DNA of 64,000 nt from the NCBI GenBank assembly GCA_050613775.1, contig JBODTK010000131.1, forward strand, positions 372,001-436,000, given 5' to 3'. This DNA comes from Neocallimastix sp. 'constans'. Taxonomy: Eukaryota. How positions within the stretch are numbered: the stretch's first letter is position 1; the number at the start of each line of letters is the position of its first letter. A model generated the notes under the pieces. The model was given only the letters and a program-made list of their open reading frames with translations. It made no database searches and had not been told where the DNA came from. This document shows positions 1 through 64,000 of the stretch, one piece after another. The translations under genes and the position numbers were made by a program.

Positions 1-583
1 TAAATTTACAATTGGGTATTTTTTTTTTTTTTAATTCTATATTATAATTCTTCAATTATTATAAAGTTATTTATTTATTTATTTATTATTGTTATCATTT
101 GATATTTAATTTATTATTTTTTAATATATATTTTATTATTTCATATTAATTATAATTATGAAAAAAAATATCTTCTGATAATGTAAGTATTTTTCCTTTA
201 TATATTATTTAATGTTTTTATCATTTATCTGTTTTGTATAAATTATTAATAATCGTAATTCATAATATTATTATTATTTAATATATCCGATTGTGAAATA
301 TACTAAAAATTAATATTATTTAAGAATACATTTTGTATTCAAACAGTATAAAATAAATTAAATATAATATGCGCTATAGGAAAAAATGTAATTTTATTTA
401 TTATCATTTAATAACAATACATATAATTATTAATAAAAAAGATTGCTTATTAAATTATATTATATTTTAGAACTTTAATATTACATGTAATTTATTCTTA
501 AATTGAAAATATTAACATTATAGTTTTGTTTTAAGAATTAATATAATTTTTTAAAACTCCTTTATATAATATACTATAAGAGG

Positions 584-612
584 TCATACAATAAGAATAA
601 TGATAAAATAAT
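584..612 (+). promoter_or_regulatory. Invariant 29-bp upstream block TCATACAATAAGAATAATGATAAAATAAT (also at 3787, 6391, 8808, 12409)
   Basis: Identical in all five units, starting 248-256 bp before each ATG, with variable flanks. A regulatory role is inferred. Confidence 0.35.
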
Positions 613-839
613 ATAAAATGAACACTCCTATATTTTCTATCATAATCTTTTATCATTAAAAAATTTTTTTTATTATATAATTCTTTTATATATTATTATA
701 AATCAAAAAAATATATAAAGAGCAAATTTACTTTTTACTTAAAAATTAATCACTATCATTTTTAATATTAAATTTTTATATTCAAAAACAAAATAAAAAA
801 TATTGTAATAATATTTATATCATAAAATTAAAGAGAAAA

Positions 840-986
840 ATGAGAGGCCAAACTGCTGTTAATAACTCAAACTCTGTTAAAAATACTTCTTTTACTGGTT
901 CGAAGACTATAAAGAAGAAATCTTCAAGGATAATTAAAAATGTAACTGATATAGGATATCATGCTGCCATCTGTTCTATTCAATAA
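840..986 (+). CDS. 48-aa CaaX-terminated peptide, copy 1 (candidate a-factor-like lipopeptide pheromone precursor)
   Basis: Hand translation: MRGQTAVNNSNSVKNTSFTGSKTIKKKSSRIIKNVTDIGYHAAICSIQ*. A-rich context AAAGAGAAAAATG. The ORF is kept open, with no indels, in five copies while the flanks diverge. It is below the ORF-track length cutoff. Confidence 0.8.
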   Translation: MRGQTAVNNSNSVKNTSFTGSKTIKKKSSRIIKNVTDIGYHAAICSIQ

Positions 987-3900
987 ATAAAATTTATTGA
1001 ATTAAAATATTATATATTAAATAATTTCTACTGTTTTATATAATAATTACATAACTATACATTAATAATAATATATATTATAATTATATAAAAAATTGTA
1101 ATATATAAATTTAAGTTAAATATTATAAATATAGATTATTTTTTTTTAAAAAAAAATTTTTGTAAAGATTCTAATTATAAATATGTTTTAAATCCATAGA
1201 AGTAAAAACTTCTATATAGTAATTAGTAGTAATTATACTATTGTAATTATATGAAATGCTATTAATAAATATATTATGATTAATATTATATAACTAAAGT
1301 TAATATCAAAAAATTACATAAATAACAAAATAAAATACTTATTTTAAATATTAACTTTATTAATAAAAATAAAATAAAATTATTGTATAAAATTAAAGTG
1401 AAATAATTATTTATAAACTTTATTAAATATTACATAATTATTATAATATGTAATGTGATAATTCAAAATAATGGAATATAAAATAAAACAAATAATCTTA
1501 AAATTTTAAAAATAATATATATTCTTTTATACTATTAATTCAATAATAATTTTAATTTTAATTTATATATAAACTTTTTATACATATTTTTTAAAATTTT
1601 TCTATTTCGAATTAATAAAAATGATCTTAAATATTTTTATAAATATTATATATATTATTTATTTTTATTTCAATAAACTAATAAAAATAATTTATAAATA
1701 TTTAATTATTAAACTTTAAATTTCAAAAAAAAATCTATTTTTAAATATTTTCTTTATTATTTTTTTTCCTGAATAAAGTCACCAATTAAAATCTGGTTTT
1801 AATTAATTTAAATTAATCATCCAGATAATAAGTTTTAATTTATTTAATTAAATTAATTTTAATTAAAATAAAAATAAGAGAAATGAATGATTCATTTATA
1901 AATATAATAAACTTTATATTATAATAAAGCATTTTTTTTTTTGAAAATGAATAGATTAAATCTATATTATTATGCATTTTTAAATTTTAATTTTTTTTAT
2001 AAATTTTATTTTTTTTAACAAAATATTAATATTTTAATTTTAACTTTTATATTTCTTTTCAATTATTTTTATTCAAATATTGTTTATATAATGATTGTGA
2101 GTATTTAAAATTTTATATGATATGATAAACTAATAAAATATTAATATTATAAATTTATTTTAATAAAATATAAAGTTAATCGGTTAAATGAATTATATAT
2201 ATATATATATTTTTTTATATATACAATATTATGAGTGATAAATAATAAATATCTTAAATTATTTAATAAAAATAATATATTTTAATATATATTATATAAG
2301 TTATTTAATTTATTTCTTTGGAATAAATATATTATTAAATATTCAGATATTAAAGTTTTTGTCATTACGATCAATTTTAATAATTAAAAATGAGGAAAAT
2401 AAAATTTAGGAAATTTAATGTATTTCGGATACCCTAGTAACTATGAATTTATATTAACTGTATACATTACATCTTAGTAACTTATTATATAATCTTATTA
2501 TACATCTTTAACCTTATAATGGTATAAATAAGTTATAGATTTGCATATAAAGGTACTTATTTGTTAGTGTTCAAATTTATTAAAAGTTAATCCTTATCAT
2601 AGAATCATATTATCACATTATATACATTTTATGTAATATCTGAAATTAATAGAATAAATTAAAAATAATTTTTTACCTATTGAAATTAACATTTCTAATA
2701 AAATAGTAATTTTCAACTCAAAGAATTAATAAATTTTAAAAAATTTATTATGATATTAACATTATTAAAAATTCATATTTTAGTAATTAGTATATATATA
2801 TATTATATAAAATCTAATATTCTTTTAATATAGAGATTATTAAGTAATTAATCAAATAAAAAATTTACTAATTAACTATCTCTAAATATTCAATAAAACA
2901 AGAATAATTAATAAAGTAAATTGTTTTCTAATAGGAATATTCAAATTATTAAATGATTGTTTCAATCTGTTTGTGTCAATAATATTATAATATTTTATTT
3001 ATTATAATTTACTCTTAACTTTTATTTTAAAAAAAAATATTTATTTTTCATTTAATACATTAGTATTATTTTAATTATCCATATTAATTTAATTATAGTT
3101 TATTTAAAATAATATCTATTTAACTTTTTTAAACTTTAGAAATTGACTATAATTTTTATATGATTAATAATAAATATATTTATTATTAAAAGTATTAATT
3201 TTATTTTTTTTATTTTGAATTAATATTAATATTTTATTAAAAAAAATTTTTTTTAATAATTAAATTAGATAAAATAATTATTCAAACAATAAAAATTATT
3301 CTGAATATTATTTGATATTTAAATTATTATCTTAAAATATTTATTTTTTAATTCACATTAATAATAATAATAAAAAAAAAATATATCATCTGATAATGTA
3401 AAGTATTTTTTCCTTTAAATGTTATTTGATGATTTTATATTCTAAAAGCTTAATATTATATCTTATTATCAATTAACAATAATATTAATATTTAATATAT
3501 AGGATGGTGTAATATATTAACATTAATATTATTTTTGAACATATTATATATTCAATTATTAAAATAAATTTAATATACTACTCAATATTGAAAAATGTTT
3601 AATTTTATTTTATATTTTTTAAGAATAATACATATAATTAATAATAAAAATTATTAAATTATACTATAATATATAACCTTATTATTATATGATATTTATT
3701 CTTAAATTGAAATATTAATATTATCGATTTGTCATAATTATTTATTTAATTTTCAAGAACTCTTTCATATAATATACTACAAGAAGTCATACAATAAGAA
3801 TAATGATAAAATAATATATATTGAATACTCCTTTATTTTCTATCATAATCCTTAATCATTAAAAATATTTACCGTATCATAAATTTCAATTATTTATTAA

Positions 3901-4034
3901 TATAAATAAAAAGATATATATATAGAGAAAATTTTCTTTGTTACTAAAAAAAATTACTATTATTTTTAGTATCAAATTTAAAATTTATAAAAAAAGTATA
4001 AATATATATATATTTTGTTAAGGCAAAGAGAAAA

Positions 4035-4181
4035 ATGAAAGGTCAAACTGCTATTAATAACTCAAACATTGTTAAAAATACTTCTTTTACTGGTTCTAAA
4101 ACTTTAAAGAAGAAATCTTCAAGGATAATTAAAAATGTAACTGATATTGGATATCATGCTGCCATATGTACTATTCAATAA
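4035..4181 (+). CDS. 48-aa CaaX-terminated peptide, copy 2
   Basis: MKGQTAINNSNIVKNTSFTGSKTLKKKSSRIIKNVTDIGYHAAICTIQ*. Confidence 0.8.
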   Translation: MKGQTAINNSNIVKNTSFTGSKTLKKKSSRIIKNVTDIGYHAAICTIQ

Positions 4182-6640
4182 ATAGAAATTATTGAATAAG
4201 AATATTATATATAAAATAACTACTGTTGTTTTATATAATAATTACATAATTACATAATTATGTAATAGTAATAATATATACTACTAATCATTTAAAGAAT
4301 TAAAAAATATAATATATAAATTAAAATTAAATTATAAAAATATAGATTTTTTTTTAAATAATTTTTGTAAAAATTTTAATTATAAAATGTTTTAAATACT
4401 TAAAAGTTTTCAATTTTGTATAGTTATTAAATTTATTAATTTTTATATAGTATATTGTTAATATCTTAATTATAAAAATTTATATAATATAATAAAAGTT
4501 ATTGTCAATATATTTCAAAAATAATATTATTAAATATATATTTTAAATGTATATTATTTTTTTTAATAAAAATAAATAATACTATTGAATAAATTTAGAG
4601 ATAAATAATTATTCATTATTATATATTTCTAAATACTACATTAAATTGTATTATAATTCTTAATTTAATTTTATATAAAGAAATATAAAATAAAACAAAT
4701 AAACTTAAAATTTTAAAAAAAATATACATTCTTATATACTATGAATTCAATAAAAATTTTAATTAAAATTTATATATATATTTATTAAATATTTTTTAAA
4801 ATTTTTATATTTCGAATTAAAAAAAATAATCTTAAATATTTTTATAAATAATATGTATTATTTATTTTTATTTAAAATAATAAAAAAAAATTTAATGAAT
4901 ATTAAATATTAAACTTTAAATTCAAAAAAAAATCTATTTTTAAATATTTTCTTTATTATTTTTTTTCCTGAATAAAGTCACCAATTAAAATCTGGTTTTA
5001 ATTAATTTAAATTAATCATCCAGATAATAAGTTTTAATTTATTTAATTAAATTAATTTTAATTAAAATAAAAATAAGAGAAATGAATGATTCATTTATTA
5101 ATATAATAAACTTTATATTATAATAAAACATTTTTTTTTGAAAATGAATAGATTAAATCTATATTATTTATTAACAAAATATAATATTTGAATTTTAACT
5201 TTTTTATTTTTTTTCAATTATATTTATTCAAATATTATTTATAAAATGATTGTGAGTATTAATAATTTCATATGAAATGATAAACTAATATAATATTAAT
5301 ATTATAAATTTATTTTAATAAAATATAAAGTTAATCGGTTAAATTAATAATATATATTTTTTTATATAGAAATTATTTTTTAGTAATATTTTTGTGATAG
5401 ATTTAGTATTATTTTATAATATAATTATTAATACTTAAAAAACATTAATAAACTTGTAAAGAAATTAAAAATATACAATTGAATGTTTCTATTTTTAAAT
5501 TTAATATATTTTCTTTTTAAATATTGGCATATATACAATAAAATGAGTAATAAATATATTAAATTACAAAAAAAAAATGGTATATATTAATTTATATTAT
5601 ATAAATTACTTAAAATTATTTCTTTGTGATTTATATTAAATGCATTCTTTACATTTATTAATTTATTATATATCTTTAATCTTATGATGCTATAAATAAG
5701 TTGATGATTTGCATATAGAGGTACTTATTAATTAGTGTTTAAATTTATAATATGTTATTACATTCATTACTAGAGAATTTGATTACTATAGCCTTAGTGA
5801 ATGCTATAAAAATTTTATATTCTATTTAAACAATTAAACCGAATAAAAATATTAAAATAAATCTATTGAAAAAAAAAAGACATTAAAATAGTGAATTATA
5901 ATGCAAGGAATTAATATATATTAAAAATTATACTATAAAATAAAAATTATTTTAAATTTATATTTCAGTAATTATTATATGTATAAATGTTTATAATATA
6001 ATCTTCTTTAATATTTGGAATTTTAAATATTTAATAAAATTAAAAATTTATTAATTAACCATTCATAAACAATAAAAAAAATTTTGATTAATATATAAGA
6101 TGGTGTAATATATTAATATTAATATTATTTTTTAACATATTATGTATTCAAATATTAAAATAAATTTAATATACAATTCAATGTTGAAAAATGTTTAATT
6201 TTATTTAATATTTTTTAAGAATGATACATATAATTAATAATAAAAATTATTACATATTAAATTATACTATAAAATATAACTTTAATATTATATATTATTT
6301 ATTCTTAAATTGAAAATATTAAAATTATAGTTCTGTTTTAATAATTTATTTAATTTTCAAGAATCCTTTTAAATAATATACTACAAGAAGTCATACAATA
6401 AGAATAATGATAAAATAATATAAACTGAATACTCCTTTATTTTATGTTATAATCCTTAATTATTAAAAATATTAATTGTAAAATGAATTTCTATTATTTA
6501 TTATTAATAATAAAAAGGTATATATAAAAAAGAAAAATTACTTCGTAACTAAAAAAAATTAATATTATTTTTAGTATCAAATTTTAATATTTATAACAAA
6601 AAAATAAAAATATATATATTTTGTAAAGTTAAAGAGAAAA

Positions 6641-6787
6641 ATGAAAGGTCAAACTGCTATTAATAACTCAAACACTGTTAAAAATACTTCTTTTACTGGT
6701 TCTAAAACTTTAAAGAAGAAATCTTCAAGGATAATTAAAAATGTAACTGATATTGGATATCATGCTGCCATCTGTTCTATTCAATAA
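6641..6787 (+). CDS. 48-aa CaaX-terminated peptide, copy 3
   Basis: MKGQTAINNSNTVKNTSFTGSKTLKKKSSRIIKNVTDIGYHAAICSIQ*. Confidence 0.8.
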   Translation: MKGQTAINNSNTVKNTSFTGSKTLKKKSSRIIKNVTDIGYHAAICSIQ

Positions 6788-9058
6788 ATAAAATTTATTA
6801 AATTAGAATATTATATATTAAATAATTTCTACTGTTTTATATAATAATTACATAACTGTACATTAATAATAATATATATTATAATTATATAAATAATTAT
6901 TAAATATAAAATATAAATTATAGTTAAATAATATAAATATAGATTACTTTTTTAAAAAAATTTTTTAAAAATTCTAATAATAAAAATATTTAAAATGTTT
7001 TAATATTTTCAATTTTATATAATAATTAAATTAATTTAATTATTATAGAGTATGTTGTTTATAACTTTTTATAATGATTAATATAATTATAATTTAAGTA
7101 ATAATTAAAAAAATTTCATAAACAATATTATTATATAATCACTAATAATAAAAAAACTTTAATTTACTTGTAAAGAAATTAAAAATATAAAACTGAATGG
7201 TTCCATTTTTAAATTTAATATTTTTTATTGTTAAATATTGGCATATATACAATAATATGAGTGATAAATATCTTAAATTATTTAATGAAAAAAATATATT
7301 TTAATATATAATATGTTATTTTAATTTATTTCTTTGTAATAAATACATTATTAAGTATTCTTATATTAAAGTTTTTCTTTTAAAGATTAATTTTTTGATT
7401 TAGAAATTAGGAAAATAAACTTTAGGATTCGTAATTTATGTTTCGGGTTTTATATAAGCTTTGAAATTAATTTAACAACATTACATAAACCTTTGCTACT
7501 TATTATGTGTCTTTATCTTCTTAATGATATAAATAGGTTGTAAATTAGCATATACACATACTTATTTGTTAGTGTTTAAATTTATAATATATTATTGCAA
7601 TATTTACTACGGAATCCTATTACTTCAGCCTTTGTTAATACTATAAACATTTTTTTTTAAAACATAAAATAATAGAATGAATTAAAATATAATAATAAAT
7701 ATATTAAAATTTTAACTGACAATAAAATATTAATTTACAATGCAATGAATTAATTAATAAATTTTAAAAAAATATACTATAATATAATAGGAAATTCATA
7801 TTTCAAAATTATTATATAAATAAATTATTTATAATATAATATTCTTATATATTTAGAGTTTTAAATATTTAATAATACTAAAAAATATATCAATTAACTA
7901 TATTAAATATTCAATAAAACAAGAATAATTAATAAAGTAAATTGTTTTCTAATAGGAATATTCAAATTATTAAATGATTGTTTCATTTTGTTTGTGTCAA
8001 TAATATTATAATTTTTTATTTATTACAATTTACTCTTAACTTTTATTTTAAAAAAAAATATTTATTTTTCATTTAATACATTAGTATTATTTTAATTATC
8101 CATATTAATTTAATTATAGTTTATTTAAAATAATATCTATTTAACTTTTTTAAACTTTAGAAATTGACTATAATTTTTATATGATTAATAATAAATATAT
8201 TTATTATAAAAAGTATTAATTTTATTTTTTTTATTTTGAATTATTAATAATATTTTATTAAAAAAAAAAATTTTTTTAATTAACTAAATTAGATAAAATA
8301 ATTATCCAAACAATAAAAATTATTCTGAATATTATTTGATATTTAATTTATTATTTTATAATATTTATTGTTTAATTCACATTAATAATAATAAAAAAAT
8401 ATATCATCTGATAATGTAAAGTATTTTTCCTTTAAATGTTATTTGATGATTTTATATTTTAAAAGTTTAATATTATATCTTATTATCAATTAATAATAAT
8501 ATTATTATTTAATATATAGGATGGTGTAATATATTTATATTAATATTATTTTTGAACATATTATGTATTCAATTATTAAAATAAATTTAATATACTAATT
8601 AATATTGAAAAATGTTTAATTTTATTTAATATTTTTTGAGAATAATACATATAATTAATAATAAAAATTATTAAATATTAAATTATACAATAAAATATAA
8701 CTTTAATATTATACGATATTTATTTTTAAATTGAAAATATTAATATTATAGCTTTGTTTTAATTATTTGATTTTCGAAAACTCCTTTATATAATATTTGA
8801 TAAAGGATCATACAATAAGAATAATGATAAAATAATATATATTGAATACTCCTTTATTTTCTATCATAATCCTTAATTATTAAAAATATTTACTGTATCA
8901 TATATTTCAATTATTTATTAATATAAATAAAAAGATATATATATAGAGAAAATTTACTTTATTACTAAAAAAAATTATTATTATTTTTAGTATCAAATTT
9001 AATATTTATAAAAAAAAATATAAATATATATATATATTTTGTTAAGGCAAAGAGAAAA

Positions 9059-9205
9059 ATGAAAGGTCAAACTGTTATTAATAACTCAAACATTGTTAAA
9101 AATACTTCTTTTACTGGTTTTAAAACTTTAAAGAAGAAATCTTCAAGGATAATTAAAAATGTAACTGATATTGGATATCACGCTGCCATATGTACTATTC
9201 AATAA
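9059..9205 (+). CDS. 48-aa CaaX-terminated peptide, copy 4
   Basis: MKGQTVINNSNIVKNTSFTGFKTLKKKSSRIIKNVTDIGYHAAICTIQ*. Confidence 0.8.
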   Translation: MKGQTVINNSNIVKNTSFTGFKTLKKKSSRIIKNVTDIGYHAAICTIQ

Positions 9206-9726
9206 ATAGAACTTATTGAATAAGAATATTATGTATAAAATAACTACTGTTGTTTTATATAATAATTACATAATTACAAAATTATGTAATAGTAATAATA
9301 TATACTACTAATCATTTAAAGAATTAAAAAATATAATATATAAATTAAAATTAAATTATAAAAATATAGATTTTTTTTAAATAATTTTTGTAAAAATTTT
9401 AATTAAAAATATTTTAAATACTTAAAAGTTTTCAATTTTGTGTAGTAATTAAATTTATTTAATTTTTATATAGTATATTGTTAATATCTTAATTATAAAA
9501 ATTTATATAATATAATAAAAGTTATCATCAATATTATTCAAAAATAACATTATTAAATATATATTTTAAATGTATATTATTTTATTTATAAAAATAATAA
9601 ATATTATTGAATAAATTTAAAAAGAAATAATTATTCATTATTATGTATTTCTAAATACTACATTAAATTGTATTATAATTCTTAATTTAATTTTATATAA
9701 AGAAATATAAAATAAAACAAATAAAC

Positions 9727-10556
9727 TTAAAATATTAATATTTTGTTAAAAAAAATAAAATTTATAAAAAAAATTAAAATTTAAAAATGCATAATAATAT
9801 AGATTTAATCTATTCATTTTCAAAAAAAAAAAATTGATTTATTATAATATAAAGTTTATTATATTTATAAATGAATCATTCATTTCTCTTATTTTTATTT
9901 TAATTAAAATTAATTAATTAAATAAATTAAATTTTATTATCTGGATGATTAATTTAAATTAATTAAAACCAAATTTTAATTGGTGACTTTTATTCAGGAA
10001 AAAAAATAATAAAGAAAATATTAATATAAAATAATATATATTCTTTTATACTATGAATTCAATAAAAATTTTAATTTTAATTTATATATAAACTTTTTAT
10101 ACATATTTTTTAAAATTTTTCTATTTCGAATTAATAAAAATGATATTAAATATTTTTATAAATATTATATATATTATTTATTTTTATTTCAATAAACTAA
10201 TAAAAATAATTTATAAATATTTAATTATTAAATTTTAAATTTCAAAAAAAAATCTATTTTTAAATATTTTCTTTATTATTTTTTTTCCTGAATAAAAGTC
10301 ACCAATTAAAATTTGGATTTAATTAATTTAAATTAATCATCCAGATAATAAGTTTTAATTTATTTAATTAAATTAATTTTAATTAAAATAAAAATAAGAG
10401 AAATGAATGATTCATTTATAAATATAATAAACTTTATATTATAATAAAGCATTTTTTTTTTGAAAATGAATAGATTAAATCTATATTATTATGCATTTTT
10501 AAATTTTAATTTTTTTTATAAATTTTATTTTTTTTAACAAAATATTAATATTTTAA
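9727..10556. repeat. ~295-bp inverted repeat (9727-10022 / 10263-10556) with a 240-bp spacer
   Basis: The left arm is the near-exact reverse complement of the right arm, e.g. TTGGTGACTTTTATTCAGG vs CCTGAATAAAAGTCACCAA. Confidence 0.9.
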
Positions 10557-12660
10557 TTTTAACTTTTATATTTCTTTTCAATTATTTTTATTAAAATATT
10601 GTTTATAAAATGATTGTGAGTATTAAAAATTTTATATGATATGATAAACTAATAAAATATTTATATTATAAATTTATTTTAATAAAATATAAAATTAATC
10701 GGTTAAATGAATAATATTTATTATTTAATATAGAAATTATTTTCAATAAATATTTTAATGATAGAATTAATATTATATAATTACTAAAATTTAAAAAACT
10801 TTATTAAACTTATAAAGAAATTAAAAATATACAATTGAATGTTTCTATTTTTAAATTTAATATATTTTATTGTTAAATATTGGCATATATACAATAATAT
10901 GAGTGATAAATATCTTAAATTATTTAATAAAAATAATATATTTTAATATATATTATATAAGTTATCTTTAACCTTACAATTCTATAAATAAGTTATAGAT
11001 TTGCATATAAAGGTACTTATTTGCTAGTGTTCAATTTTATTATATGTTATTATTATAATCCTTACTATAGAATCATATTACAACAGTCTTAGTGAACGTT
11101 ATATATATTTTATATAATATCTAAACCAAAAGAATAAATTAAAAATAATTTTTAACCTGTTAAAATTAACATTTATTATTAAATAGTAATTTTCATCCAA
11201 AGAATTAATAAATTGTAAAAAAATTACTATGATATAACATTATTAAAAATTTTTCAGTAATTATTATATATATATTATATAATCTTCTATTTTTTTAAAT
11301 AGAGATTATTAAGTAATTAATAAAATAAAAAATTTATTAATTAACTATCTCTAAATATTTAATAAAATAGGAATAGTTAATACATTAAATATTTTTCTAA
11401 TAGAAATAATCATTTTAATAATAATTTTTTCAATCTGTTTTTCTTGATAATATTATAAATTTTTATTTATCATAATTTATCTTTATTTTTTTTTTAAAAA
11501 AATAATATTTATTTATCTTTAAATATATTAATATCATTTTAATTATCCATATTAATTTAATAATTGTTTATTTAAAATAATATTTATTTAACTTTTTTTT
11601 AAATTTTAAACATTTAATATAATTTTTAATTATTATGAATGATTATAATATTATTAATTATAAAATGTATTAATTTTTTATTTAGAAGTAATATTAATAT
11701 TTTATTAATAAAAAGATCATTTTTTTAATAATTAAAACAGATAAAATAATTATTTAAAACAATAAAAATATCAAACTATTGTTTGTAAATATTATTAGTA
11801 ATAACTTCTTGTATTAATATATTATTTGTAAAATTATAGATTAATAATATAGGTAATTTTTTTTATTAATTTTTTATTATTATTCTTTTATTTTTTTAAA
11901 GTTGTTGTTTATTTATCTGGATATTATTTGATTTTAATTTATTATCTTATAATATATATTTTTTATTATTTTACATTTATAATAATAATAAAAAAAATAT
12001 CATATGATGATATAAAATATTATTCCTTTAAATATTATTTGATGATTTTATATTCTAAAAGTTTAATATTATGTTTTATTAGCAATTAACTATAATATTA
12101 TTATTTAATATATAAGATGGTGTATTACTTTAATATTAATAATATTTTTTGAACATATTATGTATTCAAACATTAAAATAAATTTTTAATATACTACTCA
12201 ATATTGAAAAATGTTTAATTTTATTTAATATTTTTTAAGAATGATACATATAATTAATAATAAAATTTATTACATATTAAATTATACTATAAAATAGAAC
12301 TTTAATATTATATAATATTTATTCTTAAATTGAAATATTAATACTATAGCTTTGTTTTAATGATTATTTAATTTTCAAGAACTCCTTTATATTATATACT
12401 ATAAGAAGTCATACAATAAGAATAATGATAAAATAATTTAAACTGAACACTCCTTTATTTTCCATTATAATCCCTAATTATTAAAAATATATATTGTATT
12501 ATAAATTTCTATTATTTATTAATATTAGTAAAAATATATATATAAAGAGTAAATTTACTTTGTTACTGAAAAATTAACTATTAATACTTTTAGTATCAAA
12601 TTTAAATATTTAAAAAAAAAATTATAAATATAAATATATTTTGTTAAGTTAAAGAGAAAA

Positions 12661-12807
12661 ATGAAAGGTCAAACAGTTGTTAATAACTCAAACATTGTTA
12701 AAAATACTTCTTTTACTGGTTCTAAGACTATAAAGAAGAAATCTTCAAGAATAATTAAAAATGTAACTGATATCGGATATCATGCTGCCATATGTACTAT
12801 TCAATAA
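12661..12807 (+). CDS. 48-aa CaaX-terminated peptide, copy 5
   Basis: MKGQTVVNNSNIVKNTSFTGSKTIKKKSSRIIKNVTDIGYHAAICTIQ*. Confidence 0.8.
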   Translation: MKGQTVVNNSNIVKNTSFTGSKTIKKKSSRIIKNVTDIGYHAAICTIQ

Positions 12808-14389
12808 ATTGAACTTATTGAATAAGAATATTATATATAAAATAACTTCCGTTGTTTTATATAATAATTACATAATTACAAAATTATGTAATAGTAATAA
12901 TATGTATTAATAATTATTCACAGAATTATTAAATATTGTATATAAATTAAAGTTTAATAATATTATTATAGATTATCTTTTTTAAAAAATTTTGGAAAAA
13001 TTCTAATTATAAAGATGTTTTAAATACTTAAAAGTTTTCAACTTTATATAGTAATTAAAATAATTTAATTATTATATAATACGTTTTTAATGTTTTTAGT
13101 TTAATGATTAATATAATATAATTAAAGTTATTATTAAAAAATTCAATAAATAACATTACTAAATATTTATTTAAAAGGTATTGATAAGAAAATAACTAAT
13201 TTAATAATAAAATAAAATATTTTGATGTATATGAATTGTATTCTCATGAAATATAAATATAAATTTATCAATAATTTAAGTTAATTAAGAAATTAAAATA
13301 TATTAAAAATATATTAATAATTTAAAACTTTGTTCTTTAATAATTATAATAAAATAAATAACATGTCTTTTGTTTATTTTGAAGAGGAGAAGAAAAGTAA
13401 ACAAAAGAAAAGAAAGAGGAAATTTAATAATGAAATATTAATATTAATAAATAAAATATATAAAATTAACTAGTATAATTAATAATACGTGTTTATTAAT
13501 TATTAGTGTTATTTATAAAATTATTTTATTTTTATTTGTAGTTTACATTAAATATATTAAAAACTATTATTTATATTTAAAGGGTAAATATAAATAATAA
13601 AGGTCACTTTACAAATACTTTAAAAAGTAATAAAGTGGTCTTGTTTATATAAATTTTTCTTTAAACTAGTATGTTCAGAGAGAAATTTATCAGGTATATT
13701 TTTTTTTTTTAAAAAAAATAAATAAAATTATTTAATAAATTTAGAGTGAAATAATTTTTTATAACTAAAACTAAATATTATTAAATTTTACATTTGAATA
13801 TGACATAATACTTAATGTAATAATTCAAAATTAATGAATATAAAATAAAACAAATAAAATAAAAATTTTAAAAAATAATAGAAGTAATTATACTATGAAT
13901 ATAATATAAATTTTTTTATTTAATACATTTTAAATAGTTTATAAAATTAGTCTAATTATAATTGATAAAAAATGTAATTTAATATTTTTATAAATAATAC
14001 GTATTAAAAAAGATTTTTTCCCATAAAAATTAATATTTTTTAATTTAATACCATTTTAAATAATTATGTAAGAAAAATATAAATAAATTAAAATAAAAAT
14101 AAAAATAATAATAAAAATAAAAATAAAATAATTAGTTAAATAATATAAAAAAGAATAAAGTATTAATAAAAATTAAAACAAGATAAAATAAAAATAAAAA
14201 TAATATAAATTATTTTCTATATCCAGTTAAAAAAATTTTTTTTTTTTATTTGATAATTAATAAATTGATTTGAAATGACTAAAATTAAGTTATTTTTACA
14301 AGATGTCATTTATTATAATTTGCAATAAAAAAGAAATGAATAGAAATAATTTTATATATTATTTTTTAATAATAAAAATTTTGGGATAT

Positions 14390-14930
14390 TGTAGTAGTAC
14401 TGATGTTGTGTAGAGAAACTTTTATGATGAACGGAAATTAATCAATTATGGAACCAAATCCCACAAAAAAAAATATATGTATTTTATTATGTGATGGAAA
14501 AACCTGTACTTTTATGAATGTTCGACAATTGAATAAGAATTTGAAAATAATCTTTAAAGATCAGAGAAAAGGGGGAAGGGTCGGACAAACTCATCTTTAT
14601 GCTATTGTATTATACTACTGATTTCGAAAAATGGGATTAATTAGAAGCATTTACGAAAGTATGGCCAATATTGGATGAAAATAATAATTAAGGAATCAAT
14701 ACAATGAAAATGTTACCAAATACGGATGTTTGGAATTGGTGAAATATCTGATATAAAACGGAGCTTACATCTATTTTGATGAATACTTTTTGAAATATGC
14801 TATTAAAAATGGACATTTGGAAGTGGAGAATACCTGGTGGAAAAGGGTGTTGAATCCATGACATGTATAATAACACTTTAAGAAATACTATTGAACACAG
14901 ACATTGCGTTATTAAATCATTTTTAATCAA
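14390..14930 (+). pseudogene. Decayed gene with ankyrin repeats in its 3' part
   Basis: Reads KYGCLELVKYLI*NGAYI and KYAIKNGHLEV/EYLVEKGV across a stop and a frameshift (~14720-14850). The 5' part is paralogous to ~17470-17810. Confidence 0.7.
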
Positions 14931-15175
14931 TCACGAAACTCAATAACCATCCTTTTGAATTTATTACTTATAAAGTAGTTATTACCAAACCTGAAAAAGG
15001 TCGTATTTCAAGTTTTGAGTCTAATCAAATATCAATAGAAAAAAAAAAAAAAAAAGGAAAGAGGGACCTATTTCAAAATCAAAAAAAAAAAAATAAATAA
15101 AAAAAATATTAAAAAGAAATAATAGTAATATTAATAATAATAATAATAATAATAGTAATAATAATAGTAATAATA

Positions 15176-15223
<48 letters not shown>

Positions 15224-15535
15224 TTTACAAAAGTATGGTAAATTCTTTATAAATATTAAACATTTAACTTTTTTAATAGTAAGCATCACAAGAATATTAC
15301 ATAAAGTTATATAGAAATATAATTACTAATAAATAACCAAAATTAAAACAAAAAAAAAAAATGAAACAACTTTTTAACTATTTCTTTTTTTTTACTGAAA
15401 AAATCAATGTTTGAAAATTAAAGTTTTAAAAGGAATTCAAAAAATTTAAATAAAAAGAAAAAACAAAATTTTTTTTATAATGAATTTCCGCCATGAGTTA
15501 CTTTTTATTAAATAAATAAACAAATATATATATAT

Positions 15536-15773
15536 TGTTAGTATATGTAAAACATATGAAATTAGTCATATTTATTAAAATCATATTAAATTACTCATTG
15601 AAGCATACTAAAAATATGTCAAATATATATTGTAATAAGTTAAATGTACAAGACACAATGTAACCATATAAATACATGCAAATACCTATTAATTTAAATC
15701 TTTAGTTACTCTTTATTGTAAAATATAACAAAAATTGACATAATTATATATCACAAATTCCTGACTCTTAACA
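15536..15773. mobile_element. Solo LTR (copia-like TGTTAG...TTAACA) inserted in a (TA)n tract
   Basis: TG...CA ends, TATAT on both sides, 238 bp. A diverged relative lies in opposite orientation at ~28650-28935. Confidence 0.7.
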
Positions 15774-16449
15774 TATATATATATATATATATTTCAATAA
15801 TTAATGTTGGGTTTGAATTTTGAATTATTTAAATTTTTAAGAAAAGTCATCCTTCAAAGCCTAATTTAAAAGAAATATATTGGGAAAGGAAAATGTAAAT
15901 ATGAAAATATAGTATTCTTTTTTTATTATCATAAACCTTTTGTGAAATTGAAGAAATTAAGTTTTTTTCTAAAAAAATCAAATAATTTTAGCAATATATT
16001 TATAATAATTAATTATAATAAATTTAAAAAAAGAAAAAAAATTTTGAATATAATTAAAATGTTAATGAATGGAAATAAATAATATTAAACGTATGATTGA
16101 ATTATTGATTTAAAAAAAATTCAACTAACATTTTATTTTCTATTTATTTTTTACATTATTTACTTATTTATTATTATTATCATTATAATTTTCAAGTTAT
16201 ATCAAGCATGTAACCAAAATTTTATTATTATTTATATAAATGAAAATAAACAAATTTACAAAGTACTATAAGTTCTTTAAAAAAAAATTAAGCATTTACT
16301 TTTTCTATTAGTTGTATAAATATTGTAAAAAAAATAAAGAAATAAATACTTTATAAATAATGAAAAATGAAACAAAACAAAACATAACAAGACAAAAAAA
16401 AAAGACTTGTGGTTTTATTCCTATTTAGAATGAAGAAATAAAAAAAATT

Positions 16450-16620
16450 ATTTTATGTCTGTTGAAGTGGAAATGAATCAATAATAAAATTGTTTAGTTG
16501 AACATGTATCTGATATAAATAAAGAAGATAGGTATGATGAAATAATATTATTTGATGCCTTTGAAAGTGGAAATGAAGTCATAATAAAGTTTTTAGTTGA
16601 ACCTGGAACAAAATTAAAGG
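16450..16620 (+). pseudogene. Ankyrin-repeat gene fragment
   Basis: SGNESIIK/CLVEHVSDINKEDRYDEIILFDAFESGNEVIIKFLVEPG, with a frameshift and stops. Confidence 0.75.
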
Positions 16621-17469
16621 AAAATAGCAAACCAATATTTTTTATTGTAACAAAATCATTAATAAAATATATGAATATATTTTAAAATTAATTTAAAAAT
16701 AAACATAGCTATTGAAAAAAGATAGTTATATAAATTGTTGTAATAAAAACAAAAAAAAAATTTTAAAAATAATTGTCTAAAGAAATTGAAATACTTTAAA
16801 AATTATTTTAATAAAATATCATTTGTAATTATAATTTTAAAAGGAACACAACATGACATTATTGGATAGTAGTATTTATTCATGATCAAGAAAAAGTCAC
16901 AGAAATTAATTAAGAGAGCGTTTCTTCTATACCAATCCTACTTAATATAAACTATTTTTTTATGTGAATGATTTAAATATATATAAATGTATTATTCATT
17001 TTAATAATATACTTTACTTATCTTCTCAATGGTTAAGTCTGTAAGTAAAAAAATTAAAAAAAAAAAAAAAAAAAAAAAAAGAAAAAGAATGATTTCATTT
17101 TGTAACTTTAATTTATTTCTATTTCCAATTAGAATATTATTAATATTTTTTAAATAAAAATAATAATAACAATAAAATTATAATAATTATTATTAATTTC
17201 TGGTAATATCAGTAATGCAAACAAAATTTTATTTTAGAATAATTTACACAAGTTTAATCAATTGACTGATTATTTATAGTTAAATACTTATACCAAACAT
17301 TAAAGGTGAAATAATAACAATAAAAGCAAGTTTAATTTTTAAATTTATTTTTAGTGAATAATGAAGAAAAAATATGACAGAAATATCTAAAAAAAAAAAA
17401 ATAAGTATTATTATTAGGTTTATTATGAAAATAATTTAATTTTTTTATTTTTATCATTTATTATGTATT

Positions 17470-17810
17470 GCAGTAGTTCTGATGCTCTGTAGAGAAACTT
17501 TTACTATGATCAGAAATCAGTCGATTGTGGAAACAAATCCCATAAAAGAACAGGTGCTCAATTATATAATGTGTTGGAAAAAATGCCTTTCAATGAACAT
17601 TGGACAGTTGAATAAGAATTTAAACGATCCTTTTATAACATAAATAGAGCAAACTCATCTGTGCTTCAATATGATACAATTGATTCTAGAAAATGGAATC
17701 AGAAAGAAACATTTAAAAAAGAATACCAAAAATTAATTCAAATAATGAATACGGATTTAAAACGATGAAGAACGCTACAGGACAATGACAATTGAAAGTA
17801 GTGAAATACA
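17470..17810 (+). pseudogene. Decayed paralog of the 14390-14700 segment
   Basis: Shared anchors GTAGT.CTGATG...TGTAGAGAAACTTTTA, CAAATCCCA, TTGAATAAGAATTT, CAAACTCATCT. No intact ORF. Confidence 0.5.
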
Positions 17811-18082
17811 TGTCCCTGCCACAAGAAATTCTTTCGCCCATTGAAAATTGTATATAAATTGTGAATGGAATTTAATTAAAGAAAAAATAAAAAAAAAAAG
17901 AGGTTCTTTTTCTTCTACCAATACCAATACAAATCCAAAATATCCTTAAATTATAGAAGGATTATTTATAATAATATTCTTGTGAAGAGGTGATATTAAA
18001 ATAAAACTTTTAATGTTTAATATATACCATACAATAAACTTCATAATAAAATTTTTAACTTTTTTTTGGTGTTATTATGTTG

Positions 18083-18260
18083 TATAATATAATATAATAT
18101 AATATAATATAATATAATATAATATAATATAATATAATATAATATAATATAATATAATATAATATAATATAATATAATATAATATAATATAATATAATAT
18201 AATATAATATAATATAATATAATATAATATAATAGAATAGAATAGAATAGAATAGAATAT
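18083..18260. repeat. (AATAT)n microsatellite switching to (AATAG)n
   Basis: Directly visible pentamer array. Confidence 0.95.
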
Positions 18261-18986
18261 AATTATAATTATATTTAGTAAATAGAATAAATATATTAAA
18301 ATTTTTAATTTAAAATTTTTTTTTTTTTGGCTATTTGATTAAAAAGTTTAAAAGTTTTAAAATACAAATATACTATAATATACACCATAATATAAAATAA
18401 TATAAAATGTCATGATTATTCTGTAATATAGTGTAAATAATAATTCTTTTTTCCTTTTTTATTTTGTTTAATATACATATTATTGGATGAATTGGATGAA
18501 CAATAAAAGAAATTCTTTCTATACAAAAAGATGATTCGTTTTATCAATACTATTGTCCTATATTAAATTTTAATTTTAAAAAATGAAATATTATATTATA
18601 ATATATTTATTGAATTTAATATAATATATATTTAATAAAGAGAATAATATTATCAGATAAAATAAAAAAAAAAAAAAAATCATATTTTTAATAAAAAAAA
18701 TAAAATCACATTCTAACATTTTAATAAAAATAATATATACATATATATAAGTAATATATAAATAATAGAAAAAATAATATAAAAAATATATGATACAATA
18801 CATAATAATTTGATATGTCATGATAAATTTTTTTTTTTTTTTTTTTTTTTTTAATTTTTCTATATAAATCAAATGAATTTCTTTTTTTTATTCCCTCTGT
18901 TATTAAGGAGATACATAAAAAAAATTTTTTTATAAAGAATATTTGGTTATTAAAAGGGAATACAAAAAGGTAGTACAAAAAGGAAA

Positions 18987-19154
18987 ATGTTATTCAAGAA
19001 CTTAATAAAGATCGCAATTGGTTTAGTTTCAATTGCAGCTTTCGCCCAAGCAGACGGTTGTAAAGAAATTGAAAAAAAATTGAAAAATAAGATTGATGAA
19101 TGTGTTACTAATGGAGATTTCATTGAATTGTAAAATATGATTATATTTATATAT

Positions 19155-19211
<57 letters not shown>

Positions 19212-21262
19212 TAATACCATTTTTTGATATAATTTAATAGAGAAACTGTTGGTTATTTAGATAAGTCAGAATTAGAATATTTGCTCTCCGTTGAATCAAT
19301 TAAACGTCTGTTAGTATTAAATATTGTATTATTTTTATTATTATTATTAATCATATTTTATTGTTTTCATTAATAAAGACGAAACAAAATAAAATATTTA
19401 AAATATTAATATTAATTGTAACAGTTATAGTGAATAATAATAATTTTTTTGAAATAATAAAAATAGAAATAATTTGAATAAATATTAATATCTATATAAA
19501 AAAAAAAATTGAAAGATTATATATTAATTTTATTTTATGTTTTTTTTATACTTTTAATTTTATTTTCTTCAATATTTTTAATAGTAAAATTAAGGTTGTA
19601 GATAATGTTAAAGGTTTTGAAAAACTTAAGAACCTTGAAGATCTGTAAATATAGTTAAAATATATAAAATTATTTTATTATAATATATTTTTTTATTTTT
19701 ATTTTATTTTATATTATATTATTATTATTTATAAAATATTAATCTATTTTTAAATTTAAAAAAATTAAAAAAAAAAAAATAGTACACTTGCTGGTATTCA
19801 TTCCATTTCTGCTCTTGAGGGAATAGGAAAACTTAAAACCTTAAAGAAATTGTAAAAATCATAATCTCTATAATTAAATGTTATATAATAAAATATTATT
19901 ATTTTAATTATAAAATTATTAATATATTTAAAATTTATTTAATTTTCTAATTTACAGAAGTTTTGATGCAAATAATCAAATCACTGAATTACCAGATGAA
20001 TTAGGAGATTTAGAAAACCTTGAAATTCTGTAAATATATATATATTAAAAAAAAAATAAAAAAAAAATAAAAAATATATATATATGAATTTAAAAAATAT
20101 TTATGTATTCATAAATAAAAAAAGAAATATATATATATGTATTTAAAAAAAAAAAAAAAATATGTATATATATTTATATAAATGACTGATAAAAAGAAAT
20201 ATATATATATGTATTTAAAAAAAAAAAAAAAAAATATGTATATATATTTATATAAATGACTGATAAAAAGAAATATATATATATGTATTTAAAAAAAAAA
20301 AAAAAAAATATGTATATATATTTATATAAAAATGACTGATAACATTTTTCATTTATATGTATATATATATTTTTAGTGATATTGGAGATAATTATCTTAC
20401 TGATTTACCTAAAAGCCTTTCAAAACTTAAGAAACTTAAGAAACTGTAAAATATTTATTTTATATATTTAAAAAAATTATTTTTAATAATGTAAATAAAT
20501 GGATTAATAATGTTAACATTTATATATCTAAATTATTTAGTGATATGAGGGAAAATAACTTTGAAAAAATTCCTGAAGTAATATTTAATTTAACTGGCCT
20601 TGAAATTTTGTATGTACTTTAGTATTTAATTTTTTTTTTCCAAAATATTTTATATTTGTATAATGTTCCTAATACATTTTATTTTTTTTATTATATATAG
20701 TGATGCTGGTTCAGCTAAAATTACTAGTATTCCAAAGCAAATAAAGAATCTTCAAAATCTAACTGAATTGTAAATATATACACTTATTCATTTTATTTTT
20801 TAAAAATTATCATTTATTTGTAAATAAATAAATTATAATTATTATTTTTTTTATTTATCTATATATTTATTATCATTATTTCTAACATTTAATATTATAT
20901 TAATAATATTAATATTTTTTTTTTTTTTTTTTTTTTTTGTTTTTTAAAAAAAAATTGAAATAGTGGTATCCAAAATAACCAAGTTACCGAAGTTTCATCA
21001 GAAATTGGAAAACTTAAAAATCTTAAAGTTTTGTAAATATTTACTTGATAAAAGTTTATACATATAGATTAATAAATTATTTGTTATATATAATTGCTAA
21101 TTGTTGATAAATTTTATAGAGTTCTCACAAATAATTTACTTACAAAGATCCCAAAAGGTTTAGAATATCTTAAAAATCTTGAATACCTGTAATTATTAAT
21201 ATAATAATATAAGCATATATAATTATTTTATAATTAAAGTTATAAATGATAAAATAAATTTT

Positions 21263-21301
<39 letters not shown>

Positions 21302-22230
21302 TTTATTTTATTTTATTTTAAATATTAATCACTTTACCTTATTTTATATATAGTTATATGGATGAAAATTTAATTGACGACGAAATTCCTGAAAGTTTAA
21401 ATAGTCTTCCAAATCTTAAAGTCTTGTAAGTATTTAAAGATAATTTTTATATATAATATTATAATATTATATATATATTATATAGTATTAATGTGTAATT
21501 TTAAATTTTTTAAATTTATGTTATTATTATTAAATAATAATATATTTATTCTTATTATGTTTATATTTATGTTTTTTTTTTTTAATATACCAATGACAAT
21601 AAAAAAAAAAAAAGTTCCATTGCTGATAATAAAAAGATTAAAGGAAAGACTTTAACTAATGATAAACTTGAAGAGTGTTACTATGATAAAAATTATGATC
21701 TTTGCAAACCAAAAGATATGAAATGTTTAGAAAAAGAAGAATATGAAATTAAATCTTGTAGTGGTAATACTCCATCTAGTGATAAAATTTCTACTAATGG
21801 TAAATGTGGTGCTGAATATGGTAAATGTCCATCTGGTGAATGCTGTAGCAAATATGGTTGGTGTGGTTCTTCCGATAAGCACTGTAAAGTTGATAGTGGC
21901 TGCCAAGCTAAGTATGGAACCTGTAAAACAACTGAAAAGATTTCTACCAATGGAAGATGTGGTGCTGAATATGGTAAATGTCCATCTGGTGAATGCTGTA
22001 GCAAATATGGTTGGTGTGGTTCTTCCGATAAGCACTGTAAAGTTGATAGTGGCTGCCAAGCTAAGTATGGAACCTGTAAAACAGCTGAAAAAATTTCTAC
22101 AAATGGTAAATGTGGTGCTGAAGATGGTAAATGTCCATCCGGTGAATGCTGTAGTAAATATGGTTGGTGTGGTACTTCCGATAAGCACTGTAAAGCTGGT
22201 TGCCAAAAAGCCTTTGGTAAATGTAAATAA
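18987..22230 (+). CDS. Secreted leucine-rich-repeat protein with three C-terminal hevein/CBM18 chitin-binding domains (12 exons, ~481 aa)
   Basis: Hand-spliced exons: 18987-19129, 19241-19309, 19585-19644, 19783-19851, 19958-20029, 20377-20445, 20541-20609, 20701-20769, 20964-21032, 21120-21188, 21354-21425, 21615-22230. All introns are GT-AG, phase 2; the spliced frame is open (1446 nt). Signal-peptide-like start MLFKNLIKIAIGLVSIAAFAQA. LRRs such as NNQITELPDELGDLENLEIL. Three CG...CPSGECCSKYGWCG...HC...C modules. Confidence 0.92.
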
Positions 22231-22933
22231 AAAATTTTAATTGAATGGAAAACATTGAACATAAAAAAAAAAATCACCCACAAACATATATATATAATTA
22301 AATATATGTAATAATAATAATAATACAAAAAAAAAAAAAAAAAAAAAAAGAGCAATATCTATATATATATTTATTAATCAAAACATAAATAAGGGAAAAA
22401 AATTATATAAATTATTATATATATAAATTTTAAATATAAAATATTAATGTGGATAATAATATTATTATCCTCCTTTTTTTTTTTCCTTTTCCTTTTTTTT
22501 TTTTTTTTTTTAATTCTATTTTTAAATAAAATGAAAAGAGGAAAAGAAAGGAAAGGAAATAAAAACAATATCTATATTTACAACATATTTTATTATAATT
22601 TAACCAAAAAATCTATTATCCATTTTATTAATATATATAAAATATTATTAACAATAATAAATAATTTACTTTATAAAATGTATATACATTTTTCATTTTG
22701 ATTAAATGAAATAATAAATAGTTTTTACTCTTTATGAAATGTAAACAAGTTATTCTCTAAGTCTAAAAAATATATATATATATATATATATATATTTTCT
22801 ATTTGCTTTTATATTTTTATATTATTATAAAAAAAACTTTTCTTTTTTTTTTTTATATATTTATTTTTGTCATTTATAGTGTACTACAATAGTATTTATT
22901 GTTTATTATTTATTATTTATTATTTATTATTTA

Positions 22934-22971
<38 letters not shown>

Positions 22972-23552
22972 ATAATTTTTTATAATTTAAAAATATTTAA
23001 TTTTAACTTTAAATATCAAGATTAAATAATTTTTTAAATTTTTTTTTTATTATTATAGTTTCATTTAATTTCTTTCCTTTCAATAAATATACATGAATAT
23101 TTTTTATTTTTTAAAAATTTTAGAGTGATAGTGAAAAGATGTTTTTCGATATATTTTTTAATTTATAAATTTATCATTAAAAATTGGGAATAATATAAAA
23201 TAAAAAAAAAAAATAACATAAAATATATATATAATATTCTTTATTTTTGAAGTTTTATTTTTATTTTCAATTAAAAAATAAAACATTTAAATAAAAAAAT
23301 ATATATATATATTTATATTATATAATTTATAAAAAATAAAATTTATTAATTATTATTTAAATTTTATAATAAATACGAATTAATATTTTTTCATTTAAAT
23401 TTAGATGAAAAAAATATATATATATATTTTTAAGTTACGAAATTTTAAAGTTAAACTGAATTTTTTTTTTTTTGTTCTTATTTAATTAGATGCAGAATTC
23501 AAAATTAAAATGTAAAATAAATTAATAAATTAAAATAAAAAAAAAAAAATGA

Positions 23553-23690
23553 ATATGGATATGGATATGGATATGGATATGGATATGGATATGGATATGG
23601 ATATGGATATGGATATGGATATGGATATGGATATGGATATGGATATGGATATGGATATGGATATGGATATGGATATGGATATGGATATGG
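23553..23690. repeat. (ATATGG)n hexamer microsatellite, ~23 units
   Basis: Directly visible; it explains the MD/PY-repeat ORFs in the track. Confidence 0.95.
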
Positions 23691-24369
23691 AGGATGACAA
23701 TGCTTTATTGGCAATTATTTATAAAAAATATCGAAATCATTAAATTATTAATAGAATTTATACCTATGAAAAATTTAAAAAAAAAATTAAAATGAAAAGG
23801 ATTGAATTGGTAAATATTATATCTTTTTCTATCATAATAGATTTTATTTAAAGATATTAATAAAATCTATTATGATAGAAAAAGATAAAATATAAATGAC
23901 ATAACTTTTGATTTTAGATGAATTTATATTAACAATATGTGGCTTATACTTTTAATTTAATACAATACGTGTCAATACATTATAAATACATTTAACATTT
24001 ATTTCATATATTTCACATATTCTAACAATTTTTTATTTATTTATTTATTATTATATATTATTTATTATTTATTATTTAATTATTTATTTTTTATTTTTTA
24101 TTATTTATTATTTATTATTTATTTCATTTCTGTTAAAAATGTTTCCATTTTATCATTAATAAAATAAAAATTTAATAGAAAAAGAAATTCTTTTCCATTT
24201 TAATTGGTGTAGGTGTAACAGATGAATTGTTAAATAATTATTAATTAATTTCAATTAATTAAAATGAATAAATTACTCTATAAAATAGAGAATTAGGAAC
24301 CTTTGAAATTTTACAATTTATAACATTAATATTACCAAAATTAAAAAAAATTTTTTGGAAGCTCTTATA

Positions 24370-25560
24370 CCAATTGCCAATAAGAAAAGAAATATCCACT
24401 AAATATTTTATTAAATCTTCATCGATGTTTTCATTTCCAACAAACAATTTCTAATATTTTATTGGATTTGACCTCAGCCCCAAATAGTTTATGATATTTA
24501 GTCCAGATTCTTCTTCTCATTTACACAAGTAGCACAAAGAGGGTATTACCATTAAAATCTTCACAGTTGACATCGGCACCATTTTCCATTAAATATTTTT
24601 CGAAGAGATTCGTTTTTATAACGGCAAATATAAATTAAGGGAGAACATTTAAATCGATAGGTACGATTGATATCCGGATCCATGTTCCACTAAATATTTT
24701 ATGACGGCTTCATTTTTGCATTTGAGATCTGACATGCTCCATTTAAAGGGAAACAAAATTACTTATTCTAGTGGTTGATATCAGCCCCTTGTTCAATTAA
24801 ATATTTTATGATATTTTTTTTTTTTTTTTTTGAATTTCTCCTACAACATGCCTGTATTAAAGGTGTACAATTATATTTGTCTTCTTGGTTGACGTCAGCA
24901 CCATAAGCATTTAATTTTTTTTTTTCAATGGCCTCATGACCTTTTGCACAAGCTTCATAAAGATATTCTCCGGTATCATTTGATTGTATAACATATTTTT
25001 CATTCGATGTCATTTTTTTTTAAATTAATCATTGATATTGGTTGTTGATTTTTATATAAAGTACATAATTTAATTATGATTTCATTAATCATAAAATTTA
25101 GAATATTTAAGGAAAACATTTAATAAATTAATTTCTATTTTTTTTTCTTTTGGAATAATTTTTTAATGAAAGAAGACTCTAATACTATATCATCATTTTT
25201 TTCTGCTAAAAAAGTATTTAATTTTAAATCGGAAAGAGAGTTTATTTTATAGAGCTCGGAAAGGAATATCTACTTTCTTAAATTGGCTTATTTTCTTAAA
25301 TATATCATTATAATGAAGTGGCATTCTCAAAATATAAGACCACAACTAAAAGACCTAAATAAATTTCAATTTCTATTCATCATTTCTAAATTCACTTTTT
25401 TGAATATATCCTAGTTATCAATTGTTTTTTGCAGAAGTTTTCATCATCAAAAAAAAATCATTTCTCTTGTCCTCCTCAATTCTTTCTTTAATTATTTATA
25501 ATAATTCTTTCATTTTTAATAACTACACTTTGTGCTCTGTTTTTAATTATATGAATTTTC
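24370..25560 (-). pseudogene. Ankyrin-repeat protein pseudogene
   Basis: ORF 24768-25013 has LYEACAKGHEAI...GADVNQEDKYNCTPLIQAC...IIKYLIEQGADIN. Further repeats (VIKYLVEHG, KYLMENGADVNCEDFNGNT, LIKYLVD) continue past stops and frameshifts. The upstream boundary is uncertain. Confidence 0.8.
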
Positions 25561-25830
25561 ATAATGTTATCTTAATAATTTTAATAAATGTATTTATAAA
25601 TAAATTTAAAAAAAAAAAAATAAAAATAAAAACAATAAAAAAAAATTATTAGTTATTTATTATATAATTAAGGAAGACCATATTTAATCATAAAGAATTA
25701 AATTATACTATCAAAACAGATATATAATTGCTATAAATAATTTTTATACTCAAATATAATTTTTAATATATATATATTTATATTATTATTATCATGTATT
25801 ATGATATATTATGTTGAATGATGTATTATA

Positions 25831-25888
<58 letters not shown>

Positions 25889-27301
25889 ATTAAAAATTTT
25901 TATATTTAAATATTTGATTTAAAATTTATTAAATAACTATAATGTATGATGTATATGATGTTGTATGTCTCATAATTAAAATCAAAAATCTTTTTCTTTA
26001 AGCATGCGCCACAACAATAAAATGAATGGACATAAATAAATTATTCCAGCTATTATTATTTTAATATTTTTTTTATGTCTTTTTATGTCCAAAAAAATAC
26101 TTAAAGATGAAATACTACAAAAATAATTAATATTTCAAAGGAAATAGAAATCGCTCTTTTTCTCTTTTTTCTAACTTTTCTTCTCATTAAAAAAAAAATC
26201 AATTTTTTATAAGAAGTTTACATATTAGAAGTAGATAAAACCATAATCAATCCACCAAGCGCATTACTACTACTCTAATAGAGAGAAACTAAAAAATATT
26301 GGATAAAAATAATTCTTCTAAATCACAAAATTAATAAAATTAAATAATAAATAAAGTTTGATTCTGTGATATCCCTGTAAACATTAATCTATTTCTAATA
26401 TATTTAACAATAACTAAATTTTAAAAACAAAACAGAAAAAAAAAAAAAAAAAAAAAAAAACTATGTATTAATATATAATAAAATTTAAAATTTAACCATA
26501 AAATTTCACCAAACCTTTAAAATATAATAATTTGGAAATATTAAAAGTTTAAAAATATTTTTTTTAGTTTTTAATGTACAAAAAAAAATATGATAAATCA
26601 TTTTATAATTAGAAAATTATACTATTAGAATTATTGAGTACCGTCTATCATTAGGATCAATTTTTTTTTTAATTAATATTATATACGATTTTCATAAATG
26701 ATATTTCTATTATATAATATTAACATATTTCTTTTCAAAAGATATATATAAAAATAGGGTTAGTCACATTATTAATGATGAAATTAATAATAACAAATCT
26801 TTGGAATATTTTTTTAATGAAATATATTTAGAATTATAATATTATTTATTATATTAGTGCCTCTTAAATAAAAAAAAGTATAAGGAAAAGGAAAAGAGAG
26901 ATGTATTGATCGTTTCTATTTTTGTTTCTGTTTTTTTTTTTTTTTTTAAAAAAAAAAAATAAACTTAAATTATTTTGCATTTATATTTATTTATATTTTA
27001 AATTTTTAATTTCCGCTATATTCCGCTATATTCTGCCTCCCCATAAGATTTTTTTTTTTTTGTTTATTATTGAAAACTCTCTATAAGCTGATGATGGCGA
27101 TGATTTAGCGGTCCTAATTCACAATGAATATAAAACGTTATCCAAAAAAAATATATATATATATATAAATATCTTTAAAATTATTTTTTTTTTTAACTAT
27201 TTTTTTAACTATTGATAATCAATTAATATTTATTTAAATAAACAAATATTAGAATTAAAAAGTTCATAATATACATTAGACCCCAAAAAAAATTCAAAAT
27301 T

Positions 27302-27340
<39 letters not shown>

Positions 27341-28649
27341 TTCATTAATTATATTTAAAAAAATCTAAATGGAAACAGTAAATCGTTATCAAGTGTACTA
27401 TCAAATACTTTAGACTTTTTTTTTTATTTTATTACTTTAAAATTATAATTTACTATATGACCTCATCAAAAATAATAAACATCTAAATTTTTTAATATTA
27501 TTATTTATCTTTTTATAGTTAAATCTTAATAGATATATTTTTTTTTTTGTTAAATAGGAATAATCATAGTAAATAATATAAAGTCAAAATGTTAATTTAT
27601 ATGTATATATATGTTTTATAGTTAACTCTATTGGATAAGTTATAATTGATACTAAATAATGAATACTACTTTCTTCTTACATATTATTGAAGGAAATAGT
27701 ACTTAAAAAGAAAACAGAAACTATAGTTTAAAGAATACTTCTTGTTTAGTTTGGAATATAGAAAAGAGTACTTAGGTTATTAGTAATTTTTTATGATATT
27801 TAGCTTGAAAAATATTTTGGAAAAAACATTTAAAAGATTATTATTATAAATAAAGATATTAATTGAAATGAAATAATATATTTTTTCTCTATAAAAACAA
27901 CCTGTATAACAAACAAGTACATTAAATAGTAATTAAAAAGAAAATAATATTAATAAAAAATTTAATTGAAAAAAATTAATGATTAAAATTTAAAATAAAA
28001 ATTAATTAAATTACCCAATTTAAAAAAAAAAAAAAAAAAAAAAAAACGAGTGAAAGAGAGAAAAGAAATCTACATTTCATACCATATATAGAGAATAAGA
28101 AAAATGAAAGGAAAATTTTTTTTTATTTTTTACTTTAAAATTTAAATTTACTAATTTTTTTTTTATTTATTATATTTTATTTTAAAATTTTTTAAACAAA
28201 TAAAAATAAATAAAATATAAATTAATATTTTCATATAATAAAATATAGAGGAATCAAAATTTTTAACAAATTTAATTTTGTGTTTTTTTTTTTTTTGTTC
28301 TATTCAAAAATGAGATGGCTTGTTGGTGGTAAAGACGATGAAAAAATTATTTCAATATTAGATTATATCATAAATAATAAAAATATAAAAACTCATATCA
28401 CTAATTAGAAAAATAGTGTAAAAATAAAGATATTAAGCGAAAAGTGAATGAAAAAAATTGTTTTGGTTAATATCTGCTTGAATTCGCATATGATAAGAAA
28501 AAAAAATTCTGTTATGGTAAAATTATAATTTTTTAAAACTGCTCATTTTATTATTATTATTTATTATTTATTATTTATTATTTATTATTTATTATTTATT
28601 ATTTATTATTTATTATTTATTATTAATTATTTATTATTATTTATTTATT

Positions 28650-28935
28650 ATTAGAAAATTTGAATTTATATGATAATTTTCATTAAATGAATATATTATG
28701 TTTAAGGGTTATTTGAGTTACTTATATTATTACGTTAACTAAAAGATTTAAACTAATACGAATTTACATGTATTTATATGCTTATATTGTGGATTATATA
28801 TTTAATTTATTACAATATGTATTAATATATTTGACATGCATTAAATAGGCTTCAAAAAAGTTATTTAATATGCTTTTAATTAAATATGACACTTGATTAT
28901 TGTTAGAATATGTGGAAACATATGAAATTAAGTTA
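28650..28935. mobile_element. Degenerate solo LTR related to 15536-15773
   Basis: ~28740-28890 is reverse-complement-similar to ~15565-15705. 28901-28932 (TGTTAGAATATGTGGAAACATATGAAATTA) matches the LTR start in forward orientation. Confidence 0.55.
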
Positions 28936-29459
28936 CACTCTTTTATTTATTTTTTTAATAACAAAAAAATAAAAAACAGTATAATAACTATTAAATTTTT
29001 ATTAGTATAAGAAAAAAAGAAAATTTTTTTTATTGAAGGAAGATAATTATTTAATATTTTATATTTATTATGATTTAGTTTAAATATTTTTTTTTTTTTA
29101 TAAAATAATAATATTAAAAAAAAAAAAACGAATTTTCATATTTTAAAAAAGTATTTCTTATCTTATTATTCTCTTATAAAAATGATTATCATATATAAAA
29201 AATATAAAAGTAAAAAAAATTAAAAACTAAAATTAAAATAGAAGTAAATAAAACTTTATTTATTTACTTAAAAAAAATTTTTTTTTAATATTTATTTATA
29301 AATATTTTTAATTTAAGAAATTTTTCCTTTATATGTATTAAAAGCGCAGCTTCTTCAATTTATTTAATATTATATATTATTAATATGATTTATTATTATT
29401 ATTATTAAATTCTTATTATAAAATTTTTTATTATTAATTATTGTTTATTATTATTATTA

Positions 29460-29492
<33 letters not shown>

Positions 29493-29530
29493 TTGATTTG
29501 GCCCAAGTACACTTTTTTTTTTTTTTAATT

Positions 29531-29562
<32 letters not shown>

Positions 29563-30734
29563 TTTTTTTTGTTTAAATCTTCTTTCATTAAATTTGTTAC
29601 TTTTAATACCATTTTTGAATGTATAAAAAAAAAAAAAAAAATTAATTAATGCTTCTTATGTTATACAGGTTAATAATAAAATCAACTTTTATTATTTACA
29701 TAAAAAAAATAACATTCATTTAAATAGTAATATCTTAATGGATGATATTAACTTTTTTATTTTTGGTATTTAGAACAGGTGGAATATTTTTAGTATAATT
29801 AAAGTTAATTGATATTTAAATTATAAGAATAAAAATAAAATTGAGATAATTGTTGGGTTAGAGTTAATACAAAATTCATGGATAACATTTTGTATTACAT
29901 TTTGTATTACATTTTTTAATAATTATATTACATATTTAAATGTAAATATCATGAAATAGATATAAAATAAAATAATATTTTATATGATAATTTTATTTTA
30001 TTTTTATAATAAATTTTATTTATTTTTATTATAAAATAAATCTATTCAATAATTTTCTAAAAGATTCTAAAGGAATTCTTTAGAATGATAAAGAATTCCA
30101 AAAAAAAGACTTTTTAATAAGTTTTAATATTTTAATTCATTTCATTTTTATTTTATTTTTATTTCATTTTATTATTAAATAGTTTTATTTTTAAATAGTT
30201 TTATTTTTAAATTTGTTTTTAGTCTTTTTTAAAAAATTTTATACAAAAAATAAATATATAAATAAATATAAATAAATAAATATATATTATTTAATAATTA
30301 TTTACATATTAATATTTATGAATAGATGTAGATATAAAGAGATATTTAAAAAAAAAATAACATAAATTTAATACTTTTTATTTATTTTATTATAATGGAA
30401 TACCCTATATAATAATTAAAAAAACATTAATAGCAAATAAGAGATTAATAACAATTCATGAATAAATAATAAATTTATTTTTAAAGATAAATAATTTATT
30501 CATCATGAATAAATAACAAATTTTTTTTTTTAATGATCAATAATTTATGAAGTGATATTGAATTTTTTTATATTTATTTTAATATAATATATTTTAAATC
30601 AGATCGTACTTTATTGTTAAATACAATTATTTATTTTATTTTATTTTATTTTATTTTATATAAATATATAAGCTTTAACTTTTTTTATTTCAATTCTTAT
30701 TATTCATATTTTTACTTCCAAATATATTTAACAG

Positions 30735-32244
30735 GGTTAGATCTTTATATAATGAATTAATAAATATTTATGATAGTTTAAGTGAATTATATTCAATTAA
30801 TGATATTGAATAATAATTAAAACTAGTACCGATAGTGAAATGGTTCATGAATTATGTAATGCCATAACTAATAAAATTAGTATCGAAAATTCATAAGATG
30901 AAAATGTTAAATCTTCTAATAATTCTTTGAAGGTTCCTAGATTAGAACGTGTAGAAAATAGAGATTTAATAAATAAAATTAAAGATAATTCCATTTCAAG
31001 TGAGGATAAAAAATATATTTTGAAAGGTATGGAACATGCAATAAATAATTCTCAAGAAAAAAATTTAGATAATCAATTGTATAAAAATATTAACAATATT
31101 AACGCACATATTACTAATCAAATTGAGCAATTAAAGCAATTTTCATCACCTATTGGTCATGAATTAGCAACTACAAATATAGTATCTTTGTCATCAGCTT
31201 ATAATGACTTAGCGACAATTGTCATTTATAATAATAAAATATATAGTAATGATATAAATAATAATTATCCTATTAATATTCTTGAATTTGATAATGAATT
31301 TAATGATAGTGTAAATTATATCATAAATAAACCTTACAATGAGGCTATGCTAAATATTGCTATGAATAACTCTGCACTTTACAATAGTGATCTTGAAATT
31401 AATTCTGGTAATAAGTACAATTGGGGAGGTAATACAGTATACGAAGTATCAAATTCCTTTTTGTCGAAATTTGCTAAAGACAAAAATTCGTTTAGTAGTA
31501 AAAATGAATTTACCTCTAATTTTATAGCAAATGCGGATGGTGCTTCCTATATTATGTTAAAACAATCTTATTAAATTAAATACAATTATATCAACTATCA
31601 GTCACATGGTATTAGAAGTCTAAGTGATGTAAATGACTTAGAGCATAACTATAATAGATTAGGGTTTAATCATGCTCAAAGAAATATACAATCCATTGAT
31701 ACTTATCATAGTACTCAATTTTTCAGTGCTTTATATGTTGTAGCTCAATATAATCCTAATTTAACGCCATCATCAACTAAAGACGATAATAATAATAATA
31801 ATAAAAATTAATACATTATATAAAGGAGCTTCGAATTATAAAGAGATGTTCGATGAAATGAATAACTATGAAGAAAGTTTAAGGAATAATAATAAATTAA
31901 CAAATGAAATAAAAAATCAAATAAATATTGCTTCTAATACGTTTGTAGCTGATATTCAAATTACTTCTTATAAACTTGCTAAAATGGCTGGGCGTGAAAG
32001 TCAAACCACTTTTAGTACATTTGTTAATAAACTTAGTTATACTATTGCTCATGCATCTAATTATTTGAAAAGTAATGCTGCTTTATTAAACAATAATCAT
32101 AATTTACCTCAAATAAAATTCAACCAAAATACTTTAAATACAGTCCATAATTATAATCTTAATAGAAATAATATTAATAAAAATAATAAAGAATTGAGAA
32201 TATCACACAATAAATCAATAATTAAAACGGCTAGTAAAAAATAA
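30735..32244 (+). pseudogene. Disrupted terminal exon of a large Asn-rich protein of unknown family
   Basis: Coding-like sequence follows a TAACAG acceptor. ORF 30927-31574 continues in frame past one TAA for about 78 more codons, then shifts frame at an (AAT)n tract into ORF 31846-32244. Confidence 0.65.
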
Positions 32245-33225
32245 AAATATATAAATAAATTTTAAAGAAAATGTTTTAAAACTCATTTTCAAAAATAATA
32301 AAAGTAAATATAATAAAAAAAAATTAGTTTAATATAAATTATATATAATTTATATTCCGAGACATTATAAAACTTACTATTATTTTATAAATAATTTATA
32401 TTGTAATTAACAAAGAAAAAATATATATTTCTATATAATAATATTTAAATAATTTAAATATGAATATTATAAATAATGGTATTGAAAAATAAATTATATT
32501 TTTAATTTATTTTTTTAAAAATTTATAAATAAAATATTATTATTACTTAATATAATATCAAGTATAATATTTATTTTCTTTTAAGCTATATATATAATAT
32601 TTAAAAAAAAAATTATTAAATTAATTAAATTATGAAATATAATGTCATTAATATTTTATTAAATTTAACTATTCTAGAACTGTGATTTTTAATTTATATT
32701 TTTTGAAAAGTATATTAGTATATTTATATATTCTATTTTTATTTTATTTTTAAAATTCAATATTAAAAAGTATTTTTAATAGAAATAAATAATTATAAAT
32801 ATATCATATACTTTTAAGGTATATTAAATAAAATAATTATTGAATATATAATTATTTATTTAATTTTTTAAATATTAAAAAATTTAATATAAACTGTAAT
32901 AATATAATAATTTTAAAATTTTTTATTTTAATTTTATTAAACACCAAAAGTAAATATTGAGAAAATTAGATATATTTTTAGCGGAGCATTTTATATATAA
33001 TACTTAATATTTAATTTTATTTTATCTTTATTTTTTTATAATTACAAAAGTGTATATTTTTGACAAGGTTACATTTTATTTCTTTTAAAATTTTATTTAA
33101 ATATAATAATATTCTGGTTGGGTAAATTATATTAAAGTCATTATTAAGTATTTATTTTTTTTATATTCTAACATTCCTCCTAAAATATGACTTTCCTAAA
33201 ATGTCATATTTTTATTTATATTATT

Positions 33226-36200
33226 TCAAATAAAATATAAATCATCAATTTTGGTTAATAAAGAATTTCTAAATTTATCCATTAATGTCCCATTTAAATA
33301 CTTCGTAAACCCATCAGCGAGATTGTTTTCAGATTTTATATATTTAAGATAGATTTTATTTTCTTTGACTATTTCTCTTATGTAATGAACCCTAATGTCT
33401 ACATGTTTAGTTTTTGGGTTGATAGTTTGATTTTTAGCATTATAAATAGCTGCTTTATTGTCAACATTTACTTTAATATTTTTAATATTTAAGTTCAATT
33501 CTTCGTTTAAACTTAAGTACCATATACATTGTTTACCACATTCACTAAGACTGTAATATTCGGACTCGGCTGTTGAAGTCGATATGGATTTTTGTAACTT
33601 TGAACACCAGCTTGTTGGTGCACCACCAAATATTATTAAGAATCCTGTTGTTGAATGTTTAGTTTCCAAGTCACCTCCGTAATCCGAATCGACATATGCT
33701 TTAACATTTGGATTATTTGTAAAATTTATTCCAAATTTTTTAGTTCCTTTTAAATATCTTAATATTCTCATTACGTTATTCCAGTTTTCCATATTTGGTT
33801 CCTTTGCTCTTCTAGCTGCTTTTGATACAGAGAAGATAATGTCGGGTCTTGTACATATACTGAGATATAATAAATTTCCTATTATGCTTCTATATTTTGT
33901 TTCATCTACTTTTACTTTCCTAAGACCTTCATTTTCAATTGGAGTCATAATTCTAAGAGGTGTACAATTTTTCATATTAAACTTAGAAAATAATTCATCT
34001 ATATATCTGTGTTGATGTAAAAAGTAACTATTTTTATGTTTTATATATTTTATTCCAATAATATAATCAACATTACCTATATCTTTCATTTTGAACTTTT
34101 TCTCAATTTATAATTTTAAACTTTCTATTGTTTTCTTTGATGCTGATATTAAAATATCATCCACATATATAGCTAACATACTTAAAAGTTTTCCTTAATT
34201 AAATTTAACGTTCAGACAAATTTCACTTATAAGTCTTTTATATCCAATTTTTATTAGATAGCCATTTAATTTAATTTATCATTCCACTTGGCACCACTTT
34301 GTTTCAGTCCATATATTGCATTCTTCAATTTCCAAAATTTCTTATTGTAATCTTCATGTCCTTTGGGTGGTTTCATATACAAATCTTCAATTAATTCAGC
34401 ATTTAAATAGGCGGCAGTTATATCTATTTGGTTTATTTCAAAATTGTTCTGAGTGGCAATTGCTGTAAAAATTCTTATTGAATCCTGTTTTAAGGTAGGT
34501 GTAAAGGTTTCTTTATAATCTTTGCTACTAATCTTGATTTTCTTTTGATTATTTCTCCATTTGAGTTTCGTTTGAATTTAAAAATCCATCTTGATGATAT
34601 TAAGTTTGCGTTATTAGGTATTTTATCAATTGTTTCATATACTCTTAGATTTCTCATATTGTTGAGTTCATTATCGACTGATTTTAACCATTCATTTTTA
34701 TCATTTAAATTAAAGATATCATCATAATTATTTGGTTCTCGTAATTCTTTTAATAATTTTTGTTTTTTGTTATTTAAATTTAATATGAAGGTTTCATTTT
34801 TATTTCTTTTTCCTAAATGTATAGAAGATTCTATGTTAAATAATTTGTTATTCATTAAGTTATTAATAATTCGTTGTTCATTGTTGTTATCGTTATTATT
34901 GTTTGAGTTATAGATTTCTGTATTTGAATTACTGTGATTGTTTTTATTATTGACAGTGATCATATTGTCGTTTTTATTAATATTATTATTTATTTTGTTA
35001 TTGTTGCTGTTGGTAGTGTTGTTGTTGCTGTTTGTATTATTGTTGTTATTAATTATATTGTTGCTTGTGTTATTGTTATTATTATTGTTGTTGTTGTTAA
35101 TGTTATTATCTTGAGATTCTATATTATTTTTATAATCTTTGTTTTGATTATTATTAATATATTTGGTGTTGTTATTATTATCGTTTCTTTTTTTGTTATA
35201 TGTTCTTTTATTTTTAATTTGATTGTTTTTACTTAGTATATTATTTTCATTAATTTGAGTATGATTGTCTAATATTTGAATATTATTTGACTTATTGTTA
35301 TTATATTGATAATACGGATTATTATTGTTAATATTATTGAAGTCTTTGCTTGGTTTATATCATACGTGTTATCATAAAAGTAGGTATTATCATTCCTCCT
35401 TATTATATAATTGGTAATAAAATTTGAGATGTCATTATCGCAATGAGATAAATGTGAATTTCCTGATGTAAATTCAAAGAATTCAACATTTCGTGAAATT
35501 ATAATTTTATTTTTTGTTATATCAAGAATTTTGTATGCTGTGGGATTATCAACATACCCCAAGAATATGCCAGGAGATGAATTATTTTGAAATTTGGTAT
35601 GGAATAGTTTTGGAATGTAATAAAAAACTTTAAATCCGAAGACGCGTATGTTTGAATAATCAACTTTGTTATTGGTTAGAAGTTCATATGGAATTTTATT
35701 AATTATCCCTTTATGAGGGATTCGATTATGAATGTAGTTGGAAGTAGAGACGGTGTCTTCCCAAAATTGTAATCTCAGTTTTGAGTCATTTTACATTGAC
35801 TTTGCAGAATTGATTATAGTGCCGTTGAATCGTTCAATCCTACCATTTTGTTGTGAGTGATAGGGAAAAGTAAATTGATGTTGTATTCCAAAGTCAATGC
35901 AGAATTGTTTAAAATTTTTGTTGTTAAATTCGGTGCCATTAACTGTACGGATATATTGAATTCTTTTGTTAAATTGATTTTTAATTTTATTAAACCAATT
36001 ATGGAAGTGATAAAAAGTTTCTGATTTACTCTTCATAAAGAGAGTCCACCCAAATCTTGAATGGTCATCCAAAATGTTTAAGATATATTTATTGTCATAG
36101 AGAGAGTTTTGTATTGGACCTATAAGATCCATGTATATGAGTTGAAATATATTTTTAGCTCTATTATGTGATGATTTGAAAGGCTTATTTTTAAGTTTTG

Positions 36201-37867
36201 AATAACTACAAATAGCGCACTTTGAGTTTATGTCGATTTTTAAAATTTTATTTTTGATACTATTGATATTGAAATAAGCAAAACGACGATGCCATAAATT
36301 TAGTTTATCAATTGATTTCAAATGTGCATAATTAACTTTAACCAAATTATTATTATGTTGGTTGTTTTGAAAATTTAATGGTTGAGTTGAAATCCAAAAT
36401 TTAAATGTATTAGATTGGTTCGATTTAATTAATAATATTCTTTGATTGTTTTCGTCATAAATTAGTGCGTATGATTTATTATTAGTATTATTGAAAATTA
36501 TTTTGTATCCTTGTTGTATAAGATTTCCAATAGATAATAAATTTTTATTTATTTTTGGTGAGTAATAAACATTCTTAATGGTTATTTTATGATTACTAAT
36601 GTATTCTATGAAATCTCCTTAAATTGTGTTGATATAACTTGATTATTAGCTAAATAAACTTTGTCATTACACTTTTGAATATTATGTAATTTATTTAAAT
36701 GACCAGTGATATTTATTGATGCGCCAGAGTCCAATATCCAACACATCATTTCTTTTTGTTTATTTTCTTCGTTTTGTTTATTTATTTCGGCAAAATTAAT
36801 ATCAAGATTTTCTTGAGAATTGTAATCCTTGGTAAAAGCAAAGACATAGCTTGTATCGTACCTTTCTTTTTCCATGAAATTTGCATAATTTCTACGTTTA
36901 TTATATTTTCTTTTAAAATTATTTCTTCTCCGTTTGAAAATTTTTCTTCTTTTGTTATTATTTTTATCATCTCTTCTAATTTTACAGTTATAAAAGAAAT
37001 GGCCTCATTTACTACAGTAATTACATCTACCATTTTTAGTCTTTTTAGTAAATGTTTTTATTTTAGTAAGTTTTTCTTATTTGTATTAATGTTAGTATTA
37101 TTTTCTATTAAAAAATATTTGATTATTTTGATTATTTGTTAAGGATTCTTTTAAGTTTGAAGAGATGATTTCAGGCAATACATCCTTAACATATTCACTA
37201 CATTTATTCCAATCATTTTAAATTGGAACACATTAATCCAATGGAGTTCTTCTGGGAGACTTCTGTTAAGGATTCCCACTTTAACACTTGATTTAATGTC
37301 ATTATCTATTTTCTCGAGTTCATCAATAGTGTTCTGTAGTCCAGAAATAAAAATATTGATATCCACTTCTGGGTTATACTTCAAATTATCGAGCTTATTT
37401 TTAAGTTCTAATTTACGCGTGTTGATGTTTTTGGTAAAAGATCTTTTTAGAATCTTCCACAATTCAAAGGCAGTTTTATTTGATCTTTGCACAATGTCTT
37501 GGGTTTTTTCTCCAATACTGTTTAGGACGATCCATTTTGTTTTAATATCGTTTTTGATATCAACTACATTGGTGTTTTTGTCATACACCAATGTGTCATC
37601 AAATTCATCTTCGATATACTCAGATAGGTCATCTTGTATATCTCTTTTCCTTAACTTCTTAACCTTTTCTTTGGTGATATAACCAACTAGATTGTTAATT
37701 GAAAATAGATGAAGGATTTTGGTTCTCCATCTATTATAGTTTTCAGTATTTAATTCAACTGCTCTGTTAAAATTTTCAGAGCAGTTAAATTTAATTGTTG
37801 GCCTGATGTCAATGGGTTCTTCAATGGTATTTACTTCATTTCTATTGTTTCTTCTTGTGTTAGCCAT
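33226..37867 (-). pseudogene. copia gag-pol, fragmented
   Basis: gag 37151-37867; CCHC knuckle CNYCSK*GHFFYNC (~37000); protease WILDSGAS; LWHRRF plus integrase core (35791-36345); RT SSRWIFK..KSRLVA, QIDITAAYLNA, YVDDIL; RNase H YVDSDYGG..STAESEY..NLADGFTK. Multiple stops and frameshifts. Confidence 0.95.
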
Positions 37868-38373
37868 TGTGGAGAGTTTTAAATTAATTTATTTTTTTTT
37901 TAATAATTTATTAATATTTTATATTATGCAAATATTTTTTAAATAATAATTGATGAGTGATATGTTGTATATCTGGATTGTTTATTTATACATATTCAAT
38001 ATATTGATTAAAATCTTATTCTATTTTCATTAAATAAATGTAAATTGAAATAAATATTGTTTAATATTTCTATGATGATTTATAATAAACTTTAATAATA
38101 TATATTTTTTGATAATTGGTTAAGTTATATTTATTACTTAATAAAAAAAAGGGTTATAAAATAATATATTTCAGAATTATGATTGGTTTCTATTTTTATC
38201 TTATTTTTAATGTAATATTTTTCATTATGCCATTTGAAATTAATTTAATTAAACATTTATATTATTGGTTTTTTATGTTTGAAAAAGGTATTTATACTTG
38301 ATTTACATTTATTAATATTGGAAAAAAAAATATATATTTTTTTTTATTTTTATTGTTAATAATTGACAATAAT

Positions 38374-38626
38374 ATTTTCAGTTCAAATTAATTATTTGAC
38401 TGACCATATGATTTTCAGTTCAAATTAATTATTTGACTGACCATATGATTTTCAGTTCAAATTAATTATTTGACTGACCATATGATTTTCAGTTCAAATT
38501 AATTATTTGACTGACCATATGATTTTCAGTTCAAATTAATTATTTGACTGACCATATGATTTTCAGTTCAAATTAATTATTTGACTGACCATATGATTTT
38601 CAGTTCAAATTAATTATTTGACTGAC
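38374..38626. repeat. 37-bp tandem repeat (6 perfect units plus a partial 7th) in the copia 5' leader
   Basis: Unit ATTTTCAGTTCAAATTAATTATTTGACTGACCATATG, head-to-tail with no spacers. A diverged copy lies at ~38697-38727. Confidence 0.95.
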
Positions 38627-39053
38627 TATTTTATTATTTTATTTTTATTAATATTTTTTATTTTATTTCAATATAAAATTTTATTGATTATACTATTTTT
38701 CAGTTCGAATAATAATTTGACTGACTATAATACATATGTATATTTTTATATATAATGAATAATGATATTATTAAATTGTATTAATCCCTCATAAATTTAT
38801 TTTTAAAAATATTTTTGATAATATATTTTGATTCAATTATTACGAAAATGAAAAAATTAATTATATAGATTATAATTAATTAAATTATTTCTTTGCTAAT
38901 TCAAAGTTAGACGTTTATATTGATAAATATAAAAATGATTTTGAATATTAAAAATAAGAAAGTTTTAGTTCAATTTATTTATAAGATGAATATATTTATA
39001 TATATTAATTATGTAAATTATAACTTAACTTATGGTTAAGTTCAGTTGTAGGG

Positions 39054-39067
39054 TGAGACTCTTAATC
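39054..39067 (-). other. Primer-binding site complementary to the anticodon arm of tRNA-Lys(CUU)
   Basis: Plus strand TGAGACTCTTAATC abuts the 5' LTR and matches the recalled eukaryotic tRNA-Lys(CUU) anticodon stem-loop. Confidence 0.7.
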
Positions 39068-39480
39068 TATTAAATACCAAAAGAAAATATTGAGAAAATT
39101 AGATATATTTTTATTGTAGCATTTTATATATAATACTTAATATTTAATTTTATTTTATCTTTATTTTTTTATAATTACAAAAGTGTATATTTTTGACAAG
39201 GTTACATTTTATTTCTTTTATAATTTTATTTAAATATAATAATATTCTGATTGGCTAAATTATATTAAAGTCATTATTATGTATTTATTTTTTTTTATAT
39301 TCTAACAAATTTAAGATGATTTAATTAAAAATATTCAAAAAAAAAAAAAAAAAAAAATATATTAATTTTTAATTTGGTTTAATATAGATTATATAAAAAA
39401 TATTTAATATGTTTATATAATTTAAAATTAATATAAATATATAATATATATTACTAAAGTTAAATTATATAAATATTAAA

Positions 39481-40167
39481 ATGAAAATTCTTTATTTGTT
39501 TTTTTATTTAATAATCGTTAGTTCATGTAATGTTTACAGTATTAATGTAAAAAGAGGTGTAACTTTTAATGAAGACTTGTTTAATGAAGGATTAAGTGAA
39601 GCTTGTATTGAAGAGCTAAATAATTCAGAATATACTGAATGTATGGATGAAGTTACTAAAACTAATTTTAAACAATTATGCTCTTCTTTTAAATCTGAAA
39701 AATGTCAAAATTTTTATAATAATCCATTAAATTATCTTCCAAACTGTAAAAATGAACCTACAATTGAAGAATATTATCAACCAATTAATATAGAATATAC
39801 AGCCATTATTAAAGAATTAACTTGTTTAACCGATGAAGAAGATAATTTATGCCCACTTGGTATATTTGTGATAAGTGATGATTATGATTATGATTTTATA
39901 AAGGATACTTGTAAATCAAAAGTTTGTACGGATACTTTTATTAAAGTAGCTAAAAAAATTAAAATCGATCATTTATTAACTTATGAAAATTTATCAGTTA
40001 CTGAAGGAGCATTTAACTATCATGAATTAAATTCATATAATAATGTAGTTAAAAAATTAGAAAGTGACGATTGTAGATCTTTACAAATTACAAGTGATGC
40101 TGATACTATTAAAAAAAGTAGTATTATATTAATTTTATCAATTTTATCTTCATTACTAATATTATAA
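39481..40167 (+). CDS. Secreted cysteine-rich protein, probably GPI-anchored (228 aa), function unknown
   Basis: Intact single-exon ORF. Hydrophobic N-terminus followed by KR, ten spaced Cys in the mature region, and a C-terminal TSDA small-residue stretch plus hydrophobic tail IILILSILSSLLIL. Confidence 0.88.
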   Translation: MKILYLFFYLIIVSSCNVYSINVKRGVTFNEDLFNEGLSEACIEELNNSEYTECMDEVTKTNFKQLCSSFKSEKCQNFYNNPLNYLPNCKNEPTIEEYYQPINIEYTAIIKELTCLTDEEDNLCPLGIFVISDDYDYDFIKDTCKSKVCTDTFIKVAKKIKIDHLLTYENLSVTEGAFNYHELNSYNNVVKKLESDDCRSLQITSDADTIKKSSIILILSILSSLLIL

Positions 40168-41869
40168 TAATATAATAATAAATAATAATGTGTATTACTA
40201 AGCATATAAATAACAAATAAAAAACTATAGTATTAGTTTATATTAAAATATTTAATAATAAAATTCTAATAATTATGATAAAAACAAATTAGAAAATAAT
40301 AATTAATAAAATAAATTAATTAAAATAAATTAATAAATTAAAGAAAGTAATAAAAGATTAAATTAAAAAAAGTAAAAAAAAAAAAAAAAAAATCTATCAA
40401 GTCTAAAAAAACAAATATATATATTTGAAAAAATATAGATGTATAAATAATAATAAATAAATATTTTTTACACTCTATAAATATAAAATAAAAATAAAAA
40501 TAAATTAAAATCTATTACATTTTATATAAAAAGTTACAAATAAAATATCTAAACAAATAAGATATTTTTTTTAAAATTCAATATCAAATTTTTACTACTC
40601 GATATATTTTTAAATTAATAAATTTAAACAAAAAAAATATCTATTTATATGTTTTTTTTTTTTTTTTTTTTTTATTTATTTATTATTGTTATTATTATTA
40701 TTCAAATAATTTAAAACTTAAGGTACAAAATCTGAAACATATAAACACATATCTATATATTCATTATATATCCAGACAACTACTTCATTATCCCTCTTAA
40801 AAAATTGAGGGATAGCAATAATTTTACTTAAAACGGTAAAAATGATAAATAATTTAAGCAACATTTTAATGATATATTTGTATGGAATTATTTATTTTAA
40901 AAAATCATTTTATTTTTAATTTTGAATATGATAATTTTCACTGTAAAAAAATTACTAATTATTAAATTAAAAATTTGGTATAAATTTAAGTATAAATAAT
41001 ATTTTACTAATATATATAAGATATTAAATAAACTTAAATAGTTTTATATATTATTATATATTTATGTATGAATGATGAAATATGAAATAATTAATATTTA
41101 AGGAAAATAGTACTGACATTTTATTTGTTTAACTAGAGATATAAAAAATATACCTATATTGATTTAATGTTTATAATAATTTTAATTTTAACTTTATTTT
41201 TTTTAATACTAATCACTTATTTTCATTAATTATATTTTCCTTTTCAATCATATAATATACTAATAAATATATAATTTAAATTAATAAGTTTTGTTATTTT
41301 AAAAAAAAAAAAAAAAAAATAAATTGAACTTTTTTTAATTAAAAAAAAAAAAATTTATATTGAAAATAAAAAAAAAATTTTTACTTATAAAGATATTTGA
41401 TTTTCGATCTTTTAAAAAATATTTTAAAAAATATCTTTACTTATTTAGATTATTATTTTTATATTTTTTATATAATATATTTATATTTCCTTTTTTATAA
41501 AATAAAGAAATATATAAACAATATAATAGATTTCTTTTATTTTAAAAGTTATTTTAATAATTTTAAATATTGTACCTTCTAAGTAATGATTATCTAAATT
41601 TTATTTTTTATTATTATTATTATTATTATTTTTTGAAACCATTTTTTCTTTTTTTTATTTTTTTTTATTATTCTTTTTTTTTTTTGTAATTAGTATTATA
41701 CATCATTAGTATAATATTAATAATATTATACTAATGATAATATTAATACGGTTAGGGGCAATTAGTTAATTTAACAATTTGTACATGTACATTATGGTTT
41801 ATGAATTATATTAAATACATTACATTTTTTTTATTTTAATACATTATATTTAATTCTCATATTCTTACA

Positions 41870-42362
41870 TAATTGAATAATTGAATGATTGAATAATTGA
41901 ATAATTGAATAATTGAATAATTGAATAATTGAATAATTGAATAATTGAATAATTGAATAATTGAATAATTGAATAATTGAATAATTGAATAATTGAATAA
42001 TTGAATAATTGAATAATTGAATAATTGAATAATTGAATAATTGAATAATTGAATAATTGAATAATTGAATAATTGAATAATTGAATAATTGAATAATTGA
42101 ATAATTGAATAATTGAATAATTGAATAATTGAATAATTGAATAATTGAATAATTGAATAATTGAATAATTGAATAATTGAATAATTGAATAATTGAATAA
42201 TTGAATAATTGAATAATTGAATAATTGAATGATTGAATAATTGAATAATTGAATAATTGAATAATTGAATAATTGAATAATTGAATAATTGAATAATTGA
42301 ATAATTGAATAATTGAATAATTGAATAATTGAATAATTGAATAATTGAATAATTGAATAATT
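41870..42362. repeat. (AATTGAAT)n 8-bp satellite, ~61 units
   Basis: Near-perfect array with two GATTGAAT variants. Confidence 0.97.
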
Positions 42363-43960
42363 TAATAATATGTTATAATATATGAAATTAATTAAATTTG
42401 TTTAAAATAATGTTAATTATATTATTTTGTTATGCTTAAATTATTCTCTATTTGAAATACATTATTTAATTCATTGTTAAAATATTTCGTTGTATTATCA
42501 TCAAGCCTCAATTAGTATAAATAAACTTAATTTTGTCAAATTTTTTTTTTCTTTTGTAATTATCTATTTCTAAATAATAAATATTAATAAAAACTTTAAT
42601 TAATAATAAAACGTCTTATTTCCTCTTAATAATTGTCAAAAATATTATGTTAAGAAACACTCAAATAAGCTATAATAAACACAATAATAAATATATATGG
42701 ATTAGTAGTTTTTAGAATAATATTTTATTTATAACAGTATAAATTATTTTTATTCTCTTTTTGTATAAGATATATTTTTATAAAATAATAATTCCATGAT
42801 TTTTATACTTTTTATTTTAAATATTAATACAAGTAATTGGTCATTATTTATATTAAAGATAGATTAATTAAATTAATCATTATTTTGACAATAATAAATA
42901 ATTAAATAATATGTAAATACATACATACATACATACATACATAAATAAATAAATAAATAAATAAATAAAAAAAAAATAATTGAATAATAAATAATAAAAT
43001 GAATAAAAAGAGTATTTATTAATAAATAATAAATAATAAATAATAAATAATAAATAATAAATAATAAATAATAAATATTATTAATAAAATTATATAAATA
43101 ATAATATATAAATGTTAAACTTTTTTAATATTTTTTAAAATGAAACGTTACTCCTATTTAAATTAATATATTTGAGGCCTAATTTTCATATTATTTTATA
43201 TATTATAACAATAAGTTAATATAAAATAATATATGCAGATTTATTATTATGTCCAATTACAAATGTGTTATTTTTTTAAAAAAAAAAAAAGACCTAATAA
43301 AATTGGACTTAAAAATATGTACTACCTAAAAATTTATTGAAGAGTTGATTGCATATTAATATAATTGGATAATTGTATAATTAATATATAATATTAAAAA
43401 AAATTTATTCTTGTTTTTTTTTTTTTTTTTTTTATAATAAGATGTATCAAATATAGAAAAAATTATTTAAAAAAATTTATGTATTGACTTTTTGACTTGT
43501 CATAATCTTTTTAAATTGAAAAAAAAAAAAATTTTTTTTCTTCATAATATAATAATAACTTTTTTTATTTAAAGCAAGATAAAGAATATTACAAATTTAA
43601 TTAAGCAAGAATAATTAACCCCAAATTCAGAATTTTACACTCAGCAGATCTAAGTTTAGATGACCATTACCGGAGATTTTAATTCCTTAAATATTTTTCT
43701 AATTTCAAGTTTCAATTTAAAATTATTTGTGGCTTGTTTATGCCAAATGTGGCGTAAATTTGGATCAATTATTTTCTAACTCAAAAAAGGAAATAAATAA
43801 AAAAGTAAACAAACAATATAAACTTATTACTAAAAGTTTTATTAAAATATTATGACTATTTCTAATTATAAACCTATTAATTATTTATTAAACTATTTTT
43901 ACTTAGGATTTAATTTATATTCAATTTACTATTATTTATTTAATTATATAGCATTACTAT

Positions 43961-44240
43961 TGTAAAAAGAAAGTTTAATATAAATTAAAACAAACCAATA
44001 ATAAATAATTAAAGACAAGGATAATTGAACACCTCTCTATTCGAGTTGTATTAAGAAAAGCTTTATTATTCTTTAAATAAATAATAACAATTAAACACTT
44101 AAAATATAATACAACACTATTATTCCCTTCGTTAATTGGAGGTTGAGTTTAAATTAAGTATTTTATAATTTAATATTTAATTTATTTATTTTTATTTAAT
44201 AATAAAGTTATTTTATTAATACAATTTACGTTAATAGTTT
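43961..44240 (-). mobile_element. Truncated LTR of the same gypsy family as 61286-61844
   Basis: Starts TGTAAAA; shares AACACCTCTCTATTCGAGTTG and ACAATTTACGTTAATAGT with the 61286 LTR in the same orientation. Confidence 0.7.
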
Positions 44241-44699
44241 TTCTATAGATTTAAAACTTCTAATTCTTTTTTTCACTTGTATTAATTCTTTATTTATGGT
44301 TATCCGTTGCTTTTTTCATATTTTTTTTAACAATTTTAAAAAAAAAATTTAATTTTTTTGGCTTTAAAATAAAATTTTGATCAAAAATCTAAAAATTAAA
44401 TTTTTATATCAGAAAATTTATTTTATAATAATTTAATTATAATTTATTAAATTAAAAATTGAAAATTTTTTTGAATTATCGATTTTTAATTAATTAAATA
44501 TTTCGTACATTTTTACCAAATAAAATTTGCTTTGGCTATTCTGGTAGTCATTTTTTGTATAAATTTATATATATAAAGACATGAGAAATGAAATAAAAAA
44601 ATTTTTATAAATAAATTATTTAAATTATTTATTTTATATGTATTTATTTTTTTTTAAAAAACAAAAAAAAAAAAATTATTTATCATCATTTTATAATAT

Positions 44700-47600
44700 T
44701 ATCTTCGGGATAATGAAATTAAGAAGATTGAAACCGATTTGGATGAGGACCAGATAAATGGAAAAAATTTCCAACAAGACCTATACGTTAAAAAGTCAGA
44801 TTAAAGAATACTTGGATGCGAACCAAGAATAGGAAAGGATATACCGCAAAGAGTCCCAAAAGAAGATTGAGAATCTGATGGCCGTTCATCAAACTAAACC
44901 GCAAGGGATCGAGCGTTTAGGGAAAGTTAGCTTCTGAAAATCAGAAGAAGGCTCCAGTATCCACAAGTCAACCATCTTCCATTTACACATAGATAACAAG
45001 AGAACCTAGATTTCAAAAATGAATTATCAATACACGCCACCTATTCCTATACTTACTAAGAACGTGATGGATGATGTGATAATGACGAATGCGTACCCCT
45101 GCAGAGTACGAAAGAGACATCCCATACCAATATTCAATGGTGAAACAAGAGACGTGGAATCATTTATCGATGTACTTACATTGGTAGACACCAAAAATTA
45201 CCACCAGATCAAGCCTTACTACAAACCCCGTACTTCATCGAGGACCTCTTACAAGGAACGGTTTAAAAAAGTGGTTCCAGATGAATGAAGTACTCAAGCA
45301 AAGAGATGACCCGCAACCACAAAGATTAATGGATAGGTTTCTATAGGAATTTAAAAGTGAGTGAACTTTGAAGGAAGGTTAAAAACTGCTATGCTAAAAC
45401 TTAAATCATGAATGGAGAAAAGCCTACGAATACCTCTTCGAGTTCAATCGATTAAGCAGGAATACTACAGCTCACCGATGAAACTAAGAGAGATTGTTAC
45501 TGGTACAACAAGTAAAAAACCTTCCGTCCAAGAAGCTTGCCTATGACTTAGCTGTGGAATAGCAGACATTGGAAGAATCTACCTAACGTGTTTAAGAAGG
45601 TAGGAATGATACCTTCCCCCCGGTGGATTATAAAGACAAATACTTTGAAAGATATGAATATAAATGCGAAAAAAAAAAAATGCCATCATGGTCCTTATTA
45701 GGAATGATGGACCCACGAAGATCTAGGAATAGTAATAATCGTCAAAGCGATAGAAAAGACTTTAGTAGAAGAGAGTCTACAAGGCAATTAAATAATAATA
45801 AAGATATACGAGATAATAACACCCATAATGGAAGGAAAGATTTCGGTACGAGACCAAGCAGTGAACAAAATAATTTTAAAGGACTCCTGCACGAGTGGTA
45901 ACAACCCGATCCCTAAGACTGCGCTATTGACTTAAGATGAGCCGGAGTACGAAAAGTATGAGCAATAAGATAAGATAAGCAACTTAGGTTATCAGAGAGG
46001 GTCTCCAAAACCTAAAAGTACTGTATGATATGGGTTCACGGATGGACATGATCCATCCATAGTTACTCAAAGAAATGGGTTTCCAAATTCATGTTCGACC
46101 CTTAATACTCACTACTGCCGCTGGTAAAGAGTTCATTCCTAGGGTGACAGAGGAGTTCCATATAAAGGTAAAACTGGTAAAGTCAAATGGTATGGTATGA
46201 CTTTAAGACGAGAGGCAGACTAGCTGAGGCCATGCCGCGAACCATCCTATTGGGTTCAAAGTTTATGGACAGACATCTTATATACATATATATGGGAAAA
46301 TAGATGTCCACGACCAACAATCTATGATATACAAAATTGCTTGTGAGAGACCAGGACTACCAAATGTAGTTTCACCAGGAGAATGCAAAGGTAAAAAAAA
46401 AACATCTACTTGGTACAACTAGAGGATGAAGATAAAGCTGAAAAAAAGGAAAAGTGAACCTTCAGTGAGAATAACAAAAATTATAAATCAGGTTAATGAT
46501 AACAAGGACATTGAAGGTACGGTTTTTACGAAATGAACCAGGCAATTCTACTATGAGAGAGGAATAGTATATATTGGTGATTACTAGGATTATTTACTCG
46601 ATTACGATAAATGCGAAGATTTGGTTAAGATCACAAGAAGTTAAAAACCACAAGTAAAAAAAAAATAAAATTATCAATAACCCTACGGAAAAAAGAGTGT
46701 CTAGAAAATAATTCAAAAAAAGCTATTTGGCTTTAGTTACAAACTTCGTAGATGATATTAAGCATGCCTACCGACAAGACAAGATGACCTAAGAAATATT
46801 TAAGGATTTGGCAGAAGACACGAGAAATAACTAAAACAAGAAATATTGGTTAAAGCTGGATGGTCTTCTGGTTAGAAAATAAAACATTGAACAAGTTTAC
46901 GGACTAACATTGCTTAGGAAGACGATTATACAATTAAACCACAACAATGAGTATGCAGGTCATTTTAGTTATAAACAAAAACATCAGATCGAGTATTAAG
47001 AAACTTCAACTGGCCAAAAAATGAGGAAAAATATTTCAGGTTACATTTTGATGTGCTATAATAAATTAACCAAGATGATTCACATGATAGGATTTAAACA
47101 TCTACCAAAGGCTAACGTGTCTTGCTAATGCGTTCCTAAAGGAAATCTATAGGTGGCATAGATTCCCTAAGATTGTAACTACCAATTCAGGAACCCAATT
47201 TATGAGCCAGGTATGGAAAGAGCTACTAGAGTTCTTTGGGACGAAGAAAAACTACACTACCACAAGTCATCACGAAATTGTAGGCCAAGTTGAAAGGAAT
47301 AATACCTAGGTAGAAACCTATCTAAAATTCTTTGTTGGTACTTACGATGTCGAAAGCTGGATGGATTATCTGTTTTTAGCAGAGTTCTACAATTATAACT
47401 TACAACAACATAATCTACCCAACAGAGCCTTACTACAAATTACCCAAAATCCTTGTACTAGCTCCTACTGGTAACAAAGTGATAATTCTATAAATATAAC
47501 ATGTAATATCGTATTTAACGCATTAGCGTAACAATTAACGTAAATTGTTATATCAAATATTTTAATATTAAGTGATTAAAAATTAATTATTTAAAAATAA

Positions 47601-47700
47601 ATAAACACCTAAGTACAAGCTCTACCAACTATTCACAGAAAGAGTGAATTATCGCTGAGATATAAATAATTTAAGTTTAATAGGATAATTATTTTAAGAT
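44700..47700 (+). mobile_element. Heavily decayed Ty3/gypsy element with RT/RNase H deleted
   Basis: gag-like IPIFNGETRDVESFI; protease-like LYDMGS ... ILLGSKFMD. The integrase region 46720-47400 is homologous to 62520-63380 on the minus strand (YLAL.TNFVDDIK, GQVERNN, ESWMDYLFLAEF). A 3' LTR remnant starts at ~47454. Boundaries are approximate. Confidence 0.85.
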
Positions 47701-48179
47701 TAATATTATTACTGACCAACAATATTTAAGTATTTCTTTTAACCTAAATCATATACCTGTATACCATATTTATAGTGGTCACGTATTAAAAAACTCTCTC
47801 AAGAACCCATAGTACTTGTATGGCGGTTAAATTAATCCTATAATGAATTAATTAAAATTATAAAATTAAATAAGAAAATAATAATTAATCAAAATTCAGA
47901 ATATAGTATATAAGTGAATAGATAGTAATTATTTAAATAAATTCAGGTTAAGTTAGTGAATAAGTAAATATATTAATTAAAAAATCATTTAACAGAATTA
48001 AAATAATAATTTATTCAATATAATAAACTTTGTATTAATTAAGCCTCTGCATTAGCATGCGTAAATTTAACTTTAATTTTAATAATTTCTATTTAGCTAA
48101 ATCATTATTTTAAATATTCAGTTATGAAAAAAATTGTTAAACTGTTAAAGCTAACAAATTTTCTTAAAATTTATTAAAT

Positions 48180-50575
48180 TTATTTTTATTAAATTTTTGT
48201 TATTATTTTTATTCTAATTTTTTATTATTATTTTTATTTTGTTCTTAATTTTATTTTTTTTTGTTTTTATTTTTTTTTAATTCCAATTTTTTATTTTTTT
48301 TATTTTGTTGATTAAATTTTTATTTTTTTTAAATTTTTTTATGTCCAATATTCTATTTTTTTTTTCAATTTTTTAATTTTATTTTTTTTTGTTTTTATTT
48401 TTTTTTTTTATTTCAATTTTTTAATTTTTTTTTTATTTTTTAATTTTTTTTTATTTTTTTGATTCCAAATTTTATTTTATTTTATTTTTAATTTATTTTA
48501 TATCCGATTTTATTATTTTTTATTATTTTTTTTATTTTATTTTTTATTTTTTAATATCAAATTATTTTTATTTTTTTTTGATTTTAATTTTTTTTTATTT
48601 TTTTTTTTTTTTTTTTTTGATTCCATTTTTTATTATTTTTTGATTTTTTGATTACAATTTTTTATTTTTTATTTTTTTTATGTTAAATTTTTATTTTTTT
48701 TTATTTTTTTTTGATTCCATTTTTTATTATTTATTGATTTTTTGATTTCATTTTTTATTATTTTTTGTTTTTTTGATTCCAATTTTTTTATTTTTATTTT
48801 TTTTATTTTTCTTGATTCTAATTTTTATTTTTTTTTTTTCGATTTTATTTTATTTTTTTTTTTATGTCCAATTTTTATCTTTTATTTTATTTTTTATTTT
48901 TTTTTCAAGTCAAATTTTTATTTTTTTTTTTATTTTTTTTTTTAATTTTTTTTTTAATTTTTTTTTTAATTTTTTTTTTTATTTCTTAATTCCAATTTTT
49001 TTTTTATTTTTAATTTTTTTTTATGTCTAATTTTTATTTTTTTATTTTTTTTTTTATTTTTTTATGTTTAATTTTTATCTTTTTTTTTTTTTTATTTTTT
49101 TTTTTATTTTTTATAATTTTTTTTGATTCTAAGATTTTATTTTTTATTTTTTTTTAAGTCAAATTTTTATTTTTTTTATTTTTTTTTTAAGTCAAATTTT
49201 TATTTTTTTAATTTTTTTTAAGTCAAATTTTTATTTTTTTTTATTTTTTTTTAATTCTATTTTTTATTTCTTAATTCCAATTTTTTATTTATTTTTTAAT
49301 TTTTTTTTGAATTAATTTTTAATTTTATTTTTTTTTTATTTTTGATTCCAATTATTATTTTATTTTATTTATTTTTATTATTTTATTTTTTTCTAATTGG
49401 TTAAACGCAATAAAGGAAAAAATAAATAACATGAATCAAATAAACGTATTTGAAATAATAGAACATATACCCAAAGGCACAAATATCGTATCATGAGCAT
49501 GGCTATTCAAATACAAACATGACAAAAACGGCAACATCACAAAACGTAAGGCTAGATTGGTTGCCAGAGGATTTTCACAACTTTTCGGAATCGACTACTT
49601 CTACACATTCTCACCAACACTAAAATTAGATTCCTTACATATTATCGTAGTAATTGCGTTTCAAAGAAATTTCAAAATTCTGCAAATCGATATAAATGCC
49701 TCGTACCTAAATGCCAAACTCACTGAAGACATTTATATGAAACCACCTGAGGGATACAACAATGGTTCAAACCAAGGTTATTGGAAACTAAAGAGAGCTC
49801 TCTACAGCTTGATACAAGCAGGCCGCCAATGGAACGATGATTTAAACAATAGTCTCCTAGAAATGAATTCCAGGAGACTTGTCAGTGAACCTTGTATCTA
49901 TATAAAGGAAAACGAAACAAAGGAAATGATATGTATCATCACTGTATACGTTTATGATATCTTGATTATAGGTAAAGACAAAGATGTATTATTCGTTAAG
50001 GATCAAATACAAGAAAAATATAAAATCAAAGATATTGGAGAAGTGGATTTCGTCATCAAAATAAAATTTGAAAAAGTAAACGATGGTTACATCTTACATC
50101 AGAGGGAATACTTAAAAGAACTACTTAGGAAATATAACTTAATAAGATGTAATCCGACACGAAACACAAAACCCCTTGAAGATACTAATTTAAGAAGTAA
50201 CAGTTTTAAAGAAACAACATATTGAAGCACTATTGGTAATCTTCTATATTTATTTTATTTTTATTTTTTATTTTTTTTATTTTTATTTTTGATTCTATTT
50301 TTTATTTTTTTTTCTTTTATTTATTTTTATGTCTAATTTTTATTTTTTTTATTTTTTTTTTGATTTCAATTTTTATTTTTTATTTCCAATTTTTTATTTT
50401 TTTTTTATTTTTTATTTTATTTTATTTAAAATTTTATTTTTTCATTTTTTTTATTTCCAAATTTTTATTATTATTTTTTTTTAATCCAATTTTTATTTTA
50501 TTAATTTATTTTTTTTTTTAATTTCAATTATTTATTTTTCCTATTTTATTTATATTTAATATATATTTTTTTTTT
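48180..50575. repeat. Degenerate T-rich satellite (core TTTTGATTCCAATTTTTTATTTT)
   Basis: Dozens of GATTCCAA/ATGTCCAA/AAGTCAAA cores separated by T runs, interrupted by a copia fragment. Confidence 0.8.
49395..50251 (+). mobile_element. Isolated copia reverse-transcriptase fragment
   Basis: WLNAIKE...RKARLVARGFSQ.FGIDY...QIDINASYLNA...YVYDILI...IGNLLYL. No LTR, gag or integrase. Confidence 0.92.
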
Positions 50576-50736
50576 AATTATAATATTTTAAAATTAAAAA
50601 AAGTAAAAAGTAAAAATAAAAATAAAGGTAAAAGTAAAAATATAAATAAATAAAAAAATAAAATAAAAAATACAGATATAAAAATTTTATATATAAATAA
50701 ACTATTCCTTAAAATGAAAGATGTGAGAAAAATATT

Positions 50737-50818
50737 CGTCACCTGCAGGACTCGAACCTGCGCTCCCAAAGGGAAATGGCTTAGCAGGCCACCGCGTTAA
50801 CCACTCCGCCAAAGTGAC
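50737..50818 (-). tRNA. tRNA-Ser (anticodon GCT)
   Basis: GTCACTTTGGCGGAGTGGTTAACGCGGTGGCCTGCTAAGCCATTTCCCTTTGGGAGCGCAGGTTCGAGTCCTGCAGGTGACG: 7-bp acceptor stem, A and B boxes, long variable arm, G discriminator, and a T5 terminator a few nt downstream. Confidence 0.97.
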
Positions 50819-50832
50819 TTCCCATTGATTAT

Positions 50833-51636
50833 TGTTACGGAACAAATAAAATAATTAAAATTATATATAATTATTAAAGATTAAAAATTATTAATATTAG
50901 TGGAATTAAATAATAAATATTAAAATATTAAAATAATTATAAATTCAGTTATAATAAATTAGAAAATGTATTAATTATTATTTTTATTTAATATTGTAAT
51001 ACTTAATAATATTTTAATAGTTTATTATATTTTATTATTAAATTTTTATTATTAAATTTTTATTATTAAATTTTTATTATTAAATTTTTATTATTAAATT
51101 TTTATTCTAATCCAATCAAATAACTATTCTAAATGTATAAAAAGAACAAAGTAGTACAATACTTTAGTTCTCTCTCTTTTTTTCTTACAACTTTATTATT
51201 ATATTATTCTTTTGATATTTTCGAGTTTAAATGATAAATTTAGATAGTTAAGTTAAAATAAAATTAGTTTAAATAATTAAATTTAAATAGTTTAAATAAT
51301 AAATTAGTATAGTTTAAATAATAAAGTTAGAATAGATTGAATAATAAAAATAAAATAGTTTATTTTAAATAAAGTTAGAATTAAAAATAATTTAAGTTTT
51401 GTATTAAGTATTTAAAGGTTTTTAGTGTTTGGTTAATAGTTTTAATAATTATAGTTGTTAATTAAATTATTTATATTAGGTTATATTAATTTTGAATAAT
51501 TTATTTTAGTTTAAATTGTTTAGTATTTAGATTTTTAAATTAGAATAATAGATTAGAATAATAGAGTAGAATTTAAAATTTTCTTTAATTATTAGAATAT
51601 ATTATTTTATGATAAAAATTCTTCAGTTCTGTACCA
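50833..51636. mobile_element. Solo LTR-like element A1
   Basis: TGTTAC...GTACCA, TSD TTAT, 14 bp from the tRNA 5' end, nearly identical to A2. Confidence 0.85.
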
Positions 51637-51642
51637 TTATTA

Positions 51643-53299
51643 TGTAAGAATCTATAATTATTTTTAACAAAATAATTATATTTTCTTAGTTTGTCAAAGT
51701 TTTTAGATAATTTGGTCTTAACAATTAGGTCAAGATGCCAAATTATAGTAATTAATTAATAATTTAATTTTATTCTTATTTAATACATATTGTTATTAGT
51801 AAATTTTATAATTAAGTTTTTATTTAAAATATAAATTTTATTTAATTTTAATAATATTTTATTACATTATTATTTTATATAATTATTACTATAATTTAAA
51901 TTACAATAATCCTACAAAGGATTAATCAAAAGATTTAAACATGTATTTATATAAAATAATTAATTATTAAAATATTAATTATTAATATGAATATGCAATA
52001 ATATTAATATAAGTTTGATATTGATAATGTAAAATAAGATAATAATATAAATATTTAATATAAATAAAATATAAGAATATAATAACTAAATATTATATTT
52101 TATAATTAAAATATAATATGTAGAAATTAATTTAATGACAATCACGTGTTTACATTATTTAATATATATTAATTTCAATATGTTAATAATATTTAGTAAT
52201 TAGTTGGCCTAGACTAATTCCTAAATATTTTAATAAAGTTAATTTAATAATAATTATTATATTATTATTATTTATTAATATTGAAATTCAAATAACTGAA
52301 TTATCGAAATTGAAATTGAATTGAAATTCAGTTATTATCTTAACATAGTTAGGTTATAATTAATATAACTTTTATTTAACTCATATTTCATTTATACAAT
52401 TAATTATAATTAATAATTTATTTAATTATATATTAAAATTTTATTTAGTTTAATATTAAAAATTTATTTAATTAAATAATTTTTATACATTTAAAATAAT
52501 ATTAAATTTATTTAATTATTCACTTAATTATTAAATTTATTAGTTTTAGTTTTCTCTCACTCATTAAATCATAAACTAAAACACCATTCTGTATTTTATC
52601 ATGTATTCTGTATTCTAACATGTATTCTGTATTGTATTAATCATGTATTTTATTATTAATGTATTGTTTTATATTTTTATGTAAAGTTCTATAAAATAGA
52701 ACTAAATAGATTAAATTTTAAATTTTATGATCGAAATAATTTTCATTATTTTATTCTTTTATTTTCGATCATTATATTAGATTAAGTAATCGGTTAATTA
52801 AGGTTTTTCCAATTACTTCTTAAAAGTAATCGGTTTTACTTAATTAACGCGATGATCGATATGGATAGAATATCGATCAAAAAACTTATCTAGGTTTTTC
52901 TTCTAGTCTTTTCCTAGATAAGAGATTTGTTAAGATTAGAACCCCTTTTGATTTTAACCTTATTTTGACAAAAAAGTATAAATAAGGCTCTTGAGTTCTC
53001 TTTGAGAAATCAAGAGTTATTATTATAACAATTATAATATAATAATAATAACAATAAGTTTTAACATTTAAAATTTTTAATAAAAAATAAAACAAATTAT
53101 TTTAATAAAACAAATTTTATAATTAAAACTTTTCCTTATCAATTTTAGTGTTTCGTCTATTATAATTCGTTATAATAAACTCGATAATTAGAAAGAACCA
53201 TAGGTAAGTATGATTCTTTTCTAAACCTTTAATATTAGCAGTTAGAGCTAATATTAATGATTAATAATTTAATTATAATTTTTTAATTAAATTATTACA
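51643..53299. mobile_element. Solo LTR-like element B1 (contains nested G)
   Basis: TGTAA...TTACA, TSD TATTA, homologous to B2. Confidence 0.85.
51692..52345. mobile_element. Solo LTR-like element G nested in B1
   Basis: TGTCAA...TTAACA, TSD TAGTT; absent from B2, which has a single TAGTT at this site. Confidence 0.8.
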
Positions 53300-53304
53300 T
53301 ATTA

Positions 53305-54129
53305 TGTTACGGAACAAATAAAATAATTAAAATTATATATAATTATTAAAGATTAAAAATTATTAATATTAGTGGAATTAAATAATAAATATTAAAATAT
53401 TAAAATAATTATAAATTTAGTTATAATAAATTAGAAAATGTATTAATTATTATTTTTATTTAATATTATAATACTTAATAATATTTTAATAGTTTATTAT
53501 ATTTTATTATTAAATTTTTATTATTAAATTTTTATTATTAAATTTTTATTATTAAATTTTTATTATTAAATTTTTATTCTAATCCAATCAAATAACTATT
53601 CTAAATGTATAAAAAGAACAAAGTAGTACAATACTTTAGTTCTCTCTCTTTTTCTTACAACTTTATTATTATATTATTCTTTTGATATTTTCGAGTTTAA
53701 ATGATAAATTTAGATAGTTAAATTAAAATAAAATTAGTTTAAATAATTAAATTTAAATAGTTTAAATAATTAAATTTAAATAGTTTAAATAATAAATTAG
53801 TATAATTTAAATAATAAAGTTAGAATAGCTTAAATAATAAAAATAAAATAGTTTATTTTAAATAAAGTTAGAATTAAAAATAATTTAAGTTTTGTATTAA
53901 GTATTTAAAGGTTTTTAGTGTTTGGTTAATAGTTTTAATAATTATAGTTGTTAGTTAAATTATTTATATTAGGTTAAATTAATTTTGAATAATTTATTTT
54001 AGTTTAAATTGTTTAGTATTTAGATTTTTAAATTAGAATAATAGATTAGAATAATAGAATAGAATTTAAAATTTTCTTTAATTATTAGAATATATTATTT
54101 TATGATAAAAATTCTTCAGTTCTGTACCA
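53305..54129. mobile_element. Solo LTR-like element A2
   Basis: TGTTAC...GTACCA, flanks ATTA/ATTG (one mismatch). Confidence 0.85.
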
Positions 54130-54133
54130 ATTG

Positions 54134-56187
54134 TGGTAAAGAATGAACTAATAACCTTTATTTTATTATTCTTTACTAAATTGTACTGTTGAGGTTTTCG
54201 GGACAGAATAATAATAAATATAGAAATAAACACTAAAATAAAAAAAAATTAAAAATTAAAATATATCTTTTTTTTAAAATATTTTATTTATTTATTTAAT
54301 AAAAATTATTCAATTAAAAACTAAAAATAAATTAATTTCTTTAATAAGATTATATTTTTTTTCTTCAGATTATTTTTCTAAAATACAATTTTCTCATCTA
54401 TTTATATTTTTTTATCGTTAGAAATGGTCAAGCCATTTCTTTAGAATATCTTAGAGTTACATGTTTGAATTGTATTTAAATTATAAATTCATAATCTATT
54501 CTATTATAATAAATAATTATTACATATTATTAAATTCTAAACTATTTATTATTAATTGTAGTGATAATATATTTTAAAAATAATTTTATTACTTTTACAG
54601 AACTATTAGTAATAGAGTATTATTTAATTTTATACTATTTTTAAATAAAAGTATTTTAGATTATTATCTATTATTAATCTTATTATAAATAGGGTGTATT
54701 TTGGAAGGAAGTATTACTAATTTTAATGACAAGGATCATGGATTTAAGTAAAATATTTTTAAATCATTATTAATTATATTAATTTTTATTAATAATAAAT
54801 AATCTGTATTAGTAATATTTGTAAAATAAAATTTTCTTTAATAATAAAATATTGATAGAATAAATTATATTAATAAAACTAGATATTGATAATAATATTG
54901 ATATTAATAATATAGTATTAATTTTAATAATAAAGTATTGATATTAATAAAGAATTTATATTAATAATAATAAATTTAATATTAGTAATAATTTGGCAGT
55001 AATAGAACATAAGAAAGTTCCCCAAGTAAGGAAATAAATAATTTAATTTTAGTGGTTAAGTTATTTTTATGAAAAATAATAAAATTAACATTATTTGTTC
55101 ATTCCTTAACAGTACTTTCCTATATTCTTGATAACCTAAACTTAATAATAAAATTTAATTTATTTTGATATAAATTAATTTTAACTTGTAAATAATGTAA
55201 ATCAATTTTAATTAATTACTTTATTGTTATATGTATATATTAAAATACAATTTTAAATATTAAAATTATACTTTTAAGATACTAAATTATTAAAACTATT
55301 AATTAAATATTATTATAAAAATTATTATAAAATTATTAAAATTATTAAATATTATTATAAAAATTATTATAAACTATTAATATTATAAAATTATTAAGAT
55401 TATTAATTAAATTTATTATTAAAAATTATTATTAAAAATTATTATTAAAAATTATTATAAAAATTATTATTTAAATATTATCAAATTTATTAATTAAATA
55501 TTATAAAAATTTTATTTTATTTTTGAAAATAATTACAAGTATTATTTAAAATAATTAAAGATTATTAAATTTATTATATATATTAAAACTATTAATTAAA
55601 TATTATTATAAAATTATTATAAAATTATTAAAACTATTAATTAAATATTATTATTAAAATTATTATAAAATTTACTATTAAAATTATTAATTAAATATTA
55701 TAAAAATTTTTATTTTATTTTTGAAAATAATTACAAGTATTATTTAAAATAATTAAAGATTATTAAATTTATTATATTAATCCTTAAAAACAATTTATTT
55801 AACTTAAAAATATCAAAGAAAATAGTAAAAACTATTTTCTATATATTTATTTTATAATTATTTTTAATTAAATTATATTTGAATATTATATTATTATATT
55901 TATAAAAATTAAAACAAAAATGAAATATTGATATAAAATTAATTCAATAATTCTATAAAATTACTTAAATTATAAACAACTAATTATACTTTAAATTTAT
56001 AAAAAATTATAAATATTGTAACAATTTCTTAAAAATTAAATATGTGTACTTCAAAAATAAAATTTTATATTAATAAATAATAAATAATTTTTAATAAAAA
56101 GAATTTTTTTGTTAAAATCAAAGCAGGGTAATACCCGTCCCCCCCTGCTTGATTTTAAATCCATACGAATCAACCCCGAGTCTACCA
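54134..56187. mobile_element. Solo LTR-like element C1 (contains nested H)
   Basis: TGGTA...TACCA, TSD ATTG, homologous to C2. Confidence 0.85.
54187..55111. mobile_element. Solo LTR-like element H nested in C1
   Basis: TGTTGAGG...CCTTAACA, TSD GTAC; absent from C2. Confidence 0.75.
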
Positions 56188-56189
56188 AT

Positions 56190-56394
56190 TGATAAATAAC
56201 AAAATTATAAAAATAGTTTCTAATATATAATTATACAATAAACTAACCTTATATATATAACATAATTAATTATAGTTAAAATTACTTTAGAAAACAAAAT
56301 AAAATTAATTAATTAACAACAAAATTAAATGAAAATATTTTCTTATTCAAACAAACTCTGACATGAAATTAACTAAATAATAATTAACTGAATA

Positions 56395-56446
<52 letters not shown>

Positions 56447-56839
56447 ATTGTTATCTTAATTAATTTTTTAAATTTAATAAAATTAATATTATTTATTTGT
56501 TTTATTTTACTTTAAATAATTATTTTAAAGTTGTAAATAGCTTAAGTTTAAGGAAAAATATAAATACCTTTAATATTTTTCTTATTTTTCTTTATTATTA
56601 TTATATATGAAATTAATATTTAATAACTTGTAATTTTAATTTTATATTTTTAATAATCAAAATTTAATAAATTTATAAATAAAAATTAAACAATAAATAT
56701 TAGAAAAAGAGCGTTTTCTAATAAAACTTTTGTGTTTATTTTATAAAACATTTTTATTATTATTTTTTTTTACTTTGATAAAGAAAATAATCACTTTTTG
56801 ATTCTAAATCAAAATTAAGATTACTTTCAATATTTATCA
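56190..56839. mobile_element. Solo LTR-like element D1
   Basis: Perfect 9-bp terminal inverted repeat TGATAAATA...TATTTATCA; reconstructed TSD ATTAT. Confidence 0.75.
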
Positions 56840-56845
56840 ATTATA

Positions 56846-57677
56846 TGGTAAAGAACGAACATATAATGGATTATTAATTAGAATTTCAACTTACTTTAGA
56901 ATCCATTATATTGTTCTTTACTTAATTTTACTTTACTATATTTTCTATACTAAATTATTTTATAAATATAATTTTTTTTTATATTTTTATTAAAAGTTTC
57001 TAAAATATTATCAATAATTCTATATTTTTATTATTAATATCAATATCTATAATTTAACCTAAAATTTTATTATTAAGTGCTTATTATCAATATTAATATT
57101 TAATTTTTATTTTTCAAATATATTATTATATTATTATTATATTGTATCAATATTAAAATTGTATTCTTTTTAGTATTTTATTTTATTTTTAAATTGGTTA
57201 TTTAATATTTTTATTCCCCACAAATAAAATCAAATCTTAATTGATTAATAATAAATATTAAATATATTATAGTTTTTAAATTTATTTTATATAAAATATA
57301 AGAATATTATATTAATAGTCTTGATTAAAATAACTTTATTTTTCTGTGAAATCTTTTTAAATTTTGTTTGTTTCTTTTCGTATATATTAAATAATTTAGT
57401 TTTAGTATATGAAAAATAATATAAAATTATATAAACAAAATTTATTAAAATAAAAATATTTATGAATTAGTTAATTTAAATTAATATAAAATTTTTAGTA
57501 ATTAGTAATAGTAAATTATTTTTTTTTAAATATGATAATAAAATGTAGAAAGGCTTTACATATTTATTTTTTTTAAAAAGTATAAATAAGTGAAGTTTTT
57601 CAATAATTAAAATGTAGACAGAAAAATATTAAAAATAAATAATTAATAAAATTTCTAATTAAACCCGAACCATAGCA
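56846..57677. mobile_element. Solo LTR-like element C3 (C-related termini)
   Basis: TGGTAAAGAA...CCCGAACCATAGCA, flanks TATA/TATG. Confidence 0.65.
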
Positions 57678-57681
57678 TATG

Positions 57682-58342
57682 TGATACGATACCACCATAA
57701 AAATAAGATTTAGGTAGGAAATTTAGGTTAGAAATATTGTATAAATATTATTGGTTATAATAATTAAAATAATTTATATATAGTTATTCAAATAATTATT
57801 TTTAAAAAACATGGTTAATTCTTTTATCATAATTAAAATAGATAAATTATATTACTAATGATTCTATTATTATGATAATAAATTAATTCATCATTATTAT
57901 TAATAAGTTTTATTTTATATTTTAAGTATTATTTTGAGAATTATATAGTTTTAGGAGTTATATTATAAATATTGATGATTATATTTTATTTAGGAAATAT
58001 ATTTTTAAATATTGATTATTATATACTATTTAATTATGAAAATGTATTATTAAATAAACTTATTAGGAAATTAATAGTTTAAGAGATATGTTTAATATAA
58101 AAATATAATATTAAATAATTATTTTAACAATTATATAAAATTAAGAGAATGTAATAATAAATATTTATATATGTAAAAATAAAATTATAAAAATAAATAA
58201 AGAATAAAATATTATTATAAAACATTATTATTATAAATTATTTTCTTATATTTATTAGAATATATTATCGTGTCATAATTCCCTAGAAAACGACCAAATA
58301 AATAAATAGCTAGATATGGAATATTTTAAATGTTCTGTATTA
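57682..58342. mobile_element. Solo LTR-like element F
   Basis: TGATAC...GTATTA (terminal CA apparently changed to TA), TSD TATG. Confidence 0.65.
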
Positions 58343-58348
58343 TATGTG

Positions 58349-59309
58349 TGTAAGAATCTATAATTATTTTTAAATAAAATAATTATATTTTCTTAGTTAA
58401 GTTATAATTATAACTTTATTTAATTATATAATATTTATTCATTTAAATATTAATTATAATTTATTTAAATCAATATTAAATATTCATTAATTTAATACAA
58501 CAAAATTTATTTAATTAATTATTATTTATACATTTATAAATAATTATAGTTTATTTAATTATACATTTAATTATTAATTTTATTAGTCTTAGTTTATTTA
58601 TTTAATTAAATTGTAAACAAATATATTATGTATTCTAATATGTATTTTAATAATGTATTCTGTATTTTGTTTATTAATATCATTATTATGTTATTTTCCT
58701 TATTTGTAAATTTATGATTTTATGATCGAAATATCTTTTATTATTTTATTCTTTTATTTTCGATAATTAGATTAGATTAGCGAATCGGTTAATTAGGGTT
58801 TTCCCAATCACTTCTTAAAAGTAATTGGTTTTACCTAATTGATACGATGAACGATATGGATAGAATATCGATCAAAAATATTATCTAGGTTTTTCTGTCT
58901 AATCTTTTCCTAAATTAGAGATTTGTTAAAATTAGAAAACATTTTTTAATTTAACCTTATTTTTCAAAAAAGTATAAATAAGGCTCTTGAATTCTCTTTG
59001 AGAAATCAAGAGTTATTATTATAACAATTATAATATAATAATAACATTAATAAATATTTTATATTTCTATTTTAATAAAGTTAGTTTTAATAAAACAAAT
59101 TTAAAAATAAAATAAAATAAAATAATCTTTTCTCTTTGACAATTCTGTGTTATTAGTTTATTATAATTAGTTATAATAAACTCTTTCTAATAGAAGATAA
59201 GTATATTTATCTTTTTTGCTTTCTCAATTTAATAATAATTATTATTTAATTATTATTAAGTTGTAGTTAATAATTTAATTATAATTAATATTATAATTAA
59301 ATTATTACA
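58349..59309. mobile_element. Solo LTR-like element B2
   Basis: TGTAA...TTACA, TSD ATGTG; inserted into the first two bases of C2. Confidence 0.85.
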
Positions 59310-59312
59310 ATG

Positions 59313-60301
59313 TGGTAAAGAATGAATTAATAACATTTATTTTGTTATAAAATATTATTAATTATTTTTTAATTAAGTGTTCTTTCCTATATTCTTCATA
59401 ACCTAAACCTCATTGTAAAAATAATTTATTTTAATATAAATTAAATTTAACTTGTAAATAATATTAAATCAATTTTAATTAATTAATTTGTTGTATATTA
59501 TTAAACATATGTATATATTAAAGTATTATTGTAAATATTAAAAATTATATACTTTTAAGATATTTTGAATTATTAAATTTATTAATTAAATATTATTATA
59601 AAATTATTATAAAATTATTAAAACTATTAATTAAATATTATTATAAAATTATTAAAATTATTAATTAAATATTATTATAAAATTGTTATAAAATTATTAA
59701 AACTATTAATTAAATATTATTATAAAATTATTAAAATTATTAATTAAATATTATTATTAAAATTATTATAAAATTTACTATTAAAATTATTAATTAAATA
59801 TTATAAAAATTTTTTATTTTATTTTTGAAAATAATTACAAGTATTATTTAAAATAATTAAAGATTATTAAATTTATTATATTAATCCTTAAAAACAATTT
59901 ATTTAACTTAAAAATATCAAAGAAAATAGTAAAAACTATTTTCTATATATTTATTTTATAATTATTTTTAATTAAATTATATTTGAATATTATATTATTA
60001 TATTTATAAAAATTAAAACAAAAATGAAATATTGATATAAAATTAATTCAATAATTCTATAAAATTACTTAAATTATAAACAAATAATTATACTTTAAAT
60101 TTATAAAGAAATATAAATATTGTAAATATTTCTTAAAAATTAAATGTATGTACTTCAAAAATAAATCTTAATATTAATAAATAATAAATAATTTTAGTAA
60201 AAAGAAATTTTTTTTTTTATATAATTTAAAATCAAAGCAGGGTAATACCCGTCCCCCCCTGCTTGATTTTAAATCTATACGTGTTAACCCCTAGTCTACC
60301 A
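59313..60301. mobile_element. Solo LTR-like element C2
   Basis: TGGTA...TACCA, TSD TATG (58343-46 / 60302-05). Confidence 0.85.
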
Positions 60302-60305
60302 TATG

Positions 60306-61283
60306 TGATAAATAACAAAATTATTAAATTAAAATAAATAATAAAGAACAAATTCTTGTCTAACTTAACCCAAAAATTAATCCATTCTAAAAAAAAAATT
60401 AAATCCATATTAAAGAAAATCTAATTAAATAAAAATAATTAAAATAAAATAATAATAAATTAATTAATCATTAATAATTTTAATTAAAATCTAAAATAAA
60501 TTAGTAAATAATATTTTTCTAAAACTACAAATAAACAAAATAATAAACAAATTTAATAAATTATAAATAACAAATTAACAAACTTATAAACATCTCAAAA
60601 TTAAAATTAAATAGTTAAATAATTTTTAAGTTACTTTTATTTAAAATAATGATTATTTTATTTATTTTATAACTCAACTTTTATATACAAATTGTAATTA
60701 AAATAACATTTTAAAACTCATCTTTATTAATATTTTAATTGTAAATATTGTTTAATTTAATAATAAATTATTCTTTATTTCTCTTTTATTAATTTTATTA
60801 TTTTTAATGTAAATAGTTTAAAATCAAAGAAAAATATAAAAACATGTAAATATTTCTTATAAATTATTCTTTATTATTAATTATTTAATAAATTATTATA
60901 GATATTTTTATTAGTTTTTAATAATCAATTTTTATGATTATTAATTATTTAATAAATTATTATAGATATTTTATTAGTTATTAATAATCAATTTTATTAT
61001 TAAAATTTAAAATAAATTAGTATAAATAATAAATATTTCATTTTTATTATTTTATTAGTTTTAACAATTATTTTATTAATTTAAACAAAATTAATTATTA
61101 AATAAATAAAGATTAATATTAAAATAAAAATAAATTTTTTTTAATAAAACATTTTTGTGTTTAATAATAAAACATATTTATTTTTTTTTTAAATTTCTTA
61201 AATCTATTTTATTCAGTATTTATCCTCTTATTCACTTCTACAAAATTTAATTTTTGTAGATTAAGAATATCAGGTATAAATCA
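60306..61283. mobile_element. Solo LTR-like element D2
   Basis: TGATAAATAACAAAATT start shared with D1; ends AAATCA; TSD TATG. Confidence 0.75.
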
Positions 61284-61285
61284 TA

Positions 61286-64000
61286 TGTAAAATGTAAGTT
61301 TATTATTAACTAAAATAACGAAAAACAATTAAATTTAAAGGCTAAGATAACTTAACACCTCTCTATTCGAGTTGTTAATAATAAACACTAAATTAACTAT
61401 AATTATAACTATTATCTTCTATTACACTAGAATATAGCGCAACACTTTATAACTCTATCTGTTATCAGTTACTGGGCTTATACTGAGTAATATATTTTTA
61501 TTTAATAATTATATTTTATTTATTAATATTAATATTTTTATCAACAATTTACGTTAATAGTAACGCTAGTGCGTTACAGTTACAAGTTCAATTGTTATTT
61601 ATACATGTCAATAATATTATGATTGGTAAATAATTTAATTTAACTTAGTTTACTAATCACTAAATAAAATGTATTTATCTAAGTATTTAACTATATAATT
61701 AATTATAAAAAATAATAAAATTTAATGTACGAAATTAATAAAAGATTTTATTTGATTAGCCGAAATTGCTAACAGTTTAGAGATACGTTACGTAACCAAA
61801 GAACTATCATTGGATAGGTTTGAAGTTACCATGTATCTATTACAAGGCCTCTCCCAAGGAGCAAGTTACTAATGGTTGACGACGTTAGCAATAGTAACTA
61901 AAATCTTGATAATCCTCCAGCAATTTTGCATAGTGAGGATTGTTGTCGATCACGTCGGCGTTGACCCTCTCTTATTTATCGTTCTGGTACGCAACCAGAT
62001 ATTGGTACTGTCCTTGGTGCTTTCTAGATCCAAGGATATGAATTATCTTTTGTCTTCCTACAGGAACTGGTACTAATGTCTTTGGTAGTTTATAGTATGG
62101 TTCCAATTCACTCACGTGGAACACTAGGTACATATTTGGAAACGGCGAATGACTAATATCTATCTCGTAGTTTTTCTTTTCTTCGTCGACGCCTACTACC
62201 TTGAACGGTCCAAACTTTCTCGTTGCTAATTTATAAAATGGAAACGCATCGTAGTTTTCTGGCTTTCTTAGCCATACCTTGTCCAACAGTCTATACCTGG
62301 GGTAGTTATCAATACGAGTCTTATCCATGTTGTCCATGTATCTTGTCTGAGCGATTTCCAATATGTGCTTTAGGTTTCCTAAGTTATGAGCAAAGCTATC
62401 GATCATTTTAGTTTCGCCTAACGAATGCACTATGTCGGCTGTCTTTGGGGAGTTGTGTACCTGGTAGTTATACAAGGTAAGGAAAGGAGATTGTTTGGTA
62501 GAAGCGTGGATTGAATTGTTATAGCAGAACTCTGCTAAGAACAAGTAATCCATCCAGCTTTCATCTTCGTAGGTTCCCACAAAGCACCGAAAATAAGTTT
62601 CTACGTATGCATTGTTCCTTTCGACTTGACCTACTGTTTCATGGTGACTAGTGGTAACGTAGTTTACTTTGGTTCCGAAGAACTATTCCAGCTCCTTCCA
62701 TACTTGGCTTGTAAACTGAACTCCTCTATCAGTCGTAACCACCTTAGGGAATCCGTGCAAACTGTAAATTTCCTTCAGAAATGCATCAACAGTCTCGTTA
62801 GCGTTGGGCACATGTTTAAATCCTATCAGGTGTATCATCTTGGTCAATTTGTCACAGCACACTAAGATACAACCTGCTCTTTTCGTTTCCCAAATATAAA
62901 CATCTTCCGTTCTTGTCCTACATTTTACTGGCAGATCCGTTATAAAGTCTAATTGTACCTCTTGCCTGGGTAACTCTGCAACTGGAACTCTAACCGCAGT
63001 ACTATATTCCTTGTGTCTATCATCCTTTTTGGTAGCGCAGGTTTTGCAAGCCTTTACTTAGCCTGAAATATCCTTCCTCATCTTCGGCCAGTAGAAATTC
63101 CTAGATACAAGGTCCGAAGTCTTATCAATTCCTAAGTGACCTGCGTACTCCGAGTCATGGTTTAATTGAATAATTGTTTTTCTGAACGTTGTGGACACGT
63201 ATACTTGTTCAGGGTTTTCTTTTCTCACCAGAAGACCATCTACTTCCAGTCAATGCTTCTTGTTATAATTGTTTCTGGCGTCATCTGCTAAATCTTTTAT
63301 TATCTCTCTGGCCATTTTGTCCTGTCTGTTGGCCTGCTTAATATCATCCACGAAATTGGTAGCTAAGGCTAAATAACTTGCTTCTCCGTCTACATCGTCA
63401 AACCTTACCAATTGATCTGGTTTCAATAGCCTATCTTTAGGAAATTCTTTACCCTCAGTTTTCTTTGTTTCAACTCTGGAGAGGGCATCAGATTTGCCAT
63501 TCTTTTTCCCAGGTCTATATACTATTTCGAACCAGTACGTGGCGAATAATTCTTGCCATCTGATTTGCCTAGGAGTTAATAGTTGTGGTTTTGTAGCGAA
63601 CAATAGATTTTTGTGGTTACTATAAACAATAATCTTGTGCTTCGTACTTTGAAGCAAGTGTCGCCATTCTGTAAAAGCAGTCTTAATGGCTAACAATTTT
63701 TTCTCGGTAATCGAGTAGTTCACTTCAGCCTTGCTGAGTGTCTTTGAATAATAATATATAGGATGAAGACTACCATCGTCTACTTTTTGTGACAACACAC
63801 CTCCTATCGCGTAATTACTAGCATCATATTCATCGAAGAATTGTTTCTCGTGGTCAGGGTAAGTTAGCACTGGCGGAGAGGTGAGCATTTCCTTCAACTT
63901 GTGAAACGCGGCCAATCCTTCTTCATTCCATTCGAATTTCTCTTTCTTCGAAGTCATCTTAAATAGCGGCTTGGCTATTTCTGAAAAGTTTCTTATAAAA
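61286..64000 (-). mobile_element. Ty3/gypsy (chromovirus-like) retrotransposon, 3' portion; runs off the window
   Basis: 3' LTR 61286-61844 (TGTAA...TTACA) preceded by PPT-like GGGAGAGG. RNase H DASNYAIGGVLSQ..YSITEK.LLAI; integrase HHCC (HDSEYAGHLG...CKTC); core QLDFITDLP, SDRGVQFTS, GQVERNN; GPF motif; chromodomain-like tail. Several stops. Confidence 0.95.

What the first reader, a model, noticed from the sequence alone, without database searches (positions are those of the whole stretch)
840..12807. Five-gene cluster of candidate a-factor-type (farnesylated) peptide pheromone precursors in an apparent anaerobic gut fungus
Seen: five intronless 48-codon ORFs, missed by the ORF track, with no signal peptide, a polar/basic N-terminal region and a C-terminal C-[ST]-I-Q. 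Established: CaaX with X=Q is a farnesyltransferase substrate. Ascomycete a-factor/M-factor and basidiomycete pheromones are made from short, often multicopy, signal-less CaaX precursors processed by Ram1/Ram2, Rce1/Ste24, Ste14 and Axl1-type enzymes, exported by Ste6-type ABC transporters and sensed by Ste3 GPCRs. The layout echoes yeast Mfa1 (..KEKTSSEKKDNYIIKGVFWDPAC-VIA, here ..KKKSSRIIKNVTDIGYHAAIC-TIQ) and Ustilago Mfa1 (..SPIGYSSC-VVA); both are recalled from memory and short matches may be chance. The characterised signals of early-diverging fungi are non-peptide (sirenin, trisporic acid), and no sexual stage is known for gut fungi. Inference: a lipopeptide signalling system (mating, zoospore or quorum-like), with mature peptide IIKNVTDIGYHAAIC or VTDIGYHAAIC, farnesylated and methylated.
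Basis: partly seen in the sequence, partly recalled or inferred. Interest (0 to 1): 0.92.

Follow-up and report, generated by a model that had tools for sequence, protein, structure and literature searches.

The report
Gut-fungus a-factor-like lipopeptide gene cluster
Five tandem copies of a tiny unnamed gene, in what is likely an anaerobic gut fungus, encode a 48-residue peptide ending in a lipid-attachment motif; it is predicted to be cut and exported as a lipopeptide signal like the yeast a-factor pheromone, which would matter because these fungi have no confirmed sexual cycle and their annotated genomes lack the usual a-factor receptor.

Summary
Observation confirmed. There are five intronless 48-codon ORFs ending C-[ST]-I-Q-stop, one per 2.4-3.6 kb tandem unit. 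They behave like real genes. They are G+C islands (25-31% against 11%). Residues 25-45 are invariant, with 5 synonymous and 0 replacement changes. The same five variants recur in about 20 public contigs each. RNA-library contigs match copies 1, 2 and 3 without splicing; DNA carry-over is not excluded. Both tails, CSIQ and CTIQ, are in a published yeast prenylation-positive set and are predicted to be cleaved. An Asn-Val site would release the 11-mer VTDIGYHAAIC, which fits the published a-factor filter, but that Asn is expected by chance (0.77-0.96). A neighbouring protein points to Neocallimastigomycota. No homolog beyond at least 90%-identical variants was found among 1.84 billion representatives. 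Against a classic pheromone: Ste3 count is 0 in 7 of 7 gut-fungus genomes in a published table, no sex is known, and nothing shows prenylation, cleavage or export in this organism. Best reading (0.45): an a-factor-like exported lipopeptide with a non-Ste3 receptor. Mating role about 0.22. Main rival (0.3): an intracellular prenyl-anchored microprotein.

The parts
840..986 (+). Copy 1 ORF, 48 aa, ends CSIQ
   Evidence: an X18 RNA-library contig carries copy-1 letters and a loose 5' end equal to the copy-1 leader
4035..4181 (+). Copy 2 ORF, 48 aa, ends CTIQ
   Evidence: X15 contig 3984-4159 and X16 contig 3964-4147 match with 0 other letters
6641..6787 (+). Copy 3 ORF, 48 aa, ends CSIQ
   Evidence: the X17 contig shows all 8 of 8 copy-3 differences in the compared span
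9059..9205 (+). Copy 4 ORF, 48 aa, ends CTIQ; recent duplicate of the copy-2 unit (94% over 1.9 kb, 3 nt different in the CDS)
   Evidence: no listed RNA contig could be assigned to it
12661..12807 (+). Copy 5 ORF, 48 aa, ends CTIQ
   Evidence: an X18 contig carries the copy-5-specific change at 4049 plus 4051 and 4053 but not those at 4100/4104, so copy-5-like only
4137..4169 (+). Predicted mature peptide in copy 2, residues 35-45 VTDIGYHAAIC (after Asn34); identical in all copies
   Evidence: 4 synonymous changes, 0 replacements; N-X rule from bioRxiv 10.1101/2021.09.28.462209; the cleavage itself is inferred
4167..4178 (+). CaaX box of copy 2 (CTIQ; CSIQ in copies 1 and 3)
   Evidence: both motifs are in the prenylation-positive set and predicted prenylated by 4 of 4 and cleaved by 2 of 2 methods, PMC9231725 supplements
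3984..4034 (+). Likely 5' leader of copy 2, with in-frame TAA at 3999-4001
   Evidence: RNA-library contigs of three studies begin at about 3974-3985 in copy-2 terms, X16 at 3964 and 3984; contigs cannot prove a start; stop codon
3787..3815 (+). 29-bp block invariant upstream of all five ORFs (also 584-612, 6391-6419, 8808-8836, 12409-12437); candidate cis-regulatory element
   Evidence: 5 exact matches, none elsewhere in the window at up to 3 mismatches
4227..4249 (+). 23-bp block shared by all five copies about 45 nt after the stop; candidate 3'-UTR or 3'-end element
22..13334 (+). Tandem array of five diverged units (ORF spacing 3195, 2606, 2418, 3602 bp; units 75-94% alike); it begins at the window edge

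Best explanation
The five tandem ORFs encode a 48-residue signal-less peptide that is likely farnesylated at Cys45, trimmed and methylated, then likely cut after Asn34 and exported as an 11-residue lipopeptide signal, built like yeast a-factor but likely sensed by a receptor other than Ste3. Shown: the ORFs, their tandem duplication, coding-type constraint on residues 25-45, unspliced contigs in RNA libraries, and a tail that yeast enzymes prenylate. Inferred from established CaaX biology: farnesylation by Ram1/Ram2, removal of TIQ/SIQ by Rce1/Ste24, and methylation by Ste14. Inferred by analogy only: N-terminal cut by an Axl1/Ste23-type M16 protease (after Asn34, or after Arg30 for a 15-mer), export by an ABCB/Ste6-type transporter, and sensing by one of the lineage's own GPCRs (Dicty-CAR/rhodopsin-like or class C). 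Tandem copies would raise the dose, as for yeast pheromone genes. The signal could serve mate finding, zoospore aggregation or density sensing; the sequence cannot tell these apart.
For: Real gene: ORF G+C is 25-31% against a mean of 10.7% and a maximum of 23.8% in 1170 flanking windows. CDS bins are 93-95% identical between copies; the near flanks are mostly 70-90%. Residues 25-45 show 5 synonymous and 0 replacement changes, residues 2-24 show 7 replacements and 4 synonymous (Fisher p=0.034, boundary chosen after seeing the data). The five window variants are each on 19-22 public contigs, the longest 26,628 bp for all five, and 5 further variants also keep 25-45 unchanged. RNA libraries: contigs from 3 metatranscriptome studies plus one guessed-RNA run cover leader and ORF without a splice joint, matching copies 1, 2, 3 and a copy-5-like allele. 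Tail: CSIQ and CTIQ are both in the experimentally derived prenylation-positive set and both predicted cleaved, and the one C-terminal replacement (S/T at a1) keeps that status. Layout: Met within 100 codons, CaaX-stop, Asn followed by an uncharged residue 5-20 residues before Cys, several copies, invariant mature part with synonymous changes and a variable N-terminus, as described for yeast and Yarrowia a-factor genes. The residues next to Cys are hydrophobic (GRAVY +0.93) and the basic cluster is 12-23 residues away. [quoted passage not shown]
Against: Ste3-class receptors: 0 in 7 of 7 Neocallimastigomycota genomes and 0 in 4 of 4 other zoosporic fungi looked up, against 1 in each of 2 Rhizophagus rows seen (PMC12842992 Table S3). 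An earlier survey also found none in chytrids. No sexual cycle is confirmed. The Asn site is weak evidence: it has a 0.77-0.96 chance at the Asn frequency of two neighbouring ORFs, and the filter passes 100-700 candidates per yeast genome. Constraint covers the basic residues 25-33 as well as the predicted 11-mer; with the split at 35-45 p is only 0.08. The counts are small and the copies are related. No ortholog from another genus was found to test conservation of Cys and Asn. STE6-like hits may be general ABCB exporters, and the CaaX-protease expansion may be unrelated. RNA support is contigs only; DNA carry-over was not excluded and translation is not shown.
Confidence: 0.45

Rival explanations
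1. The product is farnesylated but stays whole and inside the cell. The basic cluster (K22, K25-K27, R30, K33) plus the prenyl group tether a 48-residue microprotein to the plasma membrane or endomembranes, where it acts as an adaptor, decoy CaaX substrate or structural item, for example in zoospores.
For: Net charge +7. The invariant block starts at Lys25, not at Val35. It needs no Ste3. CaaX processing is general in eukaryotes.
Against: The basic cluster is not adjacent to the Cys, as it is in Ras-type anchors (recalled). The exposed N-terminal half, which would be the functional part, is the variable one (pN/pS 0.64 against 0.00 for 25-45). No G-gamma or other Pfam family reached threshold (best FAM25, E 0.12-0.14), and no longer protein contains it (weak).
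Confidence: 0.3
2. The peptide is prenylated and exported but acts on other organisms: a cationic, lipid-tailed, membrane-active peptide against rumen bacteria, archaea or rival fungi, amplified for dose.
For: Cationic stretch plus hydrophobic C-terminal helix. Tandem amplification. No receptor needed. Found in feces metagenomes.
Against: No diversification of the active end among copies, whereas antagonistic peptides often diversify (recalled). There is no signal peptide. No family match.
Confidence: 0.1
3. The CaaX-like end is incidental, or the ORF is not translated: a lineage-specific orphan ORF or non-coding RNA carried in a segmental tandem duplication.
For: No homolog outside near-identical variants. 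About a third of all Cxxx are predicted prenylatable. Flanks are also conserved, up to 94% in one upstream bin. RNA evidence is from contigs only.
Against: Synonymous-only change in residues 25-45, an intact frame and stop in all five copies, the G+C island, and a tail that is canonical and cleavable in both variants. No Rfam match.
Confidence: 0.15

Closest known systems
Saccharomycotina a-factor precursors (S. cerevisiae MFA1/MFA2, Yarrowia a-factor) with the Ram1/Ram2, Rce1/Ste24, Ste14, Axl1/Ste23, Ste6, Ste3 pathway
   Same: Short signal-less ORF, CaaX-stop, Asn-X site 5-20 residues before Cys, several gene copies, mature part invariant with synonymous changes, variable N-terminus (criteria read).
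   Different: No detectable sequence similarity. It occurs in a zoosporic phylum whose annotated genomes have no Ste3. No known mating types. The copies form a tandem array.
Basidiomycete lipopeptide pheromone precursors (Ustilago mfa and relatives)
   Same: Short CaaX precursors that are proteolysed, S-farnesylated and carboxymethylated.
   Different: These usually lie next to a STE3-like receptor gene in the mating locus. No receptor-like ORF was seen in this window (intron-split genes could be missed), and there are no divergent alleles among the copies.
Intracellular polybasic-plus-CaaX proteins (Ras-type tails, G-protein gamma subunits)
   Same: Basic cluster and a cleavable CaaX.
   Different: No globular or G-gamma domain; the basic cluster is 12-23 residues from the Cys; only 48 residues long.
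Known sex signals of early-diverging fungi (trisporic acid, sirenin, parisin)
   Same: Isoprenoid-derived or isoprenoid-bearing signal, if the reading holds.
   Different: Those are non-peptide terpenoids; this would be a ribosomal peptide.

Membership tests
a-factor-type lipopeptide pheromone precursor | Short single-exon ORF (<100 codons) without signal peptide | tested here: met
   48 codons; unspliced RNA-library contigs; no hydrophobic core
a-factor-type lipopeptide pheromone precursor | C-terminal CaaX that is farnesylated and cleaved | tested here: met
   By motif only: CSIQ and CTIQ are in the yeast prenylation-positive set and predicted cleaved. Not shown in this organism. The CAAX dictionary of the yeast filter paper is an image and was not seen.
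a-factor-type lipopeptide pheromone precursor | Asn-X N-terminal processing site 5-20 residues before Cys | tested here: inconclusive
   Asn34-Val35 is present and invariant, but chance expectation is 0.77-0.96
a-factor-type lipopeptide pheromone precursor | Several copies, strongest conservation in the mature region | tested here: met
   5 copies; pN 0.00 and pS 0.22 in residues 35-45, pN/pS 0.64 in 2-24; p=0.034 for the 25-45 split, 0.08 for the 35-45 split
a-factor-type lipopeptide pheromone precursor | Conserved among related species | tested here: inconclusive
   Only variants at least 90% identical were found. No gut-fungus genomes are searchable here, and short ORFs are usually not annotated.
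a-factor-type lipopeptide pheromone precursor | Cognate Ste3 (PF02076) receptor in the genome | not testable with these tools
   No genome held. A published table gives 0 in 7 of 7 gut-fungus genomes, so this is probably not met.
a-factor-type lipopeptide pheromone precursor | Export by a Ste6-type ABC transporter; Ram1/Ram2, Ste14, Axl1/Ste23 present | not testable with these tools
   STE6-like hits are reported in gut-fungus genomes; the others were not looked up
a-factor-type lipopeptide pheromone precursor | Mating-type-specific expression and mating bioactivity | not testable with these tools
   No sexual cycle confirmed in the phylum
G-protein gamma subunit | G-gamma (GGL) helical domain before the CaaX | tested here: not met
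   No such Pfam match at E up to 1; model is coil over 1-34, low confidence

The most novel reading that the evidence does not exclude
This is a farnesylated peptide mating pheromone of a zoosporic, supposedly asexual gut fungus, made by the a-factor route but read by a non-Ste3 GPCR. Lipopeptide pheromone signalling would then be older than Dikarya or have arisen twice, and a synthetic peptide could be used to trigger and reveal the missing sexual stage.
Probability: 0.22. Interest if true: 0.93.

Novelty: new variant of a known kind. Interest (0 to 1): 0.72.

Why it matters
Whether anaerobic gut fungi have sex is open. They keep meiotic and mating-signalling homologs, but a homology search found no peptide mating factor (PMC6883316, passages), and such searches miss short pheromone genes. 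This locus gives a concrete 11-15-residue lipopeptide that can be synthesised and assayed, and looked for by MS. Ten literature searches (open-access library only) showed no report of a CaaX peptide pheromone gene in Neocallimastigomycota or chytrids. A positive result would change the history of fungal peptide pheromones and offer a way to breed biotechnologically useful, genetically intractable fungi. Even the rival reading is an undescribed amplified prenylated microprotein.

Tried and rejected
No genome is held, so Ste3, Ste6, Ste14, Ste24, Rce1 and Axl1 could not be searched. Word-index search: 3 of 3 candidates were near-identical variants. Longer proteins: 0 of 8 candidates scored (weak). 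phmmer on 1.84 billion representatives: 1 hit, the peptide's own cluster. ESM Atlas: no usable hit. Metagenome contigs: 587 pattern matches, 0 confirmed. A looser D-I-G-Y-H-x3-C-x3-TAA pattern gave 25 loci, none a Met-started ORF of about 48 aa in AT-rich DNA, so all were taken as chance (for 5 of the 25 the script's frame broke early, and they were counted as misses). Pfam: only FAM25 at E 0.12-0.14, below its cut-off. Rfam on 1-14000: 0. AlphaFold2 on the single sequence: pLDDT 63.7, pTM 0.17, uninformative, so no fold search was run. Exact look-up of 3 neighbouring ORFs: 0 of 3. RNA runs X15, X17 and X18 show no depth at 3720-3869; a part without contig cover is no evidence, and no DNA run or silent stretch was laid as a control. 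The two joints listed in X18 had 20-23-letter sides and were taken as artefacts. High-depth short pieces at 3888-3932 and 4299-4411 are unrelated AT-rich contigs. 'Last exon of a larger protein' was rejected for copy 2 by the in-frame TAA inside an unspliced contig. An HMG-box-like site upstream of copy 2 is not kept in the other copies (alignment; motif recalled) and was dropped. MSDIN-type RiPP precursor was rejected because there the core varies and the flanks are conserved (recalled), the opposite of this pattern.
Full report
Observation. tblastn finds exactly these five in the window. Each lies in a tandem unit (spacing 3195, 2606, 2418 and 3602 bp) whose copies are 75-94% alike; copies 2 and 4 are the youngest pair. 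The array starts at the window edge. The five window variants each occur on 19-22 public contigs, the longest 26,628 bp for all five, and five more variants occur on 1-2 contigs. The cluster is therefore not an assembly artefact. In 200 simulated 14-kb stretches of the same composition, a CaaX-ending ORF of 25-100 aa arose 0.02 times per stretch.

Host. The window is 16.8% G+C. It holds a three-repeat chitin-binding protein (PF00187) and retroelement remains. The ORF at 39484-40164 has a 56%-identical relative named as an Anaeromyces robustus protein (1 of 4 hits carries a species name). 22 of 24 listed runs hold the locus, mostly animal feces metagenomes. Neocallimastigomycota is likely; the species was not determined and no genome is held.

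Is it a gene? The ORFs are G+C islands, 25-31% against a mean of 10.7% and a maximum of 23.8% in 1170 flanking windows. Fourteen codons vary among the copies. Residues 25-45 carry 5 synonymous changes and no replacement; residues 2-24 carry 7 replacements and 4 synonymous changes (Fisher p=0.034 with a boundary chosen after the fact; p=0.08 if only 35-45 is set against the rest). The single replacement in the last 24 residues is Ser/Thr at the a1 place of the CaaX. A 29-bp block about 220-250 bp upstream is identical in all five units and occurs nowhere else in the window. Four runs were laid on 3720-4460, three recorded as metatranscriptomes of different studies and one guessed to be RNA. X15 holds a contig 3984-4159 identical to copy 2. 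X17 holds one, 3985-4219, with all 8 copy-3 differences. X18 holds one with the copy-1 letters and leader and one copy-5-like. X16 holds 3964-4147, identical to copy 2. None is spliced, and the copy-2 contig crosses an in-frame TAA 36 bases before the ATG, so this is not the last exon of a longer protein. The 5' ends cluster 50-70 bases before the ATG, a weak hint of a transcription start. These are contigs, with no DNA or silent-stretch control laid, so transcription is likely but not shown; translation is untested.

The tail. In the supplements of PMC9231725 (rows seen, passages), both CSIQ and CTIQ are in the prenylation-positive training set drawn from Ras61 and Ydj1 yeast screens. Both are called prenylated by 4 of 4 and cleaved by 2 of 2 predictors, like the control CVIA and unlike the shunted control CASQ. 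That paper predicts about a third of all Cxxx to be prenylatable, most of them shunted, and yeast has only 89 proteins ending in Cxxx. A canonical cleavable box kept through an a1 change is therefore unlikely to be incidental in a real gene. This is yeast data, not gut-fungus data.

The a-factor test. The yeast pheromone sieve (bioRxiv 10.1101/2021.09.28.462209; passages, first third of Results; its supplements and figures were not visible, including its CAAX dictionary) asks for Met within 100 codons, CaaX-stop, Asn followed by an aromatic or uncharged residue 5-20 residues before Cys, and several copies over 85% identical in the mature part. All are met on sequence: Asn34 is the only Asn in range and gives VTDIGYHAAIC, 11 residues, hydrophobic (GRAVY +0.93). 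The Yarrowia genes described there show the same pattern of synonymous change in the mature part. But the sieve passes 100-700 candidates per genome, and an Asn in a 16-residue span is expected with probability 0.77-0.96 at local Asn frequencies.

Relatives. None was found beyond variants at least 90% identical. The searches were the word-index search, longer proteins, phmmer over 1.84 billion representatives, the ESM Atlas, Pfam and two metagenome scans. Short fungal ORFs are rarely annotated and gut-fungus genomes are not searchable here, so this does not show absence. It does leave the key comparative test undone.

Receptor and pathway. Table S3 of PMC12842992 (rows seen; passages; the file was cut when stored and its reference column looks misaligned) gives 0 Ste3-class and 0 Ste2-class receptors in 7 of 7 Neocallimastigomycota genomes. 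It gives 0 in Allomyces, Batrachochytrium, Gonapodya, Spizellomyces and Basidiobolus, and 1 Ste3 in each of the 2 Rhizophagus rows shown, in line with PMC3834313 (passages). PMC3251606 (passages) also found none in chytrids. A review, PMC13308352 (passages), states that Ste3-like receptors occur in most early-diverging fungi; the table rows do not bear that out for this phylum. Gut fungi have 24-51 class C GPCRs and 1-2 rhodopsin/Dicty-CAR-like ones per strain (PMC5168858, passages). STE6-like, STE20, GPA1 and DMC1 homologs are present, no S. cerevisiae-type mating peptide was found by tBLASTn at E 1e-25, and no sexual cycle is confirmed (PMC6883316, passages, supplement rows). [quoted passage not shown] PMC3248468 (passages) and PMC6899921 (passages) gave background only. 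Other papers were seen as search listings only.

Mechanism. Shown: amplified, constrained, intronless CaaX microgenes present in RNA libraries. Likely (about 0.85): farnesylation, aaX removal and methylation. Less sure: N-terminal trimming and ABC export giving a diffusible lipopeptide (best reading, 0.45 overall). It is favoured by the hydrophobic invariant segment next to Cys, the drifting N-terminus and the copy number. The main rival (0.3) is a whole, intracellular, polybasic and prenyl-anchored microprotein, favoured by the +7 charge, the invariance of Lys25-Lys33 and the lack of Ste3. An exported antagonistic lipopeptide (0.1) and an incidental CaaX or untranslated ORF (0.15) remain.

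Verdict. It works like an a-factor precursor on every sequence criterion that could be tested. It cannot be filed as a member, because the Ste3 receptor appears absent from the phylum and function is untested. I found no report of such a gene in gut fungi or chytrids in ten searches of the open-access library. One unchecked note of this scan describes CaaX-ended peptide genes in Basidiobolus, a lead only. Interest 0.72: a well-supported unannotated gene cluster that makes the open question of sex or peptide signalling in anaerobic fungi directly testable, with about a one-in-five chance of being the mating pheromone itself.

Noticed in passing
window 9722-10022 and 10263-10561: About 300 bp inverted duplication (97% identical arms, about 240 bp apart) inside the unit between copies 4 and 5. 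The same segment occurs in direct orientation at 1744-2042 and 4943-5168 with higher identity (92-98%) than the rest of the units; possibly a MITE-like element or a recent conversion tract.
   Followed up: partly
window 5483-5590, 7197-7304, 10839-10946 (+): A 35-codon ATG ORF of the same length in three repeat units (MFLFLNLIY... / MVPFLNLIF...), very AT-rich with many replacements; probably non-coding repeat sequence.
   Followed up: partly
window 21586-22230 (+): Protein with three chitin-binding (PF00187, CBM18) repeats, typical of gut fungi; the 5' exon was not defined.
   Followed up: partly
window 39484-40167 (+): 227-aa Cys-rich protein with hydrophobic N- and C-termini (likely secreted or GPI-type), 56% identical to an Anaeromyces robustus hypothetical protein, no Pfam family.
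   Followed up: partly
window 33226-37888 (-), flanked by a 240-bp direct repeat at 32935-33173 and 39068-39307: Broken Ty1/copia-type LTR retrotransposon; further gypsy-like and copia-like fragments at 45000-47400, 49497-50225 and 61972-63625 (family names recalled from motifs).
   Followed up: no
window 18950-19210 (-) and 30897-32244 (+): An exon of a small likely secreted protein (hydrophobic leader) and an Asn-rich frameshifted ORF pair with no Pfam match above threshold.
   Followed up: no
window 16488-16685 (+) and 24768-25019 (-): Ankyrin-repeat fragments.
   Followed up: no

What the first reader, a model, noticed from the sequence alone, without database searches (positions are those of the whole stretch)
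50737..61844. Chronologically ordered stack of LTR insertions, all targeted 13-17 bp upstream of one tRNA-Ser gene
Seen: the ~11 kb next to the tRNA 5' end is wholly TG...CA elements separated by a few bases: tRNA-TTCCCATTGA-TTAT[A1]TTATTA[B1]TATTA[A2]ATTG[C1]AT[D1]ATTATA[C3]TATG[F]TATGTG[B2]ATG[C2]TATG[D2]TA[E]. Removing each element with its 4-5-bp TSD regenerates the same flank each time, needing only two G>A changes. Insertion distances, oldest to newest: E 13, D2 15, C2 15, B2 17, F 15, C3 15, D1 14, C1 16, A2 16, B1 16, A1 14 bp. New elements land next to the tRNA and push older ones outward, giving a polarised insertion record from at least five or six families. Established: yeast Ty3 integrates at Pol III start sites via TFIIIB, and Dictyostelium DGLT-A lies shortly upstream of tRNA genes. 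Inference: several retroelement families in this fungus share position-specific Pol III targeting, followed by solo-LTR formation. I know of no description of this in zoosporic fungi, nor of stacks this deep.
Basis: partly seen in the sequence, partly recalled or inferred. Interest (0 to 1): 0.88.

Follow-up and report, generated by a model that had tools for sequence, protein, structure and literature searches.

The report
Retrotransposon stack at gut-fungus tRNA gene
Eleven retrotransposon ends (LTRs), with two more nested inside them, are packed against the start of one tRNA gene in what is likely an anaerobic gut fungus, likely because several unrelated families each insert at the tRNA's transcription start and push older copies outward, as yeast Ty3 does.

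Summary
The stack is real. Eleven TG…CA elements fill 10,970 of 11,012 bp beside an intact tRNA-Ser(GCT). Peeling them off with 4–5-bp duplications needs two mismatches and gives distances of 13–17 bp; shuffles almost never do this.

Corrections:
- E is not a solo LTR. It is the 3′ LTR of a chromovirus-type gypsy element whose broken pol runs to the window end.
- Two nested elements were missed (G in C1, H in B1). They would lie 69 and 65 bp from the tRNA if inserted while their host was nearest.
- The duplications alone force only 5 of 45 age relations. All five make the proximal copy newer.

C is a true LTR: a metagenome contig holds an intact gag-pol ending in it. Its Pol belongs to a gut-fungal clade without a chromodomain, separate from E's clade. 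A second genome shows an A-like element abutting an E-like LTR end.

Best reading: Ty3/DGLT-A-like targeting of the Pol III start site by several families, then solo-LTR formation. The mechanism is known; the host group, integrase lineage and depth appear new. No second tRNA-anchored locus was found, so genome-wide targeting is untested.

The parts
50737..50818 (-). tRNA-Ser(GCT) gene, intact A and B boxes; CAA motif 9-7 bp upstream of the mature 5' end
50833..51636 (+). A1, solo-LTR-like, TSD TTAT, 14 bp from tRNA; strand inferred from the PPT before A-type termini in L010
51643..53299 (.). B1, solo-LTR-like, 5-bp TSD TATTA, holds nested H; TATA-like motif on + at 52977
51692..52345 (.).
   Evidence: empty site in B2
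53305..54129 (+). A2, 98.9% to A1 over 802 aligned bases, TSD ATTA/ATTG
54134..56187 (+). C1, solo LTR of the L004 family, U3 end facing the tRNA; its TSD ATTG takes in D1's terminal TG; holds nested G
54187..55111 (.).
   Evidence: empty site in the L004 LTR
56190..56839 (.). D1, solo-LTR-like, 5-bp TSD ATTAT, internal poly(A) run
56846..57677 (.). C3, shares only its left terminus with C1/C2; TSD TATA/TATG
57682..58342 (.). F, solo-LTR-like, right end TA instead of CA, TSD TATG
58349..59309 (.). B2, 79.5% to B1 with H set aside; TSD ATGTG takes in C2's terminal TG
59313..60301 (+). C2, solo LTR of the L004 family, TSD TATG
60306..61283 (.). D2, solo-LTR-like; TSD TATG takes in E's terminal TG
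61286..61844 (-). E, 559-bp 3' LTR of a chromovirus-type Ty3/gypsy element, U5 end facing the tRNA
61845..61855 (-). Polypurine tract of element E
61856..64000 (-). Broken pol of element E: RNase H, integrase core, SH3_Tf2-like and a degenerate chromodomain-like tail, with stops and frame breaks; runs off the window

Best explanation
The 11 kb is a pile of LTR-like elements beside one tRNA gene, likely built by several Ty3/gypsy retrotransposon families whose integration complex would be tethered by the Pol III initiation factors (TFIIIB/TFIIIC) on that gene, so that each new copy would land at the transcription start and push older copies outward. Shown: the packing, the TSDs, the 13-17-bp distances, and LTR identity for C and E. 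The tRNA-proximal edge of the ten TSDs sits 9-12 bp upstream, 0-3 bp from a CAA motif. Inferred: each full element later shrank to a solo LTR by LTR-LTR recombination. The tRNA promoter is internal, so the gene stays a target after every insertion. Inferred: G and H mark a second window about 65-70 bp upstream, just beyond the TFIIIB footprint. Inferred: the C/A clade lacks the integrase tail where Ty3's Brf1-binding chromodomain lies, so it probably uses another contact, as DGLT-A does with Tfc4.
For: Peel far beyond chance. TSD length is constant within families: A 4/4, B 5/5, C 4/4. Three TSDs take in the tRNA-side TG of the older neighbour and none the far-side CA. Distances return to the mean (slope -1.05; P about 0.04 under a random walk). 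All 5 forced pairs make the proximal copy newer. C1 is 95.0% (208/219) and C2 90.3% (214/237) to the LTR of an intact element. Distal copies are more AT-shifted, 93 vs 60 sites, P=0.009. Intact parent of C. A-like LTR flush against an E-like U5 end in another genome. Ty3 inserts next to the CAA start motif (PMC6673722, abstract and passages); DGLT-A averages 15 bp (PMC5006619).
Against: Only one tRNA-anchored locus. None of the fetched gut-fungal contigs holds a tRNA beside an LTR; they are short and end inside the LTRs. E-like pieces at 43961-44399 and 47489-47708 (68-71% to E) have no Pol III gene next to them, so E's lineage is not strictly targeted, and E's own TSD cannot be checked. The order is not forced by TSDs. 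The AT-shift comes mainly from the B pair (66 vs 41) and may reflect subfamily difference. No parent was found for B, D1, D2, C3, F, G or H.
Confidence: 0.78

Rival explanations
1. The elements target the terminus of an LTR already in place (self-nesting at the terminal TG), and the tRNA only happens to lie beside the founder E.
For: L010 shows an A-like LTR flush against an E-like end with no tRNA in view. Many removal orders fit the TSDs. E-like LTRs occur away from tRNAs.
Against: Distance from the tRNA would drift like a random walk; it returns to about 15 bp instead (P about 0.04, n=10). The neighbours' termini differ between families. The E-like end at 43961 carries none of the stack's termini within 2 mismatches. 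The tRNA side of L010 is cut off, so it does not bear on this point.
Confidence: 0.1
2. A mixed stack: C, E and probably A are LTRs, but some of B, D1, D2, C3, F, G and H are non-autonomous cut-and-paste elements with TG..CA ends that use the same site.
For: No internal region was found for these families.
Against: Terminal inverted repeats are short and imperfect. LTRs of the same Pol clade carry D/F-like termini, seen by eye in L009 and L011. B has a TATA-like motif at matching places in both copies.
Confidence: 0.12
3. Untargeted insertions survived here because this is a tolerated repeat graveyard, or the array is an assembly or duplication artefact.
For: The window is repeat-rich, with copia and gypsy remains and a 13-kb tandem array. 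The junctions were not checked against reads.
Against: Ten insertions collapse to one 5-bp window with matching TSDs. The copies are 79-99% alike, each with its own TSD.
Confidence: 0.03

Closest known systems
Ty3 of Saccharomyces cerevisiae
   Same: Ty3/gypsy order RT-RH-IN; best PDB hit for both Pol types (367 and 397 bits). Inserts 1-4 bp from the Pol III start (PMC5911963 passages), next to CAA.
   Different: The C-family Pol ends at about Ty3 residue 1443 of 1547, so it lacks the tail that holds Ty3's vestigial chromodomain (bioRxiv 2021.07.27.453949 passages; the position mapping is my inference). The integrase motif reads DYFTKW against Ty3's DRFSKR. TSD is 4 bp against 5.
DGLT-A of dictyostelids
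   Same: 13-33 bp (mean 15) upstream of tRNA coding sequence, short integrase tail with no chromodomain, many solo LTRs. Dl_DGLT-A sits at 55-65 bp, like G and H. Repeated insertion at one tRNA is noted (PMC5006619).
   Different: Single ORF against two here; either orientation against one orientation within each repeated family here. No DGLT-A sequence was on hand, so kinship is untested.
Tj1 of Schizosaccharomyces japonicus, and Tca8, Tyl3, Tyl6, Ylt1 of yeasts
   Same: Tj1 is related to Tf1 and inserts 1-10 bp upstream of tRNA start sites (PMC4600332, first 10,000 characters). It is the closest parallel for E, which has an SH3_Tf2-1 domain.
   Different: All are ascomycete yeasts (review table). 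No base-resolved multi-family stack appears in the passages read.
TRE5 and NLTR-B non-LTR elements of dictyostelids
   Same: Second window about 40-64 bp upstream of tRNA genes.
   Different: Non-LTR elements with poly(A) ends; G and H have TG..CA ends and 4-5-bp TSDs.

Membership tests
Ty3/gypsy LTR retrotransposon (family C) | LTR preceded by PPT; gag and pol in order PR-RT-RH-IN | tested here: met
   L004: zf-CCHC gag, 1352-aa pol, purine run, then the C LTR
Ty3/gypsy LTR retrotransposon (element E) | PPT and RH-IN order next to the LTR | tested here: met
Ty3/gypsy LTR retrotransposon (family A) | Same LTR found around gag-pol | tested here: inconclusive
   L010 LTR shares both termini with A; internal similarity is no better than background
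Ty3/gypsy LTR retrotransposon (B, D1, D2, C3, F, G, H) | Same LTR found around gag-pol | tested here: inconclusive
   TG..CA ends and TSDs only; no match among fetched loci
Chromovirus (E clade) | Groups with chromodomain-bearing Pol; chromodomain after the integrase | tested here: inconclusive
   Groups with two canonical chromoviral Pols at SH-aLRT 100; the tail of relative P0001 gives only Tudor-knot E=0.034 and no Chromo hit
Chromovirus (C/A clade) | Chromodomain, or placement with chromoviruses | tested here: not met
   No chromo or SH3_Tf2 hit; separate clade
Pol III start-site-targeted elements (Ty3/DGLT-A type) | Insertion about 13-17 bp upstream of a tRNA coding sequence | tested here: met
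   11 of 11 stacked elements after peeling, at one locus
Pol III start-site-targeted elements (Ty3/DGLT-A type) | Most copies genome-wide lie at Pol III genes | not testable with these tools
   No genome held; fetched contigs too short
Pol III start-site-targeted elements (Ty3/DGLT-A type) | Integrase or RNase H binds TFIIIB or TFIIIC | not tested
   No host TBP, Brf1 or Tfc4 sequence was obtained; no complex prediction was run
DGLT-A family proper | Monophyly with DGLT-A in RT-RH-IN | not tested
   No DGLT-A or Ty3 row in the tree

The most novel reading that the evidence does not exclude
Anaerobic gut fungi carry a large non-chromoviral Ty3/gypsy clade that evolved Pol III start-site targeting on its own, without Ty3's chromodomain, and shares the site with a chromovirus lineage. 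A third set uses a second window 65-70 bp upstream. tRNA genes across these repeat-rich genomes would then grow polar, multi-family stacks that read like a dated log of retrotransposon activity. That would show tRNA targeting is not tied to compact genomes.
Probability: 0.45. Interest if true: 0.78.

Novelty: new variant of a known kind. Interest (0 to 1): 0.62.

Why it matters
In the review table read (PMC5911963), position-specific tRNA targeting by LTR elements is listed only for ascomycete yeasts and dictyostelids. The usual explanation is gene-dense genomes (PMC5006619, PMC6101501). A case in a very AT-rich, repeat-rich gut fungus, from an integrase clade apart from the chromoviruses, would test that explanation. 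It would also add another molecular route to the Pol III start site. An intact element exists (L004), so the mechanism can be tested, and such an integrase could give a safe-harbour insertion tool for fungi that are hard to engineer (my inference). Polar stacks would also give relative ages of families without a molecular clock.

Tried and rejected
No whole genome is held, and the junctions were not checked against sequencing runs, so strain differences at the proximal end remain open.

Viral-contig scans found nothing useful: E integrase, 0 relatives; A end, 0; C Pol, 0; alignment, 2 distant hits at 32%; C end, 0. In the metagenome scan 5 of 6 hits were chance.

In prokaryote genome bins, 4 of 29 loci were close relatives (54-60%) on stray fungal-like contigs. 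Wider searches found matches in 3 of 57 and 3 of 301 genomes. Ten tRNA-bearing or neighbouring stretches fetched from two bins looked like the prokaryote's own DNA; I judged this by eye from their first 230 bases and GC. Whole-stack DNA hits in these bins were mostly AT-rich noise.

Cluster look-ups gave no taxon names. The representative search was crowded by chimeric long proteins. The atlas gave only generic gypsy integrases. Earlier-findings look-ups gave nothing relevant.

Rejected: A1 and A2 as the two LTRs of one element (each has its own TSD, and no PBS follows A1); D1 and D2 as one family; strict order from TSDs alone. Two more nested candidates (C3 offset 66, 238 bp; F offset 70, 378 bp) have no empty-site check and are not counted. 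The 42-row tree used 23 picked of the 147 search hits from each of the two clades together, plus 19 outgroup rows, quick method, no named references.

Full report
Observation. The window is about 10-19% GC outside coding parts. It holds one tRNA gene, Ser(GCT), at 50737-50818 on the minus strand, with intact A box, B box and terminator. From 50833 to 61844, eleven elements cover 10,970 of 11,012 bases. One of 200,000 spacer-order shuffles and none of 200,000 letter shuffles did as well. In three cases the duplication includes the terminal TG of the next element out: C1 into D1, B2 into C2, D2 into E.

Order. I enumerated all removal orders. With two mismatches allowed, 216,720 of 3,628,800 orders fit. 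Five of 45 pairs are forced (B1 before A2, B1 before D1, A2 before D1, C1 before D1, B2 before C2), all with the proximal copy newer; with three mismatches three pairs remain forced. None is forced the other way. The strict log therefore needs the assumption that the site is fixed by the tRNA. That assumption has modest independent support. Distances return to their mean (slope -1.05; 3.9% of random-walk simulations reach it). The proximal C1 is closer than the distal C2 to the LTR of an intact element (208/219 against 214/237). Distal copies carry A/T where proximal copies carry G/C at 93 sites against 60, mostly from the B pair.

What the elements are. E is preceded on the minus strand by a polypurine tract and a broken pol with RNase H, integrase and Tf2-like SH3 domains, so it is a 3' LTR with its U5 end toward the tRNA. 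A metagenome scan for the C left end gave 6 hits, 1 real. That contig, L004, has open gag and 1352-residue pol frames, a purine run and then the C LTR. C is thus an LTR with its U3 end toward the tRNA. L004's Pol has 734 relatives at E<=1e-50 among the 7,988 candidates scored. Fifteen picked relatives form one clade at SH-aLRT 100, apart from E's relatives, which join two chromodomain-bearing Pols at 100. The C clade's integrase ends about 100 residues short of Ty3's and has no chromodomain hit. L010, a stray contig in a rumen genome bin with a Pol of this clade, has an LTR with A-type termini followed with no gap by an E-like U5 end (78% over 134 bases). That is the same junction type in another genome, but the contig is a short-read assembly, repeats the E-like start twice, and its tRNA side is cut off.

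Nested elements. C1 holds a 925-bp element G (TSD GTAC) 53 bp from its tRNA-side end, and B1 a 654-bp element H (TSD TAGTT) 49 bp from its end. Empty sites are seen in L004 and B2. If each arrived while its host was nearest the tRNA, the distances were 69 and 65 bp. Two offsets this close have about a 1% chance under random nesting (a post-hoc figure). Dl_DGLT-A elements sit at 55-65 bp (PMC5006619 Table 1).

Host. The named close relatives of both Pol types carry the label Orpsp1_1 (74% to E's integrase). The DNA occurs in animal feces metagenomes. With the AT content this points to Neocallimastigomycota; that placement is my inference.

Mechanism. The tRNA-proximal edges of the ten TSDs lie 9-12 bp upstream of the mature 5' end, and the coding strand has CAA at -9 to -7. 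Ty3 strand transfer lies next to that start motif (PMC6673722, abstract and passages) and is set by TFIIIB through a vestigial chromodomain (bioRxiv 2021.07.27.453949, passages). DGLT-A reaches the same site through RNase H and Tfc4 (PMC6101501, passages). I infer tethering to the Pol III initiation complex, repeated use because the promoter is internal, and solo-LTR formation afterwards. The contact used by the C clade is unknown; it cannot be the Ty3-type tail.

Against. There is one tRNA-anchored locus. ARAGORN found one tRNA in loci L001-L037, in a chance hit. E-like pieces at 43961 and 47489 lie away from any Pol III gene. Seven of thirteen elements' families have no parent. Junctions were not checked against reads.

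Literature. Six full-text searches showed no paper on tRNA-targeted LTR elements in anaerobic gut fungi or chytrids. None of the 20 papers listed mentions Neocallimastix, and one search returned none. The library lacks most subscription papers and Repbase entries, and I read no supplements; element lists there could bear on the novelty claim. I saw passages of PMC5006619, PMC5911963, PMC6101501, PMC6673722 and the Ty3 structure preprint, and the first part of PMC4600332. Repeated insertion at one tRNA gene is noted in a footnote of PMC5006619.

Verdict. The feature is real, and the likely mechanism is a known one. It is a new variant: a new host group, an integrase clade not shown to be Ty3's or DGLT-A's, thirteen insertions at one gene, and a probable second window. 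Interest 0.62.

Noticed in passing
window 1-13300: Array of diverged direct repeats, 75-87% alike, with periods of a few kb; not an obvious coding repeat.
   Followed up: no
window 32935-39307: Broken copia element (gag, integrase, RT on the minus strand) bracketed by 240-bp repeats 95.8% alike; no tRNA beside it.
   Followed up: partly
window 43961-47708: Decayed gypsy element on the + strand, 75% to E's pol, with E-like LTR pieces in opposite orientations at 43961 and 47489.
   Followed up: partly
window 49497-50225: Copia RT fragment between long T-rich degenerate repeats, ending about 500 bp from the tRNA's 3' end.
   Followed up: no
window 21586-22230: Frame with three chitin-binding (Chitin_bind_1) repeats.
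   Followed up: partly
window 41860-42370: Near-perfect short-period tandem repeat of about 500 bp.
   Followed up: no
window 56911-57150 and 57752-58130: Two further candidate nested TG..CA elements, 66 bp into C3 and 70 bp into F, with ends like F and like G/H; no empty site to confirm them.
   Followed up: partly
L011 1-700: The end of one element (PPT plus F-like LTR) runs into the PBS and gag-pol of another whose 3' LTR differs: a recombinant or a mis-join.
   Followed up: no
L009-L012, G001-G003, G204: Several rumen or fecal prokaryote genome bins contain stray fungal retrotransposon contigs.
   Followed up: partly
window 50819-61285 junctions: Both peel mismatches and F's altered end are TpG>TpA or CpA>TpA changes, the pattern recalled for RIP-like mutation; three cases only.
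   Followed up: no
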